Origin: Candidatus Thorarchaeota archaeon
GTDB lineage: Archaea; Asgardarchaeota; Thorarchaeia; Thorarchaeales; Thorarchaeaceae
Direction of reading: 5' to 3'
Assembly: GCA_046758445.1 (NCBI GenBank)
Contig: JBHIAE010000011.1
Location: 1 to 64,000, forward strand
DNA length: 64,000 nucleotides
In this document: positions 1-64,000 of the stretch, piece after piece
Layout: each line of letters begins with the position of its first letter
How positions within the stretch are numbered: position 1 is the first letter of the stretch
Program-made: the position numbers and the translations under genes
The notes under the pieces: generated by a model
What the model saw: only the letters and a program-made list of their open reading frames with translations
Databases searched by the model: none
Told to the model about the DNA's origin: nothing

Positions 1-393
1 AAGCGCAGATTCGACGGGACCACTGTAACTTGGATTGACCATACCAAGGATCACATAGCACTTCGAGAGTTTGAGGCACTGAAGGCACAGTTTGAAGAGG
101 CAAACAACGAACGCATTGAACTACAGCTTCAGGTTGTGCAATACAAGGAGCAACTTCGCATTGCGAAGACTAGACTCAAACGTGACGCAAAGGCAATCGA
201 GGCCGCAGACAAGACGGAGTTCGACACACCTCAGATTCGCGTGAGAGCTCTATCAAGCTCCGGCATCAAACGAGTTCGCAATTCTGGAATAGAAGTTGTC
301 ATTGAAACCAATGAGCCCGGAATGGTCGTTGACCCGACTGTCATAGAACCTGATGACAATGAGGTTCTATTGAGGAATCTCCAGCGGCTCTAG
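1..393 (+). CDS. Hypothetical protein with coiled-coil segment, 5'-truncated by the window edge
   Basis: Frame +1 is open from base 1 (KRRFDGTTVTWIDH...) to TAG at 391-393. Heptad-like stretch LREFEALKAQFEEANNERIELQLQV. Confidence 0.7.
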   Translation, partial: KRRFDGTTVTWIDHTKDHIALREFEALKAQFEEANNERIELQLQVVQYKEQLRIAKTRLKRDAKAIEAADKTEFDTPQIRVRALSSSGIKRVRNSGIEVVIETNEPGMVVDPTVIEPDDNEVLLRNLQRL

Positions 394-395
394 GT

Positions 396-779
396 CTATG
401 ATGCCAAGATTCGAATCTCTACCCTACTACCACGTCTTATCTTTCGAAGCATATCTAGCGTTTCTTCATCTGATGTGATCCGGCCCAGAACCGTGACCGG
501 GCTGAAGGTGGTCATGTCATCCAAATAGACACACAAATTGTCGCCAAGCGGCATATAGGCGATGTCTCCACGTGCCACTTCTTTCGTAGGCTTGATATTC
601 CCTTTTCCAATTCCGAGAGTGATCTGCATCTCAGCCCTCATCAGGGCAGCCCTCCCTTCGATCGGGAGTTTCGACTTCATTTCCTCTATGATTAGTGGCG
701 CTCGAACTCTCTCAAGCACAGCATTGAGCAGTGTGCCTCCTTCAAACTCCAGCTCAATGGGTAAGTCGATTTCACTCAT
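396..779 (-). CDS. Cyclophilin-like fold protein (TM1367/DUF369-like)
   Basis: KLPIEG...TKEVARGDIAYMPLGDNLCVY...SPVTVLGRI pattern typical of archaeal cyclophilin-like proteins. ATG start at 779 preferred. Confidence 0.75.
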   Translation of the reverse strand: MSEIDLPIELEFEGGTLLNAVLERVRAPLIIEEMKSKLPIEGRAALMRAEMQITLGIGKGNIKPTKEVARGDIAYMPLGDNLCVYLDDMTTFSPVTVLGRITSDEETLDMLRKIRRGSRVEIRILAS

Positions 780-872
780 CGCGCACACGACTTCATGCTG
801 GAACCAAGCCCCTAAAATCTCCTACGAATAGATTCCCAGCAAAAGCTTAATTGTAGCAGAAACACTGCTCAC

Positions 873-2015
873 TTGGAGTGGATTGGGCTGTACAGACCCA
901 AACTAGACGTTGCATTCATTGTCGACACGACTGGCTCAATGAAGGACGACATTCGGGCAGTGAAAGATAGCCTCTTCGACATCGTTGAGAAGGTCGTTAC
1001 ACGTACCAAGGGACTGAGTATCAGGTTCGGGATAGTTTCCTATAGGGACCATCCCCCTCAAGACAGGACCTACGTAACGAGAATCTTCGACTTCACAAGT
1101 AGAATAAAGAGCGTTCACAAGGAGATATCAAAGCTCAAGCCTTCAGAAGGTGGGGACACACCAGAGGCCGTGGCTGATGGTCTCCATGATGCGAGGACGC
1201 GACTCTCCTGGGACCCAGACGCATACAAGGTGCTCTTGCTAGTCGGTGACGCTCCCCCGCATGGTCGAGAGTACAACCAACTTGCTGATGACTACTTCCC
1301 TGACGGCTGCCCGAAGGGTCACGATCCAAGGAACGAAGTGCGGGAGCTCAAGAGGACATACGAAGCCACAATGTTCATATTCGTGTGCGGCTGCAATCCC
1401 TTGGTCCGGGACTCCTTCAAGAGCATTGCAGATGCAGTAGAGGGTGGAAGGTACTATTCCTTACAGGAAGCACATGAATTGCCCAATGCAATGCTAGAGA
1501 TTCTTGAGGGCATGAGTGACCTCATTGAAGCCGACCGAAAGGTCCTCTCTTACTACAAGGCAAATGACGGAGCATTTGACATTGGAGAGGCTGCTTCACA
1601 ACTCGATCTTGAGCTTCGAGAGATGAAGACTTCTCTCTCACGTCTCCTTGAACTGGGCAAGATAGCACGATGGCCAAAGGGCCGACCTCTTGAGGCATCT
1701 CAGATGGGGCTGACTGTAGTCACTAGCGAGGTTCCTGATGCTCTAGTTGCAGGTAAGCCATTCAAGTATGACGTGAGAGTCAAGAATCCGAGTTCCGCAG
1801 TGGTAGGAGTCAGAATCATTGTGACGCTGATTACAGAAGATGGTGTCTCTGAGGTTACGAATGAGCGGCACGAGATTGGCCCCGGGTCGGACCAAGTCAT
1901 CGTGATGAATCTTGTGCCTATGTCATTTGAGAAAGGAAAGGCCAGCGTCAGAGTGCAGGTTCTCTATGGGTCTAAGTCACTAGCGACAAAGATCTACAAG
2001 ACACGCCTCTACTGA
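873..2015 (+). CDS. vWA-domain protein with winged-helix and C-terminal Ig-like beta domain
   Basis: Intact MIDAS (VAFIVDTTGSM), GGDTPEAVADGL and LLVGDAPPH (vwkA-type vWA). wHTH-like DIGEAASQLDLELREMKTSLSRLLELGKI. Beta-rich tail (LVAGKPFKYDVRVKNPS). The start may be CTG at 888, after GGAGTGGA. Confidence 0.85.
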   Translation: MEWIGLYRPKLDVAFIVDTTGSMKDDIRAVKDSLFDIVEKVVTRTKGLSIRFGIVSYRDHPPQDRTYVTRIFDFTSRIKSVHKEISKLKPSEGGDTPEAVADGLHDARTRLSWDPDAYKVLLLVGDAPPHGREYNQLADDYFPDGCPKGHDPRNEVRELKRTYEATMFIFVCGCNPLVRDSFKSIADAVEGGRYYSLQEAHELPNAMLEILEGMSDLIEADRKVLSYYKANDGAFDIGEAASQLDLELREMKTSLSRLLELGKIARWPKGRPLEASQMGLTVVTSEVPDALVAGKPFKYDVRVKNPSSAVVGVRIIVTLITEDGVSEVTNERHEIGPGSDQVIVMNLVPMSFEKGKASVRVQVLYGSKSLATKIYKTRLY

Positions 2016-2029
2016 AAGGGGTATCAAGG

Positions 2030-3220
2030 TTGGAACTCGCGGCTATTCGAGGACGCAATCAGAAGGGAATCTCGTATGCACACGCAAGCGTAGACTCTTT
2101 GGCAAATCTTGTTGCTTCGTTGAAATACGGAGGCAGAGTCGTCTATACTGATGTTCGACCGTCTGATAAGGTCCCAGTGGATTCGATTGTTGTTGATTCG
2201 CGACTGTTCGATGAGCTGGATTGCGTTGAAACAGATCTCTTAGAGATAGACGTGATACTCGAGTCCATACCTTTGTGCAGTGAGATTTTACTCGCTATTG
2301 GTTCTATAGATAGATCGGTGAATCGGAAGGTAGTTGAGGCTGTTTCTAAGAGAATTGATGACTTCGAAGAACACCTTCACGGACTAATCTTGACTGCCGG
2401 GCAGACAATCAAGATTCCTGGGCTGAAGCTAAGACTTGTAGTGCAGGACCTACACCCTGTGTCGGAGGCAACTGGCGCAGCAAAGATTTCTTGGAAGCAT
2501 TTGCTCAAGGTCAAGCTCGACATAGAGCGGGAGCAGCAGTCGTGTCACAATTTGTGCGTCTTATTTGATGTGGGAGCCTCATCCAAGAAATCTGATGTTA
2601 CTCATGACGGTGAAATAGAGAGTTTCACACCTTCACGCACTGAGAGAGGCATGACTAGATTAGAAGCAGCGAGGCTTGTCATTGAAGATGTCTTGGCCAA
2701 ATCCAAGGAGTGCGATTCCTCTCTACTTGCGGCCTTGGCTTATGGAGAGAAGGTCTCCGAATTATCCATTCTGGACTCAGAGAGCGAAAGTGAAACTGGC
2801 CATCATCAATTCTCATCCAAATCCTCAGAAGCGCTTGACAATTGGCTTTCAGAGCAATTTGATGAGCACAATATGGAGCCCTCGAATCCAGCTGCTGGGC
2901 TACAAGCTGCATTGAAGGTAGCTTCTGAGCTTGCCGCCACAAACCGATTGCCAACCGTTCTCCTCTTTCTCTCTGGAGGAGCCTATTCAGAAGGCCAGAA
3001 CCCAGTCAGTGTGGTTCGAGAGCTAGCGCGGGCCGAGAATGTGACCATGGTCTGTGTGAGCCTCGGTGAGGACTCTGACATTGATTTGTTGAGAGCAATA
3101 GCCGAAGCAGCCCAGGGGAAGTTTCTCGAGATAAATGACGCTAGAAATGCTGTCCGTGTTCAAGCGGAACTATCAAAATGGGTAAGGAGTGTAGTTATTG
3201 ACAATGGACGAAGAGATTGA
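2030..3220 (+). CDS. CDC48/VAT N-domain-like + degenerate vWA protein
   Basis: N-half resembles the double-psi barrel plus CDC48_2 domain (VPVDSIVVDSRL, LHGLILTAGQTIKIP). vWA with altered MIDAS (VLFDVGASS), SNPAAGL, LFLSGG, LLRAIAEAAQGKF. Confidence 0.7.
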   Translation: MELAAIRGRNQKGISYAHASVDSLANLVASLKYGGRVVYTDVRPSDKVPVDSIVVDSRLFDELDCVETDLLEIDVILESIPLCSEILLAIGSIDRSVNRKVVEAVSKRIDDFEEHLHGLILTAGQTIKIPGLKLRLVVQDLHPVSEATGAAKISWKHLLKVKLDIEREQQSCHNLCVLFDVGASSKKSDVTHDGEIESFTPSRTERGMTRLEAARLVIEDVLAKSKECDSSLLAALAYGEKVSELSILDSESESETGHHQFSSKSSEALDNWLSEQFDEHNMEPSNPAAGLQAALKVASELAATNRLPTVLLFLSGGAYSEGQNPVSVVRELARAENVTMVCVSLGEDSDIDLLRAIAEAAQGKFLEINDARNAVRVQAELSKWVRSVVIDNGRRD

Positions 3221-4466
3221 AACTAGACTCCAAGCGTTACGGAAGAGTGGCGAGATAGTCGGATATCTTTGTTCAAGGCTCCCGGACACTGGTCTTCAAT
3301 CAGGGTGGATTGAGCGAGGATTGACCGCTAAAGGTCTCAAGGGCACACTCAAATCCAAGACAAACCAAGAGAGATATCTCGCTCCAACAGACCAATCCGT
3401 CCGGCTTATGTCTGACAGAGCCATGGATGCACCAAGAAGATATGGCCTGGTTGTCCTAGGAGAGAGAGGGCTGACTAAGAGTAAGTTCTCAGTATTCCTC
3501 AGTGACCAGAAGGGTTCACCTTCAGGTGGGAAGCACGTTGCTGCCTTTTGGTTTCAGGAGTATACTCCACATGACATCGTTCGCTTTGTGATTAGATATG
3601 GTCTAGGAGAGAGTCTTTCAGCCGAGTTTGATGAGCCAAATCTAGATTACGTCGAGCAGCTCAAGACCGACTTCTCCGACAAGAAAGTTCGCGAAGGTAT
3701 CTGCCTGCAGATTCCAAAAGACAAGTTCGACCCTGCGAATTGGGTCAAGAAATCGATGAGAAGAACGGACGACACGGAAGGAGAGGTCCTATTTCGCTCC
3801 GATAAACTTAAGCAGATTCCAGCGTTTGCACTACTCTACAGCAGATGGCTTCAAGACTTGAATCTGTTTCAGAGTATGAAACAAGCAGTATCATGCTGCC
3901 TATTCGTTAGAGAAGAAGAAACTGAGGTGGCAATCTGGGACTTGCCTAGGCGAATTGCCACTTTTGCTGTCTTTTCCTCTGAACCTCTTGAAGAAATCAC
4001 TCGAAAGTATCTTCTCCCTGCATGGCTTGCTAAAGGGCAAAGAATCGAGCCTCCGACGCGTACTAGAGAGGTTGTTGTCGGTCTTCCTGATAGCGACACT
4101 GCGGAGGACGCACCATCACGAGAGTCAGTTAGGACTGAAACCGAAACCACTGTACCAGTAAGAATCGAAGCGTCAGCGATAGGCGATCTAGCTTCTCAAA
4201 TTGAGAGCCTTGAGAAGCGTCTCGATAAGGTGCCCGTAGAACAGCTTCTTGGAAGACTGGAATCAACTGAAGCTCGAGCGCGCAAGTTGGTAGAAGCATT
4301 TAGCGAGCTGCAGAGGACTAGAACGTCTGCCGTGTCTCACGAACCCAGAAACAAGGCGACCCAAGAACATGCACAGAAGAGCCTCAAGGAGATTTTAAAC
4401 CGTCTTGAGGAGCTGGGATCCAAACTGGAGGAGATTGAGAAACGAGCTTCAAGGGTTCTGAAATAG
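3198..4466 (+). CDS. Hypothetical protein with globular N-terminus and C-terminal coiled coil
   Basis: 422 aa ORF overlapping the upstream gene. Heptads in IGDLASQIESLEKRL and LKEILNRLEELGSKLEEIEKR. Confidence 0.75.
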   Translation: MTMDEEIETRLQALRKSGEIVGYLCSRLPDTGLQSGWIERGLTAKGLKGTLKSKTNQERYLAPTDQSVRLMSDRAMDAPRRYGLVVLGERGLTKSKFSVFLSDQKGSPSGGKHVAAFWFQEYTPHDIVRFVIRYGLGESLSAEFDEPNLDYVEQLKTDFSDKKVREGICLQIPKDKFDPANWVKKSMRRTDDTEGEVLFRSDKLKQIPAFALLYSRWLQDLNLFQSMKQAVSCCLFVREEETEVAIWDLPRRIATFAVFSSEPLEEITRKYLLPAWLAKGQRIEPPTRTREVVVGLPDSDTAEDAPSRESVRTETETTVPVRIEASAIGDLASQIESLEKRLDKVPVEQLLGRLESTEARARKLVEAFSELQRTRTSAVSHEPRNKATQEHAQKSLKEILNRLEELGSKLEEIEKRASRVLK

Positions 4467-4484
4467 CATAGGAGTGAATCGGCG

Positions 4485-4802
4485 CTGCCAAAAGAATCGA
4501 GCAAGGACTTCGACACTAGAATGCAATCGATGGAGGATTCTATCAGAGCCATCGAGGAAGTGGGCGAAAGGCTCGACAGCATTCACGACACTCTTTTGTC
4601 TGTCGCCAAAGAACATTCTAAGCCGGTCACAGAATCTTCAGAAGAGAGCGAGGCAGCCAGCTTTCAGATCTTAATCAATCAGATTGACGCTCTCAGGAAA
4701 GTGCTTGAGCTTGTGGAGCTCGAAACTGATCTTCTAGAAGCCCGATTATCTTCCATAGAGAGCCTCCGGACTCGCCTTGGCGATTCTAATCATGTTGCGT
4801 AG
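4485..4802 (+). CDS. Small coiled-coil protein
   Basis: Heptad pattern (IDALRKVLELVELETDLLEARLSSIESL). SD GGAGTGA at 4471-4477 fits a CTG start at 4485; the first ATG is at 4521. Confidence 0.65.
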   Translation: MPKESSKDFDTRMQSMEDSIRAIEEVGERLDSIHDTLLSVAKEHSKPVTESSEESEAASFQILINQIDALRKVLELVELETDLLEARLSSIESLRTRLGDSNHVA

Positions 4803-7437
4803 GTAATAGGCTCTCTATTGCTTCTGCAAGGTGCCCTTCAAATTCGTCTGACGAGAATGAAGATATATTACGAAGATGGATATTGACCCCATCAAGTTGC
4901 TCTTGAAAGTCAATTCCTGCGGTTTCACCCAGTTGAAACAAGTCGATTCTATATCGTTCCTTCGAGGTCAAAGCCTGCAGAAATGGCCTAGCGGCATCAA
5001 TCTCTTCGCGTATATCACTTGTAAAGATCAAGACAAGTGTCGGCATCTGAGGTCCAAAGTCCTCAAGGAACTCCGCAATGGACCGGAAAGCCCCTGACAC
5101 ACTCGATCTCCCACCAACCTCGCCTATGGTGTCAAGCACATAGTACATAATCGAAACCAGGACCTCTTCTGAAGTAAGCTCGCTGGAGAATCGGACACTG
5201 GTCCTAACAGCATCTCCTTTCTGAATTGAGAACTTCACGGGGGATTCAGAGTAGGTCACTATACCTAGTTCTCCGTCACTTCTGTTGGTGGCGAGATTCT
5301 GAACAGAGTGCAAGGCGGCCAATGCGGCTATCTCGATTCTCGATGACTTCCGATCAAGCCTTGCAAGGTATTCCGACAGTTCGGGCGCATCTCTGACGAA
5401 AGGCTGAAGCTTCCTTCTAGTCGACAGAAGAGTCTTCAGCTGCATGTCTCGGATACCCATGGACGCTCCTGTAGAGATGCACAATACGACATTGATCGGT
5501 CTGAACACCTGTGAGGGTTTGAACTCGATAGCTTGAGTAGGTAGTTTGGCCAGCTCTTCAGATTCTAGCGACGGTACTGAATAAGCAAGGGTCATGCTAC
5601 TCCTAGAGTTCCTTCCTCCAAACCAGAGTCTAGTACCTCTCCCTATCAATCGTCCATCTAACATTGTTCTAATCTCATCACTGTGAAGATACACATAGGC
5701 GATGAGCTCATTCATGGAGGTACCACTTTCTGAATCGAGGGCGAAGACCGCTCTCTCGACATCAGTAGTGGTGCCGTCATGCTTGACAAGATCCACAATG
5801 GATGACTCGCAAAGTCCCAATAGCAGGGCATCCTCTTCTGCTATGCCTATTGTTCTGACAGGACAGTTCTCGTCAAGAGCCGCCTTTCCAGCCCACCATT
5901 GTCCAGTGCCAGCTTCCAGAGCCAATATTGACTCATTCTCAATGACCTCAACGGCCCTCATATCAGCTTCAGACATAGCGATAATGCCACTCTCTTGTGA
6001 TACGATTTTCACCCCGAAATGTAGTGCAGATAGCAGTTCTTGCGGGTTTCGGACTTTCAAGCAATCGAGCAAAGCGTAGTTGAATCGGTTCAGGTGCGAG
6101 GGTGAATCAAGAATTGGGCCTTCAGCCCTTGTCGCAGCCCTCACGAGAGTGCTGAACAAATCGGCTCTTCTCTTAGAGATGTTGTCGGTGAAGGACTGTC
6201 TCCATCCCGAAACCCTCAACGAGCCATCTCTCTCCTTCTGTAGTGCAAGCGCGTTTGCAGAGGGGTCACGAGGATCTCTGACAGTCATGACCACATTGTC
6301 GAAGTGGACGACTCCGCCCTCCCGAGACAGCATATAGTCAAATGACTCGATGATTTGCAGTCTACGAGCCGCCAGGATCCGAAGTATCCTTGCGAACTCG
6401 TTCAGAGAAGCCCTGCCTAGAAGTCCCTCAGCAACAACTGTAGAGTTGTTCATGATGAATGGCAGATAGGGTGGCCTTGAAGGAAGTAGTGAGAGAATAT
6501 TACCTCCAAGTATGCGTTGAATATCATCAGCTTCTGCCCCGGCACCCTTACTTAGAAGGAAGCTAAGCACTTCCGATAGGCTGTCTCCGACCTGAGTTTC
6601 TGGGTAAGCGCTGGCGAAGATGAGTCTTGATGACCAAGGGGCATCCTTTGTGACTTTGCGGAGGTATCGGGTTATCAACGCTAGAGAGGATATGGTCGCT
6701 CCAGCAGTGAGAATCCTAGACCCGGGGATGTCTAGGGGCCGTGCGATGAGGTTTCCCCACTCTCTGTGATCCCTGACAGAGAAGATCAGTGTGGGGGTTT
6801 CCAGTCCCGCCTCTTTCATGAACACCAACCATTCTAACAGAGCATCCAATTCGCTTCTAGCATTCAACTCAATGAACACAGGTAGATTGGACTTGAAGTA
6901 CCAAAGGAGGTCGGCTCGATTTGAACCCGTGAGATAGGTTTCTATCTCCGACGCCGCAAGATTGCATGCCCAGCCTGCGTTTGCTCGATGACCATGTCGC
7001 ATCTCCTGCGTTTGATAGAGCCTAGAGCTGAATGGTGGATTTGCGGCCCACTCCTCAATGAGTTTGATGTTTTCTGTCTGCTGAGCAGCAGGGAGCGACG
7101 TGCTTGCTACACTAAGTAGAGGCCTCACCATGAAGGCGTCAACGAACCATTCAGTATCCAAGCTCGCATGCAAGTCTTGGTAGAGTTTGCTCATCATCGG
7201 AGGCTTCTTGAGGTACTCGTAGGCCCGACGGGGTATGAAGCCAAAGGCTTCTGGATACTTAGTGGAGTAGTCATGCAAACGGTCCTCGACCATGCCGTAG
7301 TATTCAACGGCTCTCTGTGGGTCGAACAACATAGTTTGTGAGCCTACCTGAACAGCCCCAAGCTGTAGCATGGCGTCAAGTATGAAGAAGCGCCGAATCT
7401 CGTTTGTCGTAGCGTCTTCGACAACAAGCATAGTCAT
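4786..7437 (-). CDS. Fusion protein: inactive amidohydrolase-like domain + CDC48 N-domain-like + degenerate vWA
   Basis: N-half aligns by eye to 7580-9079 (ILDAMLQLG vs IVDAHHHMG; LIFASAYP vs VLFGTDYS; QRILGGN shared). Middle is CDC48_N/CDC48_2-like (GIIAMSEADM, LDGRLIGRG). C-terminal vWA (VVLCISTGASM, LIFTSD). Confidence 0.75.
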   Translation of the reverse strand: MTMLVVEDATTNEIRRFFILDAMLQLGAVQVGSQTMLFDPQRAVEYYGMVEDRLHDYSTKYPEAFGFIPRRAYEYLKKPPMMSKLYQDLHASLDTEWFVDAFMVRPLLSVASTSLPAAQQTENIKLIEEWAANPPFSSRLYQTQEMRHGHRANAGWACNLAASEIETYLTGSNRADLLWYFKSNLPVFIELNARSELDALLEWLVFMKEAGLETPTLIFSVRDHREWGNLIARPLDIPGSRILTAGATISSLALITRYLRKVTKDAPWSSRLIFASAYPETQVGDSLSEVLSFLLSKGAGAEADDIQRILGGNILSLLPSRPPYLPFIMNNSTVVAEGLLGRASLNEFARILRILAARRLQIIESFDYMLSREGGVVHFDNVVMTVRDPRDPSANALALQKERDGSLRVSGWRQSFTDNISKRRADLFSTLVRAATRAEGPILDSPSHLNRFNYALLDCLKVRNPQELLSALHFGVKIVSQESGIIAMSEADMRAVEVIENESILALEAGTGQWWAGKAALDENCPVRTIGIAEEDALLLGLCESSIVDLVKHDGTTTDVERAVFALDSESGTSMNELIAYVYLHSDEIRTMLDGRLIGRGTRLWFGGRNSRSSMTLAYSVPSLESEELAKLPTQAIEFKPSQVFRPINVVLCISTGASMGIRDMQLKTLLSTRRKLQPFVRDAPELSEYLARLDRKSSRIEIAALAALHSVQNLATNRSDGELGIVTYSESPVKFSIQKGDAVRTSVRFSSELTSEEVLVSIMYYVLDTIGEVGGRSSVSGAFRSIAEFLEDFGPQMPTLVLIFTSDIREEIDAARPFLQALTSKERYRIDLFQLGETAGIDFQEQLDGVNIHLRNISSFSSDEFEGHLAEAIESLLPTQHD

Positions 7438-7579
7438 GTGCTTCCTGGCTCATCCTATTATCTGGTTCCGCACGAGATGTTATATGCATGATGTGGATTT
7501 CCTCTTGTTGGTGGGGTGGACTGGGGAATAGTTTATACCACGCTGGCGCCCATTCTCTGCACCCCGGAGCATAGCCTAG

Positions 7580-9079
7580 ATGTTAGTAGTACGTGCGGTC
7601 GAAGACATACCGAAGAGGGGAATCAAGAAGAACGACAAGTTCCAGCTATACATCGTTGATGCTCATCATCACATGGGACGGGAGAAGAGTCACACAAACA
7701 GTCCTTCAGGTGCCTATGACTTCTACGCGCTTCTTTGGTTTGAGCTACAGCGGATGGCGAAAGAACAGATGGAGAAAGACCTCCTCCTCTTCGAACCTCT
7801 GGAAGTAGTTCCGCCTCAGCTTCCGGCAAAGATGTTTTCAAGCAAAGAGAACTGGGCACGCATGAATCATGGTTGGCTGGTTGACAGAACGATAGCGTTC
7901 CCATTCTCAGATGACTACTCGAAGAGCGATTCACCTGATGTTCCGTCTTTTCGTGTTTCCAATGACAAGATCGCTGGATGGACAACGCGTGCCCCACATT
8001 CTTCGCGTCTAATCGGGTTTGCCAGAGTAGATCCCAAAGATGCGCTGAATGGTGCTCCCAATAGACCCGTGAAGGAAATTGAAAGAGCCGTGAAGGTACT
8101 AGGTCTTAGAGGTCTCAAATTGCACCCCTTGGCTCAGCTGTTTGTAGACGACATTGAAGCTGACTATATGAAAGACATCATGAAGAGAGCAGGCGAGTTA
8201 GGCATTCCTGTGATTATGGACACGAGAAATACTCGAACAGTTCTAAGGATTAGAGAACTAATAGAATCCATGAGAGGAGTCAAGAAGTACAGGAGCTCTT
8301 TGAGTGGGCTGGCTGTCATTCTAGCCCACTGTGGGATGAGTCCTGGAAACGCACGTCTTTATGAAGTCCTAAGAGATCCAGTGTTCTTTGGTGAGACCTC
8401 AACTCTCCACGGAAAGGACATACCGATTCTTTTTAACATGGCCAGTGAACGCATCGAGGCCCCTGGCGTTCGCTGGTCTGAGAAGGTCCTTTTCGGAACC
8501 GATTATAGCTTCCTTTCTGTTCAAGCTGCAGAGCTGATTCTGTATCTGATTTCAAGAAGCTTTGAGGGCAGTCTCACCGATGCACAGAGGATTCTTGGAG
8601 GCAATGCTCTGCTTCTTGCCCAGAGGCCCTTCAAGAGTGGGAATGGGGTAAAACGCAAACCTAAGGGCGTCATCTGTGAAGCATGCAAGCCAGAAGCGAT
8701 GAATGACCTTGAGAATACCATTCTTTCACTTCTTGGCAGGGATTGGGACGTTTCGTCTTTGGACTTCTTAATACCACCTCGCCACACCTGGCCCCGCATA
8801 CGATCTATCGAAGAAGGAGGTTACAACGGAGTTCATTTCAACTCCTATGTGTTGACTCTTCGTCGCAGTGGCAAAGAAACACATGTCTGGATAAGAGAGA
8901 TTCCCGGGGGTTTGATGAGCTGCAGTATTCTAGGGACTAAGGGAAGGTCCACTTTGGACACTGCCGAGTTCGCGTTTCAAAAGATAAGCCCGGAGTTGCG
9001 TGACATTCTGAGGAAGAATACAGTGACTGCAAGAACAACAAACGAGCTAATAGAGGGTGTCCTGCAAATCCTCACTTGA
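7580..9079 (+). CDS. Amidohydrolase family 2 (TIM-barrel metal-dependent hydrolase) with C-terminal extra domain
   Basis: VDAHHHMG, LIGFARVDP, GLRGLKLHP, ILAHCG, VLFGTDY, ILGGNA motifs. TTTATA box at ~7532. Confidence 0.9.
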   Translation: MLVVRAVEDIPKRGIKKNDKFQLYIVDAHHHMGREKSHTNSPSGAYDFYALLWFELQRMAKEQMEKDLLLFEPLEVVPPQLPAKMFSSKENWARMNHGWLVDRTIAFPFSDDYSKSDSPDVPSFRVSNDKIAGWTTRAPHSSRLIGFARVDPKDALNGAPNRPVKEIERAVKVLGLRGLKLHPLAQLFVDDIEADYMKDIMKRAGELGIPVIMDTRNTRTVLRIRELIESMRGVKKYRSSLSGLAVILAHCGMSPGNARLYEVLRDPVFFGETSTLHGKDIPILFNMASERIEAPGVRWSEKVLFGTDYSFLSVQAAELILYLISRSFEGSLTDAQRILGGNALLLAQRPFKSGNGVKRKPKGVICEACKPEAMNDLENTILSLLGRDWDVSSLDFLIPPRHTWPRIRSIEEGGYNGVHFNSYVLTLRRSGKETHVWIREIPGGLMSCSILGTKGRSTLDTAEFAFQKISPELRDILRKNTVTARTTNELIEGVLQILT

Positions 9080-9144
9080 CCCGCACAATTCTTTATAATG
9101 AATCTGGCCGACATTGAAACATCGTACATGCGGAGGTAACAGCC

Positions 9145-10437
9145 ATCACCAAGTCGGTGACACTAGGAATTGAAGACGGCGGAGATCTCAGGGGATATGC
9201 CGTCGTAAATCCGAAGACAGCGAAGATTCTGAACGCAGAACTTGGGTCTATTGTCGTATTCGAAGATCCGCAGTCATCTTTCTGGGGAGCCGCACAGGTT
9301 CGCATCAACAAGGAGGTTCCGCCTGACAAGATATCTGTGGACACACTTGTTCTGGAAGCATCGCTGTTGATGGACGGAGATACAGGAATTGATGTAACTC
9401 TGTACGATGAAGACATGACAGCTCTTGAGTATGTTGAGTTCGGTCTCAAGCCCCTTTCCGAGGATGCGAACACTGATGATTTGGTGACTCGAGCAGCCGA
9501 ACAGGTGAAATCTCTGGAGAAGCTAATTGGAGGACGGCTTGTATATCCTGGTATGTCATTTAACTGGCCCGAACTTGCCGCAAAGGTCGAGATAATGACC
9601 ACTCGACCGTCACTCTCTGGAAAGATGTTTGCCAAGCTTGCATTTGAAGCATTGAGAGAGAAGACAGGCTACCAGTTCAAGACAATTGGCATAGCGACTC
9701 CTTTCAACGCTGTTCTCTGTGTTGATACGAGTGGTTCCATGAAGACGACAGATGTTCCTGTGCAAGACATCGCTCATGCTAGAGAAGGGCTCAAAGACCT
9801 GGCGGGTGACAATCCTGAGGTGCAGGCCTTCCTCGACAGGTTCAAGGAAGGAAAGAACGTAAGTCGGGCTGAAGCCGCCGCGATGGCTGTACTACTATAC
9901 TTAGCTGAGAAAGTCGGAAGAGGTTATGGGGAGAAAGTTGGAGTGATCACCTTCGAGAAGGAGGTGACGGAAATGACTTTCCTCAACTCTGAAACAGGCG
10001 AGGTCCAGCCTTTCGTTGAGTGTACTGGAAGGGAGAAAGCACTAGGCCTGCAGATCATCAGTACGCACGTGGTCGACAAGGTTGAGGAAGGCGGGACTCT
10101 AACTGACATGGGAACCGCATTGACAAAAGCGCACGAGATCATAGAGGCATTTGGGGACCCAGGCAAACCTACAATGCTCATAATGCTGACAGACGGCATG
10201 ACAACATCAGGTCCTCCTCCATTGAAGATTCTAAAAGAACGCTTCACCGATGGAGGAAGGCTTGTCATCTACAGCATAGGACTTGGAGAGCGCAGCGAAA
10301 TTGATGAAGAATTGATGCTTGCTATGGCACAGTATGGCAATGGCACCTATCGGCATGTAGACAATATGCGTGATCTGTTAGAATGGTACGGTAAGCTGGC
10401 AAGTGAGTTCGCCATTGTTATTCGAGGCGCTAGCTGA
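9145..10437 (+). CDS. CDC48/VAT N-domain-like + vWA protein (intact MIDAS)
   Basis: RGYAVVNPKTAKILNAELGSIVVF...DKISVD (double-psi barrel) and LIGGRLVYPG..VEIMTTRP (CDC48_2). vWA motifs VLCVDTSGSM, GTLTDMGTAL, IMLTDG. SD GGAGGT at 9132 points to ATC 9145; GTG 9157 is the alternative. Confidence 0.85.
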   Translation: MTKSVTLGIEDGGDLRGYAVVNPKTAKILNAELGSIVVFEDPQSSFWGAAQVRINKEVPPDKISVDTLVLEASLLMDGDTGIDVTLYDEDMTALEYVEFGLKPLSEDANTDDLVTRAAEQVKSLEKLIGGRLVYPGMSFNWPELAAKVEIMTTRPSLSGKMFAKLAFEALREKTGYQFKTIGIATPFNAVLCVDTSGSMKTTDVPVQDIAHAREGLKDLAGDNPEVQAFLDRFKEGKNVSRAEAAAMAVLLYLAEKVGRGYGEKVGVITFEKEVTEMTFLNSETGEVQPFVECTGREKALGLQIISTHVVDKVEEGGTLTDMGTALTKAHEIIEAFGDPGKPTMLIMLTDGMTTSGPPPLKILKERFTDGGRLVIYSIGLGERSEIDEELMLAMAQYGNGTYRHVDNMRDLLEWYGKLASEFAIVIRGAS

Positions 10438-10445
10438 ACCTGCTA

Positions 10446-11660
10446 CTAATCCGGTTCTAGGGCCTGAAGGAGAGCCTTCAAGGTTTCCAGATCCATCTCC
10501 TGAATCTGTTCCTCTGGTATACCCACCAACATGTCTTCAGTAACTGTCATGAGAACCTGAGCCTTCTCTTCTCCATACTTCTCTGTAAACTCGCCCAAGC
10601 GTTTCTCCTCTTCACTAACAACGACCTCGGCCGCCTTCGCAGCACGCTTTCGCTTGGGCTTCTTGGCCTCTTTTACTGTTGGAGCGGCCTCCATTGTCGA
10701 GGCAATAAGTGCCTCCAACTCTTCGTATGTTAATCCCTTGAGGACATCGTCTGATACGGACTCTCGTACCTCATCGGGTATCTTCTCAATGAGTTCTTGT
10801 CTTGTCGGTGCTCCCTTCTTTCTTCGAACCTTCTTGACCTTCCTGACTTTCACGGCCTTTTTCTTGGGTTTACGCTTTGGCTTCGCAACCTCGGCCGGTA
10901 CTTTCAAGGACCGGACTAGTTCTCTAGCAGTTTCAGGAGTGAGTCTTCTCACGTCTTCTGACGGAAGGGTTTCCCTTAGATCTTCAGGTAACTCACTCAG
11001 GATCTCTTCAACCTCGGCCGATAGCCTTGGGGTCTTTCTAGGAGCTTCCTCTGCTACTGGCGGAGTTGTGACCCTTGCCTCAGCGCCTGCAAGCACAATC
11101 GGAGCTTCTTCAAGCTCGCGTACAAATTCGGTCACGTCTATTTCAATATCAAAGCTCTGTGACCGCCAATTTAGATATCTATCAATCCCATCAGAACTCA
11201 AGTTGATGTGAGCCAAACGATTCCGGATGTTTCTCTCATCGGAATCTGGAAAATTCGCTGCAAGGTCTTCGATGTCCTCTGTCGTGAGTCGCGCCCAAAT
11301 TGGTCCCCTAAGAAGCTTTGAGAGCCCTGCGGCACAATGGGACCTGACCCAGGTATTTGAGTCCTTGAGTCCCTTGAAAAGATCGGGAACAGTTCTTGGT
11401 TGATGGTAGAAGGCAAGTGCCTGTGCACACGCGATTCTGACTGCCTCTTCTTCGTCATTCAAAGCCTTCGCCAGGTCAACCACAATGGAGGGGTCTCCAA
11501 GGTCAATCGATGCAAGAAGTGCTCTTTCTCTCACTACATCCGAGGCATCTGAGAATGCAGAAACAAGTGCCTTTCTAACCTTCTTGTTCTTCTGTGCACG
11601 AATTCCGACCTTCTCGGTTTCGAACTCGAGTAGCAGACGCCTGGTATCGGACAAGGGCAC
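10446..11660 (-). CDS. HEAT-repeat protein with Lys-rich linkers and three repeated C-terminal helical modules
   Basis: PBS/HEAT repeats (DASDVVRERAL, NDEEEAVRIACAQAL, KDSNTWVRSHCAAGL) followed by three ~30 aa repeats. Confidence 0.85.
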   Translation of the reverse strand: MPLSDTRRLLLEFETEKVGIRAQKNKKVRKALVSAFSDASDVVRERALLASIDLGDPSIVVDLAKALNDEEEAVRIACAQALAFYHQPRTVPDLFKGLKDSNTWVRSHCAAGLSKLLRGPIWARLTTEDIEDLAANFPDSDERNIRNRLAHINLSSDGIDRYLNWRSQSFDIEIDVTEFVRELEEAPIVLAGAEARVTTPPVAEEAPRKTPRLSAEVEEILSELPEDLRETLPSEDVRRLTPETARELVRSLKVPAEVAKPKRKPKKKAVKVRKVKKVRRKKGAPTRQELIEKIPDEVRESVSDDVLKGLTYEELEALIASTMEAAPTVKEAKKPKRKRAAKAAEVVVSEEEKRLGEFTEKYGEEKAQVLMTVTEDMLVGIPEEQIQEMDLETLKALLQALEPD

Positions 11661-11866
11661 TCCTCCGTGACGCGAGGGTCACACGCGACTTAGGTTGGTG
11701 TATATTGGCCGAATCTAGTATCCGGTCTTTAGCTTGTTGTTCGCATTACAACGTGCAGTTATTAAACTGTTCGTGATATGTATACCTTTTTCGTACCCGA
11801 ATCCTCTGTTGTAGGTTGACCGGATGAGATTTAGGCTCGAAATGTTGTCGCCTGCAGTGAGTAGCA

Positions 11867-12685
11867 ATGGGTCAGGAAGATGGTTCAGATACACTGCGAG
11901 TCATCGGTTTCGCTCTGGTTCTGTTTCTTATCATTCTCATGAATGAAGTGACATCATATCTGACGGTTTCGATGGATGCTACCACCAGGGGACTGATTGG
12001 GACGGGAGTATTCTTTGGGAATTTCCTGCTGATGTATCTGGCCCTGGTTGTCTTCTTGAGAAGGGAGAACGGCGGCGACGTTACTGGACTGGGCATTCAG
12101 TTCGATCAGAAGACCATCACACACCTTGTGGTGGGAACAATAGCGGGATGTGTCGGTGCCATCGCTGTCTATTCCATTGCGTTGTTTCTTGGCGGAGACC
12201 TTCGTCAGGTTGCAGAGATTAACGCCGAACTCATTGCCACTGAAGTTCTCATAACTGTCCCAGTTGCCCTCTTTGAAGAGCTGAGCTATCGAGGATACCT
12301 GATGACTCGAATGGAGCGGGTGACAGGGCGTAACGTCGCTATCATTGGTAGTTCAATATGGTTCTCTCTTTTACACTTTGGCTGGTGGATCCCTCTTGGA
12401 TCAGTTCCTCTCCATCTCGTGTTGATATTCACCTTCAACTTGTTTCTCGGTGGAGTTGTCTTGAGTTTCGGCTATTACTGGTCTGGGAACCGTTTGTGGG
12501 TGCCCATAGCATTCCATTTCGCATGGAACATGCTCGCATACGTCCTGTTTCCGGTCTTCCCGAGCGAACCTGTTCTAATGCCTGAAGTGTTCCAGATTGA
12601 ATGGGGAATCACGACCATACTTGGATTCATACTCGGACTCTCATTGATATGGCTCCTTCTTCAGGAGTTACAAAAGAAGAAATGA
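11867..12685 (+). CDS. CPBP family intramembrane glutamic endopeptidase (CAAX protease/Abi)
   Basis: EELSYRGY, FSLLH and HFAWN motifs; multiple TM helices. Confidence 0.92.
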   Translation: MGQEDGSDTLRVIGFALVLFLIILMNEVTSYLTVSMDATTRGLIGTGVFFGNFLLMYLALVVFLRRENGGDVTGLGIQFDQKTITHLVVGTIAGCVGAIAVYSIALFLGGDLRQVAEINAELIATEVLITVPVALFEELSYRGYLMTRMERVTGRNVAIIGSSIWFSLLHFGWWIPLGSVPLHLVLIFTFNLFLGGVVLSFGYYWSGNRLWVPIAFHFAWNMLAYVLFPVFPSEPVLMPEVFQIEWGITTILGFILGLSLIWLLLQELQKKK

Positions 12686-12710
12686 AGGGCCGGGGATTTC
12701 CGGCACCTTC
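12684..12710. terminator. Hairpin between convergent genes
   Basis: GAAGG-GCCGG...CCGGC-A-CCTTC inverted repeat between the CPBP and NfeD stop codons. Confidence 0.45.
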
Positions 12711-12718
12711 GAAACACT

Positions 12719-13420
12719 CTATTGCTGATGCACTTGACCGCTGGTCTCACGATCTACTATCATGGTAAGTCCTGATACTGCGATGACAGCTACTCTCTCG
12801 CCCTCACGTATGGGTGGACCACGCGTCTTTGCCCACCATATCTCGGCACCTACCTTCACTTTTCCTGTCGGATTAATGTCGGACAAGGCGATGACCTCAT
12901 GCCCTGTTCCATATGCAGAATATTGGGGCCATTCATCATATCCTCGAAGGAAGACCGCATATAGTGCCATCAAGCCCATCACGGTACCAACCATGATGTA
13001 TACCGTCGTGGTTCTGGACGGGTCGACCCATATCGATATGAGTATTGCAGCGCCGTAGAATGGGAATAGTTTGAGGGACACCTTGGCGTCAATGAAGCCA
13101 CCGTCAACGAAGCTGCCTCCACCCGTGAAAATCGCGAGCATGAGGAAAAGCACGCCAGCTATGACGATGAGCTCAATAGCACCGAATTCGGTGCCGGGTC
13201 TCAAGAATACCTGCATGGCGAACAGAATTAGGACTATAGGCACAACGACCTGAGCCATTGCCTTTCCGCTTGCTGGCTCCACTGCGACGACCATGAGAGT
13301 TAGTACAATAGCTATGAGAATCAAACCAACAAATGGGTCGAAGAAGACATAGCCCACGAGGACACTCATCACTGACATCAGCATCAGTACAACAAAGATC
13401 TTTATCCAAGCATCCATCAC
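12719..13420 (-). CDS. NfeD-like membrane protein (C-terminal OB domain)
   Basis: TM helices, then INPTGKVKVGAEIWWAKT..PIREGERVAVIAVSGLTMIV. Lies downstream of the stomatin gene. Confidence 0.88.
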   Translation of the reverse strand: MMDAWIKIFVVLMLMSVMSVLVGYVFFDPFVGLILIAIVLTLMVVAVEPASGKAMAQVVVPIVLILFAMQVFLRPGTEFGAIELIVIAGVLFLMLAIFTGGGSFVDGGFIDAKVSLKLFPFYGAAILISIWVDPSRTTTVYIMVGTVMGLMALYAVFLRGYDEWPQYSAYGTGHEVIALSDINPTGKVKVGAEIWWAKTRGPPIREGERVAVIAVSGLTMIVDRETSGQVHQQ

Positions 13421-13447
13421 ATCGGCCTCCCCTAGGTCATCCAGAAA

Positions 13448-14281
13448 CTACTCCGGTTTTCCTTTGTCCTTAGGCATCTTCATGCCACCAGTTCCTGCGG
13501 AGAGTGCTGCAGCGGTGCCCGCTACCATGCCGACTTCTGGGATGTTCGTCGGAACCATGATGATCAAGTTAGCGTTCTTCGATATCTCCTGCATTATGTT
13601 CCAAGTTCGCAATACGAAGCCTACGGATGACTCTTCGTACATCCTTGCAGCCTTCAACATGTTCTCAGAAGCCTCAAGCTCAGCTGTTGCCAGAGTGATT
13701 CTTGCTCTACGTTCTCTCTCAGCCTGTGCCTCTCGGCTCATGGCATCTTGTAGGGCCGCAGGAATCACAACATCACGAATCTCAACACTGGTTACTTTCA
13801 CACCCCAGTGTTCGGTCTTCTCGTCTATCAGCTCCTGCAGGTGAGCAGCGATACTGTCTCTCTCAGAAAGCACCTCATCAAGCGTGACCTTGCCGATTGT
13901 TTCACGGAGTGTCGTCTGAGCTGCAAGCTCTACTGCTACTGCATACCGCTCAACGGCAAGTATCGCCTTCTCAGGGTCGATTACCCGGAAGTACATGACA
14001 GCATCTACTACCACAGGCACGTTGTCTTTTGTAAGAGACCTCTCAGTCTTGAAGGCGTAGGTCAGCAGCCTCAGTGAAACCTTCATTGCGATCTTGTCAA
14101 GTATGGGGGTGACCCAGGTAATCCCCGGACCCTTAACACCTCTAAACTTGCCAAGTCGAAGAATGGCAATGCGCTCCCACTCCTTGAGGACCTTTATGCC
14201 GCTGGCAACAAACATCAAGACAAAGAGAAAGAGGAACCCTATCAGGGTCACCCAAGCCCAATATGGATCGATAAATTGCAA
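13448..14281 (-). CDS. SPFH/stomatin (slipin) family protein
   Basis: EWERIAILRLGK, LTKDNVPVVVDAV, AQTTLRETIG, WGVKVTSVEIRDV, EAQAERERRA. Confidence 0.95.
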   Translation of the reverse strand: MQFIDPYWAWVTLIGFLFLFVLMFVASGIKVLKEWERIAILRLGKFRGVKGPGITWVTPILDKIAMKVSLRLLTYAFKTERSLTKDNVPVVVDAVMYFRVIDPEKAILAVERYAVAVELAAQTTLRETIGKVTLDEVLSERDSIAAHLQELIDEKTEHWGVKVTSVEIRDVVIPAALQDAMSREAQAERERRARITLATAELEASENMLKAARMYEESSVGFVLRTWNIMQEISKNANLIIMVPTNIPEVGMVAGTAAALSAGTGGMKMPKDKGKPE

Positions 14282-14445
14282 CCTTCTGTTTCTCCTATCC
14301 TTGTCACATTTTCAAGTCTTGGCTGAAACGGCAGCGAAACTCCCGTTCCTGTTCTAGTTTCACGGGAACGCATATGAAGCTTCGTCTCGGAGCGAGCCAC
14401 TTCTGCCCACTCTGATTGAGGGGAGAAGTGACTTCCAGAAACTGC

Positions 14446-15249
14446 TTACTCCTTCTCGATCTCTTCAGGAGTAAGTTCTCGAGCTTCGACAGATTCCCAA
14501 GGAGTTATGGGCAGCTCGAGATTTGTCTGGCGGATTGCTTCTCCAACTGCAATCACAACTACGGCCAGAATAATCGAGGCCACGAGTCTCTCAACGGGAT
14601 AGACGAAGGTGATTGCCAGCCATATGTCGACAAGGCCCACCGGATCCCAGCCTAGAACGTACACGAAGTGATAAACGCTGACCGCATTACCCACGACATG
14701 ATCTGTGAGAAGCGCGATAAAGCTGAACAGCCATATGCCGAAGGACATCAATGCGATGTTTCTACCTTCCTCAAATGAAGTGGCGTCTTTGAGGATATCA
14801 GTCACTCTTGGAATGAGCAGCAAGATAATGATAACCAAGGTCACAAGATGGAGCCAGATAAACATGAATGCAGGAATTCCTATCGGGCTGGCAATGAATG
14901 CCAGAACTGCAACAAGAAACAGTACGAAGAGAAGACGTGGCTTTCCAGTTCTTAGGGCTCCTGCAGCGAAAGCTCCAGCTGTGGGTGCCAACGTCGGCAC
15001 TAGTGGTCCAAGGATTCCTCCTGGGTTGAAGACATTGACTCCAAGGAATGAACCTATGAACACAGAGATTGGCCCATAGAAGGGACCGAGAAGGAATCCC
15101 ACAATAGGTGCGGATACCATGCCCCAAGTGAGAAATCCCCCTCCCATTCCCAACACGGAATAGGGGATCATCGAGAGAACCAGATGGAACGCTGCAAAGA
15201 TGCCCACGAGAGCCCACGGATACGCTTTCGATTTGGTGAAACTTGGCAT
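14446..15249 (-). CDS. Integral membrane protein, ECF S-component-like
   Basis: Multi-TM protein with N-terminal GIFAAFHLVLSMIP and APIVGFLLGPFYGPISVFIGSFLG typical of S components. SD AGGAGG upstream. Confidence 0.65.
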   Translation of the reverse strand: MPSFTKSKAYPWALVGIFAAFHLVLSMIPYSVLGMGGGFLTWGMVSAPIVGFLLGPFYGPISVFIGSFLGVNVFNPGGILGPLVPTLAPTAGAFAAGALRTGKPRLLFVLFLVAVLAFIASPIGIPAFMFIWLHLVTLVIIILLLIPRVTDILKDATSFEEGRNIALMSFGIWLFSFIALLTDHVVGNAVSVYHFVYVLGWDPVGLVDIWLAITFVYPVERLVASIILAVVVIAVGEAIRQTNLELPITPWESVEARELTPEEIEKE

Positions 15250-15270
15250 GACAGGTCTCCTCCTATGAAG

Positions 15271-15310
15271 TGTAGTTTAGTAAACTACATAGGCAGTTGT
15301 GTACACTACA
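15271..15310. promoter_or_regulatory. Tandem palindromic operator
   Basis: Perfect TGTAGTTTA-G-TAAACTACA (15271-15289) plus a 14/19 copy GGCAGTTGTGTACACTACA (15292-15310), 21 bp period, between divergent genes. Confidence 0.7.
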
Positions 15311-15354
15311 CCGACGTACCAAACCGCTATTTGAATATGTTGGAGACCCCCCCG

Positions 15355-16686
15355 ATGGATAAACGAGAGCATCTATGGCCGTACGTCCTATTCCTGCCCG
15401 AGAGCTCTGAGCGAAGGCTCGACTTCATCAGAACCGTTCTGGCATCGAAGATCGCTCCCAGCGTTCTTTCTAGTTTCGACCAAGGAGGCAAGGTTCTTCA
15501 GCGCGACCTTGTCAAGCAACTCCCTCACTCCAATAAGAGTATTCTCGCCTACTTGAGAACTCTCAAGGAATTCGCTCTTGTGAAGACGGGATCAGAAGTG
15601 GAGGGAGGGAAGCGTGTTGTCTACCATGAATTGTCGAGGAGTGGCTGGAGCCTCGCTCGCTTCTTCTCTGAAGGTCTGCCGTCAGACCTCGGGGAACTTA
15701 CCGAGTATCTACTGGAAGACTACCTCACCAATCTTGTGTCCTTGTATCGAGATCTGGGACTAGACGAATCCTTGATTTTCGAAGTCTTCACACGCGCCCG
15801 AGCGAAGGAGATACTCCAAGGCTCGACCTCATACGACCGGCCTGAGTTTGTCCTTTTTGGCGCTTCAGCCTTCTTTACTGAGGTTGAATGTAGAAAGCTA
15901 CCTCCACCAGGCGGTGAGGTGGGATGCAAGGTTCCTGAACGATACTCTGGTGGACCAACAATCAGACTTGCCCTTGCACTTGCGGATCAGAAACACAAGG
16001 TTGCTTTCGTGTCTGCTGTGGGGAATGATCAAGACGGATGGAACGTAATCACTTCTCTCGTGAGTCAGAAAGTCGACGTATCACACTTCGTGGTCGAGGA
16101 TGACAAGCAGACCAACAAGACGATCTTGATTGGAGACGAGAAGGGAAAACGGACTCTCGTGGGAATTGGTGATCTCTCTGCATTATCGATTACTTCTCCC
16201 TCTCAAGTCCCATGGGAAACGCTGGCAGAGGCAAGAGTAGTATACCTTGGAGAAGTCTTCGTCGAGGTTGCAGTTTCAATTGCTGCGTATGCCAGAGCGC
16301 GCAATATCCCCATAGTCTACAGGTGTTCACCTCACTACTGGCGAAGGGGTATTGATGAGCTAGAGCCTATTCTGAAACAAGTCGACATCCTAGTTGCTTC
16401 AAGTAGAGAGTGGAAGGAGGCGAAGGGTGTGCTCGGTCCCAAACCTCTCTCCAAGTTAGCAGAGTCAACCAACGCAGCCATTGTGTTGAAGCACTCCCAG
16501 GATGCCTACAAAATCTATAAGAATGCCAACTCTAGACCAACTGAACTTGTTTCTGAATCCTATACTGATGATATCACTGGATGGTTGATGGCTGGCATCG
16601 TGCAGGCTATTGGACATCGGGAAGACACAGTGAAGGCAGTAGATAGAGGAATAGTGCTAGAGAATTCTATGCTCGCCGGTGGCTAG
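15355..16686 (+). CDS. wHTH + PfkB/ribokinase-like domain protein (probable transcription regulator)
   Basis: HTH: LQRDLVKQLPHSNKSILAYLRTLKEFALVK. PfkB N-signature YSGGPTIRLALALA..AVGNDQDG. The C-terminal DTxGAGD motif is missing. ATG 15355 follows GGAG; the track start 15184 overlaps the divergent gene. Confidence 0.8.
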   Translation: MDKREHLWPYVLFLPESSERRLDFIRTVLASKIAPSVLSSFDQGGKVLQRDLVKQLPHSNKSILAYLRTLKEFALVKTGSEVEGGKRVVYHELSRSGWSLARFFSEGLPSDLGELTEYLLEDYLTNLVSLYRDLGLDESLIFEVFTRARAKEILQGSTSYDRPEFVLFGASAFFTEVECRKLPPPGGEVGCKVPERYSGGPTIRLALALADQKHKVAFVSAVGNDQDGWNVITSLVSQKVDVSHFVVEDDKQTNKTILIGDEKGKRTLVGIGDLSALSITSPSQVPWETLAEARVVYLGEVFVEVAVSIAAYARARNIPIVYRCSPHYWRRGIDELEPILKQVDILVASSREWKEAKGVLGPKPLSKLAESTNAAIVLKHSQDAYKIYKNANSRPTELVSESYTDDITGWLMAGIVQAIGHREDTVKAVDRGIVLENSMLAGG

Positions 16687-17591
16687 CTGCTAGAAGAGGC
16701 GAGCACCCAGAAGAAGAGGCCTCCCAGGATCCATACGAATAGTCCCGCTCCGAGGACAATGCCAAGTGTCGCTCCCATTGAAGACGACCCGAGGTTGACG
16801 TGAACATTCGTGAAACTCTTGAAACCTCCTACGTACTTGGTTTCATAGCTGCAGTGGAACTCCTTGTCCGTGATACAACCACATATCTCACAGACAAATC
16901 TGTTCTGAAAGACGGCGCCAAATAGGCTATCCAGATTGGATCCGATAAATGCTGTAAGAACAGCCAGTGGCACAATAAAGATGAGTTGAGCCATGTTTGA
17001 AACCGGCACCGAGCCCGGAGCCAAAAGGGCAAAAGTGAGCGCTATTACTCCTATCCCCAAACCGGCGGCTGCAGCAGCAGCTTCTCCGAGAAGAGATACC
17101 GCACCTATTGTACCGCGAGGAACCTTCCTCCTCAGATTTGTAATCAACCTGGGCTTAGACTTGCTGAACACCCCTATTTCAGATGCTAATGTGTCGGCCG
17201 TGGTTGTTGCTACAGCTCCGATGAAGCCTCCGAACATCCAGAAGGGATCGATACCGAAACTGGGTGAAACATACATGCCGATGGAGAATATCATCGGGAT
17301 TACGCCACTGGCAATGACATTCTTGAACGCTCTCTTACCTTTGCCTTCTTGAGCTAGTCCTTGTTCAGCCTTCGCCCTATACTTGAACTTCGTTGCTGCT
17401 CCTGATGAAAGGAAGAAGAACAGAACAATCGCAAAGGCTGGAGGGCCTCCAGTATACCAAATAGTGAAGCCTACTACGAATGCGCTGACCATGCCCGATA
17501 TGTCAAGGAACCCAGCCTTGTAGGCAATTACACCTATGACTGTCATCACAAGTAGTCCAGAAACTACGGGGTGGGTCAACAGTTCTAGCAT
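16683..17591 (-). CDS. DUF92/TMEM19 family membrane protein
   Basis: ATTTADTLASEIG, PRLITNLRRKVPRGTIGAVSLLG, DSLFGAVFQ, FTNVHVN. Confidence 0.92.
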   Translation of the reverse strand: MLELLTHPVVSGLLVMTVIGVIAYKAGFLDISGMVSAFVVGFTIWYTGGPPAFAIVLFFFLSSGAATKFKYRAKAEQGLAQEGKGKRAFKNVIASGVIPMIFSIGMYVSPSFGIDPFWMFGGFIGAVATTTADTLASEIGVFSKSKPRLITNLRRKVPRGTIGAVSLLGEAAAAAAGLGIGVIALTFALLAPGSVPVSNMAQLIFIVPLAVLTAFIGSNLDSLFGAVFQNRFVCEICGCITDKEFHCSYETKYVGGFKSFTNVHVNLGSSSMGATLGIVLGAGLFVWILGGLFFWVLASSSS

Positions 17592-17886
17592 TCAGCTCAC
17601 ATCCGTGTTTCTTCATTCCCAATCCAGAGGTTGACTCCACTCTTCCCGATCGCGCCACCTATTCTCTGAACATATAGCAGATGACGCTTAGGAACTCCAA
17701 TTTGCTCCAGTGCGGCCTTCCTGTCCCTATTATACCTTTGGAAACTGCTCAGTCAATTGTCGAACTGAACTTCGCCTCCTTCCTATAAACCTTCTACAAC
17801 CTTAGAACAGTTAGACGTTGGCATGAAGTAAGAATTGCGCATTCTCCTATTGGCTCTGATTCATCCTTGACATCAAAGACGCTCTA

Positions 17887-20800
17887 TCAGTAGACGGTGA
17901 ACTGCTTCCTGCTCTGACTCACTGCTCGGTTCGGAAGAGTTCGGTTTCCTTGAATGATGAGTGCTTCAACATAGTAGCCGGTCACTACGTCAACAGGCGG
18001 GGTGATCCACCTCACATTGACTTCGTTATTCTGTGCCTGTGAGTCAGGGAATGGTAGCTCAAACTGTTTTGCAACTTCTCTGCGCGACATGACTCTCACC
18101 ACTATGGACAGGTCACTCATACCTTCTCTCGCACTAGCAATCCGCGCTGTGATTTCAATTGGTGTGAGTCTGGCCACAAGGCCCGGCACATCTTCTCCTG
18201 TTTCTCTTCGAATCGTGAAATCAACATTGAATTGGGGCTTATCAATTGCCTTCACTCTGAGTCTTTCCTTAATCTCAGTTGTCAGGTCGGAGTGCTTCAC
18301 AATTGCTCTAAGATGTGCAGTGCTCATCTCTGCTCCAAGTGGAATCCTCAGTGGAAGCGGAAACAACTTAGCTTCCTCTGGACTAAGCTTGGCCTCTCTT
18401 GTCAGTAGGACCTCTGATGCACCGACTGATTCGAGTTCGACTATGAGCTCGTAATTGAGGGCCTTCCCAGTTGTGTTGGTTATCTGAACGGTGGGGCTAA
18501 TGGCCTCGTCAGGAAGAACAAAGGCCGGCACACCGACGAACACGACCTTTGCAATCTCTTCTTCGGGAGGTCGGGTCAGAGGAATCTCAACTGACTTCTG
18601 ATCCACTAATGCTCCTTCATAGGAGAGCTTTGTGACTAGCTTGACGCTGTTGGGGTTCTCAGCTCCTGAAGGTCTTGGAACCAAGAAAGGTCCATAGGCC
18701 AAGGATAGATTTCTACTTTGCTTGACGGGCTGGTTCACTACCATACGCTCTTCACCGCTGGGAAACACGAGACTCATGGTCAAATTTGCGGGGTTTCCAA
18801 GCTCAGTGTTCCTTCTTACTCTCAACCACCCCGAAATCTTACCTCCAACATGCGATGAATCTGGAGTCTTCAGTGAGTCGATGTTCAGTATTACCTCAAG
18901 TCTGTCTATCCCGAAGCGGCTAGACTCTACCGAAACGAGCTGCTCATTGCTTTCAATCACTGACGCCCTGATTAGACCCGATTTGCTCTCGAGGTCCTCT
19001 GATTCCATTTGGGGAACGCGCCATGTGAATCTAGCTGATTTCTCAAGAATCTCAGCAATTCCAATCCTGGAAATCTCATGACTCTTCCCGGAGTCTGAAA
19101 GGAACTCTACTTTGAGCACCGCATCTTCACTGAATTCCTTACCCTGTGAGAAGAGTTCTACCTCGCCCATGACCAAATCGCCTGGGCTGTAGAGACTTCT
19201 CAGATCGGCATCAAGAATCAGTTGTGGTTCCTTCTTCACGAAACCTACGTAGAACGGCCTCGAAACCGCGGCTGCAATCTCCTCTCCGTCCTCATCCGTA
19301 AGGCCAATTCTGAGTGCACATCGTTCAACGCCTTGAGAGGCAGCCGCTGGGACAATGAGTGCAGGCAGATTGGAATTCTCAATCAGAACTGTTTCTCCGT
19401 TTTCTATTCTGAGCGATTGCGAGGTTTCAGCCAGAACCGACTCTTTCGACAGTGCAACGACCGCGATGCTGCAGTCAACTACCTTACTCTCGGGGTAGTT
19501 GGTTTCGATGCTCCCACTGAATAGAACAGGTGTCTTTCCATCAGCAAACTGAGTTGTGGTGCCCGGTCTGATAGTTGTTCTCATCCAGTATGTGTTAATG
19601 GTACTTGAGAGGTTGATCTGCTTGCCCGCCAGTCCGATTGCAACGATTATGTTGTAGGCAGTCACATTCTTCCGCGTCTGGAATACAATTCTCTCAATGT
19701 GTATCTGTCCTTGCTCAATCCTAGCAATCGGTACTATGCTCTGCTCGGAAAGGTTCCTGTCCGCGTCTTCGATTGAACAGCTCACTGTGAGGTTGTCCAT
19801 GGTGCGAGGACTTGAATTCCTCATCGTGAGAACGAACTCTGCTTCTTGGCCAGCGAAGACTCTGTCGACAACAGAAACTATCTCTGGCTCAAGTCCTTTC
19901 CACCAGCATAGCCAGGTAGGTAGTCTTGGTGTCCCCTCCAATGGGTCGAAGAGCCAATTTGTACAACATTCCCGAGTAATGTCTGCAAGGTTCCTCATCA
20001 GTGCGACCATGTTCATACCGGACTTCGCGTACACATCTAGTTGGAGATCGGCTCCTGTCGTCCTGGGGGGAGAAACCTCACTCCCAAAAACTGATACAAG
20101 GATTGGCTGGATGAACGGATTATCAACTATGTCCAGTTCTTCGAGTTCTTGCCTGACAAGATAGAACATAGATGCCACAGCGTCCCCCATGAAACGGTTG
20201 CGACGCGATTTGTCTACTGTACCGTCATCATTGATGATGTGATTGTAGATGTCCATGTACTCGCTATCGTTCGCAGAAGCTGGATGGAAGGGTCCCCACA
20301 AGCCTGCAGAAATCGCTGACGAGCGATTTGCAGCAAGAACCCTTGGGCTAGCATCCGGTATCGCCTGGCCAGACTCAACCATTCGTTTTGCCTTGAGAGC
20401 CAAGGCTTGGAGGAGGAGGGCTATGCCGATTCTTCTTGGTACAGAAAGCTGGGTGTCTATCACACGCAACTCGATTGTTCCATAGTCCGTGAACGGATAT
20501 AGATCAACCATCCTTGCGATACCGCGGTTGACATGCTTTGCGAAACCTTCTTTGTCAGAGCTCCTAAGATATGGTATGAACTCGAATTCGTTGGTTGGGC
20601 CAAGCTGTGTTGTATTCTTCAGGAGTCTTATTGACCTCTTACATCTGGGAGCGCGGGTAGCGCCATCGTCACTCATTGACACCTCATCTGTTGGTCTCTT
20701 GTTCTCGAAGGGGGAGTTGACGGAGATAGCGATTAGGTGCGGAATGAAGTTTCGAATCATATTGTAGACTGCAATCTTGATATTCTCGTGGACTTCGGGG

Positions 20801-21324
20801 CTCAGAATGTGATGGTGTTCTCCAAATGAGAGGTTTCTCAGATACTCTTGTGTAGGGTTGAGCCCAGTGGAAACGAGTATGGCTTGAGTATCCTTGGGGA
20901 GCGACTCATACGAGATTGCAACCAACGTCTGAGTCCACCAAGCGAGTTCCTCTATGGAAGTGCACGGTGGTGTCGCAACCTCGAGGATCCACGTGAGGCT
21001 TGTCACGTTTGGGTCGTGACCTAGAAGAGTATACTCCTTTATCCTGTCGCCAGGGCCTTCATAGCTGGCCACTATTCTAGAGCCTCTCTCTCCTTCCTCA
21101 GTCTGAGTCGATTGCTTGTACTTCTTCCTTACTGAGGTGACTCTAGACGCTCGTATCTTTGCGTCCAGTAATGCTTTCGCGTTGGATACGAGCTTGTCGA
21201 AAATCTCTAGTATCTCTTCACCTCTGATCCAGGTACCGTCCTTCTTGATAACTTGGAGTTCCACCTCGATTCCGTGTACGAATGGCAGTTGAGTTTCGTC
21301 ATCGCTTTCTATTATCTCATTCAT
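17887..21324 (-). CDS. Glutamate-cysteine ligase family 2 (COOH-NH2 ligase) fused to a long Ig-like beta-domain tail
   Basis: HGIEVELQV, LEVATPPC, GEHHHI, PHLIAISVNSPF, YGTIELRVIDTQ match YbdK/GCS2 motifs. ~650 aa beta-rich C-terminus. ATG 21324 follows AGGTG. Confidence 0.8.
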   Translation of the reverse strand: MNEIIESDDETQLPFVHGIEVELQVIKKDGTWIRGEEILEIFDKLVSNAKALLDAKIRASRVTSVRKKYKQSTQTEEGERGSRIVASYEGPGDRIKEYTLLGHDPNVTSLTWILEVATPPCTSIEELAWWTQTLVAISYESLPKDTQAILVSTGLNPTQEYLRNLSFGEHHHILSPEVHENIKIAVYNMIRNFIPHLIAISVNSPFENKRPTDEVSMSDDGATRAPRCKRSIRLLKNTTQLGPTNEFEFIPYLRSSDKEGFAKHVNRGIARMVDLYPFTDYGTIELRVIDTQLSVPRRIGIALLLQALALKAKRMVESGQAIPDASPRVLAANRSSAISAGLWGPFHPASANDSEYMDIYNHIINDDGTVDKSRRNRFMGDAVASMFYLVRQELEELDIVDNPFIQPILVSVFGSEVSPPRTTGADLQLDVYAKSGMNMVALMRNLADITRECCTNWLFDPLEGTPRLPTWLCWWKGLEPEIVSVVDRVFAGQEAEFVLTMRNSSPRTMDNLTVSCSIEDADRNLSEQSIVPIARIEQGQIHIERIVFQTRKNVTAYNIIVAIGLAGKQINLSSTINTYWMRTTIRPGTTTQFADGKTPVLFSGSIETNYPESKVVDCSIAVVALSKESVLAETSQSLRIENGETVLIENSNLPALIVPAAASQGVERCALRIGLTDEDGEEIAAAVSRPFYVGFVKKEPQLILDADLRSLYSPGDLVMGEVELFSQGKEFSEDAVLKVEFLSDSGKSHEISRIGIAEILEKSARFTWRVPQMESEDLESKSGLIRASVIESNEQLVSVESSRFGIDRLEVILNIDSLKTPDSSHVGGKISGWLRVRRNTELGNPANLTMSLVFPSGEERMVVNQPVKQSRNLSLAYGPFLVPRPSGAENPNSVKLVTKLSYEGALVDQKSVEIPLTRPPEEEIAKVVFVGVPAFVLPDEAISPTVQITNTTGKALNYELIVELESVGASEVLLTREAKLSPEEAKLFPLPLRIPLGAEMSTAHLRAIVKHSDLTTEIKERLRVKAIDKPQFNVDFTIRRETGEDVPGLVARLTPIEITARIASAREGMSDLSIVVRVMSRREVAKQFELPFPDSQAQNNEVNVRWITPPVDVVTGYYVEALIIQGNRTLPNRAVSQSRKQFTVY

Positions 21325-21334
21325 CTGACAGCAC

Positions 21335-22063
21335 CTAGAAGGATGAGAGCGACTCAAGCAATCGAGTTATCGCAACATTGTCCGTGATTACACCACGTGA
21401 CAGAGTGAGCTGTGCTATGAGGGTTGATCGGGACTCACCGAATGCTTGCACCAGTTCATATGTTAGAGCGCCGCCTCCATACTCTCCATCATCGAAGATC
21501 ACAGCAATTCCCGCCTTCTTCAGAGTTTGAACGAACGCCTTTAGCTGCTCTGCTGAGCCGGCAAGGTACCTCTTCCCTATCACTCCTGTCTTCTTCTTCT
21601 CCAGTGGTTCAAACATGTCACTCCATCTAAGAACGATAAGAAACTGTGGTTCTTCTCCGGCTGTCTTCTCCATCTCCCATTCAAGCATCTTGATGGTCCG
21701 GTCACACATTGCCCTTGACTCTTCATCATCTGCGGCCTTGATCAAAGAAGGGGCCTTGTCCGATTCCGCCATTATTCCCTCGACAGTAATGTTCAATGGA
21801 TCTCCTGGACTGAGAGCAGTCGGAAGGCAAATGAACCCAGTGGGAGTTCCGCGTATGTGGACATCACTAGCTTCGAAGTCCTTCGCGCTCAGTCCTCTCT
21901 CGAAAGGCTCAAGGGATGTGCGTAGTCTTGATACTCTCTGGAGTAGTCTTTCCAAGACATCCTTTGCCTTCTCTAGGTCCTTTGAAAGTTCTGAGCTCAA
22001 CGGCGACTCACTCTTCAGTTTCAAGAGTAGACTTACCCTTTCCCGAGCACTAGAGAGGGTCAT
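21335..22063 (-). CDS. Hypothetical protein, possibly degenerate N-formylglutamate amidohydrolase fold with N-terminal helical extension
   Basis: FICLPTA / LIVLRWS / EYGGGALT / IAQLTLSR occupy the positions of the FGase PH, DxH, YxGG and QxE motifs, but the metal ligands are lost. Confidence 0.5.
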   Translation of the reverse strand: MTLSSARERVSLLLKLKSESPLSSELSKDLEKAKDVLERLLQRVSRLRTSLEPFERGLSAKDFEASDVHIRGTPTGFICLPTALSPGDPLNITVEGIMAESDKAPSLIKAADDEESRAMCDRTIKMLEWEMEKTAGEEPQFLIVLRWSDMFEPLEKKKTGVIGKRYLAGSAEQLKAFVQTLKKAGIAVIFDDGEYGGGALTYELVQAFGESRSTLIAQLTLSRGVITDNVAITRLLESLSSF

Positions 22064-22120
22064 GACTGTTATTATCTTTGCTAGGATTCGTTGTCAGGTA
22101 TGCCAAGGGTGTCCGTTCTA

Positions 22121-23200
22121 TCACGTTGTCTTTCTCAGTTTCTTCTTCAGCTCGGTGATTCTCTTTACTTCCAAAGGATCCACGTCTCTTAGCTCGGCTA
22201 GCTCAATTGATACAAGATCTAGAAAGAACGTGAAGCCTAAGGACTCTTGAATGCGGGAACGTAGTCCGAGCTCTAGATTCATCGGATTGCAGCCATTCTT
22301 CGAGAAGATCTCGAGCGTTGCTTCGAATCTGTTTCGAGTCTTCTGGTCTTCTTCTGTACTTCGTAAGAACACTGGTAGGAGCGGAAACTCACCACAAGAG
22401 GCCGTGCCTTCGATTTCATTATGACTTGCTTCCGGAAGTTCTGAGTTGAACGCCATCACTTTCGCATTCTCATTCATTTGACATCGTGCTCTGTATGCGA
22501 CAGGAGTTAGGTGCTTCCATCCCACAAACAATGGTATCTTACCCATGGCGTCTTTGGCAAGCTGTTTCGGTGTAAATGGCATGTTCTCCCAATCTTTGGA
22601 CATTCTCTCAAGGTCCGTGGCAGCAGACTCAAGGTCAGTGCGTTGAAGATTCAGAATGATCTCGAGAAGTGGCAGTATGCCTGAAAGGATCAGTGGCAAA
22701 GCCGCTCGAGGCTGGAAACCAGTCGTTAGTTTCTGAATCGGTGTTCCCTTCGCTTGTTTCTCCAAATCGCCGCCCGTTGTAAACGTAAACGTAGGACAGC
22801 CTCGGCTTTGAGCGGACTCGAAAGCCGAGAGAGTTTCGTCTGTGTCACCTGAATAGCTGACAGCAATGACTGCCCATCTCTCGTTGACGAACGGCGGTAG
22901 AGTGTAACCTTGGAACGTCACGACTGGAATGGCCGAACGATCAGAGAGATAGGCCGCGCAGATTTCGCCAGCAATGGCACTACCTCCCATTCCAACCAAA
23001 CAGATTCCATCGATACCCTTCTGACGATTGTGCTCTGCCTCTTCTAACGTGGTCTTATCGAGTCTGCCAGCTTTCAGCATGAGCGGAAATCCCTCTACCA
23101 TGGATCTCATGCTTGTTTTGTCGATCTTCTCTAGCCCACTCAACCTATTGTCCCGCAGAATTCTTTCCTCGGCCCGCCTTAAATCTGATTGCAGCTTCAT
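22121..23200 (-). CDS. Bifunctional phosphoglucose/phosphomannose isomerase (SIS)
   Basis: GMGGSAIAG, VSYSGDTDET, QPRAA, QMNENAK, PEASHNEIEG. Confidence 0.93.
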   Translation of the reverse strand: MKLQSDLRRAEERILRDNRLSGLEKIDKTSMRSMVEGFPLMLKAGRLDKTTLEEAEHNRQKGIDGICLVGMGGSAIAGEICAAYLSDRSAIPVVTFQGYTLPPFVNERWAVIAVSYSGDTDETLSAFESAQSRGCPTFTFTTGGDLEKQAKGTPIQKLTTGFQPRAALPLILSGILPLLEIILNLQRTDLESAATDLERMSKDWENMPFTPKQLAKDAMGKIPLFVGWKHLTPVAYRARCQMNENAKVMAFNSELPEASHNEIEGTASCGEFPLLPVFLRSTEEDQKTRNRFEATLEIFSKNGCNPMNLELGLRSRIQESLGFTFFLDLVSIELAELRDVDPLEVKRITELKKKLRKTT

Positions 23201-23249
23201 TCAGATGATTAAGCTTAAGAGGCATTCATAGCGCCAGACAGGTGGCGGA

Positions 23250-23927
23250 TTGAGAATGCTGAAGGCGGTAGTGTTCGACCTTGATGGGACTCTAACGGTT
23301 CTTGCACTTCCGCTGGACGCGATGCGAAGGGACACAAAGGAGTTTTACCTTCGCAAAGGTCTACCTCCAGCCTTGCTAGAGCCGGAGGATGGCATTTCTA
23401 GCTCTACTCTCAAAGCAAGGGAATACTTCTTCTCTCAAGGCGTTCCCAACGAAGAATGGGATGCTATGCAGGCAGAGATAGACACAATCCTAAGTGCTCA
23501 CGAGGGCTGGGCGGCCACAGATGCAAAGCTGATAGACGGTTCTCTTGATGTTGTACGCGAACTGAAGTCTAGATGCCTGAAGACTGCTATTCTGACTAAC
23601 AATGGGAGAAATGCCGTCGACAAGATATTGAAACAGATACCTATGAGTGATCTCTTCGATGTTATTCAAACCCGACATGAATCACCGAGTCCCAAACCGT
23701 ATCCAGACGGCCTGAAGAAGATTGTCGATGAGCTAGGAGTTGGGTTAGACGAGGTCGTTTATGTTGGCGATGCCCGCATTGATGGTGCCGCCGCTGCAAG
23801 AGCCGGGATACCGTTTTGGGGAGTTGCCACTGGAGAAACATCGAAAGAGGCTCTGCATAAGGCCGGCGCAGTCAAGGTGTTTGATTCCTTGAATCAGATT
23901 CTTGATACTATTGACTCAATTCAATAG
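23250..23927 (+). CDS. HAD-family hydrolase (phosphoglycolate phosphatase-like)
   Basis: FDLDGTL, LTNN, KPYPDG, YVGDARID. Confidence 0.92.
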   Translation: MRMLKAVVFDLDGTLTVLALPLDAMRRDTKEFYLRKGLPPALLEPEDGISSSTLKAREYFFSQGVPNEEWDAMQAEIDTILSAHEGWAATDAKLIDGSLDVVRELKSRCLKTAILTNNGRNAVDKILKQIPMSDLFDVIQTRHESPSPKPYPDGLKKIVDELGVGLDEVVYVGDARIDGAAAARAGIPFWGVATGETSKEALHKAGAVKVFDSLNQILDTIDSIQ

Positions 23928-23929
23928 AG

Positions 23930-24500
23930 TCATTCGAGAAGGATGAGAATCAGAGCATCCATTCGGATCGTTGTGCGAGTCTTCGAACCCAGTGTTGAGT
24001 AATGGGCCGAAATATGGCGCCAAAATCTGGTAAATTTCTTCTCAAACAAGATTTGCTTAAATACTTCTTGAGACATGCTTGATGTTGAAGGGCGTTTGGG
24101 GCCGTTCTCTCTCTCACGCTTCTCTCCTCCTTCCAGCGTTCTCTCCGGCCCCTTTTTGCCCTCGTTCAATCTTTTCAGCGAAGCCGAGATATGCCACTCA
24201 TTGATACATCGTTTCTACATGAAGTGAAGGCGATCTCAATCCGCGCGGTTTGTAATAATACTGAATATATTATATGCTATAGCTTTATATACTACTTATG
24301 TCTAACAGGAGTATGGAATGGGGGGTCCGATTCTATCTCCTCTCCTCCCCCTCTCCCTCCTCTAAGAAAACCGTAAGTCAACGACACACGCGCTGACAAA
24401 CCTGTTTCTCGGGCCCCCCTTCTGAACCTCCTTTTCAGAACCCCCAAGGCCTGAGCATCCAGCAAGTTTTAAAGGCAGACCAAAGTCGGCATCGCAAGGA
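23930..24500. other. Long non-coding region with AT-rich core, pyrimidine tracts and G/C strings (candidate replication origin or regulatory region)
   Basis: No credible ORF. AT-rich 24250-24305, G6 string 24320-24325, CT tracts ~24105-24175 and 24331-24363, inverted repeat TTCTGAA...TTCAGAA flanked by C-runs ~24414-24445. Confidence 0.35.
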
Positions 24501-24509
24501 GACAGCAAG

Positions 24510-24848
24510 ATGTCTGGAGCAAGGAAAGCCGTAGATAGCACGCTTAGAAGGATTCTCATCTACACAGCCGAGATCATAATGTCAATAGTACTATTGATTG
24601 TCGTTTGTCTGCCTCTTGTCTTCAGCATTCCCATGTGGCTTCAGACGGTTGCTCTGGGCGTTTCCAGGTCAGAGCTGTTCCTGGATCCTGTCGCGATGTT
24701 TGGGACATCGGGAGCACTGCTTGTCACATTGCTTCTGTCGGGGCTGAGCGTTGTTGTCGGCTACCTTTACGTTTCCAGACTAACTCGAGCTGCAACTTCA
24801 GATGAGGAAGATAACGAAGAGGAAGAAGAGGAAGAAATCGAAGCGTGA
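24510..24848 (+). CDS. Small two-TM membrane protein with acidic tail
   Basis: SD AAGGAG, ATG start, two hydrophobic segments, poly-Glu C-terminus. Confidence 0.7.
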   Translation: MSGARKAVDSTLRRILIYTAEIIMSIVLLIVVCLPLVFSIPMWLQTVALGVSRSELFLDPVAMFGTSGALLVTLLLSGLSVVVGYLYVSRLTRAATSDEEDNEEEEEEEIEA

Positions 24849-24856
24849 ATTTCCCT

Positions 24857-25666
24857 CTAGTTTGTGAGAATCTTCTTAATCAGTTCTTCAAAGATATTCT
24901 GGAAGGCCTTTGCTGATTGTGAGCCAGAATCATTGGTCACAAACGGGGATCCAGTGTCACTCAGACTAATAACATGAGGGTCAAGGGGCATTTTTCCGAG
25001 ATGGTCTATTCCGTATTCTTTTGCAGCTGAATCGACCGCACCCTCCCCGTAGACCTTATGGGACTCGCCACAGTTAGGACACACGAACACTGCCATGTTC
25101 TCAATGATACCGAGAATCGGTGCTCCCATTCTGCTGACGAGCTGGATTGCTCTCTTGGCATCAAGGACTGCAACCTCTTGAGGAGTGGTGACAATCACGA
25201 CGCCAGTTATGTCTGGAATCATCTGAAGAATACTAAGTATTTCATCTCCGGTTCCAGGAGGCATATCCACTACAAGAATGTCAAGCTGTCCCCACATGAC
25301 ATTACCAAGAAACTGGGTTATGGCCTTGGTAACCATTGGTCCTCTCCATGCTATTGCGTCGTCGTTCCTACGAAGCAGGAAACCCATGCTCATCACTTTG
25401 GTTCCATAAGGACCCTGTACCGGTTGAATGGATTCCCCAACTGCACCAGGATGTTGTCCTTCAAGACCCAGAAGCTTCGGAACATTCGGTCCATATATAT
25501 CAACATCAAGGATTCCTGTAGCCATACCCCTCTTTGCAAAAGAGATTGCAAGATTGGTGGCTATTGTTGTCTTTCCAACTCCTCCCTTGCCTGAGAGGAC
25601 CACAATCTTGTGTTTCACGTCTTTCATGTTTTCTATGACCCTGGGGGGGATTGCCGGCGTTGCCAT
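24857..25666 (-). CDS. mrp: Mrp/NBP35/ApbC Fe-S cluster carrier ATPase
   Basis: SGKGGVGKTT, DVDIYGPN, WRGPM, DMPPGTGD, ENMAVFVCPNC. Confidence 0.95.
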   Translation of the reverse strand: MATPAIPPRVIENMKDVKHKIVVLSGKGGVGKTTIATNLAISFAKRGMATGILDVDIYGPNVPKLLGLEGQHPGAVGESIQPVQGPYGTKVMSMGFLLRRNDDAIAWRGPMVTKAITQFLGNVMWGQLDILVVDMPPGTGDEILSILQMIPDITGVVIVTTPQEVAVLDAKRAIQLVSRMGAPILGIIENMAVFVCPNCGESHKVYGEGAVDSAAKEYGIDHLGKMPLDPHVISLSDTGSPFVTNDSGSQSAKAFQNIFEELIKKILTN

Positions 25667-25741
25667 TTTGGCTCCTCAGTCTAGGTTTCTCCGGAGTTCT
25701 GATATAAGGAGTCGGATGTGACTATCACCGATACGGCAATC

Positions 25742-26560
25742 TCAGACAGAGCTCCCTTTGAACCAGCGAAAGATGTCCATTGCAGTCTTCTCGTTTGAGG
25801 CCGCCACGAAGCTCATTCTCTGATTCAAATCAATTGGCAGATTGAGCCGATTGCCCTCATGATCTACCACGAACCCTCCTGCCTCGAAAACCATATGGGT
25901 CCCTGAAACGTGTACAATGGGAAGGTCATCTCTGAGATCGACCATCGCATCGAGGCTGCCCGACGCTACCCAGCAGAGGTCAAGCAAGTTACTCGCCGAC
26001 CTGCGCATGTCTTGTACTGCAGCCAGAACTCTGACAGAACTACAAGAGAAATCATCGTCCCAGCGCTTCTTCGTATCATAGGAGATGATGGTTTCACTGA
26101 GGGGTACAGGATCTGCAACTTTCACGCTTCTACCGTTTTTCTTTGCGCCCTCTCCTGTGACAGCAGTGTATGTCTCTTCGGTGAAGATCGATTCAACAAT
26201 GCTGACCTCTATGTCATCGGTCATCATATTCTCTGAATACGGAACTGCTGAGATGCCTATCGAGCAGAGAGGAATCTGTCTTTCGAGGTTGGCTGAACCA
26301 TCTATGCCGTCAATAACGACTAGGTATTCAGGCTTCTTTTGGTGTGAAATAACACCCCTTTCTTCAGTCAAGAACGCTATCGAAGTATTGGACTCCCTGA
26401 GAACGCTTATCACACTGTCTTCCGAGGTCATGTCGAGAACCAAGGTCTTGTCACCAAATGGGTTGGTTCTTCCTGTGAGCTCAGATGCGGCTGACATGTT
26501 CTCAAGAACAGACTTCCTGGCGGCATCGACGGCCTCAGTTAGTTCCTTCATGAGTGTCAT
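25742..26560 (-). CDS. Inositol monophosphatase / FBPase family protein
   Basis: LTEERG, VIDGIDGSAN, LDLCWVASG, EAGG. Start ATG 26560 (MTLMKEL) preferred. Confidence 0.9.
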   Translation of the reverse strand: MTLMKELTEAVDAARKSVLENMSAASELTGRTNPFGDKTLVLDMTSEDSVISVLRESNTSIAFLTEERGVISHQKKPEYLVVIDGIDGSANLERQIPLCSIGISAVPYSENMMTDDIEVSIVESIFTEETYTAVTGEGAKKNGRSVKVADPVPLSETIISYDTKKRWDDDFSCSSVRVLAAVQDMRRSASNLLDLCWVASGSLDAMVDLRDDLPIVHVSGTHMVFEAGGFVVDHEGNRLNLPIDLNQRMSFVAASNEKTAMDIFRWFKGSSV

Positions 26561-26721
26561 CTGGTCTTCCCAGCCTTGTCCTTCTAGAACCCCTCTAAAA
26601 CAGTATTGACGGCGAGCCACGCTCATATGCTTGACGGTGGATTCTGCAATCTGTATTCCAATCGTTTAAATGCCAAAGATGCGGACATCACACAAGAACA
26701 AGGCCGGCTCCGGTGTATGCC

Positions 26722-27381
26722 ATGGGCTTTCTCAGCGGAAAGAAAAAGGTTGATGCAGAGAGGGGAATCCTCGAAATCAAAGGCACAATGAATGCTCTGA
26801 CTCTTAGAATCCGAAGACTAGATACCCGAATGACAGAGGAGCAGAAGAAGGCCAAGGATGCCATGTCTCGAGGTGACCGGGGCCAGGCGAGGGCGCATCT
26901 CTCTATTGTGGTTGATCTTGACAGTAGACGTGGTCGGTATCAACAGCAGTTCCTCACTCTGGAAACTGCACTGCTGAACGTCGAAGAGGCGAAGGATCAG
27001 GCTGAGGTTCTCAGAGCCTTTACAATCGCGAACGATGCTCTCACGGATGCACGGGCAATGTTGAGTCCGACAGAGATTCAACTTCAGCTCGACAAACTAT
27101 CCGAATCCTTTGAGCACATCTCTATCGCTGGAGAGCTTCTATCTGAGGATCTCTCGACTGGGACATCCACGATTGAATCAGACGAACGCATTGAACGCCA
27201 GCTTGACTCAATGGAGGCAGAGATACTTCTAGAGAAGGAAGGTGTTCTCCCATCGCTTGAAGCGAAAAGTGGAACAAAGACCCACGCTCAAGTTGAGTCT
27301 GAAGAGAAGCGCATTGATGAACTTCTCGCGGAGTTGGAGAAAGAGGCACAAGAGGAAAGAGAACGAGAAGCACAGAGCTGA
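26722..27381 (+). CDS. Snf7/ESCRT-III protein (Vps20/32/60 class)
   Basis: MGFLSGKKK N-terminus, basic helical hairpin, YQQQFLTLETALLNVEEAKDQAEVLRAFTIANDAL, acidic helix IERQLDSME, LPSL, and C-terminal amphipathic helix. Confidence 0.85.
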   Translation: MGFLSGKKKVDAERGILEIKGTMNALTLRIRRLDTRMTEEQKKAKDAMSRGDRGQARAHLSIVVDLDSRRGRYQQQFLTLETALLNVEEAKDQAEVLRAFTIANDALTDARAMLSPTEIQLQLDKLSESFEHISIAGELLSEDLSTGTSTIESDERIERQLDSMEAEILLEKEGVLPSLEAKSGTKTHAQVESEEKRIDELLAELEKEAQEEREREAQS

Positions 27382-27403
27382 CATTGAAACAGAACGTGCG
27401 CTG

Positions 27404-28051
27404 ATGGAAGTCAATCTCGTGGTTGTCAGACTGGTCGTTTTTGACGTAGATGGAACGCTCACAAGCCACTCGAGCATTTGGTGGAGGCTTCATGAGCACT
27501 TCGGCACTGAAACAGAGGGACGAGAGTTCTACAAACAGTACTTCGCCGGTGAGATCACCTACAATCAGTGGGCCGATCTAGACGCCTCTCTCTGGAAGGG
27601 TCAAACTTTGGATGATGTAATGAAGGTTGTCGAAGAAACAGAGCTAGTCCCCGGAGCCAAGGAAACAATCGATCAGCTCAAGGATGCCGGTATCAAGGTG
27701 GCGATACTCTCCGGAGGACTTGACATTCTTGCCAATCATATTGCAAGGCGTGTCGGTGTTGAGTACGTACTGACCAATAGGCTGCTGCACAGGAACGATA
27801 GGCTAACAGGAGAAGTTGAAAGTCGAGTTGGCTGGGGCGAGAAGGTACAAGAGATTAGGAAGATTTGCAGTCACTTTGGTGTATCACTGACGGAAACCGC
27901 TTTCATTGGGGATGGTCGCAATGATCTAAGTGTCTTCGATATGGTTGGGCTCTCCATTGCTTTTATGCCTGAAGATGATGAAGTTGCAGAGGCTGCTATG
28001 GTTGCGATTCGTCGGAACGATCTGAGAGAGATACTCAGCCATATCCTATAG
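27404..28051 (+). CDS. HAD-IB phosphatase (phosphoserine phosphatase-like)
   Basis: VFDVDGTL, ILSGG, FIGDGRND. True start is ATG 27404 or GTG 27419. Confidence 0.88.
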   Translation: MEVNLVVVRLVVFDVDGTLTSHSSIWWRLHEHFGTETEGREFYKQYFAGEITYNQWADLDASLWKGQTLDDVMKVVEETELVPGAKETIDQLKDAGIKVAILSGGLDILANHIARRVGVEYVLTNRLLHRNDRLTGEVESRVGWGEKVQEIRKICSHFGVSLTETAFIGDGRNDLSVFDMVGLSIAFMPEDDEVAEAAMVAIRRNDLREILSHIL

Positions 28052-29213
28052 GCGTCCCCCAGATCAATAGTGTGAAGACGTACAGCTGTAGGAGTACAAT
28101 CATCAATCCCTCAAATGTATCTAGCTTGTTATCGTCAGTTATGGCTCGTTTGAGGAACCAAAGGCTTCCCGCTATGACAACTATCTGAAACAACACATAC
28201 CGGTTCATCGGGATAGGCACCAGAATCCCTATCCCTCCCATTACAAGCAGCAGAATCTGGAGAACACCACCCATCAGATTCCCTACCGCTATCCCGACCT
28301 TGCCTTTCATGGCAGCAACTAGAGCTATGCCATGTTCTGGCAATGCGCCAGCGGCGCCCAGAATCAGAGCCGCAACTGTAACTGGATTGGCTACTGCCCT
28401 GATTGTGGCATCAAAATCGACAAGCAGGATCTCGACCGATGATGTGAGCAAGTGACCAGCAACAAAGATCCCAGCAAATCCCACCAAGCTAAGAATGGCA
28501 GCACTTCTCTTGGAGTGGTCTGGACTTGCCTTCTCCGGGTTCTCCACCTCTTCGCCCCTCATCAAATCAAAGGAATACAAGATGTATGAGAGGAACAAAA
28601 TAAGAGATGCTTCCCATGGAAATATCGGACTACCTGGCTCTGCAGCGAAGGCGACATCAACAATCCCCAAAGCAAACATGCTCACAAGAGCTACGATTGT
28701 CCATCGAATCAGCACTGAATCCTTTTTGATTGCCTCCTCGGGAACCTCCATGTCATCTTTCTGACGTGTTGAGATTACTATTGTGATACCAAGCAACAGC
28801 ATGTTGAAACCCGCGGCAATCAATACAGACAAGATCGCAATTGTCAATAACTCTGGTCTGTTCTGAGTGAATCCATTAATCGCAGTAAGTCCACTTATGA
28901 CGGCCTCGGGCATGTTACTGGCCAGACTTGACAGCATACCCGCGATATACACAGTATAGCCCCTGTGCCCTGCAACGCTTTCGATCCCCTCAACCGCCCA
29001 CTCCGAAGGACGGAAGGCGAGCCATAAACCTCCTACCAGTCCCAGAATGATGATTAGTGTTCGATTGAGGTGCAGGATTTCACTGTAGAAGAAGGCACCA
29101 ACGATGATGAGCGCAAATGCACCTTCGATCTTCCCGACACCAATAGAGTCCTTGACTTTGCGATACTCAATGTCATCATCATAAGTGCGGCGATCGTTTT
29201 GTGCGTTGGTCAA
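28035..29213 (-). CDS. Ca2+/cation antiporter (CaCA family)
   Basis: Alpha-repeats LASNMPEAVISG and GAAGALPEHGIA..GNLMG; ~10 TM helices. TTG start follows GGAGG. Confidence 0.85.
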   Translation of the reverse strand: MTNAQNDRRTYDDDIEYRKVKDSIGVGKIEGAFALIIVGAFFYSEILHLNRTLIIILGLVGGLWLAFRPSEWAVEGIESVAGHRGYTVYIAGMLSSLASNMPEAVISGLTAINGFTQNRPELLTIAILSVLIAAGFNMLLLGITIVISTRQKDDMEVPEEAIKKDSVLIRWTIVALVSMFALGIVDVAFAAEPGSPIFPWEASLILFLSYILYSFDLMRGEEVENPEKASPDHSKRSAAILSLVGFAGIFVAGHLLTSSVEILLVDFDATIRAVANPVTVAALILGAAGALPEHGIALVAAMKGKVGIAVGNLMGGVLQILLLVMGGIGILVPIPMNRYVLFQIVVIAGSLWFLKRAITDDNKLDTFEGLMIVLLQLYVFTLLIWGTPIGYG

Positions 29214-29328
29214 CTGGTTTCCTCCGGACGAGGGTGCATCTAAGGTCGTCCAGTACATATGGACATCGCAGTTCTGCGCCCTAATAGTTTGTCATCAGCG
29301 CCATCAGATTTCAAGGCCATCTCACACT

Positions 29329-30516
29329 CTAATCCGTGGCCTCAGCTTTTGAGTTGTAGTAATATCTTGCTCCTGATCCGGTATTGAGAATGACAACCTC
29401 CTCATCATAGTCAATCTGGCCCATCTCGACAAGATTCCTGAGACCTGCCAATCCAACAGCTGTTTCAGGACAAACATTGATGCCCTCCATGCGAGCAACC
29501 ATCCTTCTACAGGGCTCAATCTCCTGTTCGGCAACTGCCACGGCACTCCCACCTGACCTTCTAATGGTGGCGACTATCAGTCTCCCTGCAAAGGGACTAT
29601 TCACCCTCAGTCCAAGAGCGCTCGTGTCCCCCCCTGGCCATGGTTCCACATCGTCATTCTCGTGCTCAATCGCTCTTACGATAGGAGCACACCCAGCACT
29701 CTGTGCTGCATACATTCTGGGTCTTCGTGTATCAATGAGACCGAGTGCCTCCAGTTCATCAAGCCCCTTCCAGATTCCGATTAGCGCGGTACCTCCTCCA
29801 GTTGGGCATACGATTGCGTCTGGAACCCGCCACCCAAGTTGTTCTGCAATCTCAAAGGCTAGAGTCTTCTTGCCCTCTACTCGATAAGGTTCCTTTGTTG
29901 TCGAGAGGTCAATCCACTCTCCACCTTTCTTGTTCATCTCCTTTGCGGAGTCAGAGATGCCACCCGGCACTCGGGTAGTTTCTGCACCATATGCAGAACA
30001 GTCCTGAAAGAACGGTTCAGGAGTGTCCGCAGGCATATAGATATGACACTCTGCCCCAGCAGCCGAAGAGTAAGCACTTGCAGACACTGCTGCGTTGCCT
30101 GCAGAAGGCATTGCAAACGAACGAGCACCGAGCTCCGCATGCTTTGATATGGCAACACAGAGTCCCCGGTCCTTGAACGAGGCAGTAGGGTTTTGCGCCT
30201 CATCCTTGATGCTCAAGAGCCTTAGTCCCAAATGCTTGTCCAGTCTTCTGGCACTCACAAGGGGTGTCCAACCTTCCCCAAGACTGTATATGAAAGAAGG
30301 TGACTTTACAGGCAATAGCTGAGAATACCTCCACATCGAGTTGATCTTTGAAGGGAATTGGCCTGTGTGGATGTCCTCTATTACACTGATCAGGTCATAG
30401 ACTCCGAAAAGGGGCGAGCCACAAACACAGTAGGTCTGGGGAACATCAGCTGAGTAGTCTCTGCCGCACTGCGGACATTCGAGATGCAGAAGATGCGATA
30501 TCATTGACTGCCCCAC
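29329..30516 (-). CDS. thrC: Threonine synthase (PLP fold II)
   Basis: SLGEGWTPL, NPTASFKDRG, SAGNA, PYRVEGKKT, PTGGG, NTGSG. Confidence 0.88.
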   Translation of the reverse strand: MGQSMISHLLHLECPQCGRDYSADVPQTYCVCGSPLFGVYDLISVIEDIHTGQFPSKINSMWRYSQLLPVKSPSFIYSLGEGWTPLVSARRLDKHLGLRLLSIKDEAQNPTASFKDRGLCVAISKHAELGARSFAMPSAGNAAVSASAYSSAAGAECHIYMPADTPEPFFQDCSAYGAETTRVPGGISDSAKEMNKKGGEWIDLSTTKEPYRVEGKKTLAFEIAEQLGWRVPDAIVCPTGGGTALIGIWKGLDELEALGLIDTRRPRMYAAQSAGCAPIVRAIEHENDDVEPWPGGDTSALGLRVNSPFAGRLIVATIRRSGGSAVAVAEQEIEPCRRMVARMEGINVCPETAVGLAGLRNLVEMGQIDYDEEVVILNTGSGARYYYNSKAEATD

Positions 30517-30634
30517 AAATACATGGACGGCACCATTATTTGAGTGTGTTACATTGGGAACGAGGAAACAGATTACGAGATTTTGGAATAATGTGTGACC
30601 ATCTCGATTACTTTATACCGTGTTCTCTCTCCTA

Positions 30635-30755
30635 ATGTCAGTGCGCACCCAGCCTGAAATATGTCTGTTGTCATAGTGAGTTAGGAGAACCCCGTATGGG
30701 GTATCGATGAATTTCCTTTTCATGCAGCAGGCACAGGGCTGGTGCGCACCAACAT
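30635..30755 (+). ncRNA. Predicted long stem-loop RNA (ncRNA or structured 5' leader)
   Basis: Nested complementary segments with G-U pairs favouring the + strand. TTTATA box at 30612-30617, ~25 nt upstream. Confidence 0.5.
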
Positions 30756-30775
30756 AGTGAAAGGAGCGCATTGCA

Positions 30776-31786
30776 TTGCTTCCAGGGAAGGTACCTCCAA
30801 GCATGCTGGAGAAGCTTGTGTTCTCTCATCTTGGTCAGCGTGATGCTGACATTCTTCTGGGCCCGGCTGTGGGTGAAGATGCTTCGGTAATCCAAATCGG
30901 AGAGAAGGTGTTAGTTGCTGCAACTGACCCCATTACAGGCTCAGTGGAAGATGTTGGTTGGCTTGCCGTACACATCAACGCCAACGATGTCGCAACGTTC
31001 GGAGTTGCTCCTAGATGGTTTCTTGCTTCTATCCTGCTTCCTGTCAAATCTGGTTCAGAAGACCTGAAACGAATCATGAAACAGATTGACGAAGCCGCAA
31101 AGTCCCTTGGCATCAGTGTAGCAGGTGGGCACACAGAGGTCACAGAGGGGATCGATCGGCCAATCATTACAGGTTTCATGATGGGCATATCATCGAAGGA
31201 TGAATACGTGACTTCAGCTGGTGCCAAGGCTGGAGATCACATAGTCATGACCAAAACTGCTGCCATTGAAGGCACAGCGATTCTTGCGGCTGAAGGCAAA
31301 GTGATGCTCTCTGATCGTGTTGGTGAGGAGGTTGTCAGGGATGGGCGAGCTATCCGTGAGCAGATAAGCGTCGTGAAGGATGGTTTGACAGCCTTTGGCA
31401 CAGGTCACATTAGTGCCATGCACGACCCAACAGAAGGAGGTCTATCAGGAGGGATACATGAACTCTGCGACGCCAGTAGGGTCGGGTTCGAGGTCGATAT
31501 TGACAGAATTCCAGTTCGCGATTCAACGCGCCAAATCTGCGATGCGCTATCAGTCAATGTCCTGGAACTAATCAGCAGTGGGTGCATGATAATGACCTGC
31601 GACTCAAATCACTCGCGGGATGTTGTGGGCACTCTTCAAGCAAATGGAATAGCTGCCGCAGTCATAGGGACAATCAGGGAGAATCAGGATGAACGCATCG
31701 CACGAAGTGAAGGTAAATCCTACACATTACCTCGCCCCAAGACCGATGCGCTCTGGGATGCACTGGAGAGGATCAATCAGCCATGA
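30776..31786 (+). CDS. AIR synthase-related (HypE/ThiL/PurM superfamily) protein
   Basis: MLPGKVPP, GEDASVI, TDPITG, NANDVA, GGHTE, MHDPTEGG. Confidence 0.9.
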   Translation: MLPGKVPPSMLEKLVFSHLGQRDADILLGPAVGEDASVIQIGEKVLVAATDPITGSVEDVGWLAVHINANDVATFGVAPRWFLASILLPVKSGSEDLKRIMKQIDEAAKSLGISVAGGHTEVTEGIDRPIITGFMMGISSKDEYVTSAGAKAGDHIVMTKTAAIEGTAILAAEGKVMLSDRVGEEVVRDGRAIREQISVVKDGLTAFGTGHISAMHDPTEGGLSGGIHELCDASRVGFEVDIDRIPVRDSTRQICDALSVNVLELISSGCMIMTCDSNHSRDVVGTLQANGIAAAVIGTIRENQDERIARSEGKSYTLPRPKTDALWDALERINQP

Positions 31787-32552
31787 AGCTCCTCAAGTCG
31801 TCAATGCTCTGTAAATCAGCCGTTTCAATTACGATGGGAGATAGAGATATGTTTCCCTTGTTAAGGACCTCGTCTGCATCAGAGCCTTGTGGGGGTTCTT
31901 TGTGCATGCCCTTCAGCCAATAGTATGGACTCTGATTTGGATCGACTCTCTTGTCCAACTCGTTGTATATTCGAACTCTCGCAGGAGGAACTACGACTAT
32001 CTTGCTGTCAGGTGAAACCTCTGACGGGAAGTTCAGGTTCAGAGCGTCTACACTTGCCGGCAGTCCTTTCTCGAGGACTTTCAGAACTAGGTCACGAGTT
32101 ATCTCGCAGATCCTTGAATAATCCCTCTGCTTGTTTGCATTGTTGAACCACTCTTGAGGTGACACGCACAAAGACACGGCAACGGCGGGGATACCCATCA
32201 TTGCTGCTTCCAGAGCTGCCCCGACGGTCCCGCTCGTCAGCATACTCTGGTATCCGAGATTAGCACCCGCATTGATTCCTGAAACAAGTAGGTCAATACC
32301 CTCAATCAGGCAGCGTGCTAGGATGACCGAATCTGCCGGTGAACCGTCGTGAGTAATCATTTCGATGCCCTTGATATTCGCCCGTTTCTTCACTCTCAGT
32401 GGACGATTCAGTGTGAGCGCCTTGCCTGATGCGCTTCGTTCGCCATCAGGAACGACGATGACTATCTCTACGTGGGGAGAGAGTATTTCTGCCAATGTTA
32501 GAAGACCACTGCTTTCCGGGCCATCATCATTTGTGAGGCACACCTTATACAA
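31773..32552 (-). CDS. surE: 5'/3'-nucleotidase SurE
   Basis: LTNDDG, GSPADS, VSGINAGANLG, SGTVGAA, LNLNFP. Confidence 0.95.
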   Translation of the reverse strand: MYKVCLTNDDGPESSGLLTLAEILSPHVEIVIVVPDGERSASGKALTLNRPLRVKKRANIKGIEMITHDGSPADSVILARCLIEGIDLLVSGINAGANLGYQSMLTSGTVGAALEAAMMGIPAVAVSLCVSPQEWFNNANKQRDYSRICEITRDLVLKVLEKGLPASVDALNLNFPSEVSPDSKIVVVPPARVRIYNELDKRVDPNQSPYYWLKGMHKEPPQGSDADEVLNKGNISLSPIVIETADLQSIDDLRSFMAD

Positions 32553-32637
32553 CTCTAACGTCTCCTGTTCAGCTATCTATTGGCCTGTAGTCAGCCTAAG
32601 ATAAGACTGACGGAATCTCTCCACAGCTTCTGGCCAA

Positions 32638-33732
32638 CTATCGGATCTCTTCTGCAAGAATATCCACAATCTTCTTCGAAGCAGTCCCATCTCCATAGGG
32701 GCACGGTCTCTCATCGTCAAGCCCTCTATCGATCTCGTCTAGGATTGCCTGTGGGAACTTCCTTGGGTCCACTCCAACAACTGTCGCGTGGCCTGACTCG
32801 ACAGCTTCGGGTCTCTCTGTTGATGTTCTGAGAACAAACACCTTCCTGTTAAGTGAAGGTGCAGTGACTTCCTCTTGAATGCCACCTGAATCGGTCAATA
32901 CAAAGGAACAGGTCTGGATTAACCGGAGGAAATCGAGGTATGGTACCGGATCTATCATCTTGATGTTGTTTCCACTTGATTCGATCTTCTTAGCAAGGCC
33001 AAACTCTTGAAGTCGTCGGACAGTTCGTGGATGGGCAGAGAACAAGATGTTTCTACCAAGTGAGATGAGACCATCAACGATTCCCTCTAGTGTTTCCTTG
33101 GTATCAACGTTCTCGGCGCGATGAAGGGTAAGAAGGGCGAAGTCTTTCAATCCCAGACGGGCGGCCAGGTTTGGTTTCTTCTTTGCGATTGGAAGCTGAC
33201 TTTCCAGAGCATCGATTACAGTGTTGCCGGTCACAAACACCTTGCCAAAGACATTCTCATTCCTCAGTATGCGAGCCGAGTTGTCCGTTGGTGCGAATAA
33301 GTAGTCCGAAACATGGTCAGTTAGCCGTCTGTTGTGCTCTTCGGGCATCCTGGTGTCATAGCTTCTCAGACCTGCTTCAACGTGGGCAATTGGTATCCTC
33401 AATTTGGCTGCGGCCAGTGCTGCAGATAGCACTGCATTTGTATCTCCCTCCACGACAACTACGTCCGGCTTCTCGTGAAGAAGCTCTCTCTCGATTCCGA
33501 CCATGGCTTTCGCCGTCTGCTCAGAGTGAGTTCCCGAGCCTATGTCTAGGTTCTTGTCTGGCTCCCGAAGATCCATGTCATCGAAGATCGAACTGCTCAT
33601 AGTTTCCGAGTAATGTTGGCCGGTATGAAGTAGAAAGGTATCAATACCTCTTGACTCACACTCATGAACCACCGGTGCAAGCTTGATGATTTCGGGTCGG
33701 GTCCCAAGCACGATGAATGGTCTCAAATACAT
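32638..33732 (-). CDS. wecB: UDP-N-acetylglucosamine 2-epimerase (non-hydrolysing)
   Basis: GTRPEIIK, TGQHY, HVEAGLRS, PEEHNR, TDSGGIQEE, TERPE, PYGDG. Confidence 0.96.
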   Translation of the reverse strand: MYLRPFIVLGTRPEIIKLAPVVHECESRGIDTFLLHTGQHYSETMSSSIFDDMDLREPDKNLDIGSGTHSEQTAKAMVGIERELLHEKPDVVVVEGDTNAVLSAALAAAKLRIPIAHVEAGLRSYDTRMPEEHNRRLTDHVSDYLFAPTDNSARILRNENVFGKVFVTGNTVIDALESQLPIAKKKPNLAARLGLKDFALLTLHRAENVDTKETLEGIVDGLISLGRNILFSAHPRTVRRLQEFGLAKKIESSGNNIKMIDPVPYLDFLRLIQTCSFVLTDSGGIQEEVTAPSLNRKVFVLRTSTERPEAVESGHATVVGVDPRKFPQAILDEIDRGLDDERPCPYGDGTASKKIVDILAEEIR

Positions 33733-33883
33733 CAGCAGTCACGTATCCTCAGTCCATGTTCATAAGGATGACGGACCTACTTCGATTGTATTTGAAACTC
33801 TAGTATAGGATACTCTAAAAACATCTAAAAGAGAGCTGATGAAGTGTTGTCACAACGCCACGTTTCTGAGGTGAGTTTGGAGA

Positions 33884-34675
33884 TTGAGATACGGCCTCGG
33901 AGTAACAATAGGTGCTCTCTTGCCAGGCATCATATTCATGGGAAGTGTAATCCCAAAGATCGCTGGCATAGGGGTCACAGACGAGGCCCTTCTTGCATCG
34001 ATCTGGTCGATGTACGTTCTCTGGTTCTACATATGCATTGGCATAGCTGTGGTGCCACTTCTAGTTGTATACTATCGATGGAGAGAGAACTTCAGGCGAT
34101 TTGTCCTCTTTGAAGCGGGAGGCTTTGGCCTCTTCTCCCCTCTCTGGTTGTTTCTTGCAACTGAGATGTCTGGCACACCGTGGACCGAACTAATATTCGA
34201 GGGTATCCAGGACGGACTTCCTGCTCCGGGCGCTTCTGGTACCATCGTCGGAATCAGTATAGGGCCGGTCTTCTTCGTGCCCTTATTGATTGCAATGCTG
34301 CTTACGGGACTGATTGTGCTTCGTCCTTCCTTCATTGAACGGCACGGAGGCGGAGTAGTTTCGCCTCGGAAGCCTGCACCAAAGCCGGAACCCGCTCCTA
34401 CCCCTACAGCTGAGGACACCTTGGAAGCGCAGATGCCCGGTGTGAAGCCACCAGTGGCGGATGAATTGAGCAAGGTCGAGCTTCGTGCATTGCTCTTGGA
34501 GCTAGGAGTCCCTGAGCCGACAATTACCTCACTAACCAATGCGGGCTACGCAAGTGTCACTGATATCGTTTCTACCAGTGCAGAACAGCTAGCAATATCA
34601 ACTGGGTTGGACAAGGCTACCGCTGAGAACTTGCATATGGCAGTTCAGAAGAGGGTCTGGTTCGGCGGAATCTGA
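33884..34675 (+). CDS. Membrane protein with Pro-rich linker and C-terminal HhH (HHH_5-like) domain
   Basis: About 4 TM segments, PKPEPAPTP linker, LGVPEPTITSLTNAGYASVTDIVSTSAEQLAISTGLDKATAENL. Confidence 0.75.
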   Translation: MRYGLGVTIGALLPGIIFMGSVIPKIAGIGVTDEALLASIWSMYVLWFYICIGIAVVPLLVVYYRWRENFRRFVLFEAGGFGLFSPLWLFLATEMSGTPWTELIFEGIQDGLPAPGASGTIVGISIGPVFFVPLLIAMLLTGLIVLRPSFIERHGGGVVSPRKPAPKPEPAPTPTAEDTLEAQMPGVKPPVADELSKVELRALLLELGVPEPTITSLTNAGYASVTDIVSTSAEQLAISTGLDKATAENLHMAVQKRVWFGGI

Positions 34676-34709
34676 AGAACCTCTCCGTCCTTGCATCTCA
34701 GAACAGCTG

Positions 34710-35453
34710 CTATTTTCGAAGTCCAATCATTGCGTCGAGAGCTATTGTGACTAGCTTGTCCAACGGGGGTTTGCCTACGATCTTCGCTTCTCTCTCTATA
34801 TTCTCACCCACAATGACACAGATAGTCCCTACTTGAACACCCCTGAGGTGCCCAATGACAAAAAGCGCCGCCGCTTCCATCTCTGTGGCTAGAACTCCCG
34901 CGTGCTTCATATTCTCCCACTTCTTGCGAGTCGTTTCGGCATCTGCTGTCATCTCTGGAAATTCACTGTAGAACGAGTCCTTGCTGTGTCCAACACCAAC
35001 ATAGTACGTTGATCCAGTTGCGTTGGCCGCTTCCATAAGTGATACAACCAATCGGGGGTCTGCAATGGCTGGGAACTCCAAGGGAATGTACTGCCTTGAT
35101 GTTCCATCGTCTCTTACAGCAGAGGTAAGGATCACTAAATCTCCTGCCTGCAGCTTCGGGTCGATTGCTCCGGCGGTTCCAACACGTACAAATACTCTGC
35201 ATCCAACTCTTACCAGCTCTTCTATGGCAATTGCCGCTGAAGGGCAGCCAATCCCAGTCGAGCAGACTCCTACTGGAATTCCTTTGTATGTTCCTCTGAA
35301 GCTCCAGTACTCTCGATTCCTAGCTACTTCTATCGGGTCATCAAAGAACTGTTCCGCAATCTTTTGGGACCGTCCTGGATCACCTGGAAGCAAAACAAGC
35401 TCTGGCATCTCTCCGGGAGCAATAGCTATGTGGTACTCACGATTGTCGTCCAT
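34710..35453 (-). CDS. udp: Uridine/nucleoside phosphorylase (NP-I)
   Basis: LPGDPGR, STGIGCPSAAIAIEEL, RVGTAG, DSFY, EMEAA. Confidence 0.9.
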   Translation of the reverse strand: MDDNREYHIAIAPGEMPELVLLPGDPGRSQKIAEQFFDDPIEVARNREYWSFRGTYKGIPVGVCSTGIGCPSAAIAIEELVRVGCRVFVRVGTAGAIDPKLQAGDLVILTSAVRDDGTSRQYIPLEFPAIADPRLVVSLMEAANATGSTYYVGVGHSKDSFYSEFPEMTADAETTRKKWENMKHAGVLATEMEAAALFVIGHLRGVQVGTICVIVGENIEREAKIVGKPPLDKLVTIALDAMIGLRK

Positions 35454-35567
35454 TCCTTTGCTAACCGAGAGGCGCCGCACGAAAGCAAAAGAAAAGCGTT
35501 TCGCTTGGCAAGAACGCAGACACTTTGAGAGATAGCCTTAAAAGATTCTGACAGAGGGCGTGTTTAA

Positions 35568-35801
35568 GTGGAGTCCATGAGTGAACATATAACAGAGCTT
35601 CAGCAAAGAATTCTGTCTTCGATTCTAAAGGATAGTCACAGAGCAGCTGCTATCACAAAGACACTGAAGCGCAAGAATGTGACTTGTGACCAAAACACAG
35701 TTGTCTTGGCGTTGAATGACTTAGAGAAGCGTGGTCTAGTTGAGAGAGATGGTTCAAAGTCGTGGACTGCAAGATCGAAGGCCCAAGACCTCGTGGACTG
35801 A
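35568..35801 (+). CDS. Small winged-helix DNA-binding protein
   Basis: ITELQQRILSSI...VVLALNDLEKRGLVERDG. Confidence 0.7.
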   Translation: MESMSEHITELQQRILSSILKDSHRAAAITKTLKRKNVTCDQNTVVLALNDLEKRGLVERDGSKSWTARSKAQDLVD

Positions 35802-35813
35802 AAGTCTGGTCAT

Positions 35814-36830
35814 TTAGAGGACCTTGATGAGAGTATCCACTATGTTATAGGTCAGCTCCGGCGAATCCTCACAGAAGACGCGGGTCCTTAAGGTATTTGT
35901 TGTTACAACCCTGCCTTCGCTCTTCTTGAGAAGGGCCTCAAGAAGTTCTTCACCCTTCTCGATCACTGGAAGAACATGGGCCACAGCCATTCCGACTTCA
36001 GTTGCGCCCAAGTTCTGTAGACGTTCAGCCGCCTTGAGAAGAGTGCTGCCGCTCTTTGTGAGATCATCTATGACAATCACTTCCTTCCCCTTGACATCGA
36101 CCTCGCCATGCAGCTCCACACAGAAAGAGTTTGTGCGGCTCTTACCGAAGCCCTCAATCTCGTACCTGTCCCGAGCACCCTCGTCCGGTGTCACGATTAT
36201 GCAATCTGTGAAACCGAACTGCTTTCGTCCAAACTCAATGAGATCCGGAATCACATCTATCTCCTCGTAGAGCCCCTTGCTGGCTAGGTTCTCTACCCAC
36301 TGAAGGTTCTCAGGGGCATGAGGATTTACCACCCAGATCTTCTCACAGCCTTCGGCTATACGCTCTGTGGCCCATCTTCCTGAAGCTGCCTCACCAGTCT
36401 TGAATACCTTGTCTTGCAATGCGAAGGGCTGAAATGTCAGTACTACTTCGACTCTCGATGGCGGCGGAACAGTTTCTTCAGCATACATCTTGTGTCCTAC
36501 TTTTTCCACCTCAATTGGGTTCTTCAGAATATCAAGAATCAATAGCAATTCGATAACACGATCGGACGTTGTGTATGGTTCCTGTTCAGCAGGACCGGCC
36601 CCGGTACAACTCTGAATCACTACAACCTTCCGATTGGACAGCTCTGCGACATTGCTGAGTCTTGCATAGAGATCGGCGTTGGGGAACAGCCGCCTCCCAT
36701 CATAGTTCAGATTTGATATGAATACCCGAAAACCATGATTCTCAAATCTATCTTTCAGATGTTCTGCGCCGCTGGCAAGCACAACGTCGAACTCTTTCAT
36801 ATCGGACAGCCGAGTTTCGGGCGTCAACAT
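35814..36830 (-). CDS. Ribose-phosphate pyrophosphokinase-like protein (divergent PRTase)
   Basis: FPNADLYARL, VVVIQS, PFALQDKVFKTGE, TPDEGA, VIVIDDLTKSGSTL. Confidence 0.8.
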   Translation of the reverse strand: MLTPETRLSDMKEFDVVLASGAEHLKDRFENHGFRVFISNLNYDGRRLFPNADLYARLSNVAELSNRKVVVIQSCTGAGPAEQEPYTTSDRVIELLLILDILKNPIEVEKVGHKMYAEETVPPPSRVEVVLTFQPFALQDKVFKTGEAASGRWATERIAEGCEKIWVVNPHAPENLQWVENLASKGLYEEIDVIPDLIEFGRKQFGFTDCIIVTPDEGARDRYEIEGFGKSRTNSFCVELHGEVDVKGKEVIVIDDLTKSGSTLLKAAERLQNLGATEVGMAVAHVLPVIEKGEELLEALLKKSEGRVVTTNTLRTRVFCEDSPELTYNIVDTLIKVL

Positions 36831-36853
36831 CTCCTTAAAGAGACTTTGCCTAG

Positions 36854-37396
36854 CTACTTCACGTCTGGTCTATCCTGTCCCACGTACCTACTATGAGGTC
36901 GTTTGTCATAGCCCGTTCTTGCCGGGCTGCTGAGAGGGATGAACATCATCTGCACTATGGGCATTTCGGGATAGAGTAGGACAGGACTCAGGTTCTCGCA
37001 GTATATTTCGAGTGTGAGCTTGCCTGGTTTCTCTGTGCCTGTCCCCGGGTTCACAAGACCAGCAGCATGCACAATGATCCCAAGTCGTGCTATGCTTGAC
37101 CTACCCTCGAGTAATGCTGCATGTTCAGAGTCTAGACTGATTCTCTCCAATGTCTGAGCAAGGATGAACTGCCCGGGCAAGATCATGAATGGCCTTCCTT
37201 CAGTATCAACCAGTGTCGTATCTCTATCCAATGGCTCCTTGGAACGGATATCGACTGGTGGACCTGGATTGTACACTCTGAACACTACGTCTAGTTTCAG
37301 GTCTATGCTACATGGTCCAAGGGAGCCCGGGTCAAATGGATCAATACCGATTGCACCCCTGTCTATCGCCTTCTGAATATCCACGTCGGACAACAT
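36854..37396 (-). CDS. dcd: dCTP deaminase
   Basis: MLSDVDI, SIDLKL, EGRSSIARLG, LTLEI, RYVGQ. ATG 37396 follows AGGTGA. Confidence 0.92.
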   Translation of the reverse strand: MLSDVDIQKAIDRGAIGIDPFDPGSLGPCSIDLKLDVVFRVYNPGPPVDIRSKEPLDRDTTLVDTEGRPFMILPGQFILAQTLERISLDSEHAALLEGRSSIARLGIIVHAAGLVNPGTGTEKPGKLTLEIYCENLSPVLLYPEMPIVQMMFIPLSSPARTGYDKRPHSRYVGQDRPDVK

Positions 37397-37503
37397 ATGT
37401 GGGTCACCTACTCTTTTATTGTGCGGACGCTGATACGTCTTACACACAACCTAAAATGGTTGTCAGTGAAAACTATCCTGATATCTTAAGGTACGTGTTT
37501 CAA

Positions 37504-38220
37504 TTGAGTCTTACCGCCCGAGACCTTCTACAAAAAGTGGCCAAGGATGCTAGTCTCTCATACACCGAGGTGGCCAGCCGCATCAACGATGCAATGGATG
37601 GTGGTGAAGGTCTCCTCGACGCCGTCACAGCTCTTGCTGAGGAGAAAGGCCTTGATCCTCTGAAGTACCGCATAAACTCAGTCAAGATTGTGGAAGAGCT
37701 AATTCGGATTCTTCAGGAAGACTACACACAGACCTTGATGATATCTGCAGTCCTAGGTCAGATGGTGGAGGCCGAAGGAAAAGACCGATTCCCCATCCCG
37801 GCATTCTTTGCCTTTCTCGAATTACTCTCCCAGGTACCTCAGGCACCTTCTGACACGATATCTGAAACCTCTACAGAGATTGAAGAGCGCACAACGAGAG
37901 TGATCGAGCTTACCACAACTCTAGTTTCCGTGATAGTCGAATGGTCTCAGGAGGGAGTTACTGGCGTTGCCGAGGACTGTCCAGAGTCCCTGAAAGAGTT
38001 GGCCCGCCTGGTGTTCAGGAAGACGAAGCTATTTCAATCGGGCTTGTGGACGTGCATCTCATGCGGGCAAATTGCAGACGTGAAAACAACCAGAGCGCTG
38101 ATGTGTCGAGAATGCGACGAGAAGATACGGAGAGACTCTCCTCCAACTCCAAGTGCGGAAAGATGGGAGCGAAACCGTACGGGATATGGACGGACCGAGA
38201 GGAAGAATCAGCTTGAATAG
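37504..38220 (+). CDS. Hypothetical helical protein with C-terminal zinc ribbon
   Basis: WTCISCG...MCREC. The track start 37312 overlaps dcd, so TTG 37504 is preferred. Confidence 0.7.
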   Translation: MSLTARDLLQKVAKDASLSYTEVASRINDAMDGGEGLLDAVTALAEEKGLDPLKYRINSVKIVEELIRILQEDYTQTLMISAVLGQMVEAEGKDRFPIPAFFAFLELLSQVPQAPSDTISETSTEIEERTTRVIELTTTLVSVIVEWSQEGVTGVAEDCPESLKELARLVFRKTKLFQSGLWTCISCGQIADVKTTRALMCRECDEKIRRDSPPTPSAERWERNRTGYGRTERKNQLE

Positions 38221-38268
38221 AGTTGCCAATGTTCTCTTGACGATCCACTCCCGGTTCTGACTTGCTCC

Positions 38269-38904
38269 CTATAGACTCAGATTCAGTCCCATATCGAGCA
38301 AGTGTATTGCGCGTTCAACTTCGCCCGCAGAAACTGTGATGTCATCCACCTGCAAGAGAACCTCCTTCTCTGTAGATTCTTCAAGAAATAGGACAACAGG
38401 TTCTAGACCAGCCACAGGGCCAACGCTCAGCAGTGGAGCGACCAATCCATCGTAGAAGTCCGATTTTCCTAGAGGGATTTCCATCTTCTTGAGAAGGGCT
38501 TCACCCTTTACCGAAACGACCTGTCCGCAGGTTGGGCCCTCATGTGCCATGAGTGCGATGACGAAGCTTGCTGGCACATTACTATGCAGGTAGAATAGGA
38601 AGTCCGGAACCCACTCATACTCCCGAATAACGACGTCACCAAAGATGAGCATCGTATTATCCGCTACCATTGCTTGTACCGGCACAACGGGAGGCTTAAC
38701 GTCCGCCGGATATCTGTTCCATACCGCAAATGCAGGAGCATTGAATACTAGCAGAGTTTCGAACGTGTTTCTCTCGTACAGTTGTCGACACAGCATTTGT
38801 CCCAGTGGATTTAGGCCCAGGATTATTGTGTAGGTGCCAGTCATGTTTGCCTTCTTGTAGGCCTCCAAGATTGGAGATATCCATTCTTGTTCAAAGTCCG
38901 ACAT
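38269..38904 (-). CDS. Hypothetical protein (possible PAC2/proteasome-chaperone-like alpha/beta fold)
   Basis: 211 aa ORF. TIILGLNPLGQMLCRQL and GLVAPLL...VERAIHLLD loosely follow the PAC2 layout. Confidence 0.55.
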   Translation of the reverse strand: MSDFEQEWISPILEAYKKANMTGTYTIILGLNPLGQMLCRQLYERNTFETLLVFNAPAFAVWNRYPADVKPPVVPVQAMVADNTMLIFGDVVIREYEWVPDFLFYLHSNVPASFVIALMAHEGPTCGQVVSVKGEALLKKMEIPLGKSDFYDGLVAPLLSVGPVAGLEPVVLFLEESTEKEVLLQVDDITVSAGEVERAIHLLDMGLNLSL

Positions 38905-39089
38905 AGAGATTCGTCCGGAATAGACTCCGAACGACTGCTAAAGACTATTCTCATTGCCTCCTGTACCTCCTGGCTTGCTTGTGTCGTGGACTTGCCAAAA
39001 CACCTGCCACATCGATGAATTCAAAAGAGAATTCAGCACGCGCGAGAGCGTCAAGAGTGCAAGGTAGTGATGCCTCTTGAGGTGATATC

Positions 39090-40352
39090 ATGTCTGGAAA
39101 AAGTGAAGCCACACTCAACCCGTTTGAGATCGCGAAAAGGCAGATTGACATAGTCGCGAAGCACATGGATCTTGATCCTGACATTGTCGAAGTTCTGAAG
39201 CATCCCAAGAGAGTGCTGGAAGTGTCAATTCCTGTACGAATGGACAATGGCAGAATTAAGGTGTTTACAGGCTATAGAGTCCAACACAACGAAGCTCGTG
39301 GACCCTTCAAGGGCGGTATCAGATACCACCCCCAAGTAGACCTGGATGAAGTGAAGGCCTTAGCTACTTGGATGTCCATGAAGACCGCGGTTGTTGATAT
39401 TCCATATGGGGGAGCCAAGGGAGGAATAGTCTGCAATCCAAAGGAGATGAGCAGTCATGAGATTGAGCACCTGACTCGCCGATTCACAACTGAGATTTCA
39501 TTGATAATTGGTCCTTACCGAGATGTACCCGCTCCTGATGTCAACACTAATGCTCAGGTAATGGCTTGGTTGATGGACACGTACAGCATGAACCAAGGCT
39601 ATGCCGTTCCAGAGGTTGTCACAGGAAAACCAATAGAAGTGGGAGGATCCCTCGGGAGAAATGAGGCAACCTCCAGAGGGGCAGTCCTATGCGTCAGAGA
39701 GGCCGCGAAAGTCATCGGGCTAGATCTGAATGGAGCGACTGTTGCCATTACTGGCTATGGGAATGTTGGCTATAATGCAGCTTGGTTGATTGAGGAGCTG
39801 GGTGCCAAGGTAGTTGCTGCAAGCGACTCGAAGGGTGCCATATATGCTCCTGATGGTTTCGACGCGAAGAAAGTCTACAAGCACAAGAAGAAGACCAAAA
39901 GCGTGAAGGACTATCCCGGAGCCAAGAACATCCGCCAAGATGAAGTGATTGGCCTAGACGTCGACATCCTCATACCAGCAGCATTGGAGAACGAGATCAC
40001 CGCAGAGAACGCAGACACCGTCAAGGCCAAGATAATCTCTGAGGGTGCCAACGGCCCCACCACTCCTGAAGCCGACGAGATACTCCACAAGAAGGGAGTT
40101 TTCTTGGTGCCTGACATCCTTGCCAACGCAGGTGGTGTCACAGTTTCCTACTACGAATGGCTCCAAAATCTTACCCGTGAGTACTGGACAGAAGATGAGG
40201 TCAACGAGAAGCTTGAGAAGCGCATTGTGAAGGCTTTCAATGACGTACACAAGATTTCTAAAGAGAAGGGAGTTCACATGCGAACTGCGGCCTATGTCCT
40301 TGCTGTGGGTCGGATAGCCGCTGCCCACACGCTCCGCGGTCTATATCCTTAA
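39090..40352 (+). CDS. gdhA: Glu/Leu/Phe/Val dehydrogenase (glutamate dehydrogenase)
   Basis: GPFKGGIRYHP, PYGGAKGG, DVPAPDVNT, VTGKP, GYGNVG, EGANGP, NAGGVTVSY. SD GAGGTGA. Confidence 0.97.
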   Translation: MSGKSEATLNPFEIAKRQIDIVAKHMDLDPDIVEVLKHPKRVLEVSIPVRMDNGRIKVFTGYRVQHNEARGPFKGGIRYHPQVDLDEVKALATWMSMKTAVVDIPYGGAKGGIVCNPKEMSSHEIEHLTRRFTTEISLIIGPYRDVPAPDVNTNAQVMAWLMDTYSMNQGYAVPEVVTGKPIEVGGSLGRNEATSRGAVLCVREAAKVIGLDLNGATVAITGYGNVGYNAAWLIEELGAKVVAASDSKGAIYAPDGFDAKKVYKHKKKTKSVKDYPGAKNIRQDEVIGLDVDILIPAALENEITAENADTVKAKIISEGANGPTTPEADEILHKKGVFLVPDILANAGGVTVSYYEWLQNLTREYWTEDEVNEKLEKRIVKAFNDVHKISKEKGVHMRTAAYVLAVGRIAAAHTLRGLYP

Positions 40353-40359
40353 GCGACAC

Positions 40360-40396
40360 GAGGCTGTGTTCTACAGCCTCCTCTCTATTTCTTTCA
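40360..40396 (+). terminator. Hairpin plus pyrimidine tract downstream of gdhA
   Basis: GAGGCTGT-GTTCT-ACAGCCTC followed by CTCTCTATTTCTTTC. Confidence 0.6.
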
Positions 40397-40484
40397 AACT
40401 TCTCAGACCCGGAAACTGCCAATCCGTGGTAGAACATTGAAACACTGACGCATACCGATTGGCAGCAGAATCAAAGACAGAAGC

Positions 40485-40504
40485 GTGGGGACTGTAGTCC
40501 CCAC
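40485..40504 (-). terminator. Hairpin downstream of the glutamate synthase-like gene
   Basis: GTGGGGACT-GT-AGTCCCCAC inverted repeat. Confidence 0.55.
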
Positions 40505-40521
40505 TTCATTCCATGATTCTT

Positions 40522-42150
40522 CTACCAGTCCAATAGAATCTCTTCCATCTGGCTGCTTTGGTAACGATGTGCCATTGGGATACAAGTGACCTCTTCTGCT
40601 AACGGAGTCAATGAACACACATCATCTCTTTCGAGCAGATCAATCTTCCATTTCCTGGTGCCGGCCAATAGCTGTTGGAGACCTGCCCCTATCCTCTCAT
40701 GATAATATGAGAATACTCCAATTGCGCCCTTCGGCATGTCCTTGTACTTGTCGCCCCACTTGTTTCTGAGTTTGGGTGATGAAACCATGTACTTCTCGGG
40801 GTCATCACCGTACTTCTTCACGAAAGGCTTTGGCAGCTTGCCTTCTTTCGCGAGCTCAGCAAAATAGGATCCCTTGAATGTAGCAGTTATCGGTGACCGA
40901 GCCATGGCAACTGCCTTTACAAGAGGTCCCTTGCCGTCCAGATTGGACATTGCGATGGCCTTGAAGATTGCAGTTTCTTCAATGAACCCTCCAGCGATGG
41001 CAAGTGTTGGCACATGCCTACCTTTCTTCTTAAGTATCTCAGCACACTTCAGCATCTGAGCGTAGAGATAGACAGTAGGTGTGCTGGCCTCGTTCATCAT
41101 GGGCACCGGTGACATCCCGGTGCCTCCTCCAGCTCCATCGAATGTTAGGTGGTCAATCTTGGCCTCAGATGCGACCCTGAAAGTAAAGGCGACATCAATT
41201 GGTCGATACGCGCCCGTCTTCAAGAAGACTTTCTTGGCTCCGTTCTCCCTTAGCCAGCTTATGTCCTCGACCATGCCCCTGTGCTCAGGCATACCAACAC
41301 GACTGTGCCTCTCGAATGTCTTGAATACTCCGTCTTTGAAAGCTTCCACGATGACAGGGTCGTCTGGATCAGGTATGACAACATACCCACGCGACTTGAG
41401 TTGTCTGGCTCTCTCTAGAGAGCGCAGTCGCACCTCGCCGCCGATAGCCTTTGCGCCCTGTCCCCACTTTCTCTCTATGATATTGACCTCAAGCTTGCTA
41501 ATCGCATAGAGGTCAACGCACAGCCTCTGGTCTTCGACGTTGGTCTGGACGGCGATGTCTCCGTACTTTCCATCCCACCAATCTCTGTATGCCTTGATCC
41601 TGAAATTCATGTCAGGAGAGTTCTCAATCCTCTTCTGTCCATTTACTTCTTTGAATTTCGAATCCGGATCCATCCCACAAACGTTTTCACCAACTACCTG
41701 AACGACGCCTGAGAGTGCTGCCCCACCGGCAATGCCATCCCAGTTGAGTTTGGCCACGGCTGTAGAGCCGAGACCAGCAGTGAACACAGGGACCTTCATC
41801 GGAACTCCTCCGATTGCAGTCGATACATCGACGTTCGGGAAGATGGCCTTGTCAGAGTCTGCTTCAATCCCATGTGCACCTTGAACCTGCACCATTATCT
41901 GGAAGTCTTCCCATCCTAGGCCGTAATACTTGTTGCCTGAAGAGGTACTCGCTCCAAACTCCTCGGGTTCCGGGTATAGCACTTCATTTCCTCGGAAGGC
42001 AGACTTGCTAATCTCACACAACACAGTGCAAGACTTGATACAGGCAGGACACATTCCTGACTGAGGATTAATGTCAGACTGACGCGTTCTAGTCCCTGCC
42101 GAGCCACGTTTGTTTGGGGTTCCTGGATTCGGGATTCCTACAGTTGTCAA
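40522..42150 (-). CDS. FMN-binding glutamate synthase family protein (stand-alone GltB FMN domain)
   Basis: SGMCPAC..C...C, KWGQGAKAIGGE, FERHSRVG, LKTGAY, DGAGGGTGMSP, IAGGF. TTG 42150 follows GAGGTG. Confidence 0.9.
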   Translation of the reverse strand: MTTVGIPNPGTPNKRGSAGTRTRQSDINPQSGMCPACIKSCTVLCEISKSAFRGNEVLYPEPEEFGASTSSGNKYYGLGWEDFQIMVQVQGAHGIEADSDKAIFPNVDVSTAIGGVPMKVPVFTAGLGSTAVAKLNWDGIAGGAALSGVVQVVGENVCGMDPDSKFKEVNGQKRIENSPDMNFRIKAYRDWWDGKYGDIAVQTNVEDQRLCVDLYAISKLEVNIIERKWGQGAKAIGGEVRLRSLERARQLKSRGYVVIPDPDDPVIVEAFKDGVFKTFERHSRVGMPEHRGMVEDISWLRENGAKKVFLKTGAYRPIDVAFTFRVASEAKIDHLTFDGAGGGTGMSPVPMMNEASTPTVYLYAQMLKCAEILKKKGRHVPTLAIAGGFIEETAIFKAIAMSNLDGKGPLVKAVAMARSPITATFKGSYFAELAKEGKLPKPFVKKYGDDPEKYMVSSPKLRNKWGDKYKDMPKGAIGVFSYYHERIGAGLQQLLAGTRKWKIDLLERDDVCSLTPLAEEVTCIPMAHRYQSSQMEEILLDW

Positions 42151-42314
42151 TAATACACACCTCACCTTCGGTATATAAGGTCCTGAGTTGCGCCGTCCAC
42201 TTTTCAACCTGTACTTAAGTCTAATCCCCGATTGATTGCACGATTATGGGTCGAACTGAATTTGCAGAATCACGAATCATCTCCAATGGTAAGATCGGCG
42301 AGGCAACGGCGCAT

Positions 42315-42917
42315 CTATTTCCTGATGATCTCGAGAAGCTCAGCCAGTCGACGCTTCACGTCAGACTCCACGGTGGTCAGCTGAGCCAATTGGCCAATCT
42401 GTCCGACACGTTCACTTCGAAACTCTTCTTCGGAGATCTTGCCTTGCCGTCTTTGAAGCTCAATCCTGTCCATCTCTGTTGAGATCTCCTTTCGCTTCTG
42501 CTCCACAAGCTCGAACCCTTGTTTCAGGGACATCCACTCTATCATTGCATTGCTCTTCTCTTGCTCAAGGCGTTCGCGTCTGAGTCTCTCTGCCTCTTGT
42601 TGCCTTAGCTGTCTGTTGGCTGCACGGATCTCTTTCTGAATCTCGTAGAGTCGTCCCTCCACCTCTCGTTTCACCTGTACCATCTGTGTTGAGATTTGCC
42701 ATTTCTCATGATACTGAGTCATATGTTCCTGTTCCGAGATCTCACCCTTCTCCAGTTTGAGGTCAATCTCTGTCAATCCAGCCTTGACCTCATCCAATTG
42801 GTCCTTCAGTTCCTCGTAGGACTTTCTCAACGAGACCCATTCAACGCTATATTGTGAGAGAATCTCCTTTGGGTCCAGATAGTACTCGTCCCTTTGGTCA
42901 CCCTCATGATGGCTCAT
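42315..42917 (-). CDS. Coiled-coil protein with two G-x-ISExE (SHOCT/CdvA-like) motifs
   Basis: KGEISEQEH and QGKISEEEF within long heptad helices. Confidence 0.75.
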   Translation of the reverse strand: MSHHEGDQRDEYYLDPKEILSQYSVEWVSLRKSYEELKDQLDEVKAGLTEIDLKLEKGEISEQEHMTQYHEKWQISTQMVQVKREVEGRLYEIQKEIRAANRQLRQQEAERLRRERLEQEKSNAMIEWMSLKQGFELVEQKRKEISTEMDRIELQRRQGKISEEEFRSERVGQIGQLAQLTTVESDVKRRLAELLEIIRK

Positions 42918-43008
42918 CTGTTAACTCTCCAGGTGAGTAAGACTGTACGGTTTCTTCCGACCTTAAGGTGTTTCGTAAGCGTTGTTCTGATTGTCTGGCG
43001 TATGAACA

Positions 43009-43473
43009 CTACTCCGTTTCTCTTGCCTCTCGTTCAGGTTCAGTTTCAGGAGGCGTTTCTGTATCCAGATAGTCCCAAGTGGGTGGAGGTTCAGGAGGCC
43101 CACCTTCCGAAGATTCTGGCTCGAGCTCAGGAAGTGGAGGTTCTTCCTCTGCACCTTCTTCCTGTTCTTCCGCTTCCTCCTCTTCTAGTTCTTCTTCCTC
43201 CTCCTCTCCCTCTACTTCTTCAACTGCCTCCTCAAGTTCCTTGACTGTGGATGAAATCGCCTTCAGTTTTCCCGTCTCCAGCTTCTCGAGGAGCTGATAG
43301 AACATCCGTTCCACGACTTTGGCGCTTCCTTTCGCTTCGAATTCCAGCTCTCCGAGTTCGAACTCGAGCTCAGTATAGTCGTCTTTCTTCTTTCTCTTCT
43401 TGGGTTTCTTCTCTTCCTCGACCATCGGATGCACCCAGTGGGCATTCAGGAGTTTCGCTAATAAATCATTCAC
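43009..43473 (-). CDS. Acidic low-complexity hypothetical protein
   Basis: TELEFELGELEFEAKGS domain plus Glu/Pro-rich tail. Confidence 0.65.
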   Translation of the reverse strand: MNDLLAKLLNAHWVHPMVEEEKKPKKRKKKDDYTELEFELGELEFEAKGSAKVVERMFYQLLEKLETGKLKAISSTVKELEEAVEEVEGEEEEEELEEEEAEEQEEGAEEEPPLPELEPESSEGGPPEPPPTWDYLDTETPPETEPEREARETE

Positions 43474-43537
43474 AGTGCTACCAACTCTAACCTCACAGCT
43501 TAAGAGGACGTAAGCTCATCACATCCGACGGTTGTAA

Positions 43538-44611
43538 GTGGAGATGAAGATTCAGGCTAATCTCCTTCCGGAGAAGGACCGGAAACAGAAGCCGACCGAT
43601 GTTCTGAAGCTTGCATTTGGAACTGTGTTCAGTGATCACATGTTTCTTATGGACCACAAGAATGGGGAGTGGACCGACGCCAGAATAGAGCCCTACGCGC
43701 CCCTGTCCATTGACCCAGCCGCCTTGGTTCTACACTACGGCCAAGGCATCTTTGAAGGTTTGAAGGCATACAGAAGAGGCGAGAGGGTTCTCCTCTTTCG
43801 TCCAAGCAAGAACATTGAACGGATGAACCAGTCCGCCACCAGAATGGTGATGCCTACTCTCGACCCGGATTTCGCCCTCGAGTCCATGTTGAACCTCATC
43901 AGAATAGAACGTGACTGGGTTCCACAGGTCGCTGGGAGTTCTCTCTACGTTCGTCCGACAATGATTGGAACGGAACCGAAGCTGGGTGTGAGAGCATCAA
44001 GTGAATATCTCTACTACATCATACTGAGTCCTGTCGGTCCGTATTTTCCGTCCGGGTTTGGACCTGTTAAGATCATGGTTGCAGACAAACACGTTAGAGC
44101 GGCAAAAGGAGGGGTTGGAGCCGCGAAGACAATGGGCAACTATGCCGCAGGTCTACTTGCGGGGAAAGAGGCTGCTGACGTGGGGTACTCTCAGGTGCTT
44201 TGGTTGGATGCTCATGACAGGAAATACCTCGAGGAAGTGGGTACAATGAATATCGCCGTGAAATTCGATGACGAATTGGCCACACCCCCACTCTCGGGGA
44301 CAATACTGCCCGGAATAACAAGGGATTCTGTCCTCCACATCGCTCGTGATTGGGGGCTGGATGTGAACGAGCGACCCATAACCATTGACGAGGTCATTGA
44401 AGGGCTTTCAACGGGAAAGGTGCAAGAGATCTTTGGCATAGGTACAGCTGCGATAATCGCGCCTGTGGGGTCCCTCTACTTCAAGGGCAAGGCCTATGCA
44501 GTAGCCGACGGCAATACCGGACCGGTCACACAGCGATTCTATGACGAACTAATTGGCATTCAGAGTGGCGAGCGAGAAGACAAGTTCGGCTGGGTAATAG
44601 AAGTAGAGTAG
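43538..44611 (+). CDS. ilvE: Branched-chain amino acid aminotransferase
   Basis: LHYGQGIFEGLKAY, LYVRP, AKTMGNYA, EEVGTMN, ILPGITR, GTAA. Confidence 0.96.
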   Translation: MEMKIQANLLPEKDRKQKPTDVLKLAFGTVFSDHMFLMDHKNGEWTDARIEPYAPLSIDPAALVLHYGQGIFEGLKAYRRGERVLLFRPSKNIERMNQSATRMVMPTLDPDFALESMLNLIRIERDWVPQVAGSSLYVRPTMIGTEPKLGVRASSEYLYYIILSPVGPYFPSGFGPVKIMVADKHVRAAKGGVGAAKTMGNYAAGLLAGKEAADVGYSQVLWLDAHDRKYLEEVGTMNIAVKFDDELATPPLSGTILPGITRDSVLHIARDWGLDVNERPITIDEVIEGLSTGKVQEIFGIGTAAIIAPVGSLYFKGKAYAVADGNTGPVTQRFYDELIGIQSGEREDKFGWVIEVE

Positions 44612-44683
44612 GACATCTCCAAGGTCAAATCAGGAAGCTTTTATCGTCATATTACTGCTTTGAAGTCCTACGAGGTGTCTACA

Positions 44684-45190
44684 CTGACGTCGCAACTCAT
44701 CGTTGACTTCACCAAGTGTACGGGTTGTAGAATGTGTGAGCTTGCATGTTCCGCAAGACACGAGGGCATGTTTCAGCCCAGCTTGGCACGACTGAGGATT
44801 GTCAAGTATGACGATCTCGGTGTCGACATCCCAAATGTGTGTGGTCCTTGCGAAACTGCGCCATGCGTAGATGTATGTCCTGTCTATGCAATGCGAAGAG
44901 ATCCAGTCACAAAGATGACCTATCTCGATTTAGACAAGTGTATTCTCTGCAAATCGTGTGCGGGTGTCTGCGTAAACGGCGTGATTCTCCTTGACACGAA
45001 TCGTATGAGAATCATCAAGTGTAACCACTGTGACGGCAGTCCAGAATGTGCGACTGTTTGTCCCACCGGGGCTGTCTACTACGGGCCCTCGTCTGTTGCT
45101 GAAACTGTGGACCGCCACGGCAAGGTGGCGAGTTATCTCGATGAGATACGAAGACTAGCAGAAGCAAAAGGGTCATGCGGAGAGAGCTGA
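44684..45190 (+). CDS. 4Fe-4S dicluster electron-transfer subunit of AOR
   Basis: CTGCRMCELAC, CGPCETAPCVDVCP, CILCKSCAGVC, CNHCDGSPECATVCP. SD GAGGTG precedes CTG 44684; the track uses TTG 44660. Confidence 0.92.
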   Translation: MTSQLIVDFTKCTGCRMCELACSARHEGMFQPSLARLRIVKYDDLGVDIPNVCGPCETAPCVDVCPVYAMRRDPVTKMTYLDLDKCILCKSCAGVCVNGVILLDTNRMRIIKCNHCDGSPECATVCPTGAVYYGPSSVAETVDRHGKVASYLDEIRRLAEAKGSCGES

Positions 45191-45191
45191 C

Positions 45192-47084
45192 ATGAAGTAC
45201 GGGGGCTACACCGGACGCATTCTTCGTGCCCGACTGGATGACGGTGACTTTAAGATTGACCGGCTGCCTGAAGAGTGGATACGAGAGTTCATCGGAGGCG
45301 ATGGGTTTGCCGCTCGTTTGCTCTTTGAGGAAGTCCCGGGGGGTATTGATGCTCTTGACCCCCAGAACAAACTCATGATATCCACAGGCCCCATAACCGG
45401 TACACTCTGGCCCATGTCGGGTCGAACGGTCTTTGTGTCGAAGGCGGCGCTGACCGGCATTTGGGGAGAATCACATGTTGGTGGTTTCCTAGGTCCAGAA
45501 TTGAAATACGCGGGGTACGACATGCTCGTAGTTGAAGGAGCCTCTGACAAACCAGTCTACATTTCTATTGAGGATGACCATGTTCAGATTGTTGACGCGA
45601 GTGACATGTGGGGGATGCAGACCAACGAAGTTAGCGCTGCCATTCAGAAGAAACACAACGATCCAGATGTCCAGGTTGCGGCCATAGGACCCTCTGGGGA
45701 GAAACGAGTTCGTTTCTCCGCTGTCATTGTGAACAATGCCCGGGCGGCAGGGAGAACAGGAATGGGTGCGGTACTCGGTTCAAAGAACGTGAAGGCCATT
45801 GCAATTCGAGGACACGGTGCCGTGCAGGTGCATGACCATGAGGGCTTCACGGAATTTGCGAAGGAAGCCCATCTCAGAGTAAGAGAGAATCCACAAGCCA
45901 AAGAAATGGGCAAGTGGGGCACCTGGATTCTCACAGCTGTAAAGCAGGAAATAGGAGAACTGCCAACGTACAACCACAGAACAGGAGTCTTTCCCGGTTG
46001 GGAGAAGCTCGCGGGTGACTACATTCGACCACGGTACACAATATCTGACAGGGCGTGTTTTGGATGCAGCCTCGGATGCAAGAAGGTGAACTACGTTCGA
46101 AACGGGCCATTTGCTGGAACGCTAGAAGAAGGTCCTGAGTATGAGGGTCTCATGGCGTTTGGCAGCTCCCTGGGAATCGACGACTATCCTACAACTCTCA
46201 AGGCCAATCAGATCTGCAACAGATATGGAATGGACATCATCTCAGCAGGAGCAACCATTGGATTCGCCATGGAGGCATTTGAGAACGGCGTAATCAATGA
46301 GACTGACACTGGTGGTCTTAGATTGGATTGGGGTGACAGCGCCCTAACCATTCGTCTGCTTGAGATGATCGCAAAGAGAGAGGGATTTGGTGGCCTTCTG
46401 GCAGAAGGGAGTGCGAAGGCAGCCCAGAAGATCGGCAAAGGAGCTGAGAAGTATGCAATTCATGTCAAGGGCATGGAGGTATCTGGGCAAGACGGGCGCA
46501 CTCATCGAAGCATCGGCTTGGGTCACGCCACGGGAGCGCGTGGGGCAGACCATTTACGAAGTCTAGTGGTTGTCGACCAGCTTGGGTATGAGGATGTCGC
46601 CGCTGAACGGTGGGGTAAGGACAAACTCCCGGAGATAGTTGACCCCTATACCGAGAAGTACAAGGCGGTTGCAGTGTTTGAATCTGAGAACACATACTGC
46701 ATCCGAGACACACTGATTGTATGCTGGTACTCGGTGTCGTGGCCTCCCATATTCTGGATGCACGACTTTGCAAAGATGCTCCCTCTTGCTACTGGGGTCA
46801 AGGAGTTTGGAAGCGAGGAGGAACTAACCAAGATAGCTGAGCGCCAAGTGAATTTGAAACGTCTGTTCAACGCTCGTGAGGGCATCAGCAGGAAGGACGA
46901 CACACTGCCGGACAGGTTCACGAAGGAGCCCATGCCTGAGGGGCCGGGAAAGGGGCAAGTTGTCAATTTAGAGCCAATGCTGAACGACTACTATCGACTA
47001 CGCGGTTGGGACCTTGAAACTGGTCTTCCAACTGCTAAGACAATCAAACGATTGGGCTTGGAGTGGACAAGTGCCCACTCCTAG
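45192..47084 (+). CDS. Tungsten-containing aldehyde:ferredoxin oxidoreductase family protein
   Basis: ELKYAGYD, IGPSGE, RAAGRTGMGAVLGSKNVKAI, CFGCSLGC, GPEYE, YGMDIIS, RGADH, YYRLRGWD. Confidence 0.95.
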   Translation: MKYGGYTGRILRARLDDGDFKIDRLPEEWIREFIGGDGFAARLLFEEVPGGIDALDPQNKLMISTGPITGTLWPMSGRTVFVSKAALTGIWGESHVGGFLGPELKYAGYDMLVVEGASDKPVYISIEDDHVQIVDASDMWGMQTNEVSAAIQKKHNDPDVQVAAIGPSGEKRVRFSAVIVNNARAAGRTGMGAVLGSKNVKAIAIRGHGAVQVHDHEGFTEFAKEAHLRVRENPQAKEMGKWGTWILTAVKQEIGELPTYNHRTGVFPGWEKLAGDYIRPRYTISDRACFGCSLGCKKVNYVRNGPFAGTLEEGPEYEGLMAFGSSLGIDDYPTTLKANQICNRYGMDIISAGATIGFAMEAFENGVINETDTGGLRLDWGDSALTIRLLEMIAKREGFGGLLAEGSAKAAQKIGKGAEKYAIHVKGMEVSGQDGRTHRSIGLGHATGARGADHLRSLVVVDQLGYEDVAAERWGKDKLPEIVDPYTEKYKAVAVFESENTYCIRDTLIVCWYSVSWPPIFWMHDFAKMLPLATGVKEFGSEEELTKIAERQVNLKRLFNAREGISRKDDTLPDRFTKEPMPEGPGKGQVVNLEPMLNDYYRLRGWDLETGLPTAKTIKRLGLEWTSAHS

Positions 47085-47149
47085 GGGAACGCTTCACTCT
47101 ACGCCTGAATTCCTCTAGAGCTACTCTGCACATCTCCTACAAACTATTC

Positions 47150-48145
47150 CTACAGACCATTCCTACGCCGGGCGACAGTTTCGGCCAGGATGCAGAGAAT
47201 CTCGTACATCATCGTAGCAGCGACGAGTGCGGTGTTTCCAAGCGGGTCGAATGGCGGAGCTACCTCCACCACATCACCACCGATTAAGTCTAGTCCGTTC
47301 AAGCCCCTCAACAAAGTCTGTGCCTTGACCGTGGTAATTCCTCCGACTTCCGGTGTTCCAGTACCAGGGGCGTAGACCGGGTCAAGGCCATCGACATCAA
47401 AAGAGATGTAGGTAGGGCCATCGCCAACCACACGACGAGCCTCAGCGATCACCGCTCCCACACCTAGCTTGGTAAACTCCTCCATGAAGATGACGCGCAT
47501 GCCGGAATCAAGGGAGAAGGTCCAGCCATCTTCAGTGTTCTGGGCACCCCGACAGCCAATCTGGACTGTTCGCTTTGGGTCGAGCAAACCCTCTTCGACC
47601 GCCCTGCGGATTGGTGTGCCATGACTGAACCTATAGCCCATTTCCTCATCGCTGGTGTCAGTGTGGGCGTCAATCTGGACCAAACCAACTGGCTGATCCG
47701 CTGCAATCGCTCGTAGTATCGGCAAGGTAATTGAGTGATCTCCCCCAGCACTCAAAGGCACGGCGCCTGCAGTGTGCACATTGTGATAGAACTCCGTTAT
47801 GACGTCTAGGGCTGCCTCCAGCTGAAATGGATTGGTAATCGGGACGTCACCCATGTCAGCGACTCGGCATAGCTCATAAGGGTTAACCCTAGTAACGTGA
47901 TGGATAGTGCGCAACAGGCTCGACTTGTTGCGGATCTCACGAGGCCCGTGACGCGCGCCTGCACGATTCTCGACTCCGCCATCGAAAGGTATACCGATGA
48001 GTGCGATATCCAACTTAGACGGGTCACGAACGAGAGGTGTGCGCATGAAGGTCGCGATGCCAGTATAGCGCGGAGCGAGCATAGAGTCGTAATTGTCGCC
48101 CACATCAGACTCCTGATTTGGAGATTCTTTGTCCATTTCTCCCAC
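47150..48145 (-). CDS. speB: Agmatinase / ureohydrolase (guanidinopropionase-like)
   Basis: GGDHSIT, DAHTD, SHGTP, SFDVDGLDP, PGTGTP, DVVEVAP. Confidence 0.88.
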   Translation of the reverse strand: MGEMDKESPNQESDVGDNYDSMLAPRYTGIATFMRTPLVRDPSKLDIALIGIPFDGGVENRAGARHGPREIRNKSSLLRTIHHVTRVNPYELCRVADMGDVPITNPFQLEAALDVITEFYHNVHTAGAVPLSAGGDHSITLPILRAIAADQPVGLVQIDAHTDTSDEEMGYRFSHGTPIRRAVEEGLLDPKRTVQIGCRGAQNTEDGWTFSLDSGMRVIFMEEFTKLGVGAVIAEARRVVGDGPTYISFDVDGLDPVYAPGTGTPEVGGITTVKAQTLLRGLNGLDLIGGDVVEVAPPFDPLGNTALVAATMMYEILCILAETVARRRNGL

Positions 48146-48517
48146 CTTTCATTTATACATCATACATTAATGCTATTCAACAGAGCCATCACATTAGTCC
48201 GTGCGATTTCAGGATACCGGTCCAGGGCTCGAGTACTTCACCTGCAGATAACTTCAAACTATGCGGATTGGATTTTGAAGTCTTTCCGACTGCCAAGACA
48301 ATCAAGTGTTTGGGTCTGGAGCGGACAAGGGCCGACCCCTGAAGCCGACCTGTACTATATGTCTGAAAAGAAAGCATGCGGGTCATGGCTGACGAATAAG
48401 GAAATGGTGGTTCTCCCGTTCTTCATATTCTGTCTTTCGAACCCGCGCACTTCAATGAACCATGAGATGAATGGCTGTCACTCCCGAAGCCTTCTGAGAT
48501 TTCGACTCACATGATGG

Positions 48518-48979
48518 AGAGCATAAACATCTGAACAGATGCGTGGTGATAGGTGTCGTGCTGCTTGCGGGGTGATCATATTTGTTGTGGTACTCTGGCA
48601 TGATGCTGGGAATGGAGCAACGACACTTGGGGACCTCAACTCTGGCTGAGTTTCTATTGGAACCGTGGTCACAGTGAAAGGGGAGTTTCCCTCAGCCACG
48701 CCATGGCCCTCAGACTATGGCCTCATCACCGTATGGGACGGATTTCACACCTGGACGGCAGCCTTCCTCTGAAATGGGAGAGTTCCACCGACTGCGTCCA
48801 CAGTAGCGGTTAGTGGGACATTTGAAACTGTACTCAGCCTGCGCGATGTGTCGATTCTCGAGGCGGTCTGGTTGTTCCCGTTGGTTCGTCACATGCTAGG
48901 AGCCATCCCTACGCCCCAAGTCAAAACAAAGCACTTAACTCCTGCTTTGGCCGTCTCCCAAACATTGAGCGAGATTTGA
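48518..48979 (+). pseudogene. Disrupted gene for a membrane-anchored OB-fold-like protein
   Basis: EHKHLNRCVVIGVVLLAG / frameshift at ~48570 / VIIFVVVLWHDAG..., with in-frame TGA at 48647 and 48770 inside GTVVTVKGEF...LITVWDG...TVAVSGTF. Confidence 0.55.
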
Positions 48980-49531
48980 ATGTCGAAGGAAGACGATGTA
49001 CTACCTTGGTGGCGAGGACGCCTCAAAGGGAACCAGCTCATGTCTGCTTTCTTCTCTAAGACATGGAACAAACTTGGCAATAGAGTTGCTGCGATGTTTC
49101 CGGATCACTACCGTGACCTCTATTACACTGCTGGCCGCTTGGCCGGACTGGAAGCACAAAAAGAGTACTTCAAGATTGGAAAGAAGAAGCCTCCCAGTAA
49201 TATCAAGGAAGTCGTCGGTGTCATAGAAACGACTCTTGAACGGCTCATCGTGCCTTTCGGTGACGTCAAGATTAGCAAGGTGCGCAAGATGTGGCAAGAC
49301 GAAGAGGCGACTATCGAGATCAAGGATAACCCATATGCGGTAGGACTAGAGAGCGAGAAGCCATCCTGTTTCTTCCTGAAAGGATTCATCGAGGCTGTCT
49401 TCGAGTACCTCACAGCCTTCGAGACTGACGAGTATGAGAAGTTGGCAGTAAACGAGGAGGCCTGCATGTCAGCAGGCGCCGAATCCTGCAAATTCAAGAT
49501 CACACGTGTCTCATCACGCTGGTTGGGGTAA
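48980..49531 (+). CDS. V4R (4-vinyl reductase) small-ligand-binding domain protein
   Basis: KPSCFFLKGFIEAVF...EEACMSAGAESCKFKI. Confidence 0.88.
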   Translation: MSKEDDVLPWWRGRLKGNQLMSAFFSKTWNKLGNRVAAMFPDHYRDLYYTAGRLAGLEAQKEYFKIGKKKPPSNIKEVVGVIETTLERLIVPFGDVKISKVRKMWQDEEATIEIKDNPYAVGLESEKPSCFFLKGFIEAVFEYLTAFETDEYEKLAVNEEACMSAGAESCKFKITRVSSRWLG

Positions 49532-49605
49532 ATCCGTCTATCATCCCGGTTCATGGCTGGTAGTTGGGTTTTTGGTGGACAACTGCCTACTATCAGGAGC
49601 TCAGA

Positions 49606-50562
49606 CTACATTCGGACGTAGTCTACGCGATGAGAATTGCCGCAACTTGGGCAAGCATACTGGTCCGGGCCCACCCAGTCAATACTCTCCCACGACATTG
49701 GAGCGTTGCAGTGCTCGCATCTGTTCTTGATTACTGGCTTTACAAAGACCGTGCCAGCGCCAGCCTCTGCAGAGGTGACCTGCATCTCCTCCCTGGTTTC
49801 TTGAGCAACCTGAGTAGCAACAGATGCGGTGTCGCTGTATGTGTATTGGGATAGAGGGTGTCGTGGGTTCACGTAAGTGAAGGTCCGTACAAGCCAGTCA
49901 AGGTTCTCCTTCGGAAGCGCGTCCCATGCCCTCTCCTGCCACATTCGCACGAGGTGGTCCTGCCTAGGAACCCTTCCTCTAATATCGAACTCTCCAGTTG
50001 TTGCCTTGATCCTTAGTCGGTTCCTCCTGGCCTCGAAAGTTTCAACCATATGTAGAGGGAACATGTAGAGCTTGTCTTTCTTGTCGTCAAACGCGTACAA
50101 ACGGTAGTTGGTCAGAATGAAAGCATCAGGCCAGTAAGTGAAGACCGACTCACCTCTGAGCCAGACATAGGTCTGATAGAAATGCTTTGAGAACCTACGG
50201 TGATAGCCTATTGTTGACCATCTGTTGTATGGATGATCCGGATGGACAAATGGAACACCACAGACTTCGCAGAGCTTTCGTTGGTCTCCAGCCCTGAGTT
50301 TCTCGAACTCTCGTAGACCCAATGCTCCTCTTAGCTCTTCTCTCCGTGGCATCGCACCCAACACATTGATGATGCCGTTGACGATTTTGAACATCCCTGA
50401 CCTCTGTGTCAGCTTATACTCCTTAATGACGTGCAAGGGAACGCTCACAGTGGTCCTCGAGCCGTTGTCGAACTGAGCAAATCTGTAGTTACTTATGACC
50501 GACTCGGAACCTTGAGAGAGGAGGCGTTCTCCCTCAATCGGGATGTAGACGGGAGCTGGCAT
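49606..50562 (-). CDS. Protein with two PH-like domains and zinc ribbons
   Basis: VISNYRFAQFD and FILTNYRLYAFD PH-type strands; CEVC; C-terminal CEHC...CPSC. ATG 50562 follows AAGGTGA. Confidence 0.6.
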   Translation of the reverse strand: MPAPVYIPIEGERLLSQGSESVISNYRFAQFDNGSRTTVSVPLHVIKEYKLTQRSGMFKIVNGIINVLGAMPRREELRGALGLREFEKLRAGDQRKLCEVCGVPFVHPDHPYNRWSTIGYHRRFSKHFYQTYVWLRGESVFTYWPDAFILTNYRLYAFDDKKDKLYMFPLHMVETFEARRNRLRIKATTGEFDIRGRVPRQDHLVRMWQERAWDALPKENLDWLVRTFTYVNPRHPLSQYTYSDTASVATQVAQETREEMQVTSAEAGAGTVFVKPVIKNRCEHCNAPMSWESIDWVGPDQYACPSCGNSHRVDYVRM

Positions 50563-50674
50563 CTGGATAATCACCTTTGTCAATGTTCTCTGTTCTGGAA
50601 ACAAGTCTGATGACTGACGCTAAAAAATCCACCGTGTAGGAACAAATCGCGCCTCGCACCGGGCACTTCAGACG

Positions 50675-50887
50675 TCACTGTTTTGGAATGACTATGTAAA
50701 GGACATCCTCGTATGCAAGGATGCCGAACCCACTTGGATTCTCGAGCTTGACATAGTCCTCGTGAACCTCGAAGACCTTCACGTTGAGGATTTTCGCTAG
50801 CGTGTCCTTCTGCATATACCTCAGGTAGACAGTGAATACCTGCTGCGTCGCCTTCAGATCCTCGAATATCGCTTTCCAGTCCGGCAT
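50675..50887 (-). CDS. Small beta-rich protein (possible Sm/Hfq-like fold)
   Basis: SD GGAGG. Helix then VFTVYL..VKVFEVHEDYVKL..ILAYEDVLYI. Confidence 0.65.
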   Translation of the reverse strand: MPDWKAIFEDLKATQQVFTVYLRYMQKDTLAKILNVKVFEVHEDYVKLENPSGFGILAYEDVLYIVIPKQ

Positions 50888-50963
50888 ATCAGTTCCTCCG
50901 ATAGGCGTTGACAGACTGGTAGAGGTGCATTTAACAGTTGTTGCCTGTGTGCTTGCTCTTCCT

Positions 50964-51476
50964 CTAGAAGAAAGGCAATCCCGAATTCGGCTTGAGTCCT
51001 AGGTTCTCAAGCAAGCCGAACAGAGTGTCTGTCACGTTGCCATTTCCAGAGAACATGAAGATGTGACTACCACAGCGGCCCCTGCAGTCTGATGAACCAA
51101 ACCCTATAGGTCCAATCTCGAAGTCTTTTTCCAGTTTGAGCTTCTCGGCAACTTCGCATTCAATTTCGCGTTCTGTTTCTGCCCAAACTACGCCGACAGG
51201 TAGACCTACTTTGTCAATCAGGAAATCTACATGCCAGTGAAGTGTCTTCTCGGTAGAGAAGTGCCTTCTAATCCGGCTCTCTAATCTTGTCGAGCCAATC
51301 CCCATTGCGGAGCCGACGTAGACCCATTCACCTGGAACGAAATCTACGTCACCAAGTGTTCCCATGGGGACTATCGCATTTTGCTGAATGTTGATGACAA
51401 GACAGTATACCCCTTTCACAGTTGAATTCTGGGTCATTGCTGATTGATAAGCATCACTGACTGGCGATACCATCAT
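50964..51476 (-). CDS. GIY-YIG (Uri/DUF123) family nuclease
   Basis: KGVYCL, YVGSAMG, RIRRH, HWHVDFL, ECEVA, GFGSSDC..C.SH. The start may be ATG 51437. Confidence 0.9.
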   Translation of the reverse strand: MMVSPVSDAYQSAMTQNSTVKGVYCLVINIQQNAIVPMGTLGDVDFVPGEWVYVGSAMGIGSTRLESRIRRHFSTEKTLHWHVDFLIDKVGLPVGVVWAETEREIECEVAEKLKLEKDFEIGPIGFGSSDCRGRCGSHIFMFSGNGNVTDTLFGLLENLGLKPNSGLPFF

Positions 51477-51490
51477 AAGGTGTCACAATC

Positions 51491-52453
51491 ATGGCAGAAG
51501 CGACAATGACCGCGATTGAGGTAGTTCCTGGAATATACGCCGTCAGAGGAAAGTTCGCTGACGAGTTCGGTTTCATTACTAGCTACCTAGTCATTGATAA
51601 TGACTGCGCCTTAGTCATTGACCCCGGAACAGCTGGGGACCCTGGACACAGAACATTAGAAGCGATACGCAACCTTGGGCTTGACCCGCGGAAGGATGTC
51701 ACAGGCATACTTTGCACGCATGGCCATCCGGATCATGTCGGTGGCGCGTATGGTCTCAAGAAAGCAACGAGTGCTCCAGTCATGATTCATACTGGCGATG
51801 CTGATGTTTTGGAAGACCCTCAACTCTTCATCACGGATCGACTCGCTCTTGATTTCTCAGAACGCTTGTCCATGAGGTTTGATAGAGGTCCTCTGCGTGT
51901 GAATTACAAGGGCCTGAAGGCAGACCGAATGTTATCGCACAGGGACAAGGTCGTTGTTGGAGAATTATCACTCGAAGTCTTGCATACAGGCGGCCACTGC
52001 ATCGGACATGTCATCCTCCATGACAGGGCTCGGAAGGTTGTCTTTACTGGTGATGAAGCAAGTAATTTCCCAAATGACCCAAGGAAGTTCTATCTTGACC
52101 TAACGGGGAGCATCTCCTCAAAGAGTGCTGCTTTGGCCACCTTGAAGTCTCTTAATGCTGAGTACCTTCTCCCATCTCATGACGTACCTCACCTCTTTGG
52201 TGATGTCAATCTGCTTCTGGAGCAGGTGAGTGATGGAGTTATTCACTTCCAAGACAGTCTTCTTCATCATCTGAGTGCTCGTGGTGAAGCTGATGTTGAA
52301 CAGCTGGTGTTTGACACAAAGCAGTCCCGAAGTGTCCCAATTCCGGTGACTTACCAGCGTCTACTCTCCACAACAATTCAAGTTGTACTCGAAGGCCTTG
52401 AGAGTGCTGGCCTTGTCAAGAGTGACGCCAAAGGTATCTGGACTCCCTCCTAG
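51491..52453 (+). CDS. MBL-fold metallo-hydrolase with C-terminal wHTH
   Basis: LVIDPG, THGHPDHVGG, HTGGHCIGH, FTGD, PSHD. Confidence 0.9.
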   Translation: MAEATMTAIEVVPGIYAVRGKFADEFGFITSYLVIDNDCALVIDPGTAGDPGHRTLEAIRNLGLDPRKDVTGILCTHGHPDHVGGAYGLKKATSAPVMIHTGDADVLEDPQLFITDRLALDFSERLSMRFDRGPLRVNYKGLKADRMLSHRDKVVVGELSLEVLHTGGHCIGHVILHDRARKVVFTGDEASNFPNDPRKFYLDLTGSISSKSAALATLKSLNAEYLLPSHDVPHLFGDVNLLLEQVSDGVIHFQDSLLHHLSARGEADVEQLVFDTKQSRSVPIPVTYQRLLSTTIQVVLEGLESAGLVKSDAKGIWTPS

Positions 52454-52578
52454 TCTTTACCTAGGCCATTCGAGCTACATTCAATAATCTGCTGTGCGGT
52501 TCTCTAGTGTCGTGGTTCGATATCTCAAGGGACCTTCGAATCATGAGGCCCATTCGTTTCATACAGGGCGGTCTTAAC

Positions 52579-55203
52579 ATGAGTAGATCCGACAAGAAGG
52601 CTGACACACCGAGTACCATTGAGGCCATCCGGATGGCATCAGCATCAGTCATTGGAACGACTACGAACCTTGGCTATCCACTTGGAAGTGCAGTCGGCAC
52701 CGGCAGTATGATGGAAGAGAACTCGGAAACAGTGGCTATGAACATCGCCCCTCTGGTCTTCTCCATAAGGGATTCTTTGAGCGACGCTGAGGGACTTGAG
52801 CTATTGTCACTCGAATGGGATTTGGTACGCACCCCAGGCCCTGGAGTACTACCGGAACAGTTAGTGGTTGCGGGCGGGATATCGGAGGGTGTGGGCTCAC
52901 ATGTGGTTGTACTGAGCTGGGAGCGGGGCGTGGTTGATCCTTTCAAGATTGACACTCATATGAAGACTCTCTCAAAGAAGATTGCTGACATTGAGAGCGC
53001 TGTGATAAGCAATGGAATGAGCTATGAAACCCATGGACTTCCAATACTTCGGAGGTTCAACGACCGTCTTAATCGTGTGACATTCGTGGAAATGCTAGAC
53101 CGTCGATTTCAAGGATCTTGGGATTCGCTTCAGATCAAGCCTGAACATGTGGACAAAGAAGCAATGGTCACTGTGAACTTTCGAGATGACTTCACACTCC
53201 TTCCCCCTGGTCCTAAAATCACTGAGCGCACTCTCTTTGAGTTCCTCCTCCCGAGGGAGAAGGATGAGGCACTCCTGCGCCACTTCCCGCATCGAATTCT
53301 TACTCCAACCGGCCTGGAGGCACTTGCTGTTAAGGTGCCAGAAGCCGGAAGAGCAATTCTGAACGAACTAAACATGTACGCTTACAGCATAGAGGAGTAC
53401 GACATTGCTAAAGCCGCAATCAGTCTGTTCACTAAGTTCCTCGGGCGCGAAGAGGTTGGCTTAAGAGATACGGCAGATATCCAGCAGGAACTGAAGAAGT
53501 TCTCGGGCCTGCTGTCCGGAGCGGTTGATGATTTTAGCAGGATCGCCGAGGAACATGTAGGATCTGGAAAGACTCTCTCTCTGCCTGAACATAAGTCTGA
53601 GCTTCTCTCGGGGATAGAACTTCATGAAGATGATTTTGTAGGATTCCGTCGCTTTATTGCGGATGAACTTGTCGAACAGATGATGAAGTCATTTCAGCGA
53701 GAGTTCTTCGATGTTAGAGAGGTAAGGGCTTGGCGCCTAAGAAGTGCAACTACATACTTCATTATCTTCGCAAGGCGTGTCGCACAGTACTTCACAAATG
53801 AACTAGGTCAGTATATGCTAGTCACATCGGCTCGAAAGGCATTCTTGACAGCACTCCAAGAATTCCGAGATGAAACAAAATCCCAAGCCTCGGATGCCGC
53901 AAATGAGATACTCTTTGAGAAGTTCTATTCTGAGCTTAGAGCTCAGATGAATGCGATTCTTGACAAGAAGACCTACGAAGGACAAACGTACCAGCGATTT
54001 GACGATATGCTCCGGACGATTGATATAGAGATGACAGAGGCCTTCGGTCATATCGATATGTGGGACCTCATTAGCTTCAGTGACGTTGCCGGGATTGCCA
54101 GGGATGAGATTGCCAAGAAATACGCGATTGAACAGGGAAGTGAGGAGCTTCACAGTACTGGACAGTCAATGTCAGAAATCCTTGAGGCATTCGAGAATCT
54201 TGTTGTGGAAGTCATCCCTAACGTCGCAGACACTCTGCTATCAAAGCCACTTCTCAGGAAGACGATTGATCGAATAACAACTGAGAATGCAGATCTGATA
54301 AAGGAGCTTGCACAGTTCATTGAGAGGGGTACTCAGAAGTCTGATGTTTGGAAGGAGGAGGCCCGCTCTTGGATCAAGGCATACGCTGAGTCAGTTGACC
54401 CGCAAATGAGTGCACCTGAAGGCATTCTAGCCCTGTTGCGGTTTGTGCACACAAAGGTTGGTCTCGGTTCAACGGCACAGGCAATAGTGGATAAACTGAC
54501 TTCCGAGGCTGACCTACGCGAGCGTGCCTATCAGATGATTGTGGAGGAATGGGAGGAAACATGCAGCAGGTTTGAAGCTGAAAACGAGCCCATTCGAGAG
54601 AACAACAAAAAGCGGGAGGAGATGACTGCACAGACCGAGATTCAGTACAAAGAGGAGATGGCTCAATACGAATCAGAGATGGAGAAATACCGTCAGGACA
54701 TTGAGGCTGCAAGATTGTTGCCTGAAGATGAACCTCAGCCAGACATTGAGAAGCCTAAGAGGCCCACGTCCTTGGACGTAAGACTTGTCGAGATTAACAA
54801 TCTGTATCCTCATCAGGAAGAGAAACCTCTTCCACCCAAACCCGTAGCTCCACCTGAGATGTTCCACTACGTAGAGCTTAGGAATCTTTTGGCGGAGAAA
54901 CTAAGTAGACTGGACGAAGCCCAGGAACGAATGCAGTCGCTCTTTGCTGACCGACTTGAGAAGATGCAGTCTGATGCAGCCAAGGCTTCTGGAGAGGTAA
55001 GAATCGAGCTTGGGGATGACCTGCTTGAGTACCTCAGAGATTCTCGTATCCGAGGACTCAGTAGACTCATACCTCGAGCGAGTAGAGCATATCTACGAGA
55101 CCCAAAGAAGCCTGAGATAGTCTACCTGGTGACCTACGAACATAGCGGAAATGAGCTGACGGTTACGATAGGTGACAACTATCTCAGAGAAGGAGGTGCA
55201 TGA
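52579..55203 (+). CDS. Large alpha-helical/coiled-coil hypothetical protein
   Basis: ~875 aa open frame with a long charged coiled coil near the C-terminus; ATG 52579. Confidence 0.8.
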   Translation: MSRSDKKADTPSTIEAIRMASASVIGTTTNLGYPLGSAVGTGSMMEENSETVAMNIAPLVFSIRDSLSDAEGLELLSLEWDLVRTPGPGVLPEQLVVAGGISEGVGSHVVVLSWERGVVDPFKIDTHMKTLSKKIADIESAVISNGMSYETHGLPILRRFNDRLNRVTFVEMLDRRFQGSWDSLQIKPEHVDKEAMVTVNFRDDFTLLPPGPKITERTLFEFLLPREKDEALLRHFPHRILTPTGLEALAVKVPEAGRAILNELNMYAYSIEEYDIAKAAISLFTKFLGREEVGLRDTADIQQELKKFSGLLSGAVDDFSRIAEEHVGSGKTLSLPEHKSELLSGIELHEDDFVGFRRFIADELVEQMMKSFQREFFDVREVRAWRLRSATTYFIIFARRVAQYFTNELGQYMLVTSARKAFLTALQEFRDETKSQASDAANEILFEKFYSELRAQMNAILDKKTYEGQTYQRFDDMLRTIDIEMTEAFGHIDMWDLISFSDVAGIARDEIAKKYAIEQGSEELHSTGQSMSEILEAFENLVVEVIPNVADTLLSKPLLRKTIDRITTENADLIKELAQFIERGTQKSDVWKEEARSWIKAYAESVDPQMSAPEGILALLRFVHTKVGLGSTAQAIVDKLTSEADLRERAYQMIVEEWEETCSRFEAENEPIRENNKKREEMTAQTEIQYKEEMAQYESEMEKYRQDIEAARLLPEDEPQPDIEKPKRPTSLDVRLVEINNLYPHQEEKPLPPKPVAPPEMFHYVELRNLLAEKLSRLDEAQERMQSLFADRLEKMQSDAAKASGEVRIELGDDLLEYLRDSRIRGLSRLIPRASRAYLRDPKKPEIVYLVTYEHSGNELTVTIGDNYLREGGA

Positions 55204-55204
55204 G

Positions 55205-57649
55205 CTGTCAAGTTCGTGGGTAATCAAGACGCGGCAGATGTCTGAGGCAGGCAAGGAGCTTATTCTTCGTGAGGCATTGGCAGCTCACCTTAGGAGCTCT
55301 AGAGACCGACAACTTTTCACACAGATCGTACCTGACCAGCGTTCACTAGAGGACCTTCTCTCGGCCTTCGCATCTTTCTATCTCCAGAATTACATGGGTG
55401 TACGCCTTCACACCATAGAGGAAACTTTGGAGCTCACAATCGAGGAACAGGAGCAAAAGGCTATAGAGGATAGGGACCAACTCGAGCGTGAGATTCGCTT
55501 TCTATTCGGAAGGAAGCTTCCCGACGAAGTTGCGACCGAGAGCATCGTGAGTGAGTTTGTGGTCAGGTTCTGTGATGAACTCGGAAGCAGTAATCCTTCC
55601 GACCAAGAAACGGTGACTCGGGCACAGGACCTGATTAGGGAATATCTCGAAAAGATACCTGCTGAATTCTCTCCAAATCACGACATTGACTTTCTGAATC
55701 GCATCACCGGATCTGATTCAGCAATGCGGGAGGAGTTCTATAACAAAGCATCCGGCCTTAAGGAAACCGCGTTATCGCTGCGAAACGAACTCCTGCGAGA
55801 ACACGACTTCGAGGTTATCGAGATATCCGTCCTGAAGGAAGGCTTGAAGCGTATCTGGGGGGCTCCGAAATATGCCTCCTCTCACATTTCGACTTCGATG
55901 GTATTCCCAGCAGCCATTGCCGGTATTGCTTCTGAGGTTGCCAGTCATCTCTGCAAAGGACAGAAGGAAGTGGCAACAATCAAGAAATCTCACGAGATTC
56001 GCCTAGAACTGCTGGGTGTTCTGAAGGCTGTGCTACAGCGGCCAATCACATTGGATGAGTATGAAGATGCTTTGGTGAACAAACTGTCACAGAGCATAGC
56101 CTCAGCGATTGAAGAAGATCCAGATTCGACATTCGACCTGCTATCACATCTGATGCAAATCCCAGTCGTCGATATAGAGTCTGCGTTCAGGCGGAAGGGA
56201 CTGACAGACCCGGAAGACATTGCAAAAGGCCTTCGAATCACAAGAGCTGAGGTCGAGGAGAGAGCAAAGGATTCCGAGATCGATGAGGTCGAGATGGAGT
56301 ATCTAGAACGCTCACTCAAAGCGATTGACAAACTTGAGAACACACTTGAGAAACCGGTCAAGGGCATGTTGCGGTCACAGGGGCTCAGAGCATCTGAGCT
56401 TGACAAGTTCAATATTGAAACCCTTGTTAGGGACAGAGAGTCTCTCCTTGGCTTCGAGGTTCGTGTGCTGGAGGCTCTTGAGAAGAGGATACGCGTACCT
56501 CCACCTGAGGAAGTCAAGAGACTGCTGGATGCGAGAGAGAGAGTCCGTCAGGGGGCTCTCAGCTCAATAGGAGTTACTTCATCGGCCGATATGATACGGC
56601 ATCGGCGGCACGAAGAAACGATCGCATCCATCAAGCTTGACCTTGCATGGCTCTTCACATCAAGTATACTAACTAACATGGCTAGGATTGTGGAAACCTA
56701 CATCAGATCAAGGCAGGATCTTCTGCGCATTAAGGCGCTTCTGAAGAGCATCTACGAGGGAACAGAAACAGATCTCCAAGCTCTTCGTGTGGAAATCCTG
56801 ATTGACCTGGCATCGATGAGAATCTATGAGTTGAAGACAGTCTATCCAGAGCTGGGCGCGTCAGACATTTGCTCGTGGATACATGCACGTTTGTCAGATC
56901 AGGACATGACTGCTGCCAAAGCGGAGCTGGATGCAACTCCGAGTCCAGTTTTCGAAGGGGTCATAGATACTCCATTAGTGATGGACTCGCTAGAGTTTGA
57001 CAACTATGCCATTGCGTACGACATCATGCATCGTTTTCTCATAACTGAGAGGGGCAAGAAGATGGCAAAGGAAGAACTTGCACTCGAGGCCAAGTTAGAA
57101 GAACAACGGATTGCGGACAGCAAGAAGAGTTCCATAGACGTGTTGTCTTGGGTCTACACAAAGAGCCAGACTGTCTTTAGGGCCATTGGGCGTGTCGGTC
57201 CCAAAGGGCTGGAATGGACGCCAAATGATGATAGCAAGTGCGCCAATCTACTTTCGTACTATGTGAGGACGAGCAGAGGACGTAAAGTCTGCTCCTTATG
57301 CTGTGAAGCCCCAGAAGATGGCAAATGCAGAACACATGGCACCCGTGACATGATTCCGGGCAACGACATGGAGAACCTTGCAGTCTTCGTCAAGAGGTCT
57401 ATATCTGACATCAAGCAAGGTCTTCTTGGAGCGTCCGCTGAGCCCATGAGTCTAAGGGAGGCCCGTTCAATCGTGGACCGTGAGATAGGCGTGTTGAAAC
57501 GACAAGGCAAGCTTACATCCAAAACAAACTTGAAAGAACTGATGCCTGGCGAGATCAATCAGATTGTTGGACCTGCAATTGCGCGAGTCATTGGTAAGTA
57601 CTTTAACGACTCGCTGAATTACGCCGCAAGGAGCTACGATTACACCTAG
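55205..57649 (+). CDS. Large alpha-helical hypothetical protein with C-terminal CxxC...CxxH zinc finger
   Basis: ~815 aa; VCSLCCEAPEDGKCRTHG. SD GGAGGTG precedes CTG 55205 right after the upstream stop; the track uses GTG 55172. Confidence 0.8.
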   Translation: MSSSWVIKTRQMSEAGKELILREALAAHLRSSRDRQLFTQIVPDQRSLEDLLSAFASFYLQNYMGVRLHTIEETLELTIEEQEQKAIEDRDQLEREIRFLFGRKLPDEVATESIVSEFVVRFCDELGSSNPSDQETVTRAQDLIREYLEKIPAEFSPNHDIDFLNRITGSDSAMREEFYNKASGLKETALSLRNELLREHDFEVIEISVLKEGLKRIWGAPKYASSHISTSMVFPAAIAGIASEVASHLCKGQKEVATIKKSHEIRLELLGVLKAVLQRPITLDEYEDALVNKLSQSIASAIEEDPDSTFDLLSHLMQIPVVDIESAFRRKGLTDPEDIAKGLRITRAEVEERAKDSEIDEVEMEYLERSLKAIDKLENTLEKPVKGMLRSQGLRASELDKFNIETLVRDRESLLGFEVRVLEALEKRIRVPPPEEVKRLLDARERVRQGALSSIGVTSSADMIRHRRHEETIASIKLDLAWLFTSSILTNMARIVETYIRSRQDLLRIKALLKSIYEGTETDLQALRVEILIDLASMRIYELKTVYPELGASDICSWIHARLSDQDMTAAKAELDATPSPVFEGVIDTPLVMDSLEFDNYAIAYDIMHRFLITERGKKMAKEELALEAKLEEQRIADSKKSSIDVLSWVYTKSQTVFRAIGRVGPKGLEWTPNDDSKCANLLSYYVRTSRGRKVCSLCCEAPEDGKCRTHGTRDMIPGNDMENLAVFVKRSISDIKQGLLGASAEPMSLREARSIVDREIGVLKRQGKLTSKTNLKELMPGEINQIVGPAIARVIGKYFNDSLNYAARSYDYT

Positions 57650-57651
57650 GT

Positions 57652-57972
57652 CTATCCGTCCCTAACACTGCTCGATATCCATTCAAGGTAGTCAGAAGAC
57701 CCTCCGTCAACAGATACTACAACGAATTCAGGCACTTCATAGGGGTGATTGGCCTTGATAGCTTCCCAGAGTCGGTCCTCACTCTTCTTCTCTGTCTTCA
57801 TTAGAAGGATGGACTCTGCTTCATCCTCAATCTTTCCCTTCCACCAATAGAAGCTTCTCACTTCTTGGATAATGTTCACGCATGCACATGCTTTGGCTTC
57901 TACGAGTTTCTTCGCAAGTCCAGCAGACTTTGCCTGTGGGCAAGTGGTGAGTGCAAGGATGTGTTCTGGCAT
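57652..57972 (-). CDS. cutA: Divalent-cation tolerance protein CutA
   Basis: LVEAKACACVNI, SFYWWKGKIE, HPYEVPE, YLEWI. Confidence 0.95.
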   Translation of the reverse strand: MPEHILALTTCPQAKSAGLAKKLVEAKACACVNIIQEVRSFYWWKGKIEDEAESILLMKTEKKSEDRLWEAIKANHPYEVPEFVVVSVDGGSSDYLEWISSSVRDG

Positions 57973-58066
57973 GTGAGAATGGAATACTTGCCTCCTTAAA
58001 CGCATTTGCAGCGAACTTCCACGAAACGCCAATCTTATTATCACACTCGAAGTTCCTGTCTGTGCT

Positions 58067-58528
58067 GTGGGGAAGATGAGCCTAAGTTCGCCCTTAAGAC
58101 TAGCACTGCTGTTGGTCCTTGTCACACTCTTCGCACCATACTATATCGTTGAGCAGAATCTATTGGGTGGCTCCAGTCTTCACATTGTCGCACCTATCTG
58201 GACTATGGTTTCACATTCGGGGGGTCCGTTTACACTGGAGCTGCCATCGGGAATGACCATAGACTATGCCCCTCTATGGGGGCTAGGAATTGTGATGGCA
58301 TTCCTCGTGTTCTTTGCTGCGGATAGGAGAGAGATATCTTGGAGAGGATATCTTGTGATGGTCTTCATTCTCCTATTGATGCAGATTGCCTATCACGTGA
58401 TCATTGTCGTCCTGGCGATAGGAGGCCCACCCACGACATTCACATTCATACCACTAGTTGCCGTCATCGCTTTTGTTCTAACATCTGTGATAGACCGAGA
58501 GCAAGTATCAAGCTGGGAGAGCCCCTAG
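58067..58528 (+). CDS. Hypothetical membrane protein
   Basis: Four hydrophobic segments. Confidence 0.65.
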   Translation: MGKMSLSSPLRLALLLVLVTLFAPYYIVEQNLLGGSSLHIVAPIWTMVSHSGGPFTLELPSGMTIDYAPLWGLGIVMAFLVFFAADRREISWRGYLVMVFILLLMQIAYHVIIVVLAIGGPPTTFTFIPLVAVIAFVLTSVIDREQVSSWESP

Positions 58529-58737
58529 TATTTACGGAGCTCAAGTCAGAGCTTATCTTTGTGCTGCTTAATCTCCGACTCGTTTACACTTGGTGCGGTA
58601 GTATCGCTGGTTGGCACTTCTTGTGCTCGCCGACTTGGAGATAGTCCACTACATGCCGAAACCCTCACAATAATATATCGGACGCACAATATATGACTCA
58701 GTGCTCAAGCTGAAGATTGTCTGCTGGAGGAGTAGAT

Positions 58738-60456
58738 GTGGCAGTCGCGTTCATGGCCGCATTGGAGAAGTCTCCCGAAACCTACGACCATGAATTCGAT
58801 GCCGTTCTTGAAGGGCGTGCCAGTCAGATAAGGGAAAGAATCCTAGATCTTGTCAAACCAGGGATGAATGTGCTGGACCTGGGTTGTGGCACGGGCCTTC
58901 TGGCAACGGAGGCTGCAAAGAGAGAGGCAAGGGTGGTTGGTATTGATTCGAATCTGGAGATGATAGGGCTTGCCATAATACGGGCAGCAGGTTTGGACAA
59001 CGCCCCAGAGTTCTTGCATGGAGATGTTCTATCGTTTGGAGAGGAAGTTGGCACTGGAAGGCCTGAGAATGAATCTGGCCGATTCGACCTCATTGTGACC
59101 ACATTTCTGCTTTCGGAGCTCAAACCACCCCAGCGCGATCTCCTCATGCAGGTCGTCGGATCATTGCTGCGTGTTGACGGGATATTTGCAGTTGCAGCGG
59201 AAACTCTACCGAGTTCCTTCTCAGAAAGAAGGAGATTCTGGAGAAACAGAAGCCAAGCAGAAAGGCAATCGCGAAGGAGATTGCCCCGGCCTATCACCAA
59301 TTTGGACGAAATCGTAGAAGAAGCAGGGCTTGTCATTCTTGAAACTGAGAAGTATGGGTCAGAGATTACGTTCATTCAGGGTGAGGTCGGAAAGAGCCCC
59401 CCTTCCCTCACATATCGGACCAGAGCCAAAGCGTTCGAAGGTGTCAAGGCTAGACTAAGAACTTGGTACAATCATCTAACCGGCGGATGGCGTGGGATTC
59501 CAATCAAGCCTGGCCTGTATAAGTCGGGAGATCCGAAGCGCAACAGTCCTATCGTAGTGACAGCCAATTACGAACTGACCTATTATACAGTCATGCGCGC
59601 TCTGGCGAAAGAGAGAATCGATGCCTGGGTCCTTGTATGCGACACTGACGGTATTAACGTATGGTGCGCGGCGAGGGGGACGCACTTCGACAGTGAAGAT
59701 GTTATCCAGATGATGCGCCTGACTAGTTTGGGCGAACTAGTGGATCATAGAGAAATCATAATGCCACAGCTCTCAGCTGCCGGAATGGATCCTACGTTGA
59801 TTCGAGAGCGAACAGGGTTCAGAGTCCGTTATGGACCAGTCCGGATACAAGACCTCTCAGAGTGGCTTGCACTTGGAAAGCCCCGACCGAAGCCGAGGAA
59901 GATGGCAAGTGTGACCTTCAATCTGAGAGAGAGAATGGAACAGAGTGCAGCACACATTCCCTTCCTGTTCGCAGCTCTGCTTGGCAAACCGATCGCGGCC
60001 ATCTTGGGGATTCTTGCGGTTGTTAACATCTTGCTCTTTGTAGCTGTCCCACCAGCAATGACCTTATCGTACCCACTTACGCTTCAGATTCTTCTATTGA
60101 TAGCGGAGTTCATCGCAGCATTGGTGGGCAACGCATTCACCCTTGGTCTCTTGTTCCCCATTCTTCCTTCAAAGGGGAATTCCTTCTGGCGACGAGGGCT
60201 CGGACTTGCAGGAATCACTTTGCCGCTTGCCGCTGTCATCATGATAATGTTTGGGGTACATTGGACGTTGTTTGTTGTATGGATGGTTGTTCAATTGGTG
60301 ATGGCCACGTCCCTGACAATGGACTGGTCTGGAATGACATCAGTAAGTGATCCAAAGGTGATAAGAAGAGAGTATCCCTATATGATTCAGACTCTGAAAG
60401 TCGGTGTTGTCTTCATAGTAGTCTTTAACTTGGTAGTAGCTCTCTTGGGTTGGTGA
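58738..60456 (+). CDS. Class I SAM methyltransferase fused to HgcA-like corrinoid protein (CdhD-like domain + TM domain)
   Basis: VLDLGCGTG (SAM motif I). PGLYKSGDP..SPIVVTANY, DTDGINVWCAA, IMPQLSAAG, YGPVR, then ~4-5 TM helices. GTG 58738 follows GGAGGA. Confidence 0.88.
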   Translation: MAVAFMAALEKSPETYDHEFDAVLEGRASQIRERILDLVKPGMNVLDLGCGTGLLATEAAKREARVVGIDSNLEMIGLAIIRAAGLDNAPEFLHGDVLSFGEEVGTGRPENESGRFDLIVTTFLLSELKPPQRDLLMQVVGSLLRVDGIFAVAAETLPSSFSERRRFWRNRSQAERQSRRRLPRPITNLDEIVEEAGLVILETEKYGSEITFIQGEVGKSPPSLTYRTRAKAFEGVKARLRTWYNHLTGGWRGIPIKPGLYKSGDPKRNSPIVVTANYELTYYTVMRALAKERIDAWVLVCDTDGINVWCAARGTHFDSEDVIQMMRLTSLGELVDHREIIMPQLSAAGMDPTLIRERTGFRVRYGPVRIQDLSEWLALGKPRPKPRKMASVTFNLRERMEQSAAHIPFLFAALLGKPIAAILGILAVVNILLFVAVPPAMTLSYPLTLQILLLIAEFIAALVGNAFTLGLLFPILPSKGNSFWRRGLGLAGITLPLAAVIMIMFGVHWTLFVVWMVVQLVMATSLTMDWSGMTSVSDPKVIRREYPYMIQTLKVGVVFIVVFNLVVALLGW

Positions 60457-60462
60457 CAGAGA

Positions 60463-60789
60463 ATGACGATTGTTTTGGAAGATGTGGGCCTAGAGATTGA
60501 ATACAACCGCCAAAAGTGTAATCGCTGTGGCATATGCTTGGAGGTCTGCCCTTTTGGGGTCTGGGAGATGCCAGAAGAGGGGCCGGCAGTACTTGCAAGG
60601 ATTGAAAACTGCACAAATTGTACAGCCTGCGCCAAGAACTGTCTGGGCGGTGCAATAGCCGTCAGGAACATAGGTTGTGGATGTATTTGGAATGAAGCGG
60701 CACGGCGGCGTGGTGATTGTGAGGAGTCTGTTGTCAGAACCAGCAATTTAGAAACCGGTTCGCACGCCAGCAAATGTTGTTCAGACTGA
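60463..60789 (+). CDS. HgcB-like 2[4Fe-4S] ferredoxin with Cys-rich tail
   Basis: CNRCGICLEVCP, CTNCTACAKNC, IGCGC, terminal KCCSD; immediately downstream of the hgcA-like gene. Confidence 0.85.
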   Translation: MTIVLEDVGLEIEYNRQKCNRCGICLEVCPFGVWEMPEEGPAVLARIENCTNCTACAKNCLGGAIAVRNIGCGCIWNEAARRRGDCEESVVRTSNLETGSHASKCCSD

Positions 60790-60916
60790 AGACTCGTCAA
60801 ACAGAGGTCCGGGGGAACCTCTAGACGCATTTCATCGATTATGAGGACGTGAGCAACCAAGTGCATCCTCTAGTTTATATGTGAGTTGCTGGTCCCGCAC
60901 AGCCGAAGGGTGATTC

Positions 60917-62320
60917 TTGATGGCGAAGAAGTTCGTTCCTACAGGGGTCATGCCAGCTCTAGTCACTCCGTTTACCAAGGATGGAGACATTCTCGAAGAG
61001 GGCTTCGGGCAGGTAATCGACTACACAATCGGCAAGGGTGCCACGGGAATAGTCCCGGCTGGCACAACCGGAGAATTCTCGTATCTGCGCACCGAGGAAC
61101 GCAAGAAACTCCTCAAGCTGGCGGTCGAGTTTGTTGACGGTAGGGTGCCCATTGTGGCTGGCACGGGTCAACATAGCACGAGGGCAACTGTAGAACTTAC
61201 GAAGTACGCGGCTGACATAGGATGTGACGCTGCTCTTATCATCTCACCATTCTATCTGAGGCCAACAGACAAGGGATACTACGAACATTTCTCCACTGTC
61301 GCTAGAAAGGGGGGCCTACCCGTCATCCCTTACAATATCCCCCAATGCACTCTAGGTGTACTCAACTCCAACGTTTTGGAGGATCTCGCAGAACTCGATA
61401 GCATAGTGGGAATAAAGGACAGCAGTGGAAACATAGGCCACACCGTAGAACTAATCCAGAAGCTGAAGGGGAAGATGCCAGTTCTGATAGGGCACGATGA
61501 GTGCTTTCTCTCAGCAATTGCCGCCGGAGCAAGTGCTGCAATTCTCGCATCCGCCAATGTTATTCCCCACATCTGGCTAGACATCATGGAGAAGGTCAAG
61601 ACCGGGGATTTTGAGGGCGCTAGTGAACTTCAGCATAGTGCGCAGACACTTGCCAGGATTGTTACAAGAAATGGAGGAGCTCCGCCGGTCAAGGCAGCTC
61701 TGAAGATGATGGGAATTAAGGCAGGTAGGAGTAGGATGCCTCTGAATACTGGGGGAACGTTGACACTTGAAACAAGAGAGGAGATTCGTATTGAGCTCGA
61801 GAAACTTGGCGCAATTGAGAGTCTGAGTCATCCTCCGCTTGACGCGAACATCGATATTGGAAGTGTTCTGCATGATATGGGCGTAGATCTGGGTAGCAAA
61901 TCTGGCCTTGCATTTGGACGCGGATCAAATGACTCAGTTTCTGTAAGCATTGCTGCAGGTCCGAAGGGCGGTTCCCTGGGACCTGCATTTGTAAAGCTCC
62001 TGACGACTCCGAAGATTGGCCATGAGGCGTTGACAGTGATTCTGGAACCGAATCTCCAAGTCTTACCTTCAAGCATCATGTTGCCGACAAAACAGATTCA
62101 GTCAATGCGGCAGGCATCTTTGTTCTATGGGCCTGTCCAATCTGGAGCTGCGCGGGCGGTAGCACTTCATGTCGAGGCTGGTAAGATTCCAAAGCAGTTC
62201 TTGCGTGACCAAGTAATCATTATGGCAATTGACATGGATATGAACACAAGAGAACGTAGAGTGGTACGAGCAGCCACCGAGGACGCAGTATCTGTAGCCC
62301 TTGGGCAGATATGGAGCTGA
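60917..62320 (+). CDS. DapA/NAL-family class I aldolase fused to a degenerate Fae domain
   Basis: ALVTPF, GTTGE, YNIP, GIKDSSG. C-terminal GPKGGSLGPAF..GHEALTVILEPNL..YGPVQSGAARAV is Fae-like. Confidence 0.85.
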   Translation: MMAKKFVPTGVMPALVTPFTKDGDILEEGFGQVIDYTIGKGATGIVPAGTTGEFSYLRTEERKKLLKLAVEFVDGRVPIVAGTGQHSTRATVELTKYAADIGCDAALIISPFYLRPTDKGYYEHFSTVARKGGLPVIPYNIPQCTLGVLNSNVLEDLAELDSIVGIKDSSGNIGHTVELIQKLKGKMPVLIGHDECFLSAIAAGASAAILASANVIPHIWLDIMEKVKTGDFEGASELQHSAQTLARIVTRNGGAPPVKAALKMMGIKAGRSRMPLNTGGTLTLETREEIRIELEKLGAIESLSHPPLDANIDIGSVLHDMGVDLGSKSGLAFGRGSNDSVSVSIAAGPKGGSLGPAFVKLLTTPKIGHEALTVILEPNLQVLPSSIMLPTKQIQSMRQASLFYGPVQSGAARAVALHVEAGKIPKQFLRDQVIIMAIDMDMNTRERRVVRAATEDAVSVALGQIWS

Positions 62321-62326
62321 TAAGAC

Positions 62327-63805
62327 ATGACTAGTGAGGAATATCGGTTCAAAGGGGTTTATCCTGCACTTGTCACTCCCCTTGATGACAGCGGCGTGAA
62401 CGAGGAGCAATACAGGAATCTGATAGAATACACACTCAGCAAGGGTGCAACAGGCCTTGTTCCATGCGGGACAACTGGTGAGTTTACTAGCATGAGGTTC
62501 GATGAGAAAGTTGAGGCTATTAGAATCGCATGCGAAGCAGCGCAGGGTCGTGTTCCTGTCCTCGCAGGAACTGGCGCTGCATACACGAATGATGTCATCA
62601 AGCTCACACGTCGGGCGGCTGAGTTCGGAGCAGCAGCAGCTTTAGTTGTTTCCCCATACTTCCTCAAACCCTCAACCAAGGAAGTATACGAGCATTTTGA
62701 GAAGATAGCAAACACAAGTGAGATTCCCATCATCATATACAATATTCCGCAGGTGACAGGAGTCAATCTTGACTGGTGGCTGATCGATGGTCTTCGGGAG
62801 ATAGACAATATCATCGGACTCAAGGACTCAAGTGGCAATCTTGTAAATCTAACAACGGTACTGGTGAGGAGACCCGACGACTTTCAGGTGATGGTTGGTC
62901 ATGATGAAGTTGCGCTTCCAGCTCTAGCATCTGGATGTGATGGAGCCGTTCTTGCGAGCGCGAACGTGTTTCCTGACAGATACCTCCGCCTCCAGGGTGC
63001 GCTTGCCGTAGGAAACCTGAAGGATGCTCTCATCATTCAGAGGAGCATACAGAAGACGGTGCGAATCATTGTCAATAGAGGAGGAGGAATGGCTGTGAAG
63101 GCCGCTTTGAACATGATGGGAGTCCATGTCGGTAAAGCCCGACCTCCGTTGCATGAAGGAGATCTCCTTCGCTACGAGGACATTGATGAGCTCCGTACCT
63201 GTCTAGAAGACTTGCAGCTGATCGAGAGGGGTCCTGTTACTTTCAAAATGGGCGAGGAGTCCATAGTGGCCGAGAGCTACCCAAAGGCCAAGGGGCTTGT
63301 CCCGGATGAGATTCCTGATATCACTCTGCTTCATGGTGAAGCACTTGCTGGTGAGGGACAGGAAGTCGCCCACGTAGATTTGGTGATGGGAGTCCGAAAC
63401 GGACCAATGAAGGAAGTTTTCGAGCACGCTGGGAAACTTATCGAGGGATTCCACTCCTCCACTGTCATAAAGGACATTGAGCCCACAACGGTGTTTGCGC
63501 CCACTGTTACTATCACAAGCGAGAAGCAGAAGAGAATGGTCTTTGAAGTTGCGCAAAAAGCTGTGGCAGATGCTGTCGTTCGAACAGTCACAGACGGCAT
63601 TATTCCAGAGGAGTTGGTGCCCGATCTCGTCATCGCTGCAAACGTGTTCGTACATCCAACGGCAGTCAACTCCAGACGTGTACATATCAACAACTTTAGA
63701 GCTGTCAGGTTTGCAATTAGGCGGGCTATTGAGAACAGGCAGTCTGCCGATGAGATCATAGCCAGAATAGAGTCCGCGAGGCATCCCTTTGCATACAACC
63801 CATAG
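62327..63805 (+). CDS. DapA/NAL-family class I aldolase fused to Fae (formaldehyde-activating enzyme) domain
   Basis: GTTGE, YNIP, GLKDSSG. C-terminal GEALAGEGQEVAHVDLVMG, AQKAVADAV..DGIIP, NVFVHP, RHPF. Confidence 0.9.
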   Translation: MTSEEYRFKGVYPALVTPLDDSGVNEEQYRNLIEYTLSKGATGLVPCGTTGEFTSMRFDEKVEAIRIACEAAQGRVPVLAGTGAAYTNDVIKLTRRAAEFGAAAALVVSPYFLKPSTKEVYEHFEKIANTSEIPIIIYNIPQVTGVNLDWWLIDGLREIDNIIGLKDSSGNLVNLTTVLVRRPDDFQVMVGHDEVALPALASGCDGAVLASANVFPDRYLRLQGALAVGNLKDALIIQRSIQKTVRIIVNRGGGMAVKAALNMMGVHVGKARPPLHEGDLLRYEDIDELRTCLEDLQLIERGPVTFKMGEESIVAESYPKAKGLVPDEIPDITLLHGEALAGEGQEVAHVDLVMGVRNGPMKEVFEHAGKLIEGFHSSTVIKDIEPTTVFAPTVTITSEKQKRMVFEVAQKAVADAVVRTVTDGIIPEELVPDLVIAANVFVHPTAVNSRRVHINNFRAVRFAIRRAIENRQSADEIIARIESARHPFAYNP

Positions 63806-64000
63806 AAATCATCAATATGCAGACTAGCGCTGACCGTATAGAAACGCCAAATGTATATCTATCCACAATTCCTAGGATATCCGCCAACAGGATACCATGG
63901 TGGTTCAGACAATGAGAACTTGTGTCAAGTGTGGAAGAGTCAACCAGCCTACGAGGAAGCATTGCACTCGCTGTGGAGCATCTCTGATTGGAGTCACCAA

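Follow-up and report, generated by a model that had tools for sequence, protein, structure and literature searches.

A Cdc48N-vWA protein of Asgard archaea and its recurrent gene neighbors, a GCS2-type ligase and an amidohydrolase

What is the role of a protein in which a Cdc48-type N-domain is followed by a vWA domain, in the place where the AAA ring would be? The window that we analyzed (64,000 nucleotides of a contig from a Candidatus Thorarchaeota archaeon) encodes three paralogs of this kind in one cluster (Table 1), and they are the only Cdc48N-vWA copies in this genome. The initial annotation had proposed that they are one active and two inactive members of a hetero-oligomer that works with an AAA ATPase encoded elsewhere. 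We find that the conserved unit is instead a triad: the Amidohydro_2-like hydrolase, the paralog with the complete MIDAS (hereafter, the adaptor), and a GCS2-type ligase.

Table 1. Features of the cluster and the ligase gene
Feature	Coordinates	Strand	Description
vWA protein, 380 aa	873..2015	+	DxTxS MIDAS-like loop, C-terminal Ig-like domain; first gene of the plus-strand operon
Paralog 1, 396 aa	2030..3220	+	Cdc48N-like domain and vWA with degenerate MIDAS (DVGAS, LSGG); accessory
Putative coiled-coil protein, 422 aa	3198..4466	+	Accessory
Small protein, 93 aa	4521..4802	+	Helical by weak matches
Double pseudo-protein, 883 aa	4786..7437	-	Apparently dead Amidohydro_2-like barrel, Cdc48N-like domain, and vWA with dead MIDAS (STGAS, FTSD)
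Divergent intergenic region, 142 bp	7438..7579		Separates the fused pseudo-gene from the amidohydrolase/adaptor pair
Amidohydro_2-like metal hydrolase, 499 aa	7580..9079	+	TIM barrel and C-terminal alpha/beta domain; candidate metal/catalytic residues intact
Core adaptor, 426 aa	9157..10437	+	Double-psi barrel (~1-90), beta-clam (~91-178), vWA with complete MIDAS (180-426)
HEAT-repeat protein, 404 aa	10446..11660	-	Convergent with the adaptor gene; Pfam HEAT_2 1.1e-13
GCS2/YbdK-type carboxylate-amine ligase, 1156 aa	17887..21357	-	Catalytic part of ~480 aa and a long tail; outside the cluster as first delimited

The AF2 model of the adaptor (pLDDT 91.5) matched isolated p97 N-domains over both subdomains (Foldseek, target-normalised TM 0.70-0.74). 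A profile of the adaptor N-domain matched Cdc48 with E 5.5e-5, and Pfam's CDC48_N model matched 8 of 55 adaptor family members (best E 3.8e-7). Neither Pfam nor NCBIfam reported CDC48_N in the window proteins that were scanned, and the domain could be assigned only with the help of a predicted structure and profiles of the family; a search of the PDB with the single protein sequence returned vWA relatives only. BLASTP relates the adaptor to paralog 1 (E 7e-12 across residues 44-382) and to residues 514-871 of the 883-aa protein (E 2e-18), and all three carry the (S/T)R-x-E-x-A helix motif (TRLEAA, SRAEAA, SRIEIA). The model, the Foldseek matches, and the profile match to Cdc48 confirm what had been proposed for the three paralogs, namely a Cdc48/p97-type N-domain (double-psi barrel and beta-clam) and then a vWA domain. 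Both N-terminal subdomains are common to the adaptor and to Cdc48/p97/VAT and NSF, but the adaptor lacks the tandem AAA+ D1/D2 ring of Cdc48/p97/VAT and has the vWA domain instead. Conversely, other vWA adaptors (Rpn10, TFIIH p44/Ssl1, the Sec23/24 trunk, and ArnB) have no N-terminal Cdc48N module, and their UIM, zinc-finger, or Sec23-type accessory domains are missing from the adaptor. The open reading frames exist as first described, except that the adaptor gene, 77 bp 3' of the hydrolase gene, is likelier to start at 9157 (GTG) than at 9145.

Only the adaptor retains a complete DxSxS...T...D site (DTSGS...T...TDG). In an alignment of 55 family sequences, its MIDAS residues (D190, S192, S194, T316, and D346) show little or no variation, and the arginine of the helix motif, R237, is at least 90% conserved. 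Paralog 1 and the 883-aa protein lack this site, and in the 880-aa class the loss is stable: the MIDAS motif is gone from all eight diverse orthologs. The motifs quoted in the initial annotation, and its count of one full and two degenerate sites, therefore hold.

The claim of an amidohydrolase pair also stands. The hydrolase matches Pfam Amidohydro_2 (E 5.4e-13), and the N-terminal half of the 883-aa protein aligns collinearly with it (BLASTP, E 1e-7). The hydrolase has the amidohydrolase signature (HxH on strand 1, further His ligands, and an Asp on strand 8), and its H29, H31, K180, H182, H250, and D308 were invariant in 18 of 18 sequences from nine Asgard families. Its AF2 model (pLDDT 88.9) is most similar to barrels of the IDCase, LigW, and gamma-resorcylate decarboxylase type (Foldseek, E 6e-9); the closest solved barrels are decarboxylases and hydratases. 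In the N-half of the 883-aa protein, the HxH is replaced (FILDAMLQLG). Across eight diverse orthologs of this class, H29/H31 were kept in just one, and H182, H250, and D308 were lost in all. Judged by these residues, both halves of the 883-aa protein, one a hydrolase copy and the other an adaptor copy, are catalytically dead, and such a fusion implies that the hydrolase and the adaptor bind each other. The fusion thus provides a natural "Rosetta stone" of a clean kind, and among archaea it clearly exemplifies pseudoenzyme scaffolds.

Complex prediction weakly supports this predicted binding. The hydrolase and the adaptor scored 0.58 (best of three controls, 0.00). In the calibration, 58 of 80 solved complexes passed the mark, as did 2 of 110 mismatched pairs; passing scores of 0.60 or less came from only 7 of the 80 solved complexes and from both mismatches that passed. 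At least 83% of contacts agreed between runs, with a partner pLDDT of at least 79. Across Thorarchaeota, amino acid identity is 78-97% for the adaptor and 53-72% for the hydrolase, and higher identity of the adaptor is as expected for an interaction hub.

The rest of the cluster is less widely shared. Paralog 1 and the 422-aa protein are missing from a closed Thorarchaeota relative (L004/L053); the latter has a counterpart at another locus, L005, where a 102-aa gene occupies the position of the 93-aa gene. The 93-aa gene and the 883-aa gene, which converge, share 17 bp at their 3' ends. The 422-aa protein has sub-threshold Pfam/NCBIfam matches only (CorA, SMC-related), and overall the two putative coiled-coil proteins have only sub-threshold matches to helical families. 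The first gene of the cluster does encode a fourth vWA protein (Pfam VWA_4, 3.3e-12; VWA, 3.5e-9), and the Ig-like tail once assigned to it is seen at a weak level only (Transglut_C, E 0.004). Its orthologs, and those of the HEAT-repeat protein, were found at the Thorarchaeota loci L004, L005, and L053 only. The HEAT assignment was confirmed; the protein is a neighbor in Thorarchaeota alone, and its membership in the system is uncertain. The divergent intergenic region is presumably a shared promoter region, going by the coordinates of the flanking genes. The three-paralog cluster is a Thorarchaeota elaboration.

By contrast, the neighborhood that is conserved across Asgard archaea consists of the hydrolase, adaptor, and ligase genes. 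The triad is present in eight sampled families (f1, f3, f11, f13, f15, f16, f19, and f21), in which the genes are adjacent or within about 7 kb, as they also are on an Odin-labelled contig. In another family, f22, the ligase and hydrolase genes are adjacent or at most 1.5 kb apart. The adaptor gene of these Lokiarchaeia-like genomes is unlinked from the enzymes; in the closed genome G189, it lies about 300 kb from the pair. Overall, the amidohydrolase and the GCS2-type ligase recur as neighbors of the adaptor at 10 of 17 loci. In a small test of co-occurrence, two of five genomes held all three genes, and the other three (93-99% complete) had no adaptor, no ligase, and no full-length hydrolase. 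The ligase was identified by its match to a family model (Pfam GCS2, 27.8 bits against a cutoff of 21); four of its orthologs also score above the cutoff, and its match to the YbdK structure 1r8g is weak (E 0.013). The sampled loci from outside Thorarchaeota contain no counterpart of the 242-aa gene (21335-22063) that lies upstream of the ligase.

The Cdc48N-vWA family is present in 261 of 400 sampled genomes and is almost confined to Asgard archaea, where source annotations call it "VWA domain-containing" or "hypothetical" only. We found no description of it in literature on Asgard archaea together with DEPDC5, Iml1, GATOR1, GCS2, or vWA. This defines a widespread Asgard family that Thorarchaeota and the majority of other Asgard archaea encode, that is strongly conserved within Thorarchaeota, and that has directly testable partners, the ligase and the hydrolase. 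A sister subfamily (P0150, P0160) has an added C-terminal ubiquitin-like domain and adjoins operons of Ub, ThiF/E1, UQ_con/E2, and JAB genes on two differently arranged contigs. The link to ubiquitin operons belongs to this paralogous subfamily and not to the window's ortholog. UQ_con (E2) was not found in the window's genome (92.7% complete), a weak negative given that control genomes cannot register UQ_con.

The recurrent linkage of the adaptor gene to genes for an amide-bond ligase and an amidohydrolase points to an undescribed adaptor-guided modification system. We tentatively propose, with somewhat less than even confidence, that the Cdc48N-vWA protein serves as the adaptor of a pathway for reversible amide-bond modification. 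The ATP-dependent GCS2/YbdK-type ligase would write an amide-linked modification on a protein or peptide, possibly by adding an amino acid or small group, and the Amidohydro_2-type hydrolase would erase it. We infer that the adaptor is non-catalytic, in agreement with the earlier view of these proteins as adaptors and not enzymes, and that it docks on the hydrolase in a physical complex and acts as a reader that selects or presents the target. The N-domain of Cdc48/Ufd1 is a dock for proteins or UBLs, and the MIDAS metal of integrin I-domains binds an acidic or carboxylate ligand; by analogy, the two parts of the adaptor might do the same. In Thorarchaeota, the hydrolase-adaptor pair would have been duplicated and the copies fused, with both active sites lost, to give the 883-aa subunit, which is probably a scaffold or regulator. 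The third, degenerate adaptor paralog, the vWA-Ig protein, the two putative coiled-coil proteins, and the HEAT protein would be further Thorarchaeota additions.

A close parallel of this kind is pupylation (PafA, Dop, and Mpa), which likewise combines a GS/GCS2-superfamily amide ligase, an amide-cleaving enzyme, and a non-catalytic recognition protein. GCS2 shares its carboxylate-amine ligase superfamily with PafA, the Pup ligase, and with Dop, the depupylase (PMC2588565). The eraser in pupylation is a PafA paralog (Dop), whereas in the triad it would be a TIM-barrel amidohydrolase. Also unlike pupylation, the triad has no linked AAA unfoldase or proteasome gene, and no Pup-like tag gene was found: across nine loci, there was no conserved ORF of 25-130 aa near the triad, antisense shadows excepted. 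If the adaptor does direct a reversible amide modification, prokaryotes would have a third logic of protein tagging, in addition to the ubiquitin-like and Pup systems, and would have it in the lineage that is nearest to eukaryotes.

The same genes might instead serve small-molecule metabolism, with the ligase and hydrolase making and degrading a gamma-glutamyl-type or other amide metabolite and the vWA protein as a regulatory or assembly factor. To our knowledge, the YbdK-type GCS2 and Amidohydro_2 enzymes characterised to date, which include the closest characterised relatives of both enzymes, have small-molecule substrates. The missing tag gene fits this reading too, as does the ligase-hydrolase adjacency that persists where the adaptor gene is elsewhere. 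We nevertheless consider it unlikely: it leaves unexplained the dead-hydrolase/dead-adaptor fusion, the sister subfamily's UBL fusion and Ub-operon link, why the adaptor is so highly conserved, and why the ligase has a long non-catalytic tail. Points that count against amide modification are the small-molecule relatives of its enzymes, the missing tag gene, the weak complex prediction, the five-genome co-occurrence sample, the unlinked adaptor in f22, and the fact that the Ub-operon link is that of a paralogous subfamily. We think it quite improbable that, as first suggested, the three paralogs form a hetero-oligomeric adaptor whose AAA ATPase (Cdc48/VAT, PAN, or MoxR) is encoded elsewhere. 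vWA proteins are well-known partners of AAA ATPases, two canonical Cdc48/VAT genes lie on other contigs of this genome, and the clustering of three paralogs with an active/degenerate pattern is suggestive. However, the absence of paralog 1 from the closed Thorarchaeota genome, together with the single copy in most other Asgard lineages (some have two to four), speaks against the hetero-oligomer as a conserved unit. Furthermore, no AAA or MoxR gene was a conserved neighbor when 17 loci were clustered (some neighbors were scanned against Pfam), and the dead adaptor is fused to a hydrolase paralog, not to an ATPase.

The remaining alternative comes from eukaryotes. The adaptor's top whole-chain Foldseek matches were DEPDC5 (E 2.4e-13 to 2.5e-11) and yeast Sea1/Iml1 (1e-10), with p97 N-D1 ranked behind them (7e-10), and the family profile aligns in register with the DEPDC5 NTD (E 1.4e-4). 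The NTD-SABA part of DEPDC5/Iml1 has the same order of folds (double-psi barrel, second N-subdomain, and vWA-like alpha/beta), so the statement that no described system has this architecture was too strong. The family could thus be the archaeal counterpart or ancestor of the GATOR1/SEACIT NTD-SABA, a docking scaffold for longin-type GAPs and Rag/Arf-like GTPases, with the enzyme neighbors as a lineage-specific input or unrelated. Its near restriction to Asgard archaea agrees with this, as do the NPRL2-like longin proteins reported from most Thorarchaeota MAGs (bioRxiv 10.1101/2020.10.19.343400) and the binding of Npr2 by the Sea1 SABA domain (PMC9646525). Against it, the query-normalised TM to DEPDC5/Sea1 is 0.34-0.42 and thus only 0.42 at best, and the N-domain profile scores Cdc48 at least as well as DEPDC5. 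Pfam IML1 (PF12257) had no match genome-wide at E up to 10. The adaptor ends after the vWA domain at 426 aa, without the SHEN, DEP, and CTD domains, and has the full MIDAS that DEPDC5/Iml1 lacks and that suits a classical ligand-binding vWA domain. The partners of DEPDC5/Iml1 are longin GAP subunits, whereas the adaptor's gene partners are a ligase and a hydrolase; longin and GTPase genes are unlinked, and the Pfam NPR2 model found nothing significant in the genome (its sole weak match, E 0.2, is on another contig). On balance, we consider a DEPDC5-like scaffold improbable. A broader form of the idea is doubtful: the family would be a prokaryotic forerunner of the DEPDC5/Iml1 NTD-SABA, and perhaps of a similar N-terminal module in a KICSTOR chain. 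In that case, GATOR1 would go back to two archaeal sources (NPRL2-like longins and the Cdc48N-vWA scaffold), and the ancestral job, coupling an amino-acid-handling ligase/hydrolase pair to a protein-docking platform, might be the origin of amino-acid sensing upstream of Rag GTPases. If the resemblance does reflect descent, it supplies the third subunit that the archaeal prehistory of GATOR1 and of nutrient signalling has been missing. In a second-look VIA search, vWA domains took up the results, and there were no alignment ranges for DEPDC5.

Where f15, f16, and f22 have a second copy of the family, the housekeeping genes around it (ADH, metallo-beta-lactamase, HAD, radical SAM, and actin) share no theme. 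The N-terminal extension of the Loki-type proteins was considered as a relative of the hydrolase or of the 883-aa N-half and was rejected, being unrelated to either; by eye, it contains extra barrel-like repeats and Pro-rich repeats.

Pfam searches of the window's proteins detected the vWA domain alone in the three Cdc48N-vWA paralogs. We therefore give structural evidence for the one with an intact MIDAS, which we call the adaptor. An AF2 model of the adaptor, built on a 55-sequence alignment of the family (A1), has a mean pLDDT of 91.5 and a pTM of 0.82. Foldseek aligns residues 1-178 of this model with the isolated N-domains of p97, Cdc48A, and SPATA5, covering both subdomains, with target-normalised TM scores of 0.70-0.74 and rmsd values of 3.6-4.1 Å. 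Among the 55 relatives, 8 match Pfam's CDC48_N (best E = 3.8e-7) and 10 match Molydop_binding, a barrel related to CDC48_N. When the profile is built on only the N-domain (A3), it matches yeast Cdc48 (E = 5.5e-5). The model, the structural alignments, and the family profiles together confirm the layout proposed in the initial annotation: a Cdc48-type N-domain directly before a vWA domain, with no AAA ring.

Open reading frames of the cluster region, in window coordinates
Feature	Coordinates	Strand	Length (aa)	Remark
vWA protein	873-2015	+	380	
Paralog 1	2030-3220	+	396	
Putative coiled coil	3198-4466	+	422	
Small protein	4521-4802	+	93	
Fused pseudo-protein	4786-7437	-	883	
Hydrolase	7580-9079	+	499	
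Adaptor	9157-10437	+	426	GTG start
HEAT protein	10446-11660	-	404	
Rce1-like gene	11867-12685	+	272	downstream

The names of its homologs assign the window to the Asgard lineage Thorarchaeota. The cluster region holds nine ORFs, the last being the downstream Rce1-like gene. Tiny gaps or overlaps separate the four plus-strand genes from 873 to 4802, and 142 bp separate the divergent 883-aa gene from the 7580/9157 pair. After this Rce1-like gene, which encodes a CAAX protease, comes a stomatin-type NfeD/Band_7 pair; this block (11867-14281) is syntenic with the cluster in every Thorarchaeota locus examined, and other Asgard families lack this synteny.

By BLASTP, the adaptor matches paralog 1 over nearly its full length (E = 7e-12) and residues 514-871 of the 883-aa protein (E = 2e-18). 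Searched in six frames, the whole genome (a 3.25 Mb assembly, 92.7% complete) yielded these three copies only, and all of the motifs previously cited for them are present in the sequences. Across A1, MIDAS residues D190, S192, S194, T316, and D346 show little or no variation, and R237, the arginine of the "(S/T)RxExA" helix, reaches a conservation of 90% or more. For the 883-aa class, we took eight orthologs from separate 50%-identity clusters. The MIDAS motif is missing from all eight yet the arginine is mostly retained; the degenerate MIDAS of this class does not reflect decay.

The neighboring hydrolase has a collinear paralog in the N-terminal half of the 883-aa protein (BLASTP, 1e-7). The stand-alone hydrolase is modeled as a TIM barrel with a C-terminal alpha/beta domain (pLDDT 88.9), and the solved structures that come closest to it are those of decarboxylases and hydratases of the Amidohydro_2 type (E = 6e-9, about 15% identity). 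H29, H31, K180, H182, H250, and D308 are invariant among 18 hydrolase sequences from nine families. In the fused half, none of the eight diverse orthologs has H182, H250, or D308, and just one still has the HxH pair; structural positions D27, D102, P108, W299, and N342 are retained. The 883-aa protein is thus a fusion of inactive copies of two adjacent genes, the hydrolase and the adaptor, which provides a Rosetta-stone argument that hydrolase and adaptor work as a physical pair. A predicted complex of the two scored 0.58 (the best of three controls scored 0.00), with contact agreement between runs of at least 83% and partner pLDDT of at least 79. Of 80 solved complexes, 58 reach the mark we used, as do 2 of 110 mismatched pairs; passing scores at 0.60 or under belong to only 7 of the 80 solved complexes and to both passing mismatches. 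The prediction thus lends weak support to binding.

The initial annotation treated the three paralogs as a unit. A closed Thorarchaeota genome (loci L004/L053) retains the vWA-Ig gene, an 880-aa gene, the hydrolase, the adaptor, and the HEAT, Rce1, NfeD, and Band7 genes; it lacks the coiled-coil gene and any counterpart of 2030-3220, so the three-paralog set is not invariant. Across 17 loci drawn from 10 Asgard families, just two neighbors recurred: an Amidohydro_2-like gene (11 loci, 8 families), which immediately precedes the adaptor gene in f1, f3, f15, and f16, and a large gene (10 loci, the same 8 families). The window's ortholog of the large gene (17887-21357) is found 7.4 kb downstream, beyond the region first annotated. 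Its product exceeds the Pfam GCS2 threshold (27.8 bits versus 21), as do four orthologs, and shows a weak match to YbdK structures; conservation among orthologs covers its first ~480 residues (E = 1e-60 to 1e-134). We refer to it as the ligase, and to the three genes as the triad. The triad is also found on an Odin-labelled contig. The ligase gene adjoins the hydrolase gene, or lies at most 1.5 kb from it, in two genomes of f22; in the closed one of these two (G189), the adaptor is ~300 kb away. Three adaptor-less genomes (93-99% complete) lack both the ligase and a full-length hydrolase ortholog, in a small sample (five genomes for the enzymes) whose related genomes are not independent.

Around the ligase, a 242-aa gene at 21335-22063 (minus strand) shares 23 bp with the start of the ligase gene; its product has no Pfam match, and no counterpart was found in the non-Thorarchaeota triad loci. 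The region is flanked by two genes whose synteny is restricted to Thorarchaeota: 15184-16686 encodes a PfkB-family kinase-like protein that is extended by ~250 aa at its N-terminus, and 22121-23200 encodes a phosphoglucose isomerase (SIS) of the bacterial type.

Our leading reading, held tentatively and at a little under even odds, casts the Cdc48N-vWA protein as an adaptor or reader with no catalytic role of its own, acting alongside an amide-bond ligase and an amidohydrolase that, most simply, would modify proteins or peptides reversibly; the pseudo-subunits would be Thorarchaeota additions. We infer both the step from conserved neighbors to a complex and the step from ligase and hydrolase to protein modification. 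GCS2 shares its ligase superfamily with PafA and Dop, which are part of the Pup system (PMC2588565). Two family members, P0150 and the Sigynarchaeota-labelled P0160, fall into different 50%-identity clusters; both carry a C-terminal ubiquitin-family domain behind a disordered linker, with no terminal Gly-Gly. Their genes adjoin a ubiquitin-ThiF/E1-UQ_con/E2-JAB operon, in arrangements that differ between the two. A search for an E2 in the window's 92.7% complete genome found none, which is a weak negative. No conserved small tag gene was found near the triad. Plain small-molecule metabolism, with the vWA protein as a regulator, strikes us as rather unlikely. The initial annotation's model, a hetero-oligomer serving as an adaptor for an AAA ATPase, seems more doubtful still: no AAA gene appeared among the conserved neighbors in the 17 loci compared. 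The genome's two canonical Cdc48/VAT genes sit on other contigs.

The initial annotation knew of no described system with this architecture, but there is a eukaryotic precedent, DEPDC5/Iml1. In whole-chain Foldseek comparisons, the adaptor model is matched best not by p97 but by human DEPDC5 as solved within GATOR1 and within KICSTOR-GATOR1 (E between 2.4e-13 and 2.5e-11; highest query-normalised TM, 0.42) and by yeast Sea1/Iml1 (1e-10); p97 N-D1 comes next at 7e-10. Positions 14-100 of the family profile match DEPDC5 residues 37-123 in register (E = 1.4e-4). With A3, Cdc48 is slightly ahead of DEPDC5 (5.5e-5 versus 4.9e-4), and the Pfam IML1 model has no match in the genome. Sea1 holds Npr2 via its SABA domain (PMC9646525), and NPRL2-like longin proteins are reported from most Thorarchaeota MAGs, with no mention of a DEPDC5 counterpart (bioRxiv 10.1101/2020.10.19.343400). 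That the adaptor is a DEPDC5-like scaffold regulating GTPases is, in our estimate, improbable; descent of the DEPDC5 N-module from the Asgard family is a live but unproven possibility.

A literature search found no description of the Cdc48N-vWA family or the triad, and public sources name its members merely "VWA domain-containing" or "hypothetical." The individual folds are already known; their combination, the partner genes, and the Asgard-wide conservation are new. A profile-free exhaustive search of 1.84 billion representatives with the adaptor gave 161 matches, 83 of them at E = 1e-10 or better, most of which align full-length. By their labels, the named members belong to Thor-, Odin/Asgardarchaeia-, Sigyn-, and Promethearchaeota, and one to a Korarchaeota MAG. 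The family is present in 261 of 400 Asgard species genomes, including 79 of 85 from the window's own family, and is near-universal in f11, f13, f15, f16, f21, f22, and f23; in the same survey it was absent from all 31 f8 genomes and from several other families. In the ESM Atlas, one cluster only shares the whole fold (TM 0.85; 117 members, 96% Archaea). Within Thorarchaeota, the adaptor is 78-97% identical versus 53-72% for the hydrolase, which points to heavy constraint on its sequence.

The Korarchaeota-labelled member (P0128, L008:1972-3234, 36% identity) is the sole one seen outside Asgard labels. It adjoins a DUF885 gene on a 3.4 kb contig and could reflect a binning error or gene transfer. 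Loki-type members (P0134, P0137, P0132, and P0138; f22/f21-type, e.g., L042:9413-11551 and L041:8108-10282) are 700-830 aa long. Inspection by eye shows, before their Cdc48N-vWA core, one or two additional barrel-like segments that repeat the sequence pattern of the N-domain, as well as long proline-rich tandem repeats (PPVTQPVYKPA, PGQMPGVPQPPT). In G189, an actin-family gene (L042:6637-7839, minus strand; Pfam Actin, 2e-44) lies ~1.5 kb from a Loki-type member, which may be coincidence. P0156 (586 aa) has three CxxC...CxxC zinc-ribbon-like units in its C-terminal tail, behind the vWA domain, where Lar_restr_allev and Rubicon-homology matches both fall under Pfam's curated cut-offs. Finally, L054:6970-11290 encodes a tandem pair of family members, a 1004-aa form with an N-terminal Cdc48N-vWA core and the 429-aa P0135, with an Amidohydro_1/3 gene close by in place of the Amidohydro_2-like gene.

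What the first reader, a model, noticed from the sequence alone, without database searches (positions are those of the whole stretch)
14446..16686. wHTH-pseudo-PfkB regulator with tandem operator facing an ECF S-component-like gene
Seen: the PfkB domain lacks the catalytic DTxGAGD (it reads TDDITGWLMAG) and is fused to a wHTH. The 105 bp divergent spacer holds a perfect 19 bp palindrome TGTAGTTTAGTAAACTACA and a 14/19 copy exactly 21 bp (two helical turns) away. Established: archaea reuse metabolic enzymes as sensor domains of regulators (ThiR, RbkR). Inference: a new metabolite-sensing repressor controlling uptake of a vitamin, nucleoside or sugar.
Basis: partly seen in the sequence, partly recalled or inferred. 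Interest (0 to 1): 0.7.

Follow-up and report, generated by a model that had tools for sequence, protein, structure and literature searches.

The report
Pseudo-kinase repressor of an archaeal vitamin importer
A Thorarchaeota (Asgard archaeon) gene for a DNA-binding protein fused to a catalytically dead sugar-kinase domain sits back to back with a vitamin-type (ECF) importer gene, separated by a strongly conserved binding site, and relatives link the pair to the C1 cofactor methanopterin, so it is a new, testable cofactor-uptake switch.

Summary
The regulator (15355-16686, +, 443 aa) is a winged-helix domain fused to a complete ribokinase/PfkB fold. The fold has lost the GAGD catalytic motif, the NxxE motif and the sugar-binding Asp. 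The divergent gene (14446-15249, -) encodes an ECF S-component by fold (FolT Z 12.8, with BioY, PanT and RibU tied). The 19-bp palindrome at 15271-15289 is perfect.

New here:
- A 36-bp block (15271-15306, about 52 bits) is nearly invariant in all 17 Thorarchaeota loci that carry both genes, down to 40% regulator identity.
- The block is absent upstream of the same transporter gene in four Thor genera that lack the regulator.
- It occurs once in this genome, so control is local and there is no wider regulon.
- Distant homologues (other Asgard lineages, Ignisphaera) keep the regulator/S-component pair and TGTA..TACA palindromes. Most also keep an intact kinase motif.
- These homologues repeatedly sit among methanopterin genes (MptD, MptE, an MptH-like gene, FTR, Mtd, Mer).

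Best reading: a local repressor derived from a bifunctional kinase/regulator, comparable to RbkR and NadR. The ligand is probably pterin/H4MPT-related, but this is unproven.

The scan noted the same architecture before on other DNA (e1-5792980, e1-5449458). This is a new variant of a known kind. Interest 0.6.

The parts
14446..15249 (-). ECF-type S-component gene (267 aa), the presumed regulated target
   Evidence: No Pfam or NCBIfam hit above threshold. AF2 pLDDT 87. The VIA top 22 hits are all ECF S-components (FolT 7nnt_C Z 12.8, BioY 12.3, PanT 11.9, RibU 11.4, ThiT 11.3); the next hit is Lnt at Z 6. The family profile hits FolT 4z7f at E 0.074. Homologues in L039 and L040 sit in S-EcfAA'-EcfT operons.
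15257..15263 (-). Shine-Dalgarno sequence (GGAGGAG) of the transporter gene
   Evidence: GGAGG/GGTGG is conserved 6-10 nt upstream of the start codon in the aligned loci. The transporter mRNA therefore has a leader that reaches at least to here.
15271..15289 (.). Operator site 1: perfect 19-bp palindrome TGTAGTTTAGTAAACTACA
   Evidence: The right arm plus centre (AGTAAACTACA) is invariant in 17 loci. The left arm varies at positions 5, 7 and 8 without compensating changes.
15290..15310 (.).
   Evidence: Fixed 21-bp offset in all 17 loci. It matches the site-1 consensus at 8-15 of 19 positions and is not self-palindromic. TGTACA is invariant.
15320..15345 (.). Conserved promoter-like block: AAACC, then TATTTGAA (TATA-like), then ATGTTGGAG (a BRE for the minus direction and/or the SD GGAG of the regulator)
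   Evidence: Conserved in the 17-locus alignment. The promoter assignment is an inference. The TATA-like centre lies about 25 bp from the TGTACA edge of the operator, which would put the transporter's transcription start at the operator.
15355..15849 (+). Regulator N-terminal domain: wHTH (recognition helix HSNKSIL, GKRVV wing) followed by two long helices
   Evidence: AF2 secondary structure is a1-b1-a2-a3-b2-b3 plus helices 112-155. This is the most conserved part of the protein. Weak wHTH hits. The domain family has only 88 clusters among 1.84 billion representatives and also occurs stand-alone at 155-185 aa.
15850..16686 (+). Regulator C-terminal PfkB/ribokinase-fold pseudo-kinase domain
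   Evidence: The GG dipeptide is kept (G199 G200). The sugar-binding Asp, the Asn after GG, NxxE and GAGD are all replaced.
16564..16578 (+). T-D-D-I-T (residues 404-408), at the position of the GAGD anion hole and catalytic Asp
   Evidence: The profile alignment to ribokinase 5zwy aligns the family's d-i-T with A-G-D of GAGD. This is the least conserved stretch of the Thor family.

Best explanation
The 443-aa protein is a locus-specific transcription factor. Its winged-helix N-domain, probably as a dimer (or two dimers), binds the 36-bp operator at 15271-15306. The operator starts about one promoter length downstream of a conserved TATA-like box and ends 7 nt before the transporter's ribosome-binding site. 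An occupied operator would therefore block RNA polymerase recruitment or escape at the divergent ECF S-component gene (repression).

The C-terminal PfkB fold is a dead kinase, inherited from an ancestor that was both a kinase and a regulator. It is proposed to act as the effector-binding and dimerisation module that releases or tightens DNA binding according to the level of the transported compound or its product.

The S-component would work with the stand-alone EcfA-EcfA'-EcfT module encoded elsewhere in the genome. Gene contexts of relatives point to a pterin/tetrahydromethanopterin-related substrate.

Shown here: the domain folds, the loss of catalytic residues, conservation and uniqueness of the operator, co-occurrence of regulator and operator, and conservation of the regulator/S-component pair across archaeal phyla.

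Inferred: DNA binding, repression, ligand sensing and substrate identity.
For: Folds and dead motifs.

Operator:
- A 36-bp block with 27 invariant positions (about 52 bits) is present in 17 of 17 loci whose regulators are 40-87% identical. The flanking spacer is variable.
- The genome has a single site, with PWM score 62.9 and nothing else at 12 bits or more.
- Four Thor genera lack the regulator gene between the transporter and DUF92 genes. They also lack the block upstream of the transporter gene (best match 19-20 of 35, equal to the shuffled null).

The pair outside Thor synteny:
- G055: divergent pair with a 17-bp palindrome.
- L035 and L036: transporter then regulator, co-directional.
- G038: stand-alone N-domain divergent from the transporter.
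- Ignisphaera L039 and L040: S-EcfAA'-EcfT divergent from the regulator.

These spacers also carry TGTA..TACA palindromes, such as TGTGTAGCATGCTACACA, TGTAACATGTTACA and ATGTAATAGATTACAT. This matches the invariant HSNK recognition helix.

Energising module: an EcfA-EcfA'-EcfT operon with no S-component lies on contig C1.

H4MPT link:
- MptD-regulator-MptE operons.
- FTR, MTD, Fwd and CODH/ACS neighbours.
- Mtd and Mer neighbours.
- An MptH-like Pterin_bind gene.

Precedent: RbkR binds 16-20-bp palindromes, sometimes two adjacent ones, and controls the ECF component RibU (PMC5397151).
Against: - There is no experimental evidence for DNA binding, for the transcription start sites or for a ligand.
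- The Thor clade has lost the ribose-binding Asp/Asn as well as the catalytic residues. The pocket may bind something else, or nothing.
- The wide gene order around the pair is conserved across Thorarchaeota. Adjacency within Thor is therefore weak evidence on its own, and the argument rests on the distant lineages.
- The promoter assignment is an inference. The operator lies upstream of the regulator's own TATA-like box, so activation or dual control is possible.
- If the regulator gene was deleted together with its upstream DNA, the absence of the operator in regulator-less genera would follow trivially.
- In Thor itself, no H4MPT genes lie next to the pair.
Confidence: 0.68

Rival explanations
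1. The protein binds the same operator but acts as an activator, or as a dual regulator that represses the transporter and activates or autoregulates its own gene.
For: The operator lies upstream of the conserved TATA-like box with respect to the regulator gene. From general knowledge, archaeal factors such as TrmBL1 activate from such positions. In Ignisphaera, TGTAG-type sites flank a central TATA-like element on both sides, which suggests autoregulation.
Against: With respect to the transporter gene, the block sits between the TATA-like box and the SD. This is the classical repressor position. In L035 and L036, clear TATA boxes lie about 26 nt upstream of the TGTAG motif.
Confidence: 0.15
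2. The PfkB-like domain is only a dimerisation scaffold. The protein is a ligand-independent DNA-binding protein, or it senses through the Thor-specific Cys pair (redox or metal).
For: The sugar-binding Asp/Asn, NxxE and GAGD are all lost. The region around the former active-site motif is the least conserved part. Stand-alone N-domains work without any PfkB domain in other lineages. Invariant C179 and C191 occur only in the Thor clade.
Against: Many residues of the domain are invariant across the Thor family: DGW229, S278-x-x-SP-x-x-VPW287, Y297-x-GE-x-F-x-E304, YRCS325 and W353. That is more than a scaffold usually needs. The full fold is retained despite a long stem branch.
Confidence: 0.15
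3. The conserved 36-bp block is not a protein operator. It is instead a basal promoter element or a structured 5'-UTR RNA (riboswitch-like) of the transporter mRNA.
For: The block probably lies in the 5' leader of the transporter mRNA, if the TATA-like box at 15328-15335 is used. At 52 bits it is large for a single dimer site.
Against: No Rfam match. RNAalifold gives -6.4 kcal/mol with essentially no covariation. The left arm of the palindrome varies without compensating changes in the invariant right arm. The same transporter gene is present without the block in genera that lack the regulator.
Confidence: 0.06
4. The protein is still an enzyme (an atypical kinase), and the wHTH is incidental.
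For: Most relatives keep DTTGAGD, FGSxAxD and GGSGANVA and look like active kinases.
Against: In the window protein and the whole Thor clade, the catalytic Asp, the anion hole, NxxE and the sugar ligands are all replaced.
Confidence: 0.03

Closest known systems
RbkR, the archaeal bifunctional riboflavin kinase/regulator (PMC5397151)
   Same: An N-terminal wHTH is fused to a cofactor-pathway kinase domain. It binds 16-20-bp palindromes, in some lineages two adjacent ones. It controls an ECF S-component (RibU) and has lineage-specific motifs.
   Different: The enzyme domain here is PfkB/ribokinase fold, not the CTP-dependent RibK fold. The Thor protein is catalytically dead. The regulon is a single gene. 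The wHTH family is different: Pfam MarR_2 was matched by only 1 of 11 members, at E 0.036.
NadR (bacterial HTH + NMN adenylyltransferase + ribosylnicotinamide kinase, controlling pnuC); from general knowledge
   Same: A regulator is fused to a salvage kinase and governs the importer of the same vitamin precursor. This is the likely logic of the active-kinase relatives found here.
   Different: The folds are unrelated. NadR is bacterial and remains enzymatically active.
ROK-family repressors (NagC, Mlc) and the plant PfkB pseudo-kinases FLN1/FLN2 of the plastid RNA polymerase complex
   Same: Sugar-kinase folds are reused in transcription control. FLN2 (8xzv_S) was a direct profile hit at E 2.4e-5.
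   Different: ROK proteins have a different kinase fold. FLN proteins have no DNA-binding domain and act as polymerase-associated subunits.
FolT, BioY, PanT, RibU and ThiT (group II ECF S-components)
   Same: The same six-helix S-component fold over the whole length of the solved chains (Z 11.3-12.8). The genome has a shared EcfAA'T module.
   Different: The protein is 267 aa against about 165-200 aa, so it has extra helices. Sequence similarity is below the Pfam thresholds. The substrate is unknown, and FolT is top only within a tie.

Membership tests
PfkB/ribokinase family (PF00294) | Ribokinase-like alpha/beta fold with a beta-sheet lid | tested here: met
   Pfam E 8.6e-17. Foldseek hits ribokinases at E 1e-16 with about 290 aligned residues and TMt about 0.7.
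PfkB/ribokinase family (PF00294) | C-terminal DTxGAGD motif (anion hole plus catalytic Asp) | tested here: not met
   The motif reads T-D-D-I-T, with Thr408 at the Asp position. It is lost in the whole Thor clade but kept in 22 of 40 family members sampled.
PfkB/ribokinase family (PF00294) | NxxE motif (Mg/phosphate binding) | tested here: not met
   Aligned to S349-x-x-E352 in the window. The Glu position is Ala in the family consensus and is not conserved.
PfkB/ribokinase family (PF00294) | N-terminal GG dipeptide and sugar-binding Asp/Asn | tested here: not met
   GG is kept (G199 G200 invariant). However, FGSxAxD reads FGASAFFT and GGSGAN reads GGPTIR.
Winged helix-turn-helix regulators (MarR/PadR/ArsR-like) | a1-b1-a2-a3-b2-b3 topology with a recognition helix and a wing | tested here: met
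   AF2 elements: H18-29, E46-48, H49-55, H60-72, E76-83, E86-93.
Winged helix-turn-helix regulators (MarR/PadR/ArsR-like) | Significant sequence match to a curated wHTH family | tested here: inconclusive
   Only sub-threshold hits: 3elk (PadR-like) at E 0.012; HTH_27 in 6 of 11 members (best 3.8e-5); no hit for the window protein itself.
ECF transporter S-component | Six-helix S-component fold | tested here: met
   The VIA top 22 chains are all S-components (Z 8.9-12.8, full-length coverage), and the next fold is at Z 6. The Foldseek top hits are the same family.
ECF transporter S-component | Match to PF12822/PF07155 above threshold | tested here: inconclusive
   The window protein has no hit. 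PF12822 is weak in 15 of 33 family members (best E 0.0037). PF07155 is recorded on the homologues in L039 and L040.
ECF transporter S-component | Works with an EcfA-EcfA'-EcfT energising module | tested here: met
   Family members lie in S-EcfAA'-EcfT operons in L039 and L040. The own genome has an EcfA-EcfA'-EcfT operon without an S gene. Physical interaction was not tested.
Enzyme-fused archaeal cofactor regulators (RbkR type) | A palindromic operator upstream of transporter or biosynthesis genes, conserved with the regulator | tested here: met
   Present in 17 of 17 loci with the regulator and absent in 4 of 4 regulator-less loci.
Enzyme-fused archaeal cofactor regulators (RbkR type) | The enzyme domain is catalytically active and the effector modulates DNA binding | not testable with these tools
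   The motifs predict no kinase activity in the Thor clade. Effector dependence needs EMSA with ligands.

The most novel reading that the evidence does not exclude
The wHTH-PfkB family and its dedicated ECF S-component form an archaeal salvage-and-control module for the C1 cofactor tetrahydromethanopterin or a pterin/arylamine precursor of it.

In most lineages the kinase would phosphorylate (trap) the imported precursor and report its level to the promoter. In Thorarchaeota, no MptD, FolB or beta-RFAP synthase was detected, although FTR, MptE-like and DHPS-like genes are present. There the kinase has become a pure sensor and the cell would depend on uptake.

If true, this would be the first transcription factor and the first transporter assigned to methanopterin/pterin homeostasis, and it would occur in Asgard archaea.
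Probability: 0.3. Interest if true: 0.78.

Novelty: new variant of a known kind. Interest (0 to 1): 0.6.

Why it matters
Almost no transcription factor of Asgard archaea has a defined operator and target. This one offers three things:
- a 36-bp, 52-bit site;
- a single target gene;
- a natural series of active-kinase, dead-kinase and domain-less relatives.

That makes it a clean system for asking how an enzyme becomes a sensor.

If the methanopterin link holds, it would show how archaea import and regulate a C1 cofactor or its precursor. No transporter or regulator for this turned up in the literature searches made here. It would also bear on whether Thorarchaeota are auxotrophic for part of that cofactor, which matters for their cultivation and for syntrophy models.

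Tried and rejected
- Wider regulon. The pattern TGTAGTT-N5-AACTACA with up to 2 mismatches gave 7 sites against 47 for the reversed control. A 36-bp PWM found only the locus itself. A regulon is rejected.
- RNA element. No Rfam family and no consensus structure or covariation. Rejected.
- Second site as a true palindromic copy. It matches the consensus at 8-15 of 19 positions, has low self-symmetry, and its right arm is not conserved. It is kept only as a conserved adjacent element.
- Start codons 15184 and 15337. The ATG at 15337 is not conserved; L020 has an in-frame stop there and L022 has no ATG. GGAG plus a start at 15355 fits all loci.
- Thor operator core in distant loci. No match above the null. 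The motifs are lineage-specific and share only the TGTA/TACA arms.
- Direct family assignment of the transporter by Pfam or NCBIfam failed.
- Literature searches for a wHTH-PfkB regulator or a methanopterin ECF transporter found nothing relevant. Much subscription literature is not covered.
- The careful maximum-likelihood tree did not finish. Only the quick tree is reported.
- The sigma-70 promoter scanner was not used because it does not apply to archaea.
Full report
**What is there.**
Two genes are transcribed divergently. One is a 267-aa membrane protein (14446-15249, minus strand). The other is a protein in an ORF listed from 15184 to 16686 on the plus strand.

The real start of the second gene is most likely ATG 15355, giving 443 aa, for three reasons:
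- Homologues are 441-443 aa.
- GGAG is conserved 8-10 nt upstream in every locus.
- The upstream ATG 15337 is not conserved, and L020 has an in-frame stop there.

Names attached to homologues place the contig in Thorarchaeota, within the Asgard archaea.

**The regulator.**
Pfam finds PfkB only over profile positions 31-214 of 302.

The AF2 model (pLDDT 83) shows a complete ribokinase fold. About 290 residues align to ribokinases at Foldseek E 1e-16.

A family profile aligned to Leishmania ribokinase places the Thor 'd-i-T' on 'A-G-D' of GAGD. In the window, T-D-D-I-T (residues 404-408) replaces the anion hole and the catalytic Asp.

Other motifs are also changed:
- NxxE aligns with S349-x-x-E352, and the Glu position is Ala in the family consensus.
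- The sugar-binding FGSxAxD reads FGASAFFT.
- GGSGAN reads GGPTIR.

The N-terminal 165 residues have wHTH topology followed by two long helices. They are the best conserved part of the protein, with an invariant H-S-N in the recognition helix. They give only sub-threshold wHTH matches.

**The partner.**
No Pfam or NCBIfam model reaches threshold.

The AF2 model (pLDDT 87) matches ECF S-components and nothing else convincingly:
- The VIA top 22 chains are FolT (Z 12.8), BioY, PanT, RibU, ThiT and CbiM/NikM. Each is covered end to end, and the score then drops to Z 6 (Foldseek; Atlas lead).
- The family profile hits only FolT in the PDB (E 0.074).

Members of the same family (E 2e-18 and 9e-18 to the profile) lie in S-EcfAA'-EcfT operons in Ignisphaera and in a related contig.

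The window's genome has an EcfA-EcfA'-EcfT operon without an S gene, and a separate CbiMQ-O system. The protein therefore fits a group II S-component.

**The operator.**
The palindrome (15271-15289) is perfect, and the 21-bp-offset copy matches 14/19.

In 17 loci from Thor genomes the regulators are 40-87% identical. In all of them the transporter gene is divergent. A 36-bp block, TGTAnTTnAGTAAACTACATAGGYAGTTnTGTACA, is almost invariant (27 invariant positions, about 52 bits), while the rest of the spacer drifts.

Details of the block:
- The right arm is invariant. The left arm varies without compensation. This argues for protein recognition and against an RNA hairpin.
- Rfam and RNAalifold give nothing.
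- The second element keeps its phase. Only its left two thirds are conserved, and it is not palindromic.

A PWM scan of the 3.25-Mb genome finds only this site.

In four other Thor genera the regulator gene is missing between the transporter and DUF92 genes, and the block is missing too.

A conserved AAACC-TATTTGAA-ATGTTGG element (15320-15345) looks like a TATA box flanked by BRE-like sequence. Its centre is about 25 bp from the TGTACA edge of the block. The transporter's transcription start would then fall at the operator, which is the position of an archaeal repressor. This step is an inference.

**Beyond Thorarchaeota.**
Gene order around the pair is conserved across Thor, so distant lineages matter more.

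The N-domain family is small: 88 clusters among 1.84 billion representatives. It comes either fused to PfkB (440-480 aa) or alone (155-185 aa). Members come from Asgard lineages, Ignisphaera/Desulfurococcaceae, Bathyarchaeota and Culexarchaeia.

The regulator/S-component pairing recurs in different arrangements. The spacers again hold TGTA..TACA palindromes.

Most fused members keep DTTGAGD and the sugar ligands. On a quick tree the Thor clade is monophyletic (support 100) on a long stem of 1.94 changes per site. The GAGD motif was lost at least four times in the family. The ancestor therefore looks like a bifunctional kinase/regulator, and the Thor protein is a derived pseudo-kinase.

**Which metabolite.**
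Relatives sit among tetrahydromethanopterin genes:

| Locus or lineage | Neighbouring genes |
|---|---|
| Jord-/Freyarchaeia | MptD-regulator-MptE operons |
| L035, L036, L040 | FTR, MTD, Fwd, CODH/ACS and an MptH-like Pterin_bind gene |
| G053, G038 | Mtd and Mer-like genes |
| Ignisphaera | thymidylate synthase |

H4MPT is the common denominator.

In the Thor family:
- MptD was found in 0 of 36 genomes.
- Beta-RFAP synthase was found in 1 of 36 genomes.
- FolB was not found in the own genome.
- FTR, GCHY-1 and a DHPS-like/MptE-like operon are present in the own genome.
- The S-component is present in 32 of 36 genomes.

This fits uptake of a pterin or H4MPT precursor. It is an inference from absences in MAGs, and alternative enzymes were not excluded.

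**Comparison and novelty.**
The closest functional analogue is RbkR: a wHTH plus a kinase, 16-20-bp palindromes that are sometimes paired, and control of RibU (PMC5397151). NadR follows the same logic in bacteria.

This case differs in four ways:
- the fold of the enzyme domain;
- the loss of catalysis;
- the one-gene regulon;
- the probable cofactor.

Literature searches found no description of the family.

The scan itself had noted the same architecture in another genome, and an Odinarchaeum module linked to methanopterin. I saw these notes after deriving the link independently. They agree with it but are not independent evidence.

Noticed in passing
own genome G000:C20:11027-12960 (L043 1438-3371): A DHPS-like gene (Pterin_bind, 404 aa) and an MptE-like gene (241 aa) form an apparent operon. 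No dihydroneopterin aldolase (MptD PF04038 or FolB PF02152) and no beta-RFAP synthase (TIGR00144) was detected in this 92.7%-complete genome. MptD was found in 0 of 36 and beta-RFAP synthase in 1 of 36 genomes of the Thor family.
   Followed up: partly
L044, L045, L046, L048 (G017, G024, G034, G027): In several Thor genera the regulator gene is cleanly missing between the S-component and DUF92 genes, while the surrounding gene order is kept. G034 carries two tandem S-component copies.
   Followed up: partly
L008-L016 versus L007 and L013: Within the same genus, the S-component next to the regulator is either 64-92% or only 37-43% identical to the window's. The regulators stay 57-87% identical and the operator is unchanged. 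This suggests two transporter subtypes or rapid divergence at a fixed locus.
   Followed up: no
window 15889-15927 and 16324-16326 (regulator residues C179, C191, C324): Two invariant cysteines lie in the lid hairpin (C-x11-C), and a third is nearly invariant in the YRCS motif. They occur only in the Thor pseudo-kinase clade and could form a redox or metal site.
   Followed up: no
L024 1279-3049, L032 2849-4616, L034 5591-8194: Jord-/Freyarchaeia carry MptD - wHTH-PfkB - MptE operons with overlapping genes. The Jordarchaeales copies read R-T-K-D where GAGD should be, while the Freyarchaeum copy keeps GAGD. A PurM-like (AIRS) gene is divergent from the operon.
   Followed up: partly
window 16683-16686: The regulator's stop codon overlaps the stop of the convergent DUF92 membrane-protein gene (16683-17591, minus strand) by 4 bp. 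The same arrangement is seen in L028 and L029.
   Followed up: no
window 15404-15430 (-): A weak sR14 C/D-box snoRNA match (14 bits, E 0.17, gathering threshold 38) lies inside the regulator coding region. It is most likely chance.
   Followed up: no

Follow-up and report, generated by a model that had tools for sequence, protein, structure and literature searches.

Among the closest described relatives of the system considered here are HgcA and HgcB, whose reason for being, together with the route by which their cobalt is methylated, is an environmentally weighty question. Purified canonical HgcAB uses SAM as the methyl donor without any class I methyltransferase domain (PMC11588087), a donor also named in an initial reading of the present DNA made from its letters alone (hereafter the sequence-only reading). 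The same report describes Cys73 and the C-terminal CC of HgcB as crucial for methylation (PMC11588087). For canonical hgcAB, an ArsR-like regulator has been described that is responsive both to arsenic and to SAH (10.1101/2022.10.17.512643), and HgcA-like genes have been reported from Asgard archaea (PMC10083202), as the sequence-only reading had stated.

The stretch of DNA analysed here, 64,000 nucleotides from a Candidatus Thorarchaeota archaeon (the window), carries a gene in which a class I SAM methyltransferase of the corrinoid protein-associated (CpaM) type is joined in-frame to an HgcA-like corrinoid/membrane protein, followed directly by a gene for an HgcB-like ferredoxin.

Gene Organization and Domain Architecture

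A single open frame on the forward strand, from position 58717 to 60456, spans the methyltransferase and HgcA-like parts (Table 1), and the gene call on record for it in the window has 572 aa (P0003). The start at 58738 is correct, because the homologue N-termini, all of them MAV(A/V)(F/Y)M, align to this GTG (alignment A1), and because GGAGGAG is positioned 5 nt upstream. As judged from their composition, the AT-rich stretches farther upstream are possible archaeal TATA-like promoter elements. Every motif that had been named at the outset as lying within one ORF—DLGCGTG, NVWCAARG, and a membrane domain—was found.

Table 1. Features of the fusion gene and the ferredoxin gene, in positions of the window.
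Feature	Position	Strand	Remarks
AT-rich stretches (ATAATATAT, AATATAT)	58671..58697	+	40–65 nt before GTG start; read from sequence
GGAGGAG, Shine-Dalgarno-like	58726..58732	+	5 nt 5′ of GTG; read from sequence
Fusion gene, CpaM-like SAM methyltransferase + HgcA-like corrinoid/membrane protein	58738..60456	+	GTG start, 572 aa + stop
Class I SAM methyltransferase domain, CpaM type	58747..59358	+	aa 11–214 of P0001; NF043040
Motif I DLGCGTG	58876–58896	+	aa 54–60
Corrinoid-binding domain, homologous to C-terminal domain of CFeSP large subunit CdhE/AcsC	59488..59871	+	aa 258–385
Cap-helix motif NVWCAARG	59656..59679	+	aa 314–321; Cys317 codon 59665–59667
Membrane domain, five long helices	59923..60444	+	aa 403–576; AF2 secondary structure
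HgcB-like 2x[4Fe-4S] ferredoxin	60463..60789	+	108 aa + stop; 6 nt past fusion stop; Pfam Fer4 families
Ferredoxin cluster motifs	60517–60549, 60610–60642	+	CNRCGICLEVC (C19–C29), CTNCTACAKNC (C50–C60), both CX2CX2CX3C
Ferredoxin GCGC	60673–60684	+	aa 71–74
Ferredoxin CC	60775–60780	+	aa 105–106

In the N-terminal part of the fusion protein, Pfam methyltransferase families were matched over aa 33–209. The best methyltransferase family in NCBIfam was CpaM (NF043040), with a score of 127–130 bits that is below the cut-off of 180 bits and more than 80 bits above that of the runner-up family (42 bits); Chloroflexota fusions reach 281 bits on the same model. The assignment of the domain to the corrinoid protein-associated type, made in the sequence-only reading, is thus upheld, and the accompanying remark that CpaM is usually a separate gene is borne out in other lineages. 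The SAM-binding motifs of class I methyltransferases, namely motif I and D77, are intact: G56, C57, G58, G60, and the invariant acidic residue D77 are unchanged throughout A1, although its sequences are only 31–69% identical. Foldseek matched the domain to SAM/SAH-bound class I methyltransferases. In the literature searched, no assay for any member of the CpaM family was found, nor were the phrase “corrinoid protein-associated methyltransferase” or the combination of “CpaM” with “corrinoid”.

The corrinoid-binding domain was recognized by Pfam CdhD/PF03599 over aa 264–374 (E 1.6e-20) and by NF003195 over aa 261–385, and the top Foldseek match was the HgcAB model 9a0b_A, with the CFeSP structure 2ycl_A also matched. 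The cap-helix motif NVWCAARG was unchanged in 121 of the 121 homologues retrieved; its Cys and NVWCAA core are shared with canonical HgcA, and its last two positions are RG rather than the GK of the canonical NVWCAAGK. The cap region of the AF2 model has a pLDDT of <50. The C-terminal multi-helix membrane domain of HgcA is present in the fusion protein and is strongly conserved in A1, where a loop (T534...G539...P546-I549-E552-P554) forms conserved, invariant columns.

The Ferredoxin Partner

The ferredoxin has the feature set of HgcB, that is, two CX2CX2CX3C motifs, a Cys73-equivalent, and a C-terminal Cys pair. Both the GCGC and the “terminal” CC described earlier are there, but the CC precedes two residues, S-D, and is therefore not strictly terminal. 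When the protein was aligned with 13 partner ferredoxins from Asgard archaea and 11 HgcB sequences of the canonical type, C72 lined up with the GVGC Cys of canonical HgcB, the Cys73-equivalent, and C105 and C106 were conserved in at least 90% of the Asgard partner ferredoxins. Aligned Chloroflexota partner ferredoxins have neither the Cys73-equivalent nor the CC.

A model of the complex between the fusion protein and the ferredoxin gave an ipSAE of 0.70, as compared with 0.00 for the best of three controls, and the runs shared at least 70% of their contacts, with a partner pLDDT of at least 70. Of 80 solved complexes, 58 attain the 0.70 mark, as do 2 of 110 mismatched pairs, counts that are only a rough guide to this model because own alignments were used and ligands were included. 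The predicted ferredoxin interface includes Cys317, Arg320, and loop residues 535–556.

Phylogeny and Distribution

Against the family models, the fusion protein scored 183 bits for HgcA (NF040863; cut-off 275), where the canonical HgcA of Desulfovibrio caledoniensis scored 435 bits, and 210 bits for the HgcAB_like model (NF043039; cut-off 285), its ferredoxin being a separate gene; the ferredoxin scored 50 bits for HgcB (NF040864; cut-off 99). In the tree, canonical HgcA (NVWCAAGK) formed one clade (100/100), and the Asgard NVWCAARG proteins formed a clade (92/91) outside it. The description of the protein as “full HgcA-like” consequently stands for the architecture, but not in the family sense, as all three scores are below their cut-offs and the protein is placed outside the canonical clade. 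A careful tree grouped the Asgard clade weakly with canonical HgcA (88/80), and not with the HgcAB-like clade; however, when the Asgard clade was constrained to group with the HgcAB-like/Chloroflexota clade, the AU test gave a p value of 0.095, above rejection, and therefore no sister relation of the Asgard clade to canonical HgcA is claimed. On this sequence evidence, the fusion and ferredoxin genes make up a three-function module whose clade extends across the Asgard archaea and is a relative of HgcAB, not a part of it.

In a tree of the methyltransferase domain rooted with the other methyltransferases of the host genome, the outgroups were scattered on long branches and the deep nodes were poorly fixed, so that this tree is usable for sub-clade congruence only; its sub-clades match those of the HgcA-domain tree. 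The idea that canonical HgcA proteins retain a vestigial methyltransferase at their N-termini was also considered and rejected, as an hmmsearch with a CpaM profile (--max) gave only E ~1 or worse.

With clustering at 90% identity, more than 360 clusters have the fusion, and a Loki-type query recovered at least 386 further ones; the top 120 matches of that query all come from MAG or metagenome records or from records without a name. The fusion occurs in 93 of 301 Asgard genomes sampled, complete chromosomes among them, and in 40 of the 90 high-quality ones. Because hundreds of independent assemblies carry it, the fusion is neither chance nor misassembly. Nor is it a peculiarity of one locus, since it marks a large Asgard clade, and similar fusions exist in Chloroflexota, Poribacteria, and Desulfobacteraceae. 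This kind of module is already catalogued. Of 45 non-canonical loci, 44 have a methyltransferase of CpaM grade, either within the fusion or next to the corrinoid protein gene, in contrast to none of 37 canonical hgcA loci, and across archaea and bacteria the link between CpaM and Cys-cap corrinoid proteins takes fused, adjacent, and triple-fused forms. The host genome itself has three such modules in three fusion states: one 655-aa polypeptide, three genes (218 + 327 + 74 aa), and the 2+1 arrangement of the window. The 655-aa polypeptide is a bona fide CpaM/HgcAB-like fusion member (356 and 247 bits).

Proposed Mechanism and Alternatives

The following model is considered moderately probable. 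The HgcB-like ferredoxin would dock on the corrinoid-binding domain and the conserved membrane-domain loop and would bring the corrinoid, ligated by Cys317, to the Co(I) state. SAM would be bound by the fused CpaM-type domain, which would methylate Co(I) to CH3-Co(III), a step that would be chemically that of the SAM-dependent reactivation of methionine synthase, but serving here as the main route. The acceptor of the methyl group would then be a thiophilic species, in all likelihood an ion of a soft metal(loid), with Hg(II) and As(III)/Sb(III) as examples, which may be presented at the membrane face by the four non-cluster cysteines of the ferredoxin (C72, C74, C105, and C106). Because purified canonical HgcAB takes methyl groups from SAM with no class I domain (PMC11588087), the step from SAM to cobalt does not strictly call for a dedicated domain, and CpaM could have a different task. 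Both proposals of the sequence-only reading concerning function, namely that the fused domain transfers methyl groups from SAM to cobalt and that the substrate is not mercury, are plausible.

The genes at 40–58 kb and 60.9–64 kb are unrelated to the module (AOR, arginase family, aminotransferase, MBL, and DapA-Fae), and a functional link of the module to the wider window was accordingly rejected. The host genome, which is 92.7% complete, yielded no CobS, although its own CdhD/CdhE (CFeSP), encoded elsewhere, imply some corrinoid supply.

An ArsR/SmtB gene with a CVC metalloid-site motif lies directly upstream of the fusion gene in five of six orthologous Thorarchaeota loci, paralleling the ArsR-like regulator of canonical hgcAB (10.1101/2022.10.17.512643), and three Loki-type loci show the order ArsR–Acr3 (281 bits)–fusion–ferredoxin–Cys-rich protein. 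These ArsR and Acr3 neighbors fit a metal(loid) role. A corrinoid-dependent enzyme of arsenic/antimony methylation or detoxification, for which As(III)/Sb(III) would be the acceptor, may tentatively be entertained on this basis, as the four free cysteines of the ferredoxin would suit As(III) and canonical hgcAB has been tied to the arsenic response (10.1101/2022.10.17.512643). However, such a regulator does not specify arsenic, since members of the ArsR/SmtB family respond to many soft metals as well as to SAH, and Acr3 linkage was found in just 3 of 20 Asgard loci. No ArsR, Acr3, ars, or other metal gene except a divergent CutA1 was found in the window; tblastn of 10 ArsR neighbors against positions 57000–59000 gave no ArsR gene or remnant better than E 0.18, and the best genome-wide ArsR match was weak and on another contig. 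Furthermore, the host genome has a normal, true ArsM elsewhere and Acr3 only as a broken fragment.

It is unlikely that the module is a functional mercury methylase, that is, an HgcAB equivalent with a built-in SAM-loading domain. The fusion protein keeps the cap-helix Cys and the membrane domain, and its HgcB-like partner, a separate protein, keeps the Cys73-equivalent and the CC tail; the careful tree leans weakly toward canonical HgcA; and orthologues have an ArsR-type regulator upstream, as do many canonical hgcAB loci (14 of 35). Against these likenesses stand the HgcA and HgcB scores given above, the replacement by RG of the strictly conserved GK in the cap helix, the position outside the 100/100 canonical clade, and the survival in the AU test of the alternative grouping with the HgcAB-like clade. 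In addition, the sole assayed non-canonical relative does not methylate Hg (PMC10083202).

The corrinoid center could instead act on a non-metal substrate, for instance by reductive dehalogenation of halomethanes or by methylating an organic compound, a lipid, or a thiol in the membrane, which appears quite improbable. The membrane domain is strongly conserved, and a 2026 preprint describes CCl4 dechlorination by heterologously expressed HgcAB (10.64898/2026.04.26.720869); a dehalogenase, however, would need no fused SAM methyltransferase, and the conserved Cys-rich ferredoxin tail and metalloregulator neighbors favor metal(loid)s. Least probable, and indeed very doubtful, is that the class I domain methylates not cobalt but directly the final substrate (or the protein or cofactor), with the corrinoid/ferredoxin part in a different role, for instance in redox chemistry or in activating the substrate. 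In its favor, class I methyltransferases, the Foldseek neighbors among them, usually have small-molecule nucleophiles as their targets, and canonical HgcAB draws on SAM with no domain of this kind (PMC11588087). Against it, CpaM and Cys-cap corrinoid proteins are strictly and anciently linked across archaea and bacteria, and the methyltransferase and HgcA-domain sub-clades match, so that most simply the two parts act on each other.

A broader and more speculative scenario can be put forward with some hesitation, in which dedicated SAM loading by CpaM would be ancestral to the whole HgcA superfamily, the Asgard pair would preserve an ArsR-controlled detoxification by metal(loid) methylation, and canonical HgcAB would be a derived branch that has lost CpaM and kept SAM. 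An ancestral CpaM would, if true, explain the “unexpected” SAM dependence of HgcAB and point to a native, non-mercury role of the mercury methylases.

Comparison with Known Systems

ArsM, the As(III) SAM methyltransferase, resembles the Thorarchaeota fusion in belonging to class I; its substrate is a metalloid bound to thiols, and it is found in ars contexts. It needs no corrinoid, however, and ArsM models reach only ~21 bits on the fusion protein.

CFeSP (AcsC/AcsD = CdhE/CdhD) with MeTr shares a homologous corrinoid-binding domain (PF03599 and NF003195), the donor → Co(I) → acceptor logic, and Fe-S reductive activation. Unlike the fusion protein, CFeSP is soluble and without a Cys ligand, and its methyl group comes from methyl-tetrahydrofolate/methyl-tetrahydromethanopterin via a TIM-barrel methyltransferase. 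In the reactivation module of MetH and in cobalamin-dependent radical SAM methylases, SAM methylates Co(I) after one-electron reduction by flavodoxin/ferredoxin. The SAM-binding folds are unrelated—a MetH activation domain or radical SAM fold versus the class I Rossmann methyltransferase of the Thorarchaeota fusion—and the apparent likeness to these enzymes is one of functional analogy only.

CpaM (NF043040) with the HgcAB-like fusion (NF043039), which corresponds to the clade that Lin et al. (2023) call “fused HgcAB”, has the same combination of a dedicated class I methyltransferase, a Cys-cap corrinoid membrane protein, and a ferredoxin. In the Thorarchaeota system, however, the HgcA-like part is joined to the methyltransferase and not to the ferredoxin; the separate ferredoxin has HgcB-type cysteines, which the fused tails and the Chloroflexota partners are without; and the protein belongs to a distinct clade, below both cut-offs (210/285 and 127/180).

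With canonical HgcA/HgcB (NF040863/NF040864), the Thorarchaeota pair shares the NVWC cap helix, the CdhE-type corrinoid domain, the C-terminal membrane domain, a 2x[4Fe-4S] partner that is encoded separately and bears the Cys73-equivalent and C-terminal CC, and, in both groups, a frequent ArsR-type gene upstream. It differs in its N-terminal CpaM fusion (0/37 in canonical loci), in a cap helix with RG instead of GK, in a ferredoxin with CTNCTAC instead of C(M/I)ECGAC and GCGC instead of GVGCA, and in scores far under the cut-offs and a placement outside the canonical clade. Unless there is evidence for it, metagenomic hgcA surveys should not score Asgard fusion genes as mercury methylators. 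Of the lineages sampled, only canonical HgcA is without a CpaM-type domain, and the large natural family of SAM methyltransferase/HgcA-like fusions provides independent genomic support for the SAM-donor result. Single-polypeptide methyltransferase and corrinoid constructs with the cognate ferredoxin lend themselves to in vitro work on SAM-to-cobalt-to-metal(loid) transfer. Overall, the Asgard module offers a handle on the natural role of HgcA-type enzymes.

Gene boundaries, domains, and distribution

The GTG at position 58738 aligns with the MAV(A/V)(F/Y)M opening of all full-length homologues in the alignment of the fusion protein, and GGAGGAG lies 5 nt before it; therefore, the fusion gene spans 58738–60456 and encodes 572 residues, bearing out the start proposed in the sequence-only reading, whose motifs (DLGCGTG, NVWCAARG, CTNCTAC, GCGC, and CC) were also all found. 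Pfam assigned residues 33–209 to class I methyltransferase families and residues 264–374 to CdhD (PF03599). The top NCBIfam match was HgcAB_like (NF043039, an HgcA-like part with a fused ferredoxin tail; 210 bits, cut-off 285), and the N-terminal third matched "corrinoid protein-associated methyltransferase CpaM" (127 bits, cut-off 180), with the second-best methyltransferase family at 42 bits. The downstream gene encodes a 2×[4Fe-4S] ferredoxin, for which the tail of HgcAB_like (53 bits) was a specific top match together with HgcB. The HgcA and HgcB models, suggested earlier as a check, both match, and both score below cut-off (183 against 275 bits and 50 against 99 bits, respectively).

The fusion is real, as first read, and widespread. 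A protein search yielded 364 clusters, the best 120 of which all have 550–585 residues and both domains, with "methyltransferase domain-containing protein" as sole annotation; within these 120, Thorarchaeota/Sifarchaeia homologues are 58–69% identical to the fusion, and those from Loki/Promethearchaeota and Hod-, Hermod-, and Odin-labelled MAGs 31–34%. A Loki-type query added at least 386 clusters. At E ≤ 1e-50, 93 of 301 sampled Asgard genomes match (40/90 among high-quality genomes and 5/13 in the window's own genus), and the same build occurs on complete chromosomes (L015 and L053). NVWCAARG is present without exception in 121/121 retrieved homologues, and the alignment shows no variation at D77 or at the glycines of SAM motif I.

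Features of the module, its surroundings, and related loci (C, contigs of the window's own genome; L, loci; unprefixed positions, the window)
Feature	Location	Strand	Remarks
Open frame of the fusion	58717–60456	+	ORF reading
Ferredoxin gene	60463–60789	+	begins six bases after the fusion frame
2+1 module	58738–60789	+	methyltransferase–HgcA fusion, then separate ferredoxin
Overlapping pair of large ORFs (898 aa, 825 aa)	52507–55203 and 55172–57649	+	glutamate- and leucine-rich
CutA1 divalent-cation tolerance homologue	57652–58125	-	Pfam 113 bits; N-terminal extension ~55 aa; divergent to the module
DHDPS/DapA-family aldolase with C-terminal formaldehyde-activating enzyme (Fae), gene 1	60917–62320	+	Pfam DHDPS 246 bits, Fae 87 bits
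DHDPS/DapA-family aldolase with C-terminal Fae, gene 2 (tandem)	62327–63805	+	TIGR00674 224 bits, TIGR03126 128 bits
Triple fusion CpaM–HgcA-like–ferredoxin, 655 aa	C4:92751–94718 (L007:1489–3456)		bona fide CpaM (NF043040) 247 bits, HgcAB_like 356 bits
Three-gene module	C1 (L008:273–2145)	-	CpaM 218 aa, HgcA-like 327 aa, ferredoxin 74 aa; tightly packed separate genes
ArsM arsenite methyltransferase	C4:82256–83002		bona fide, 313 bits
Acr3 (arsenite efflux) fragment	C17:13590–13876		broken
Generic class I methyltransferase	L087:5292–5951		49 bits to CpaM profile
Small CC-rich protein genes	L023:8151–8588, L026:8054–8344, L027:3260–3580		no family match

Partner ferredoxin and predicted complex

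Aligning the window's ferredoxin with the partners of 13 Asgard fusions, with 6 bacterial ferredoxins that accompany other fusions, and with 11 HgcB proteins of the canonical type confirmed the HgcB-like cysteines noted from the sequence: the Asgard ferredoxins keep both cluster motifs, the Cys aligned with that of HgcB GVGC (inside an invariant GCGC-W), and a CC at the C-terminus with conservation of at least 90%, whereas the Chloroflexota partners have neither the GVGC-equivalent Cys nor the CC. In HgcB, C73 and the C-terminal Cys pair are described as crucial for methylation (PMC11588087).

The AF2 model of the fusion, built with the homologue alignment, has a mean pLDDT of 82.6 and a pTM of 0.77, with pLDDT below 50 in the cap segment (316–322) and five long helices across residues 403–576. 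In a Foldseek search with it, the deposited HgcAB model 9a0b_A ranks first, ahead of class I methyltransferases with SAM or SAH bound and of CFeSP 2ycl_A; none of the 50 matches listed contains both halves. The predicted fusion–ferredoxin complex, modelled together with SAM and two clusters, obtained a score of 0.70 (best of three controls, 0.00), a mark reached by 58/80 solved complexes vs 2/110 mismatched pairs, counts that calibrate only roughly here given our own alignments and the ligands. The runs share at least 70% of contacts, with partner pLDDT of at least 70, and the predicted interface comprises Cys317, Arg320, the PQLSAAG loop, and conserved loop 535–556 of the fusion, and both cluster motifs and GCGC of the ferredoxin. 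The prediction supports binding of the two proteins, short of demonstrating it.

Phylogeny and architectures

In trees of the corrinoid and membrane domains rooted on Asgard CdhE, canonical HgcA forms a single clade, with an SH-aLRT of 100 for the quick tree and support of 100/100 for the careful one, and the Asgard NVWCAARG proteins, including that of the window, form their own clade outside it (88 and 92/91). With weak support (88/80), the careful tree joins canonical HgcA to the Asgard clade and Poribacteria-type fusions, apart from an HgcAB-like plus Chloroflexota clade (99/96); a tree constrained to place the Asgard clade on the side of the HgcAB-like proteins survives the AU test (p-AU 0.095). 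The safe statement is that the Asgard fusions are a distinct non-canonical lineage, which may belong to either side at depth. Some Asgard sequences lie in the "fused HgcAB" subtree of Lin et al. (PMC10083202) and may or may not be window-type paralogues; the first 327 alignment columns were trimmed in that study, which would hide an N-terminal domain.

Architectures among 80 loci from a scan of species-representative genomes
Lineage or locus	Architecture	Cap	Ferredoxin
Asgard	methyltransferase–HgcA fusion	NVWCAARG	separate, 101–120 aa, ending ...CCG
Chloroflexota	methyltransferase–HgcA fusion	NVWCAAGG	separate, short, without Cys tail
Poribacteria and two other bacterial MAGs	methyltransferase–HgcA fusion	NVWCAAGE/NVWCAAGG	separate; two MAGs end ...GCG, Poribacteria without Cys tail
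Desulfobacteraceae	methyltransferase–HgcA–ferredoxin triple fusion	NVWCAACG/NVWCAARG	fused
L069, L090	separate CpaM adjoining fused HgcAB-like protein	NVWCAAGG/NVWCAAVG	fused
Canonical hgcA (38 loci in clade; 37 ending GK)	without methyltransferase	NVWCAAGK	separate HgcB

A CpaM match of at least 130 bits, fused or adjacent, occurs in 44 of 45 non-canonical loci, and the 37 canonical GK loci to which the profile was applied all stay at or below 49 bits. The only canonical locus with any notable methyltransferase match nearby is L087 of a Bacteroidaceae MAG, where the gene lies directly upstream of an NVWCAAGK hgcA.

Gene neighborhoods and the host genome

An ArsR/SmtB metalloregulator (63 bits, above cut-off, with a CVC motif) lies 0–6 nt upstream on the same strand in five of six orthologous Thorarchaeota loci. 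In three Loki-type loci, genes for ArsR and then Acr3 (281 bits) precede those for the fusion and the ferredoxin, which are followed by a gene for a Cys-rich protein of 145 aa and by a further conserved ORF. The small conserved protein after the HgcB-like gene in these ArsR–Acr3 loci has CC-rich N-terminal motifs (e.g., ...SCCGSSNSCC...) and is a candidate metallochaperone. Overall, the 1.6 kb upstream include an ArsR-like gene in 8/20 Asgard, 14/35 canonical, and 3/18 other CpaM-clade loci.

At the fusion locus in the window, no ArsR, ArsR remnant, or Acr3 neighbor was found; on its upstream side lie a membrane ORF of 153 aa without annotation and the divergent CutA1, whose start may be over-called. 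Downstream are two DapA–Fae fusions, an uncommon combination that may couple aldol chemistry with the handling of formaldehyde/H4MPT. Neither the 898-aa ORF (E ≤ 1e-4) nor the 825-aa ORF (E ≤ 1e-3) matches a Pfam family; both are possibly coiled-coil Asgard proteins.

The window's own genome (3.25 Mb, 92.7% complete) carries three paralogues of the module, each in a different fusion state, which together serve as a natural Rosetta stone for one functional unit. The C1 module is very divergent (long branch), grouping with Hodarchaeota locus L055, and has an NVWCGSRG cap and a ferredoxin without Cys tail. Ordinary CdhD/CdhE genes are also present, and CobS was not detected in this genome. The C4 triple fusion lies ~10 kb from the ArsM gene. 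Acr3 is present only as a fragment with two in-frame TAG codons, which may be a pseudogene or a hint of stop-codon recoding, as reported for some Asgard lineages.

Proposed mechanism and comparison with known systems

The analysis shows the domain identities, conservation, and linkage of the CpaM–HgcA-like–ferredoxin module. In the mechanism that we propose, the ferredoxin would drive reduction of the corrinoid to Co(I), the fused CpaM domain would methylate cobalt from SAM, and the four free cysteines of the ferredoxin would hold out a thiophilic acceptor, to which the methyl group would pass. The main argument that CpaM and the corrinoid part act on each other is their strict, ancient co-occurrence, with Cys-cap corrinoid proteins accompanying CpaM in every fusion permutation. 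The main caveat lies in canonical HgcAB, which, once purified, uses SAM although it has no such domain (PMC11588087). The acceptor could be mercury, arsenic, or antimony; a non-metal substrate is also possible, in line with a preprint reporting halomethane dechlorination by HgcAB.

The ArsR linkage of the Asgard loci parallels the hgcAB regulator of P. mercurii ND132, which is ArsR-like and responsive to arsenic and SAH (10.1101/2022.10.17.512643). The pairing of CpaM with an HgcA-like protein is already catalogued in NCBIfam, and our literature search found no paper naming it. What sets the Asgard form apart from the catalogued CpaM/HgcAB_like pair is the choice of fused parts, the invariant RG ending of the cap, and the retention of HgcB-type cysteines and ArsR control.
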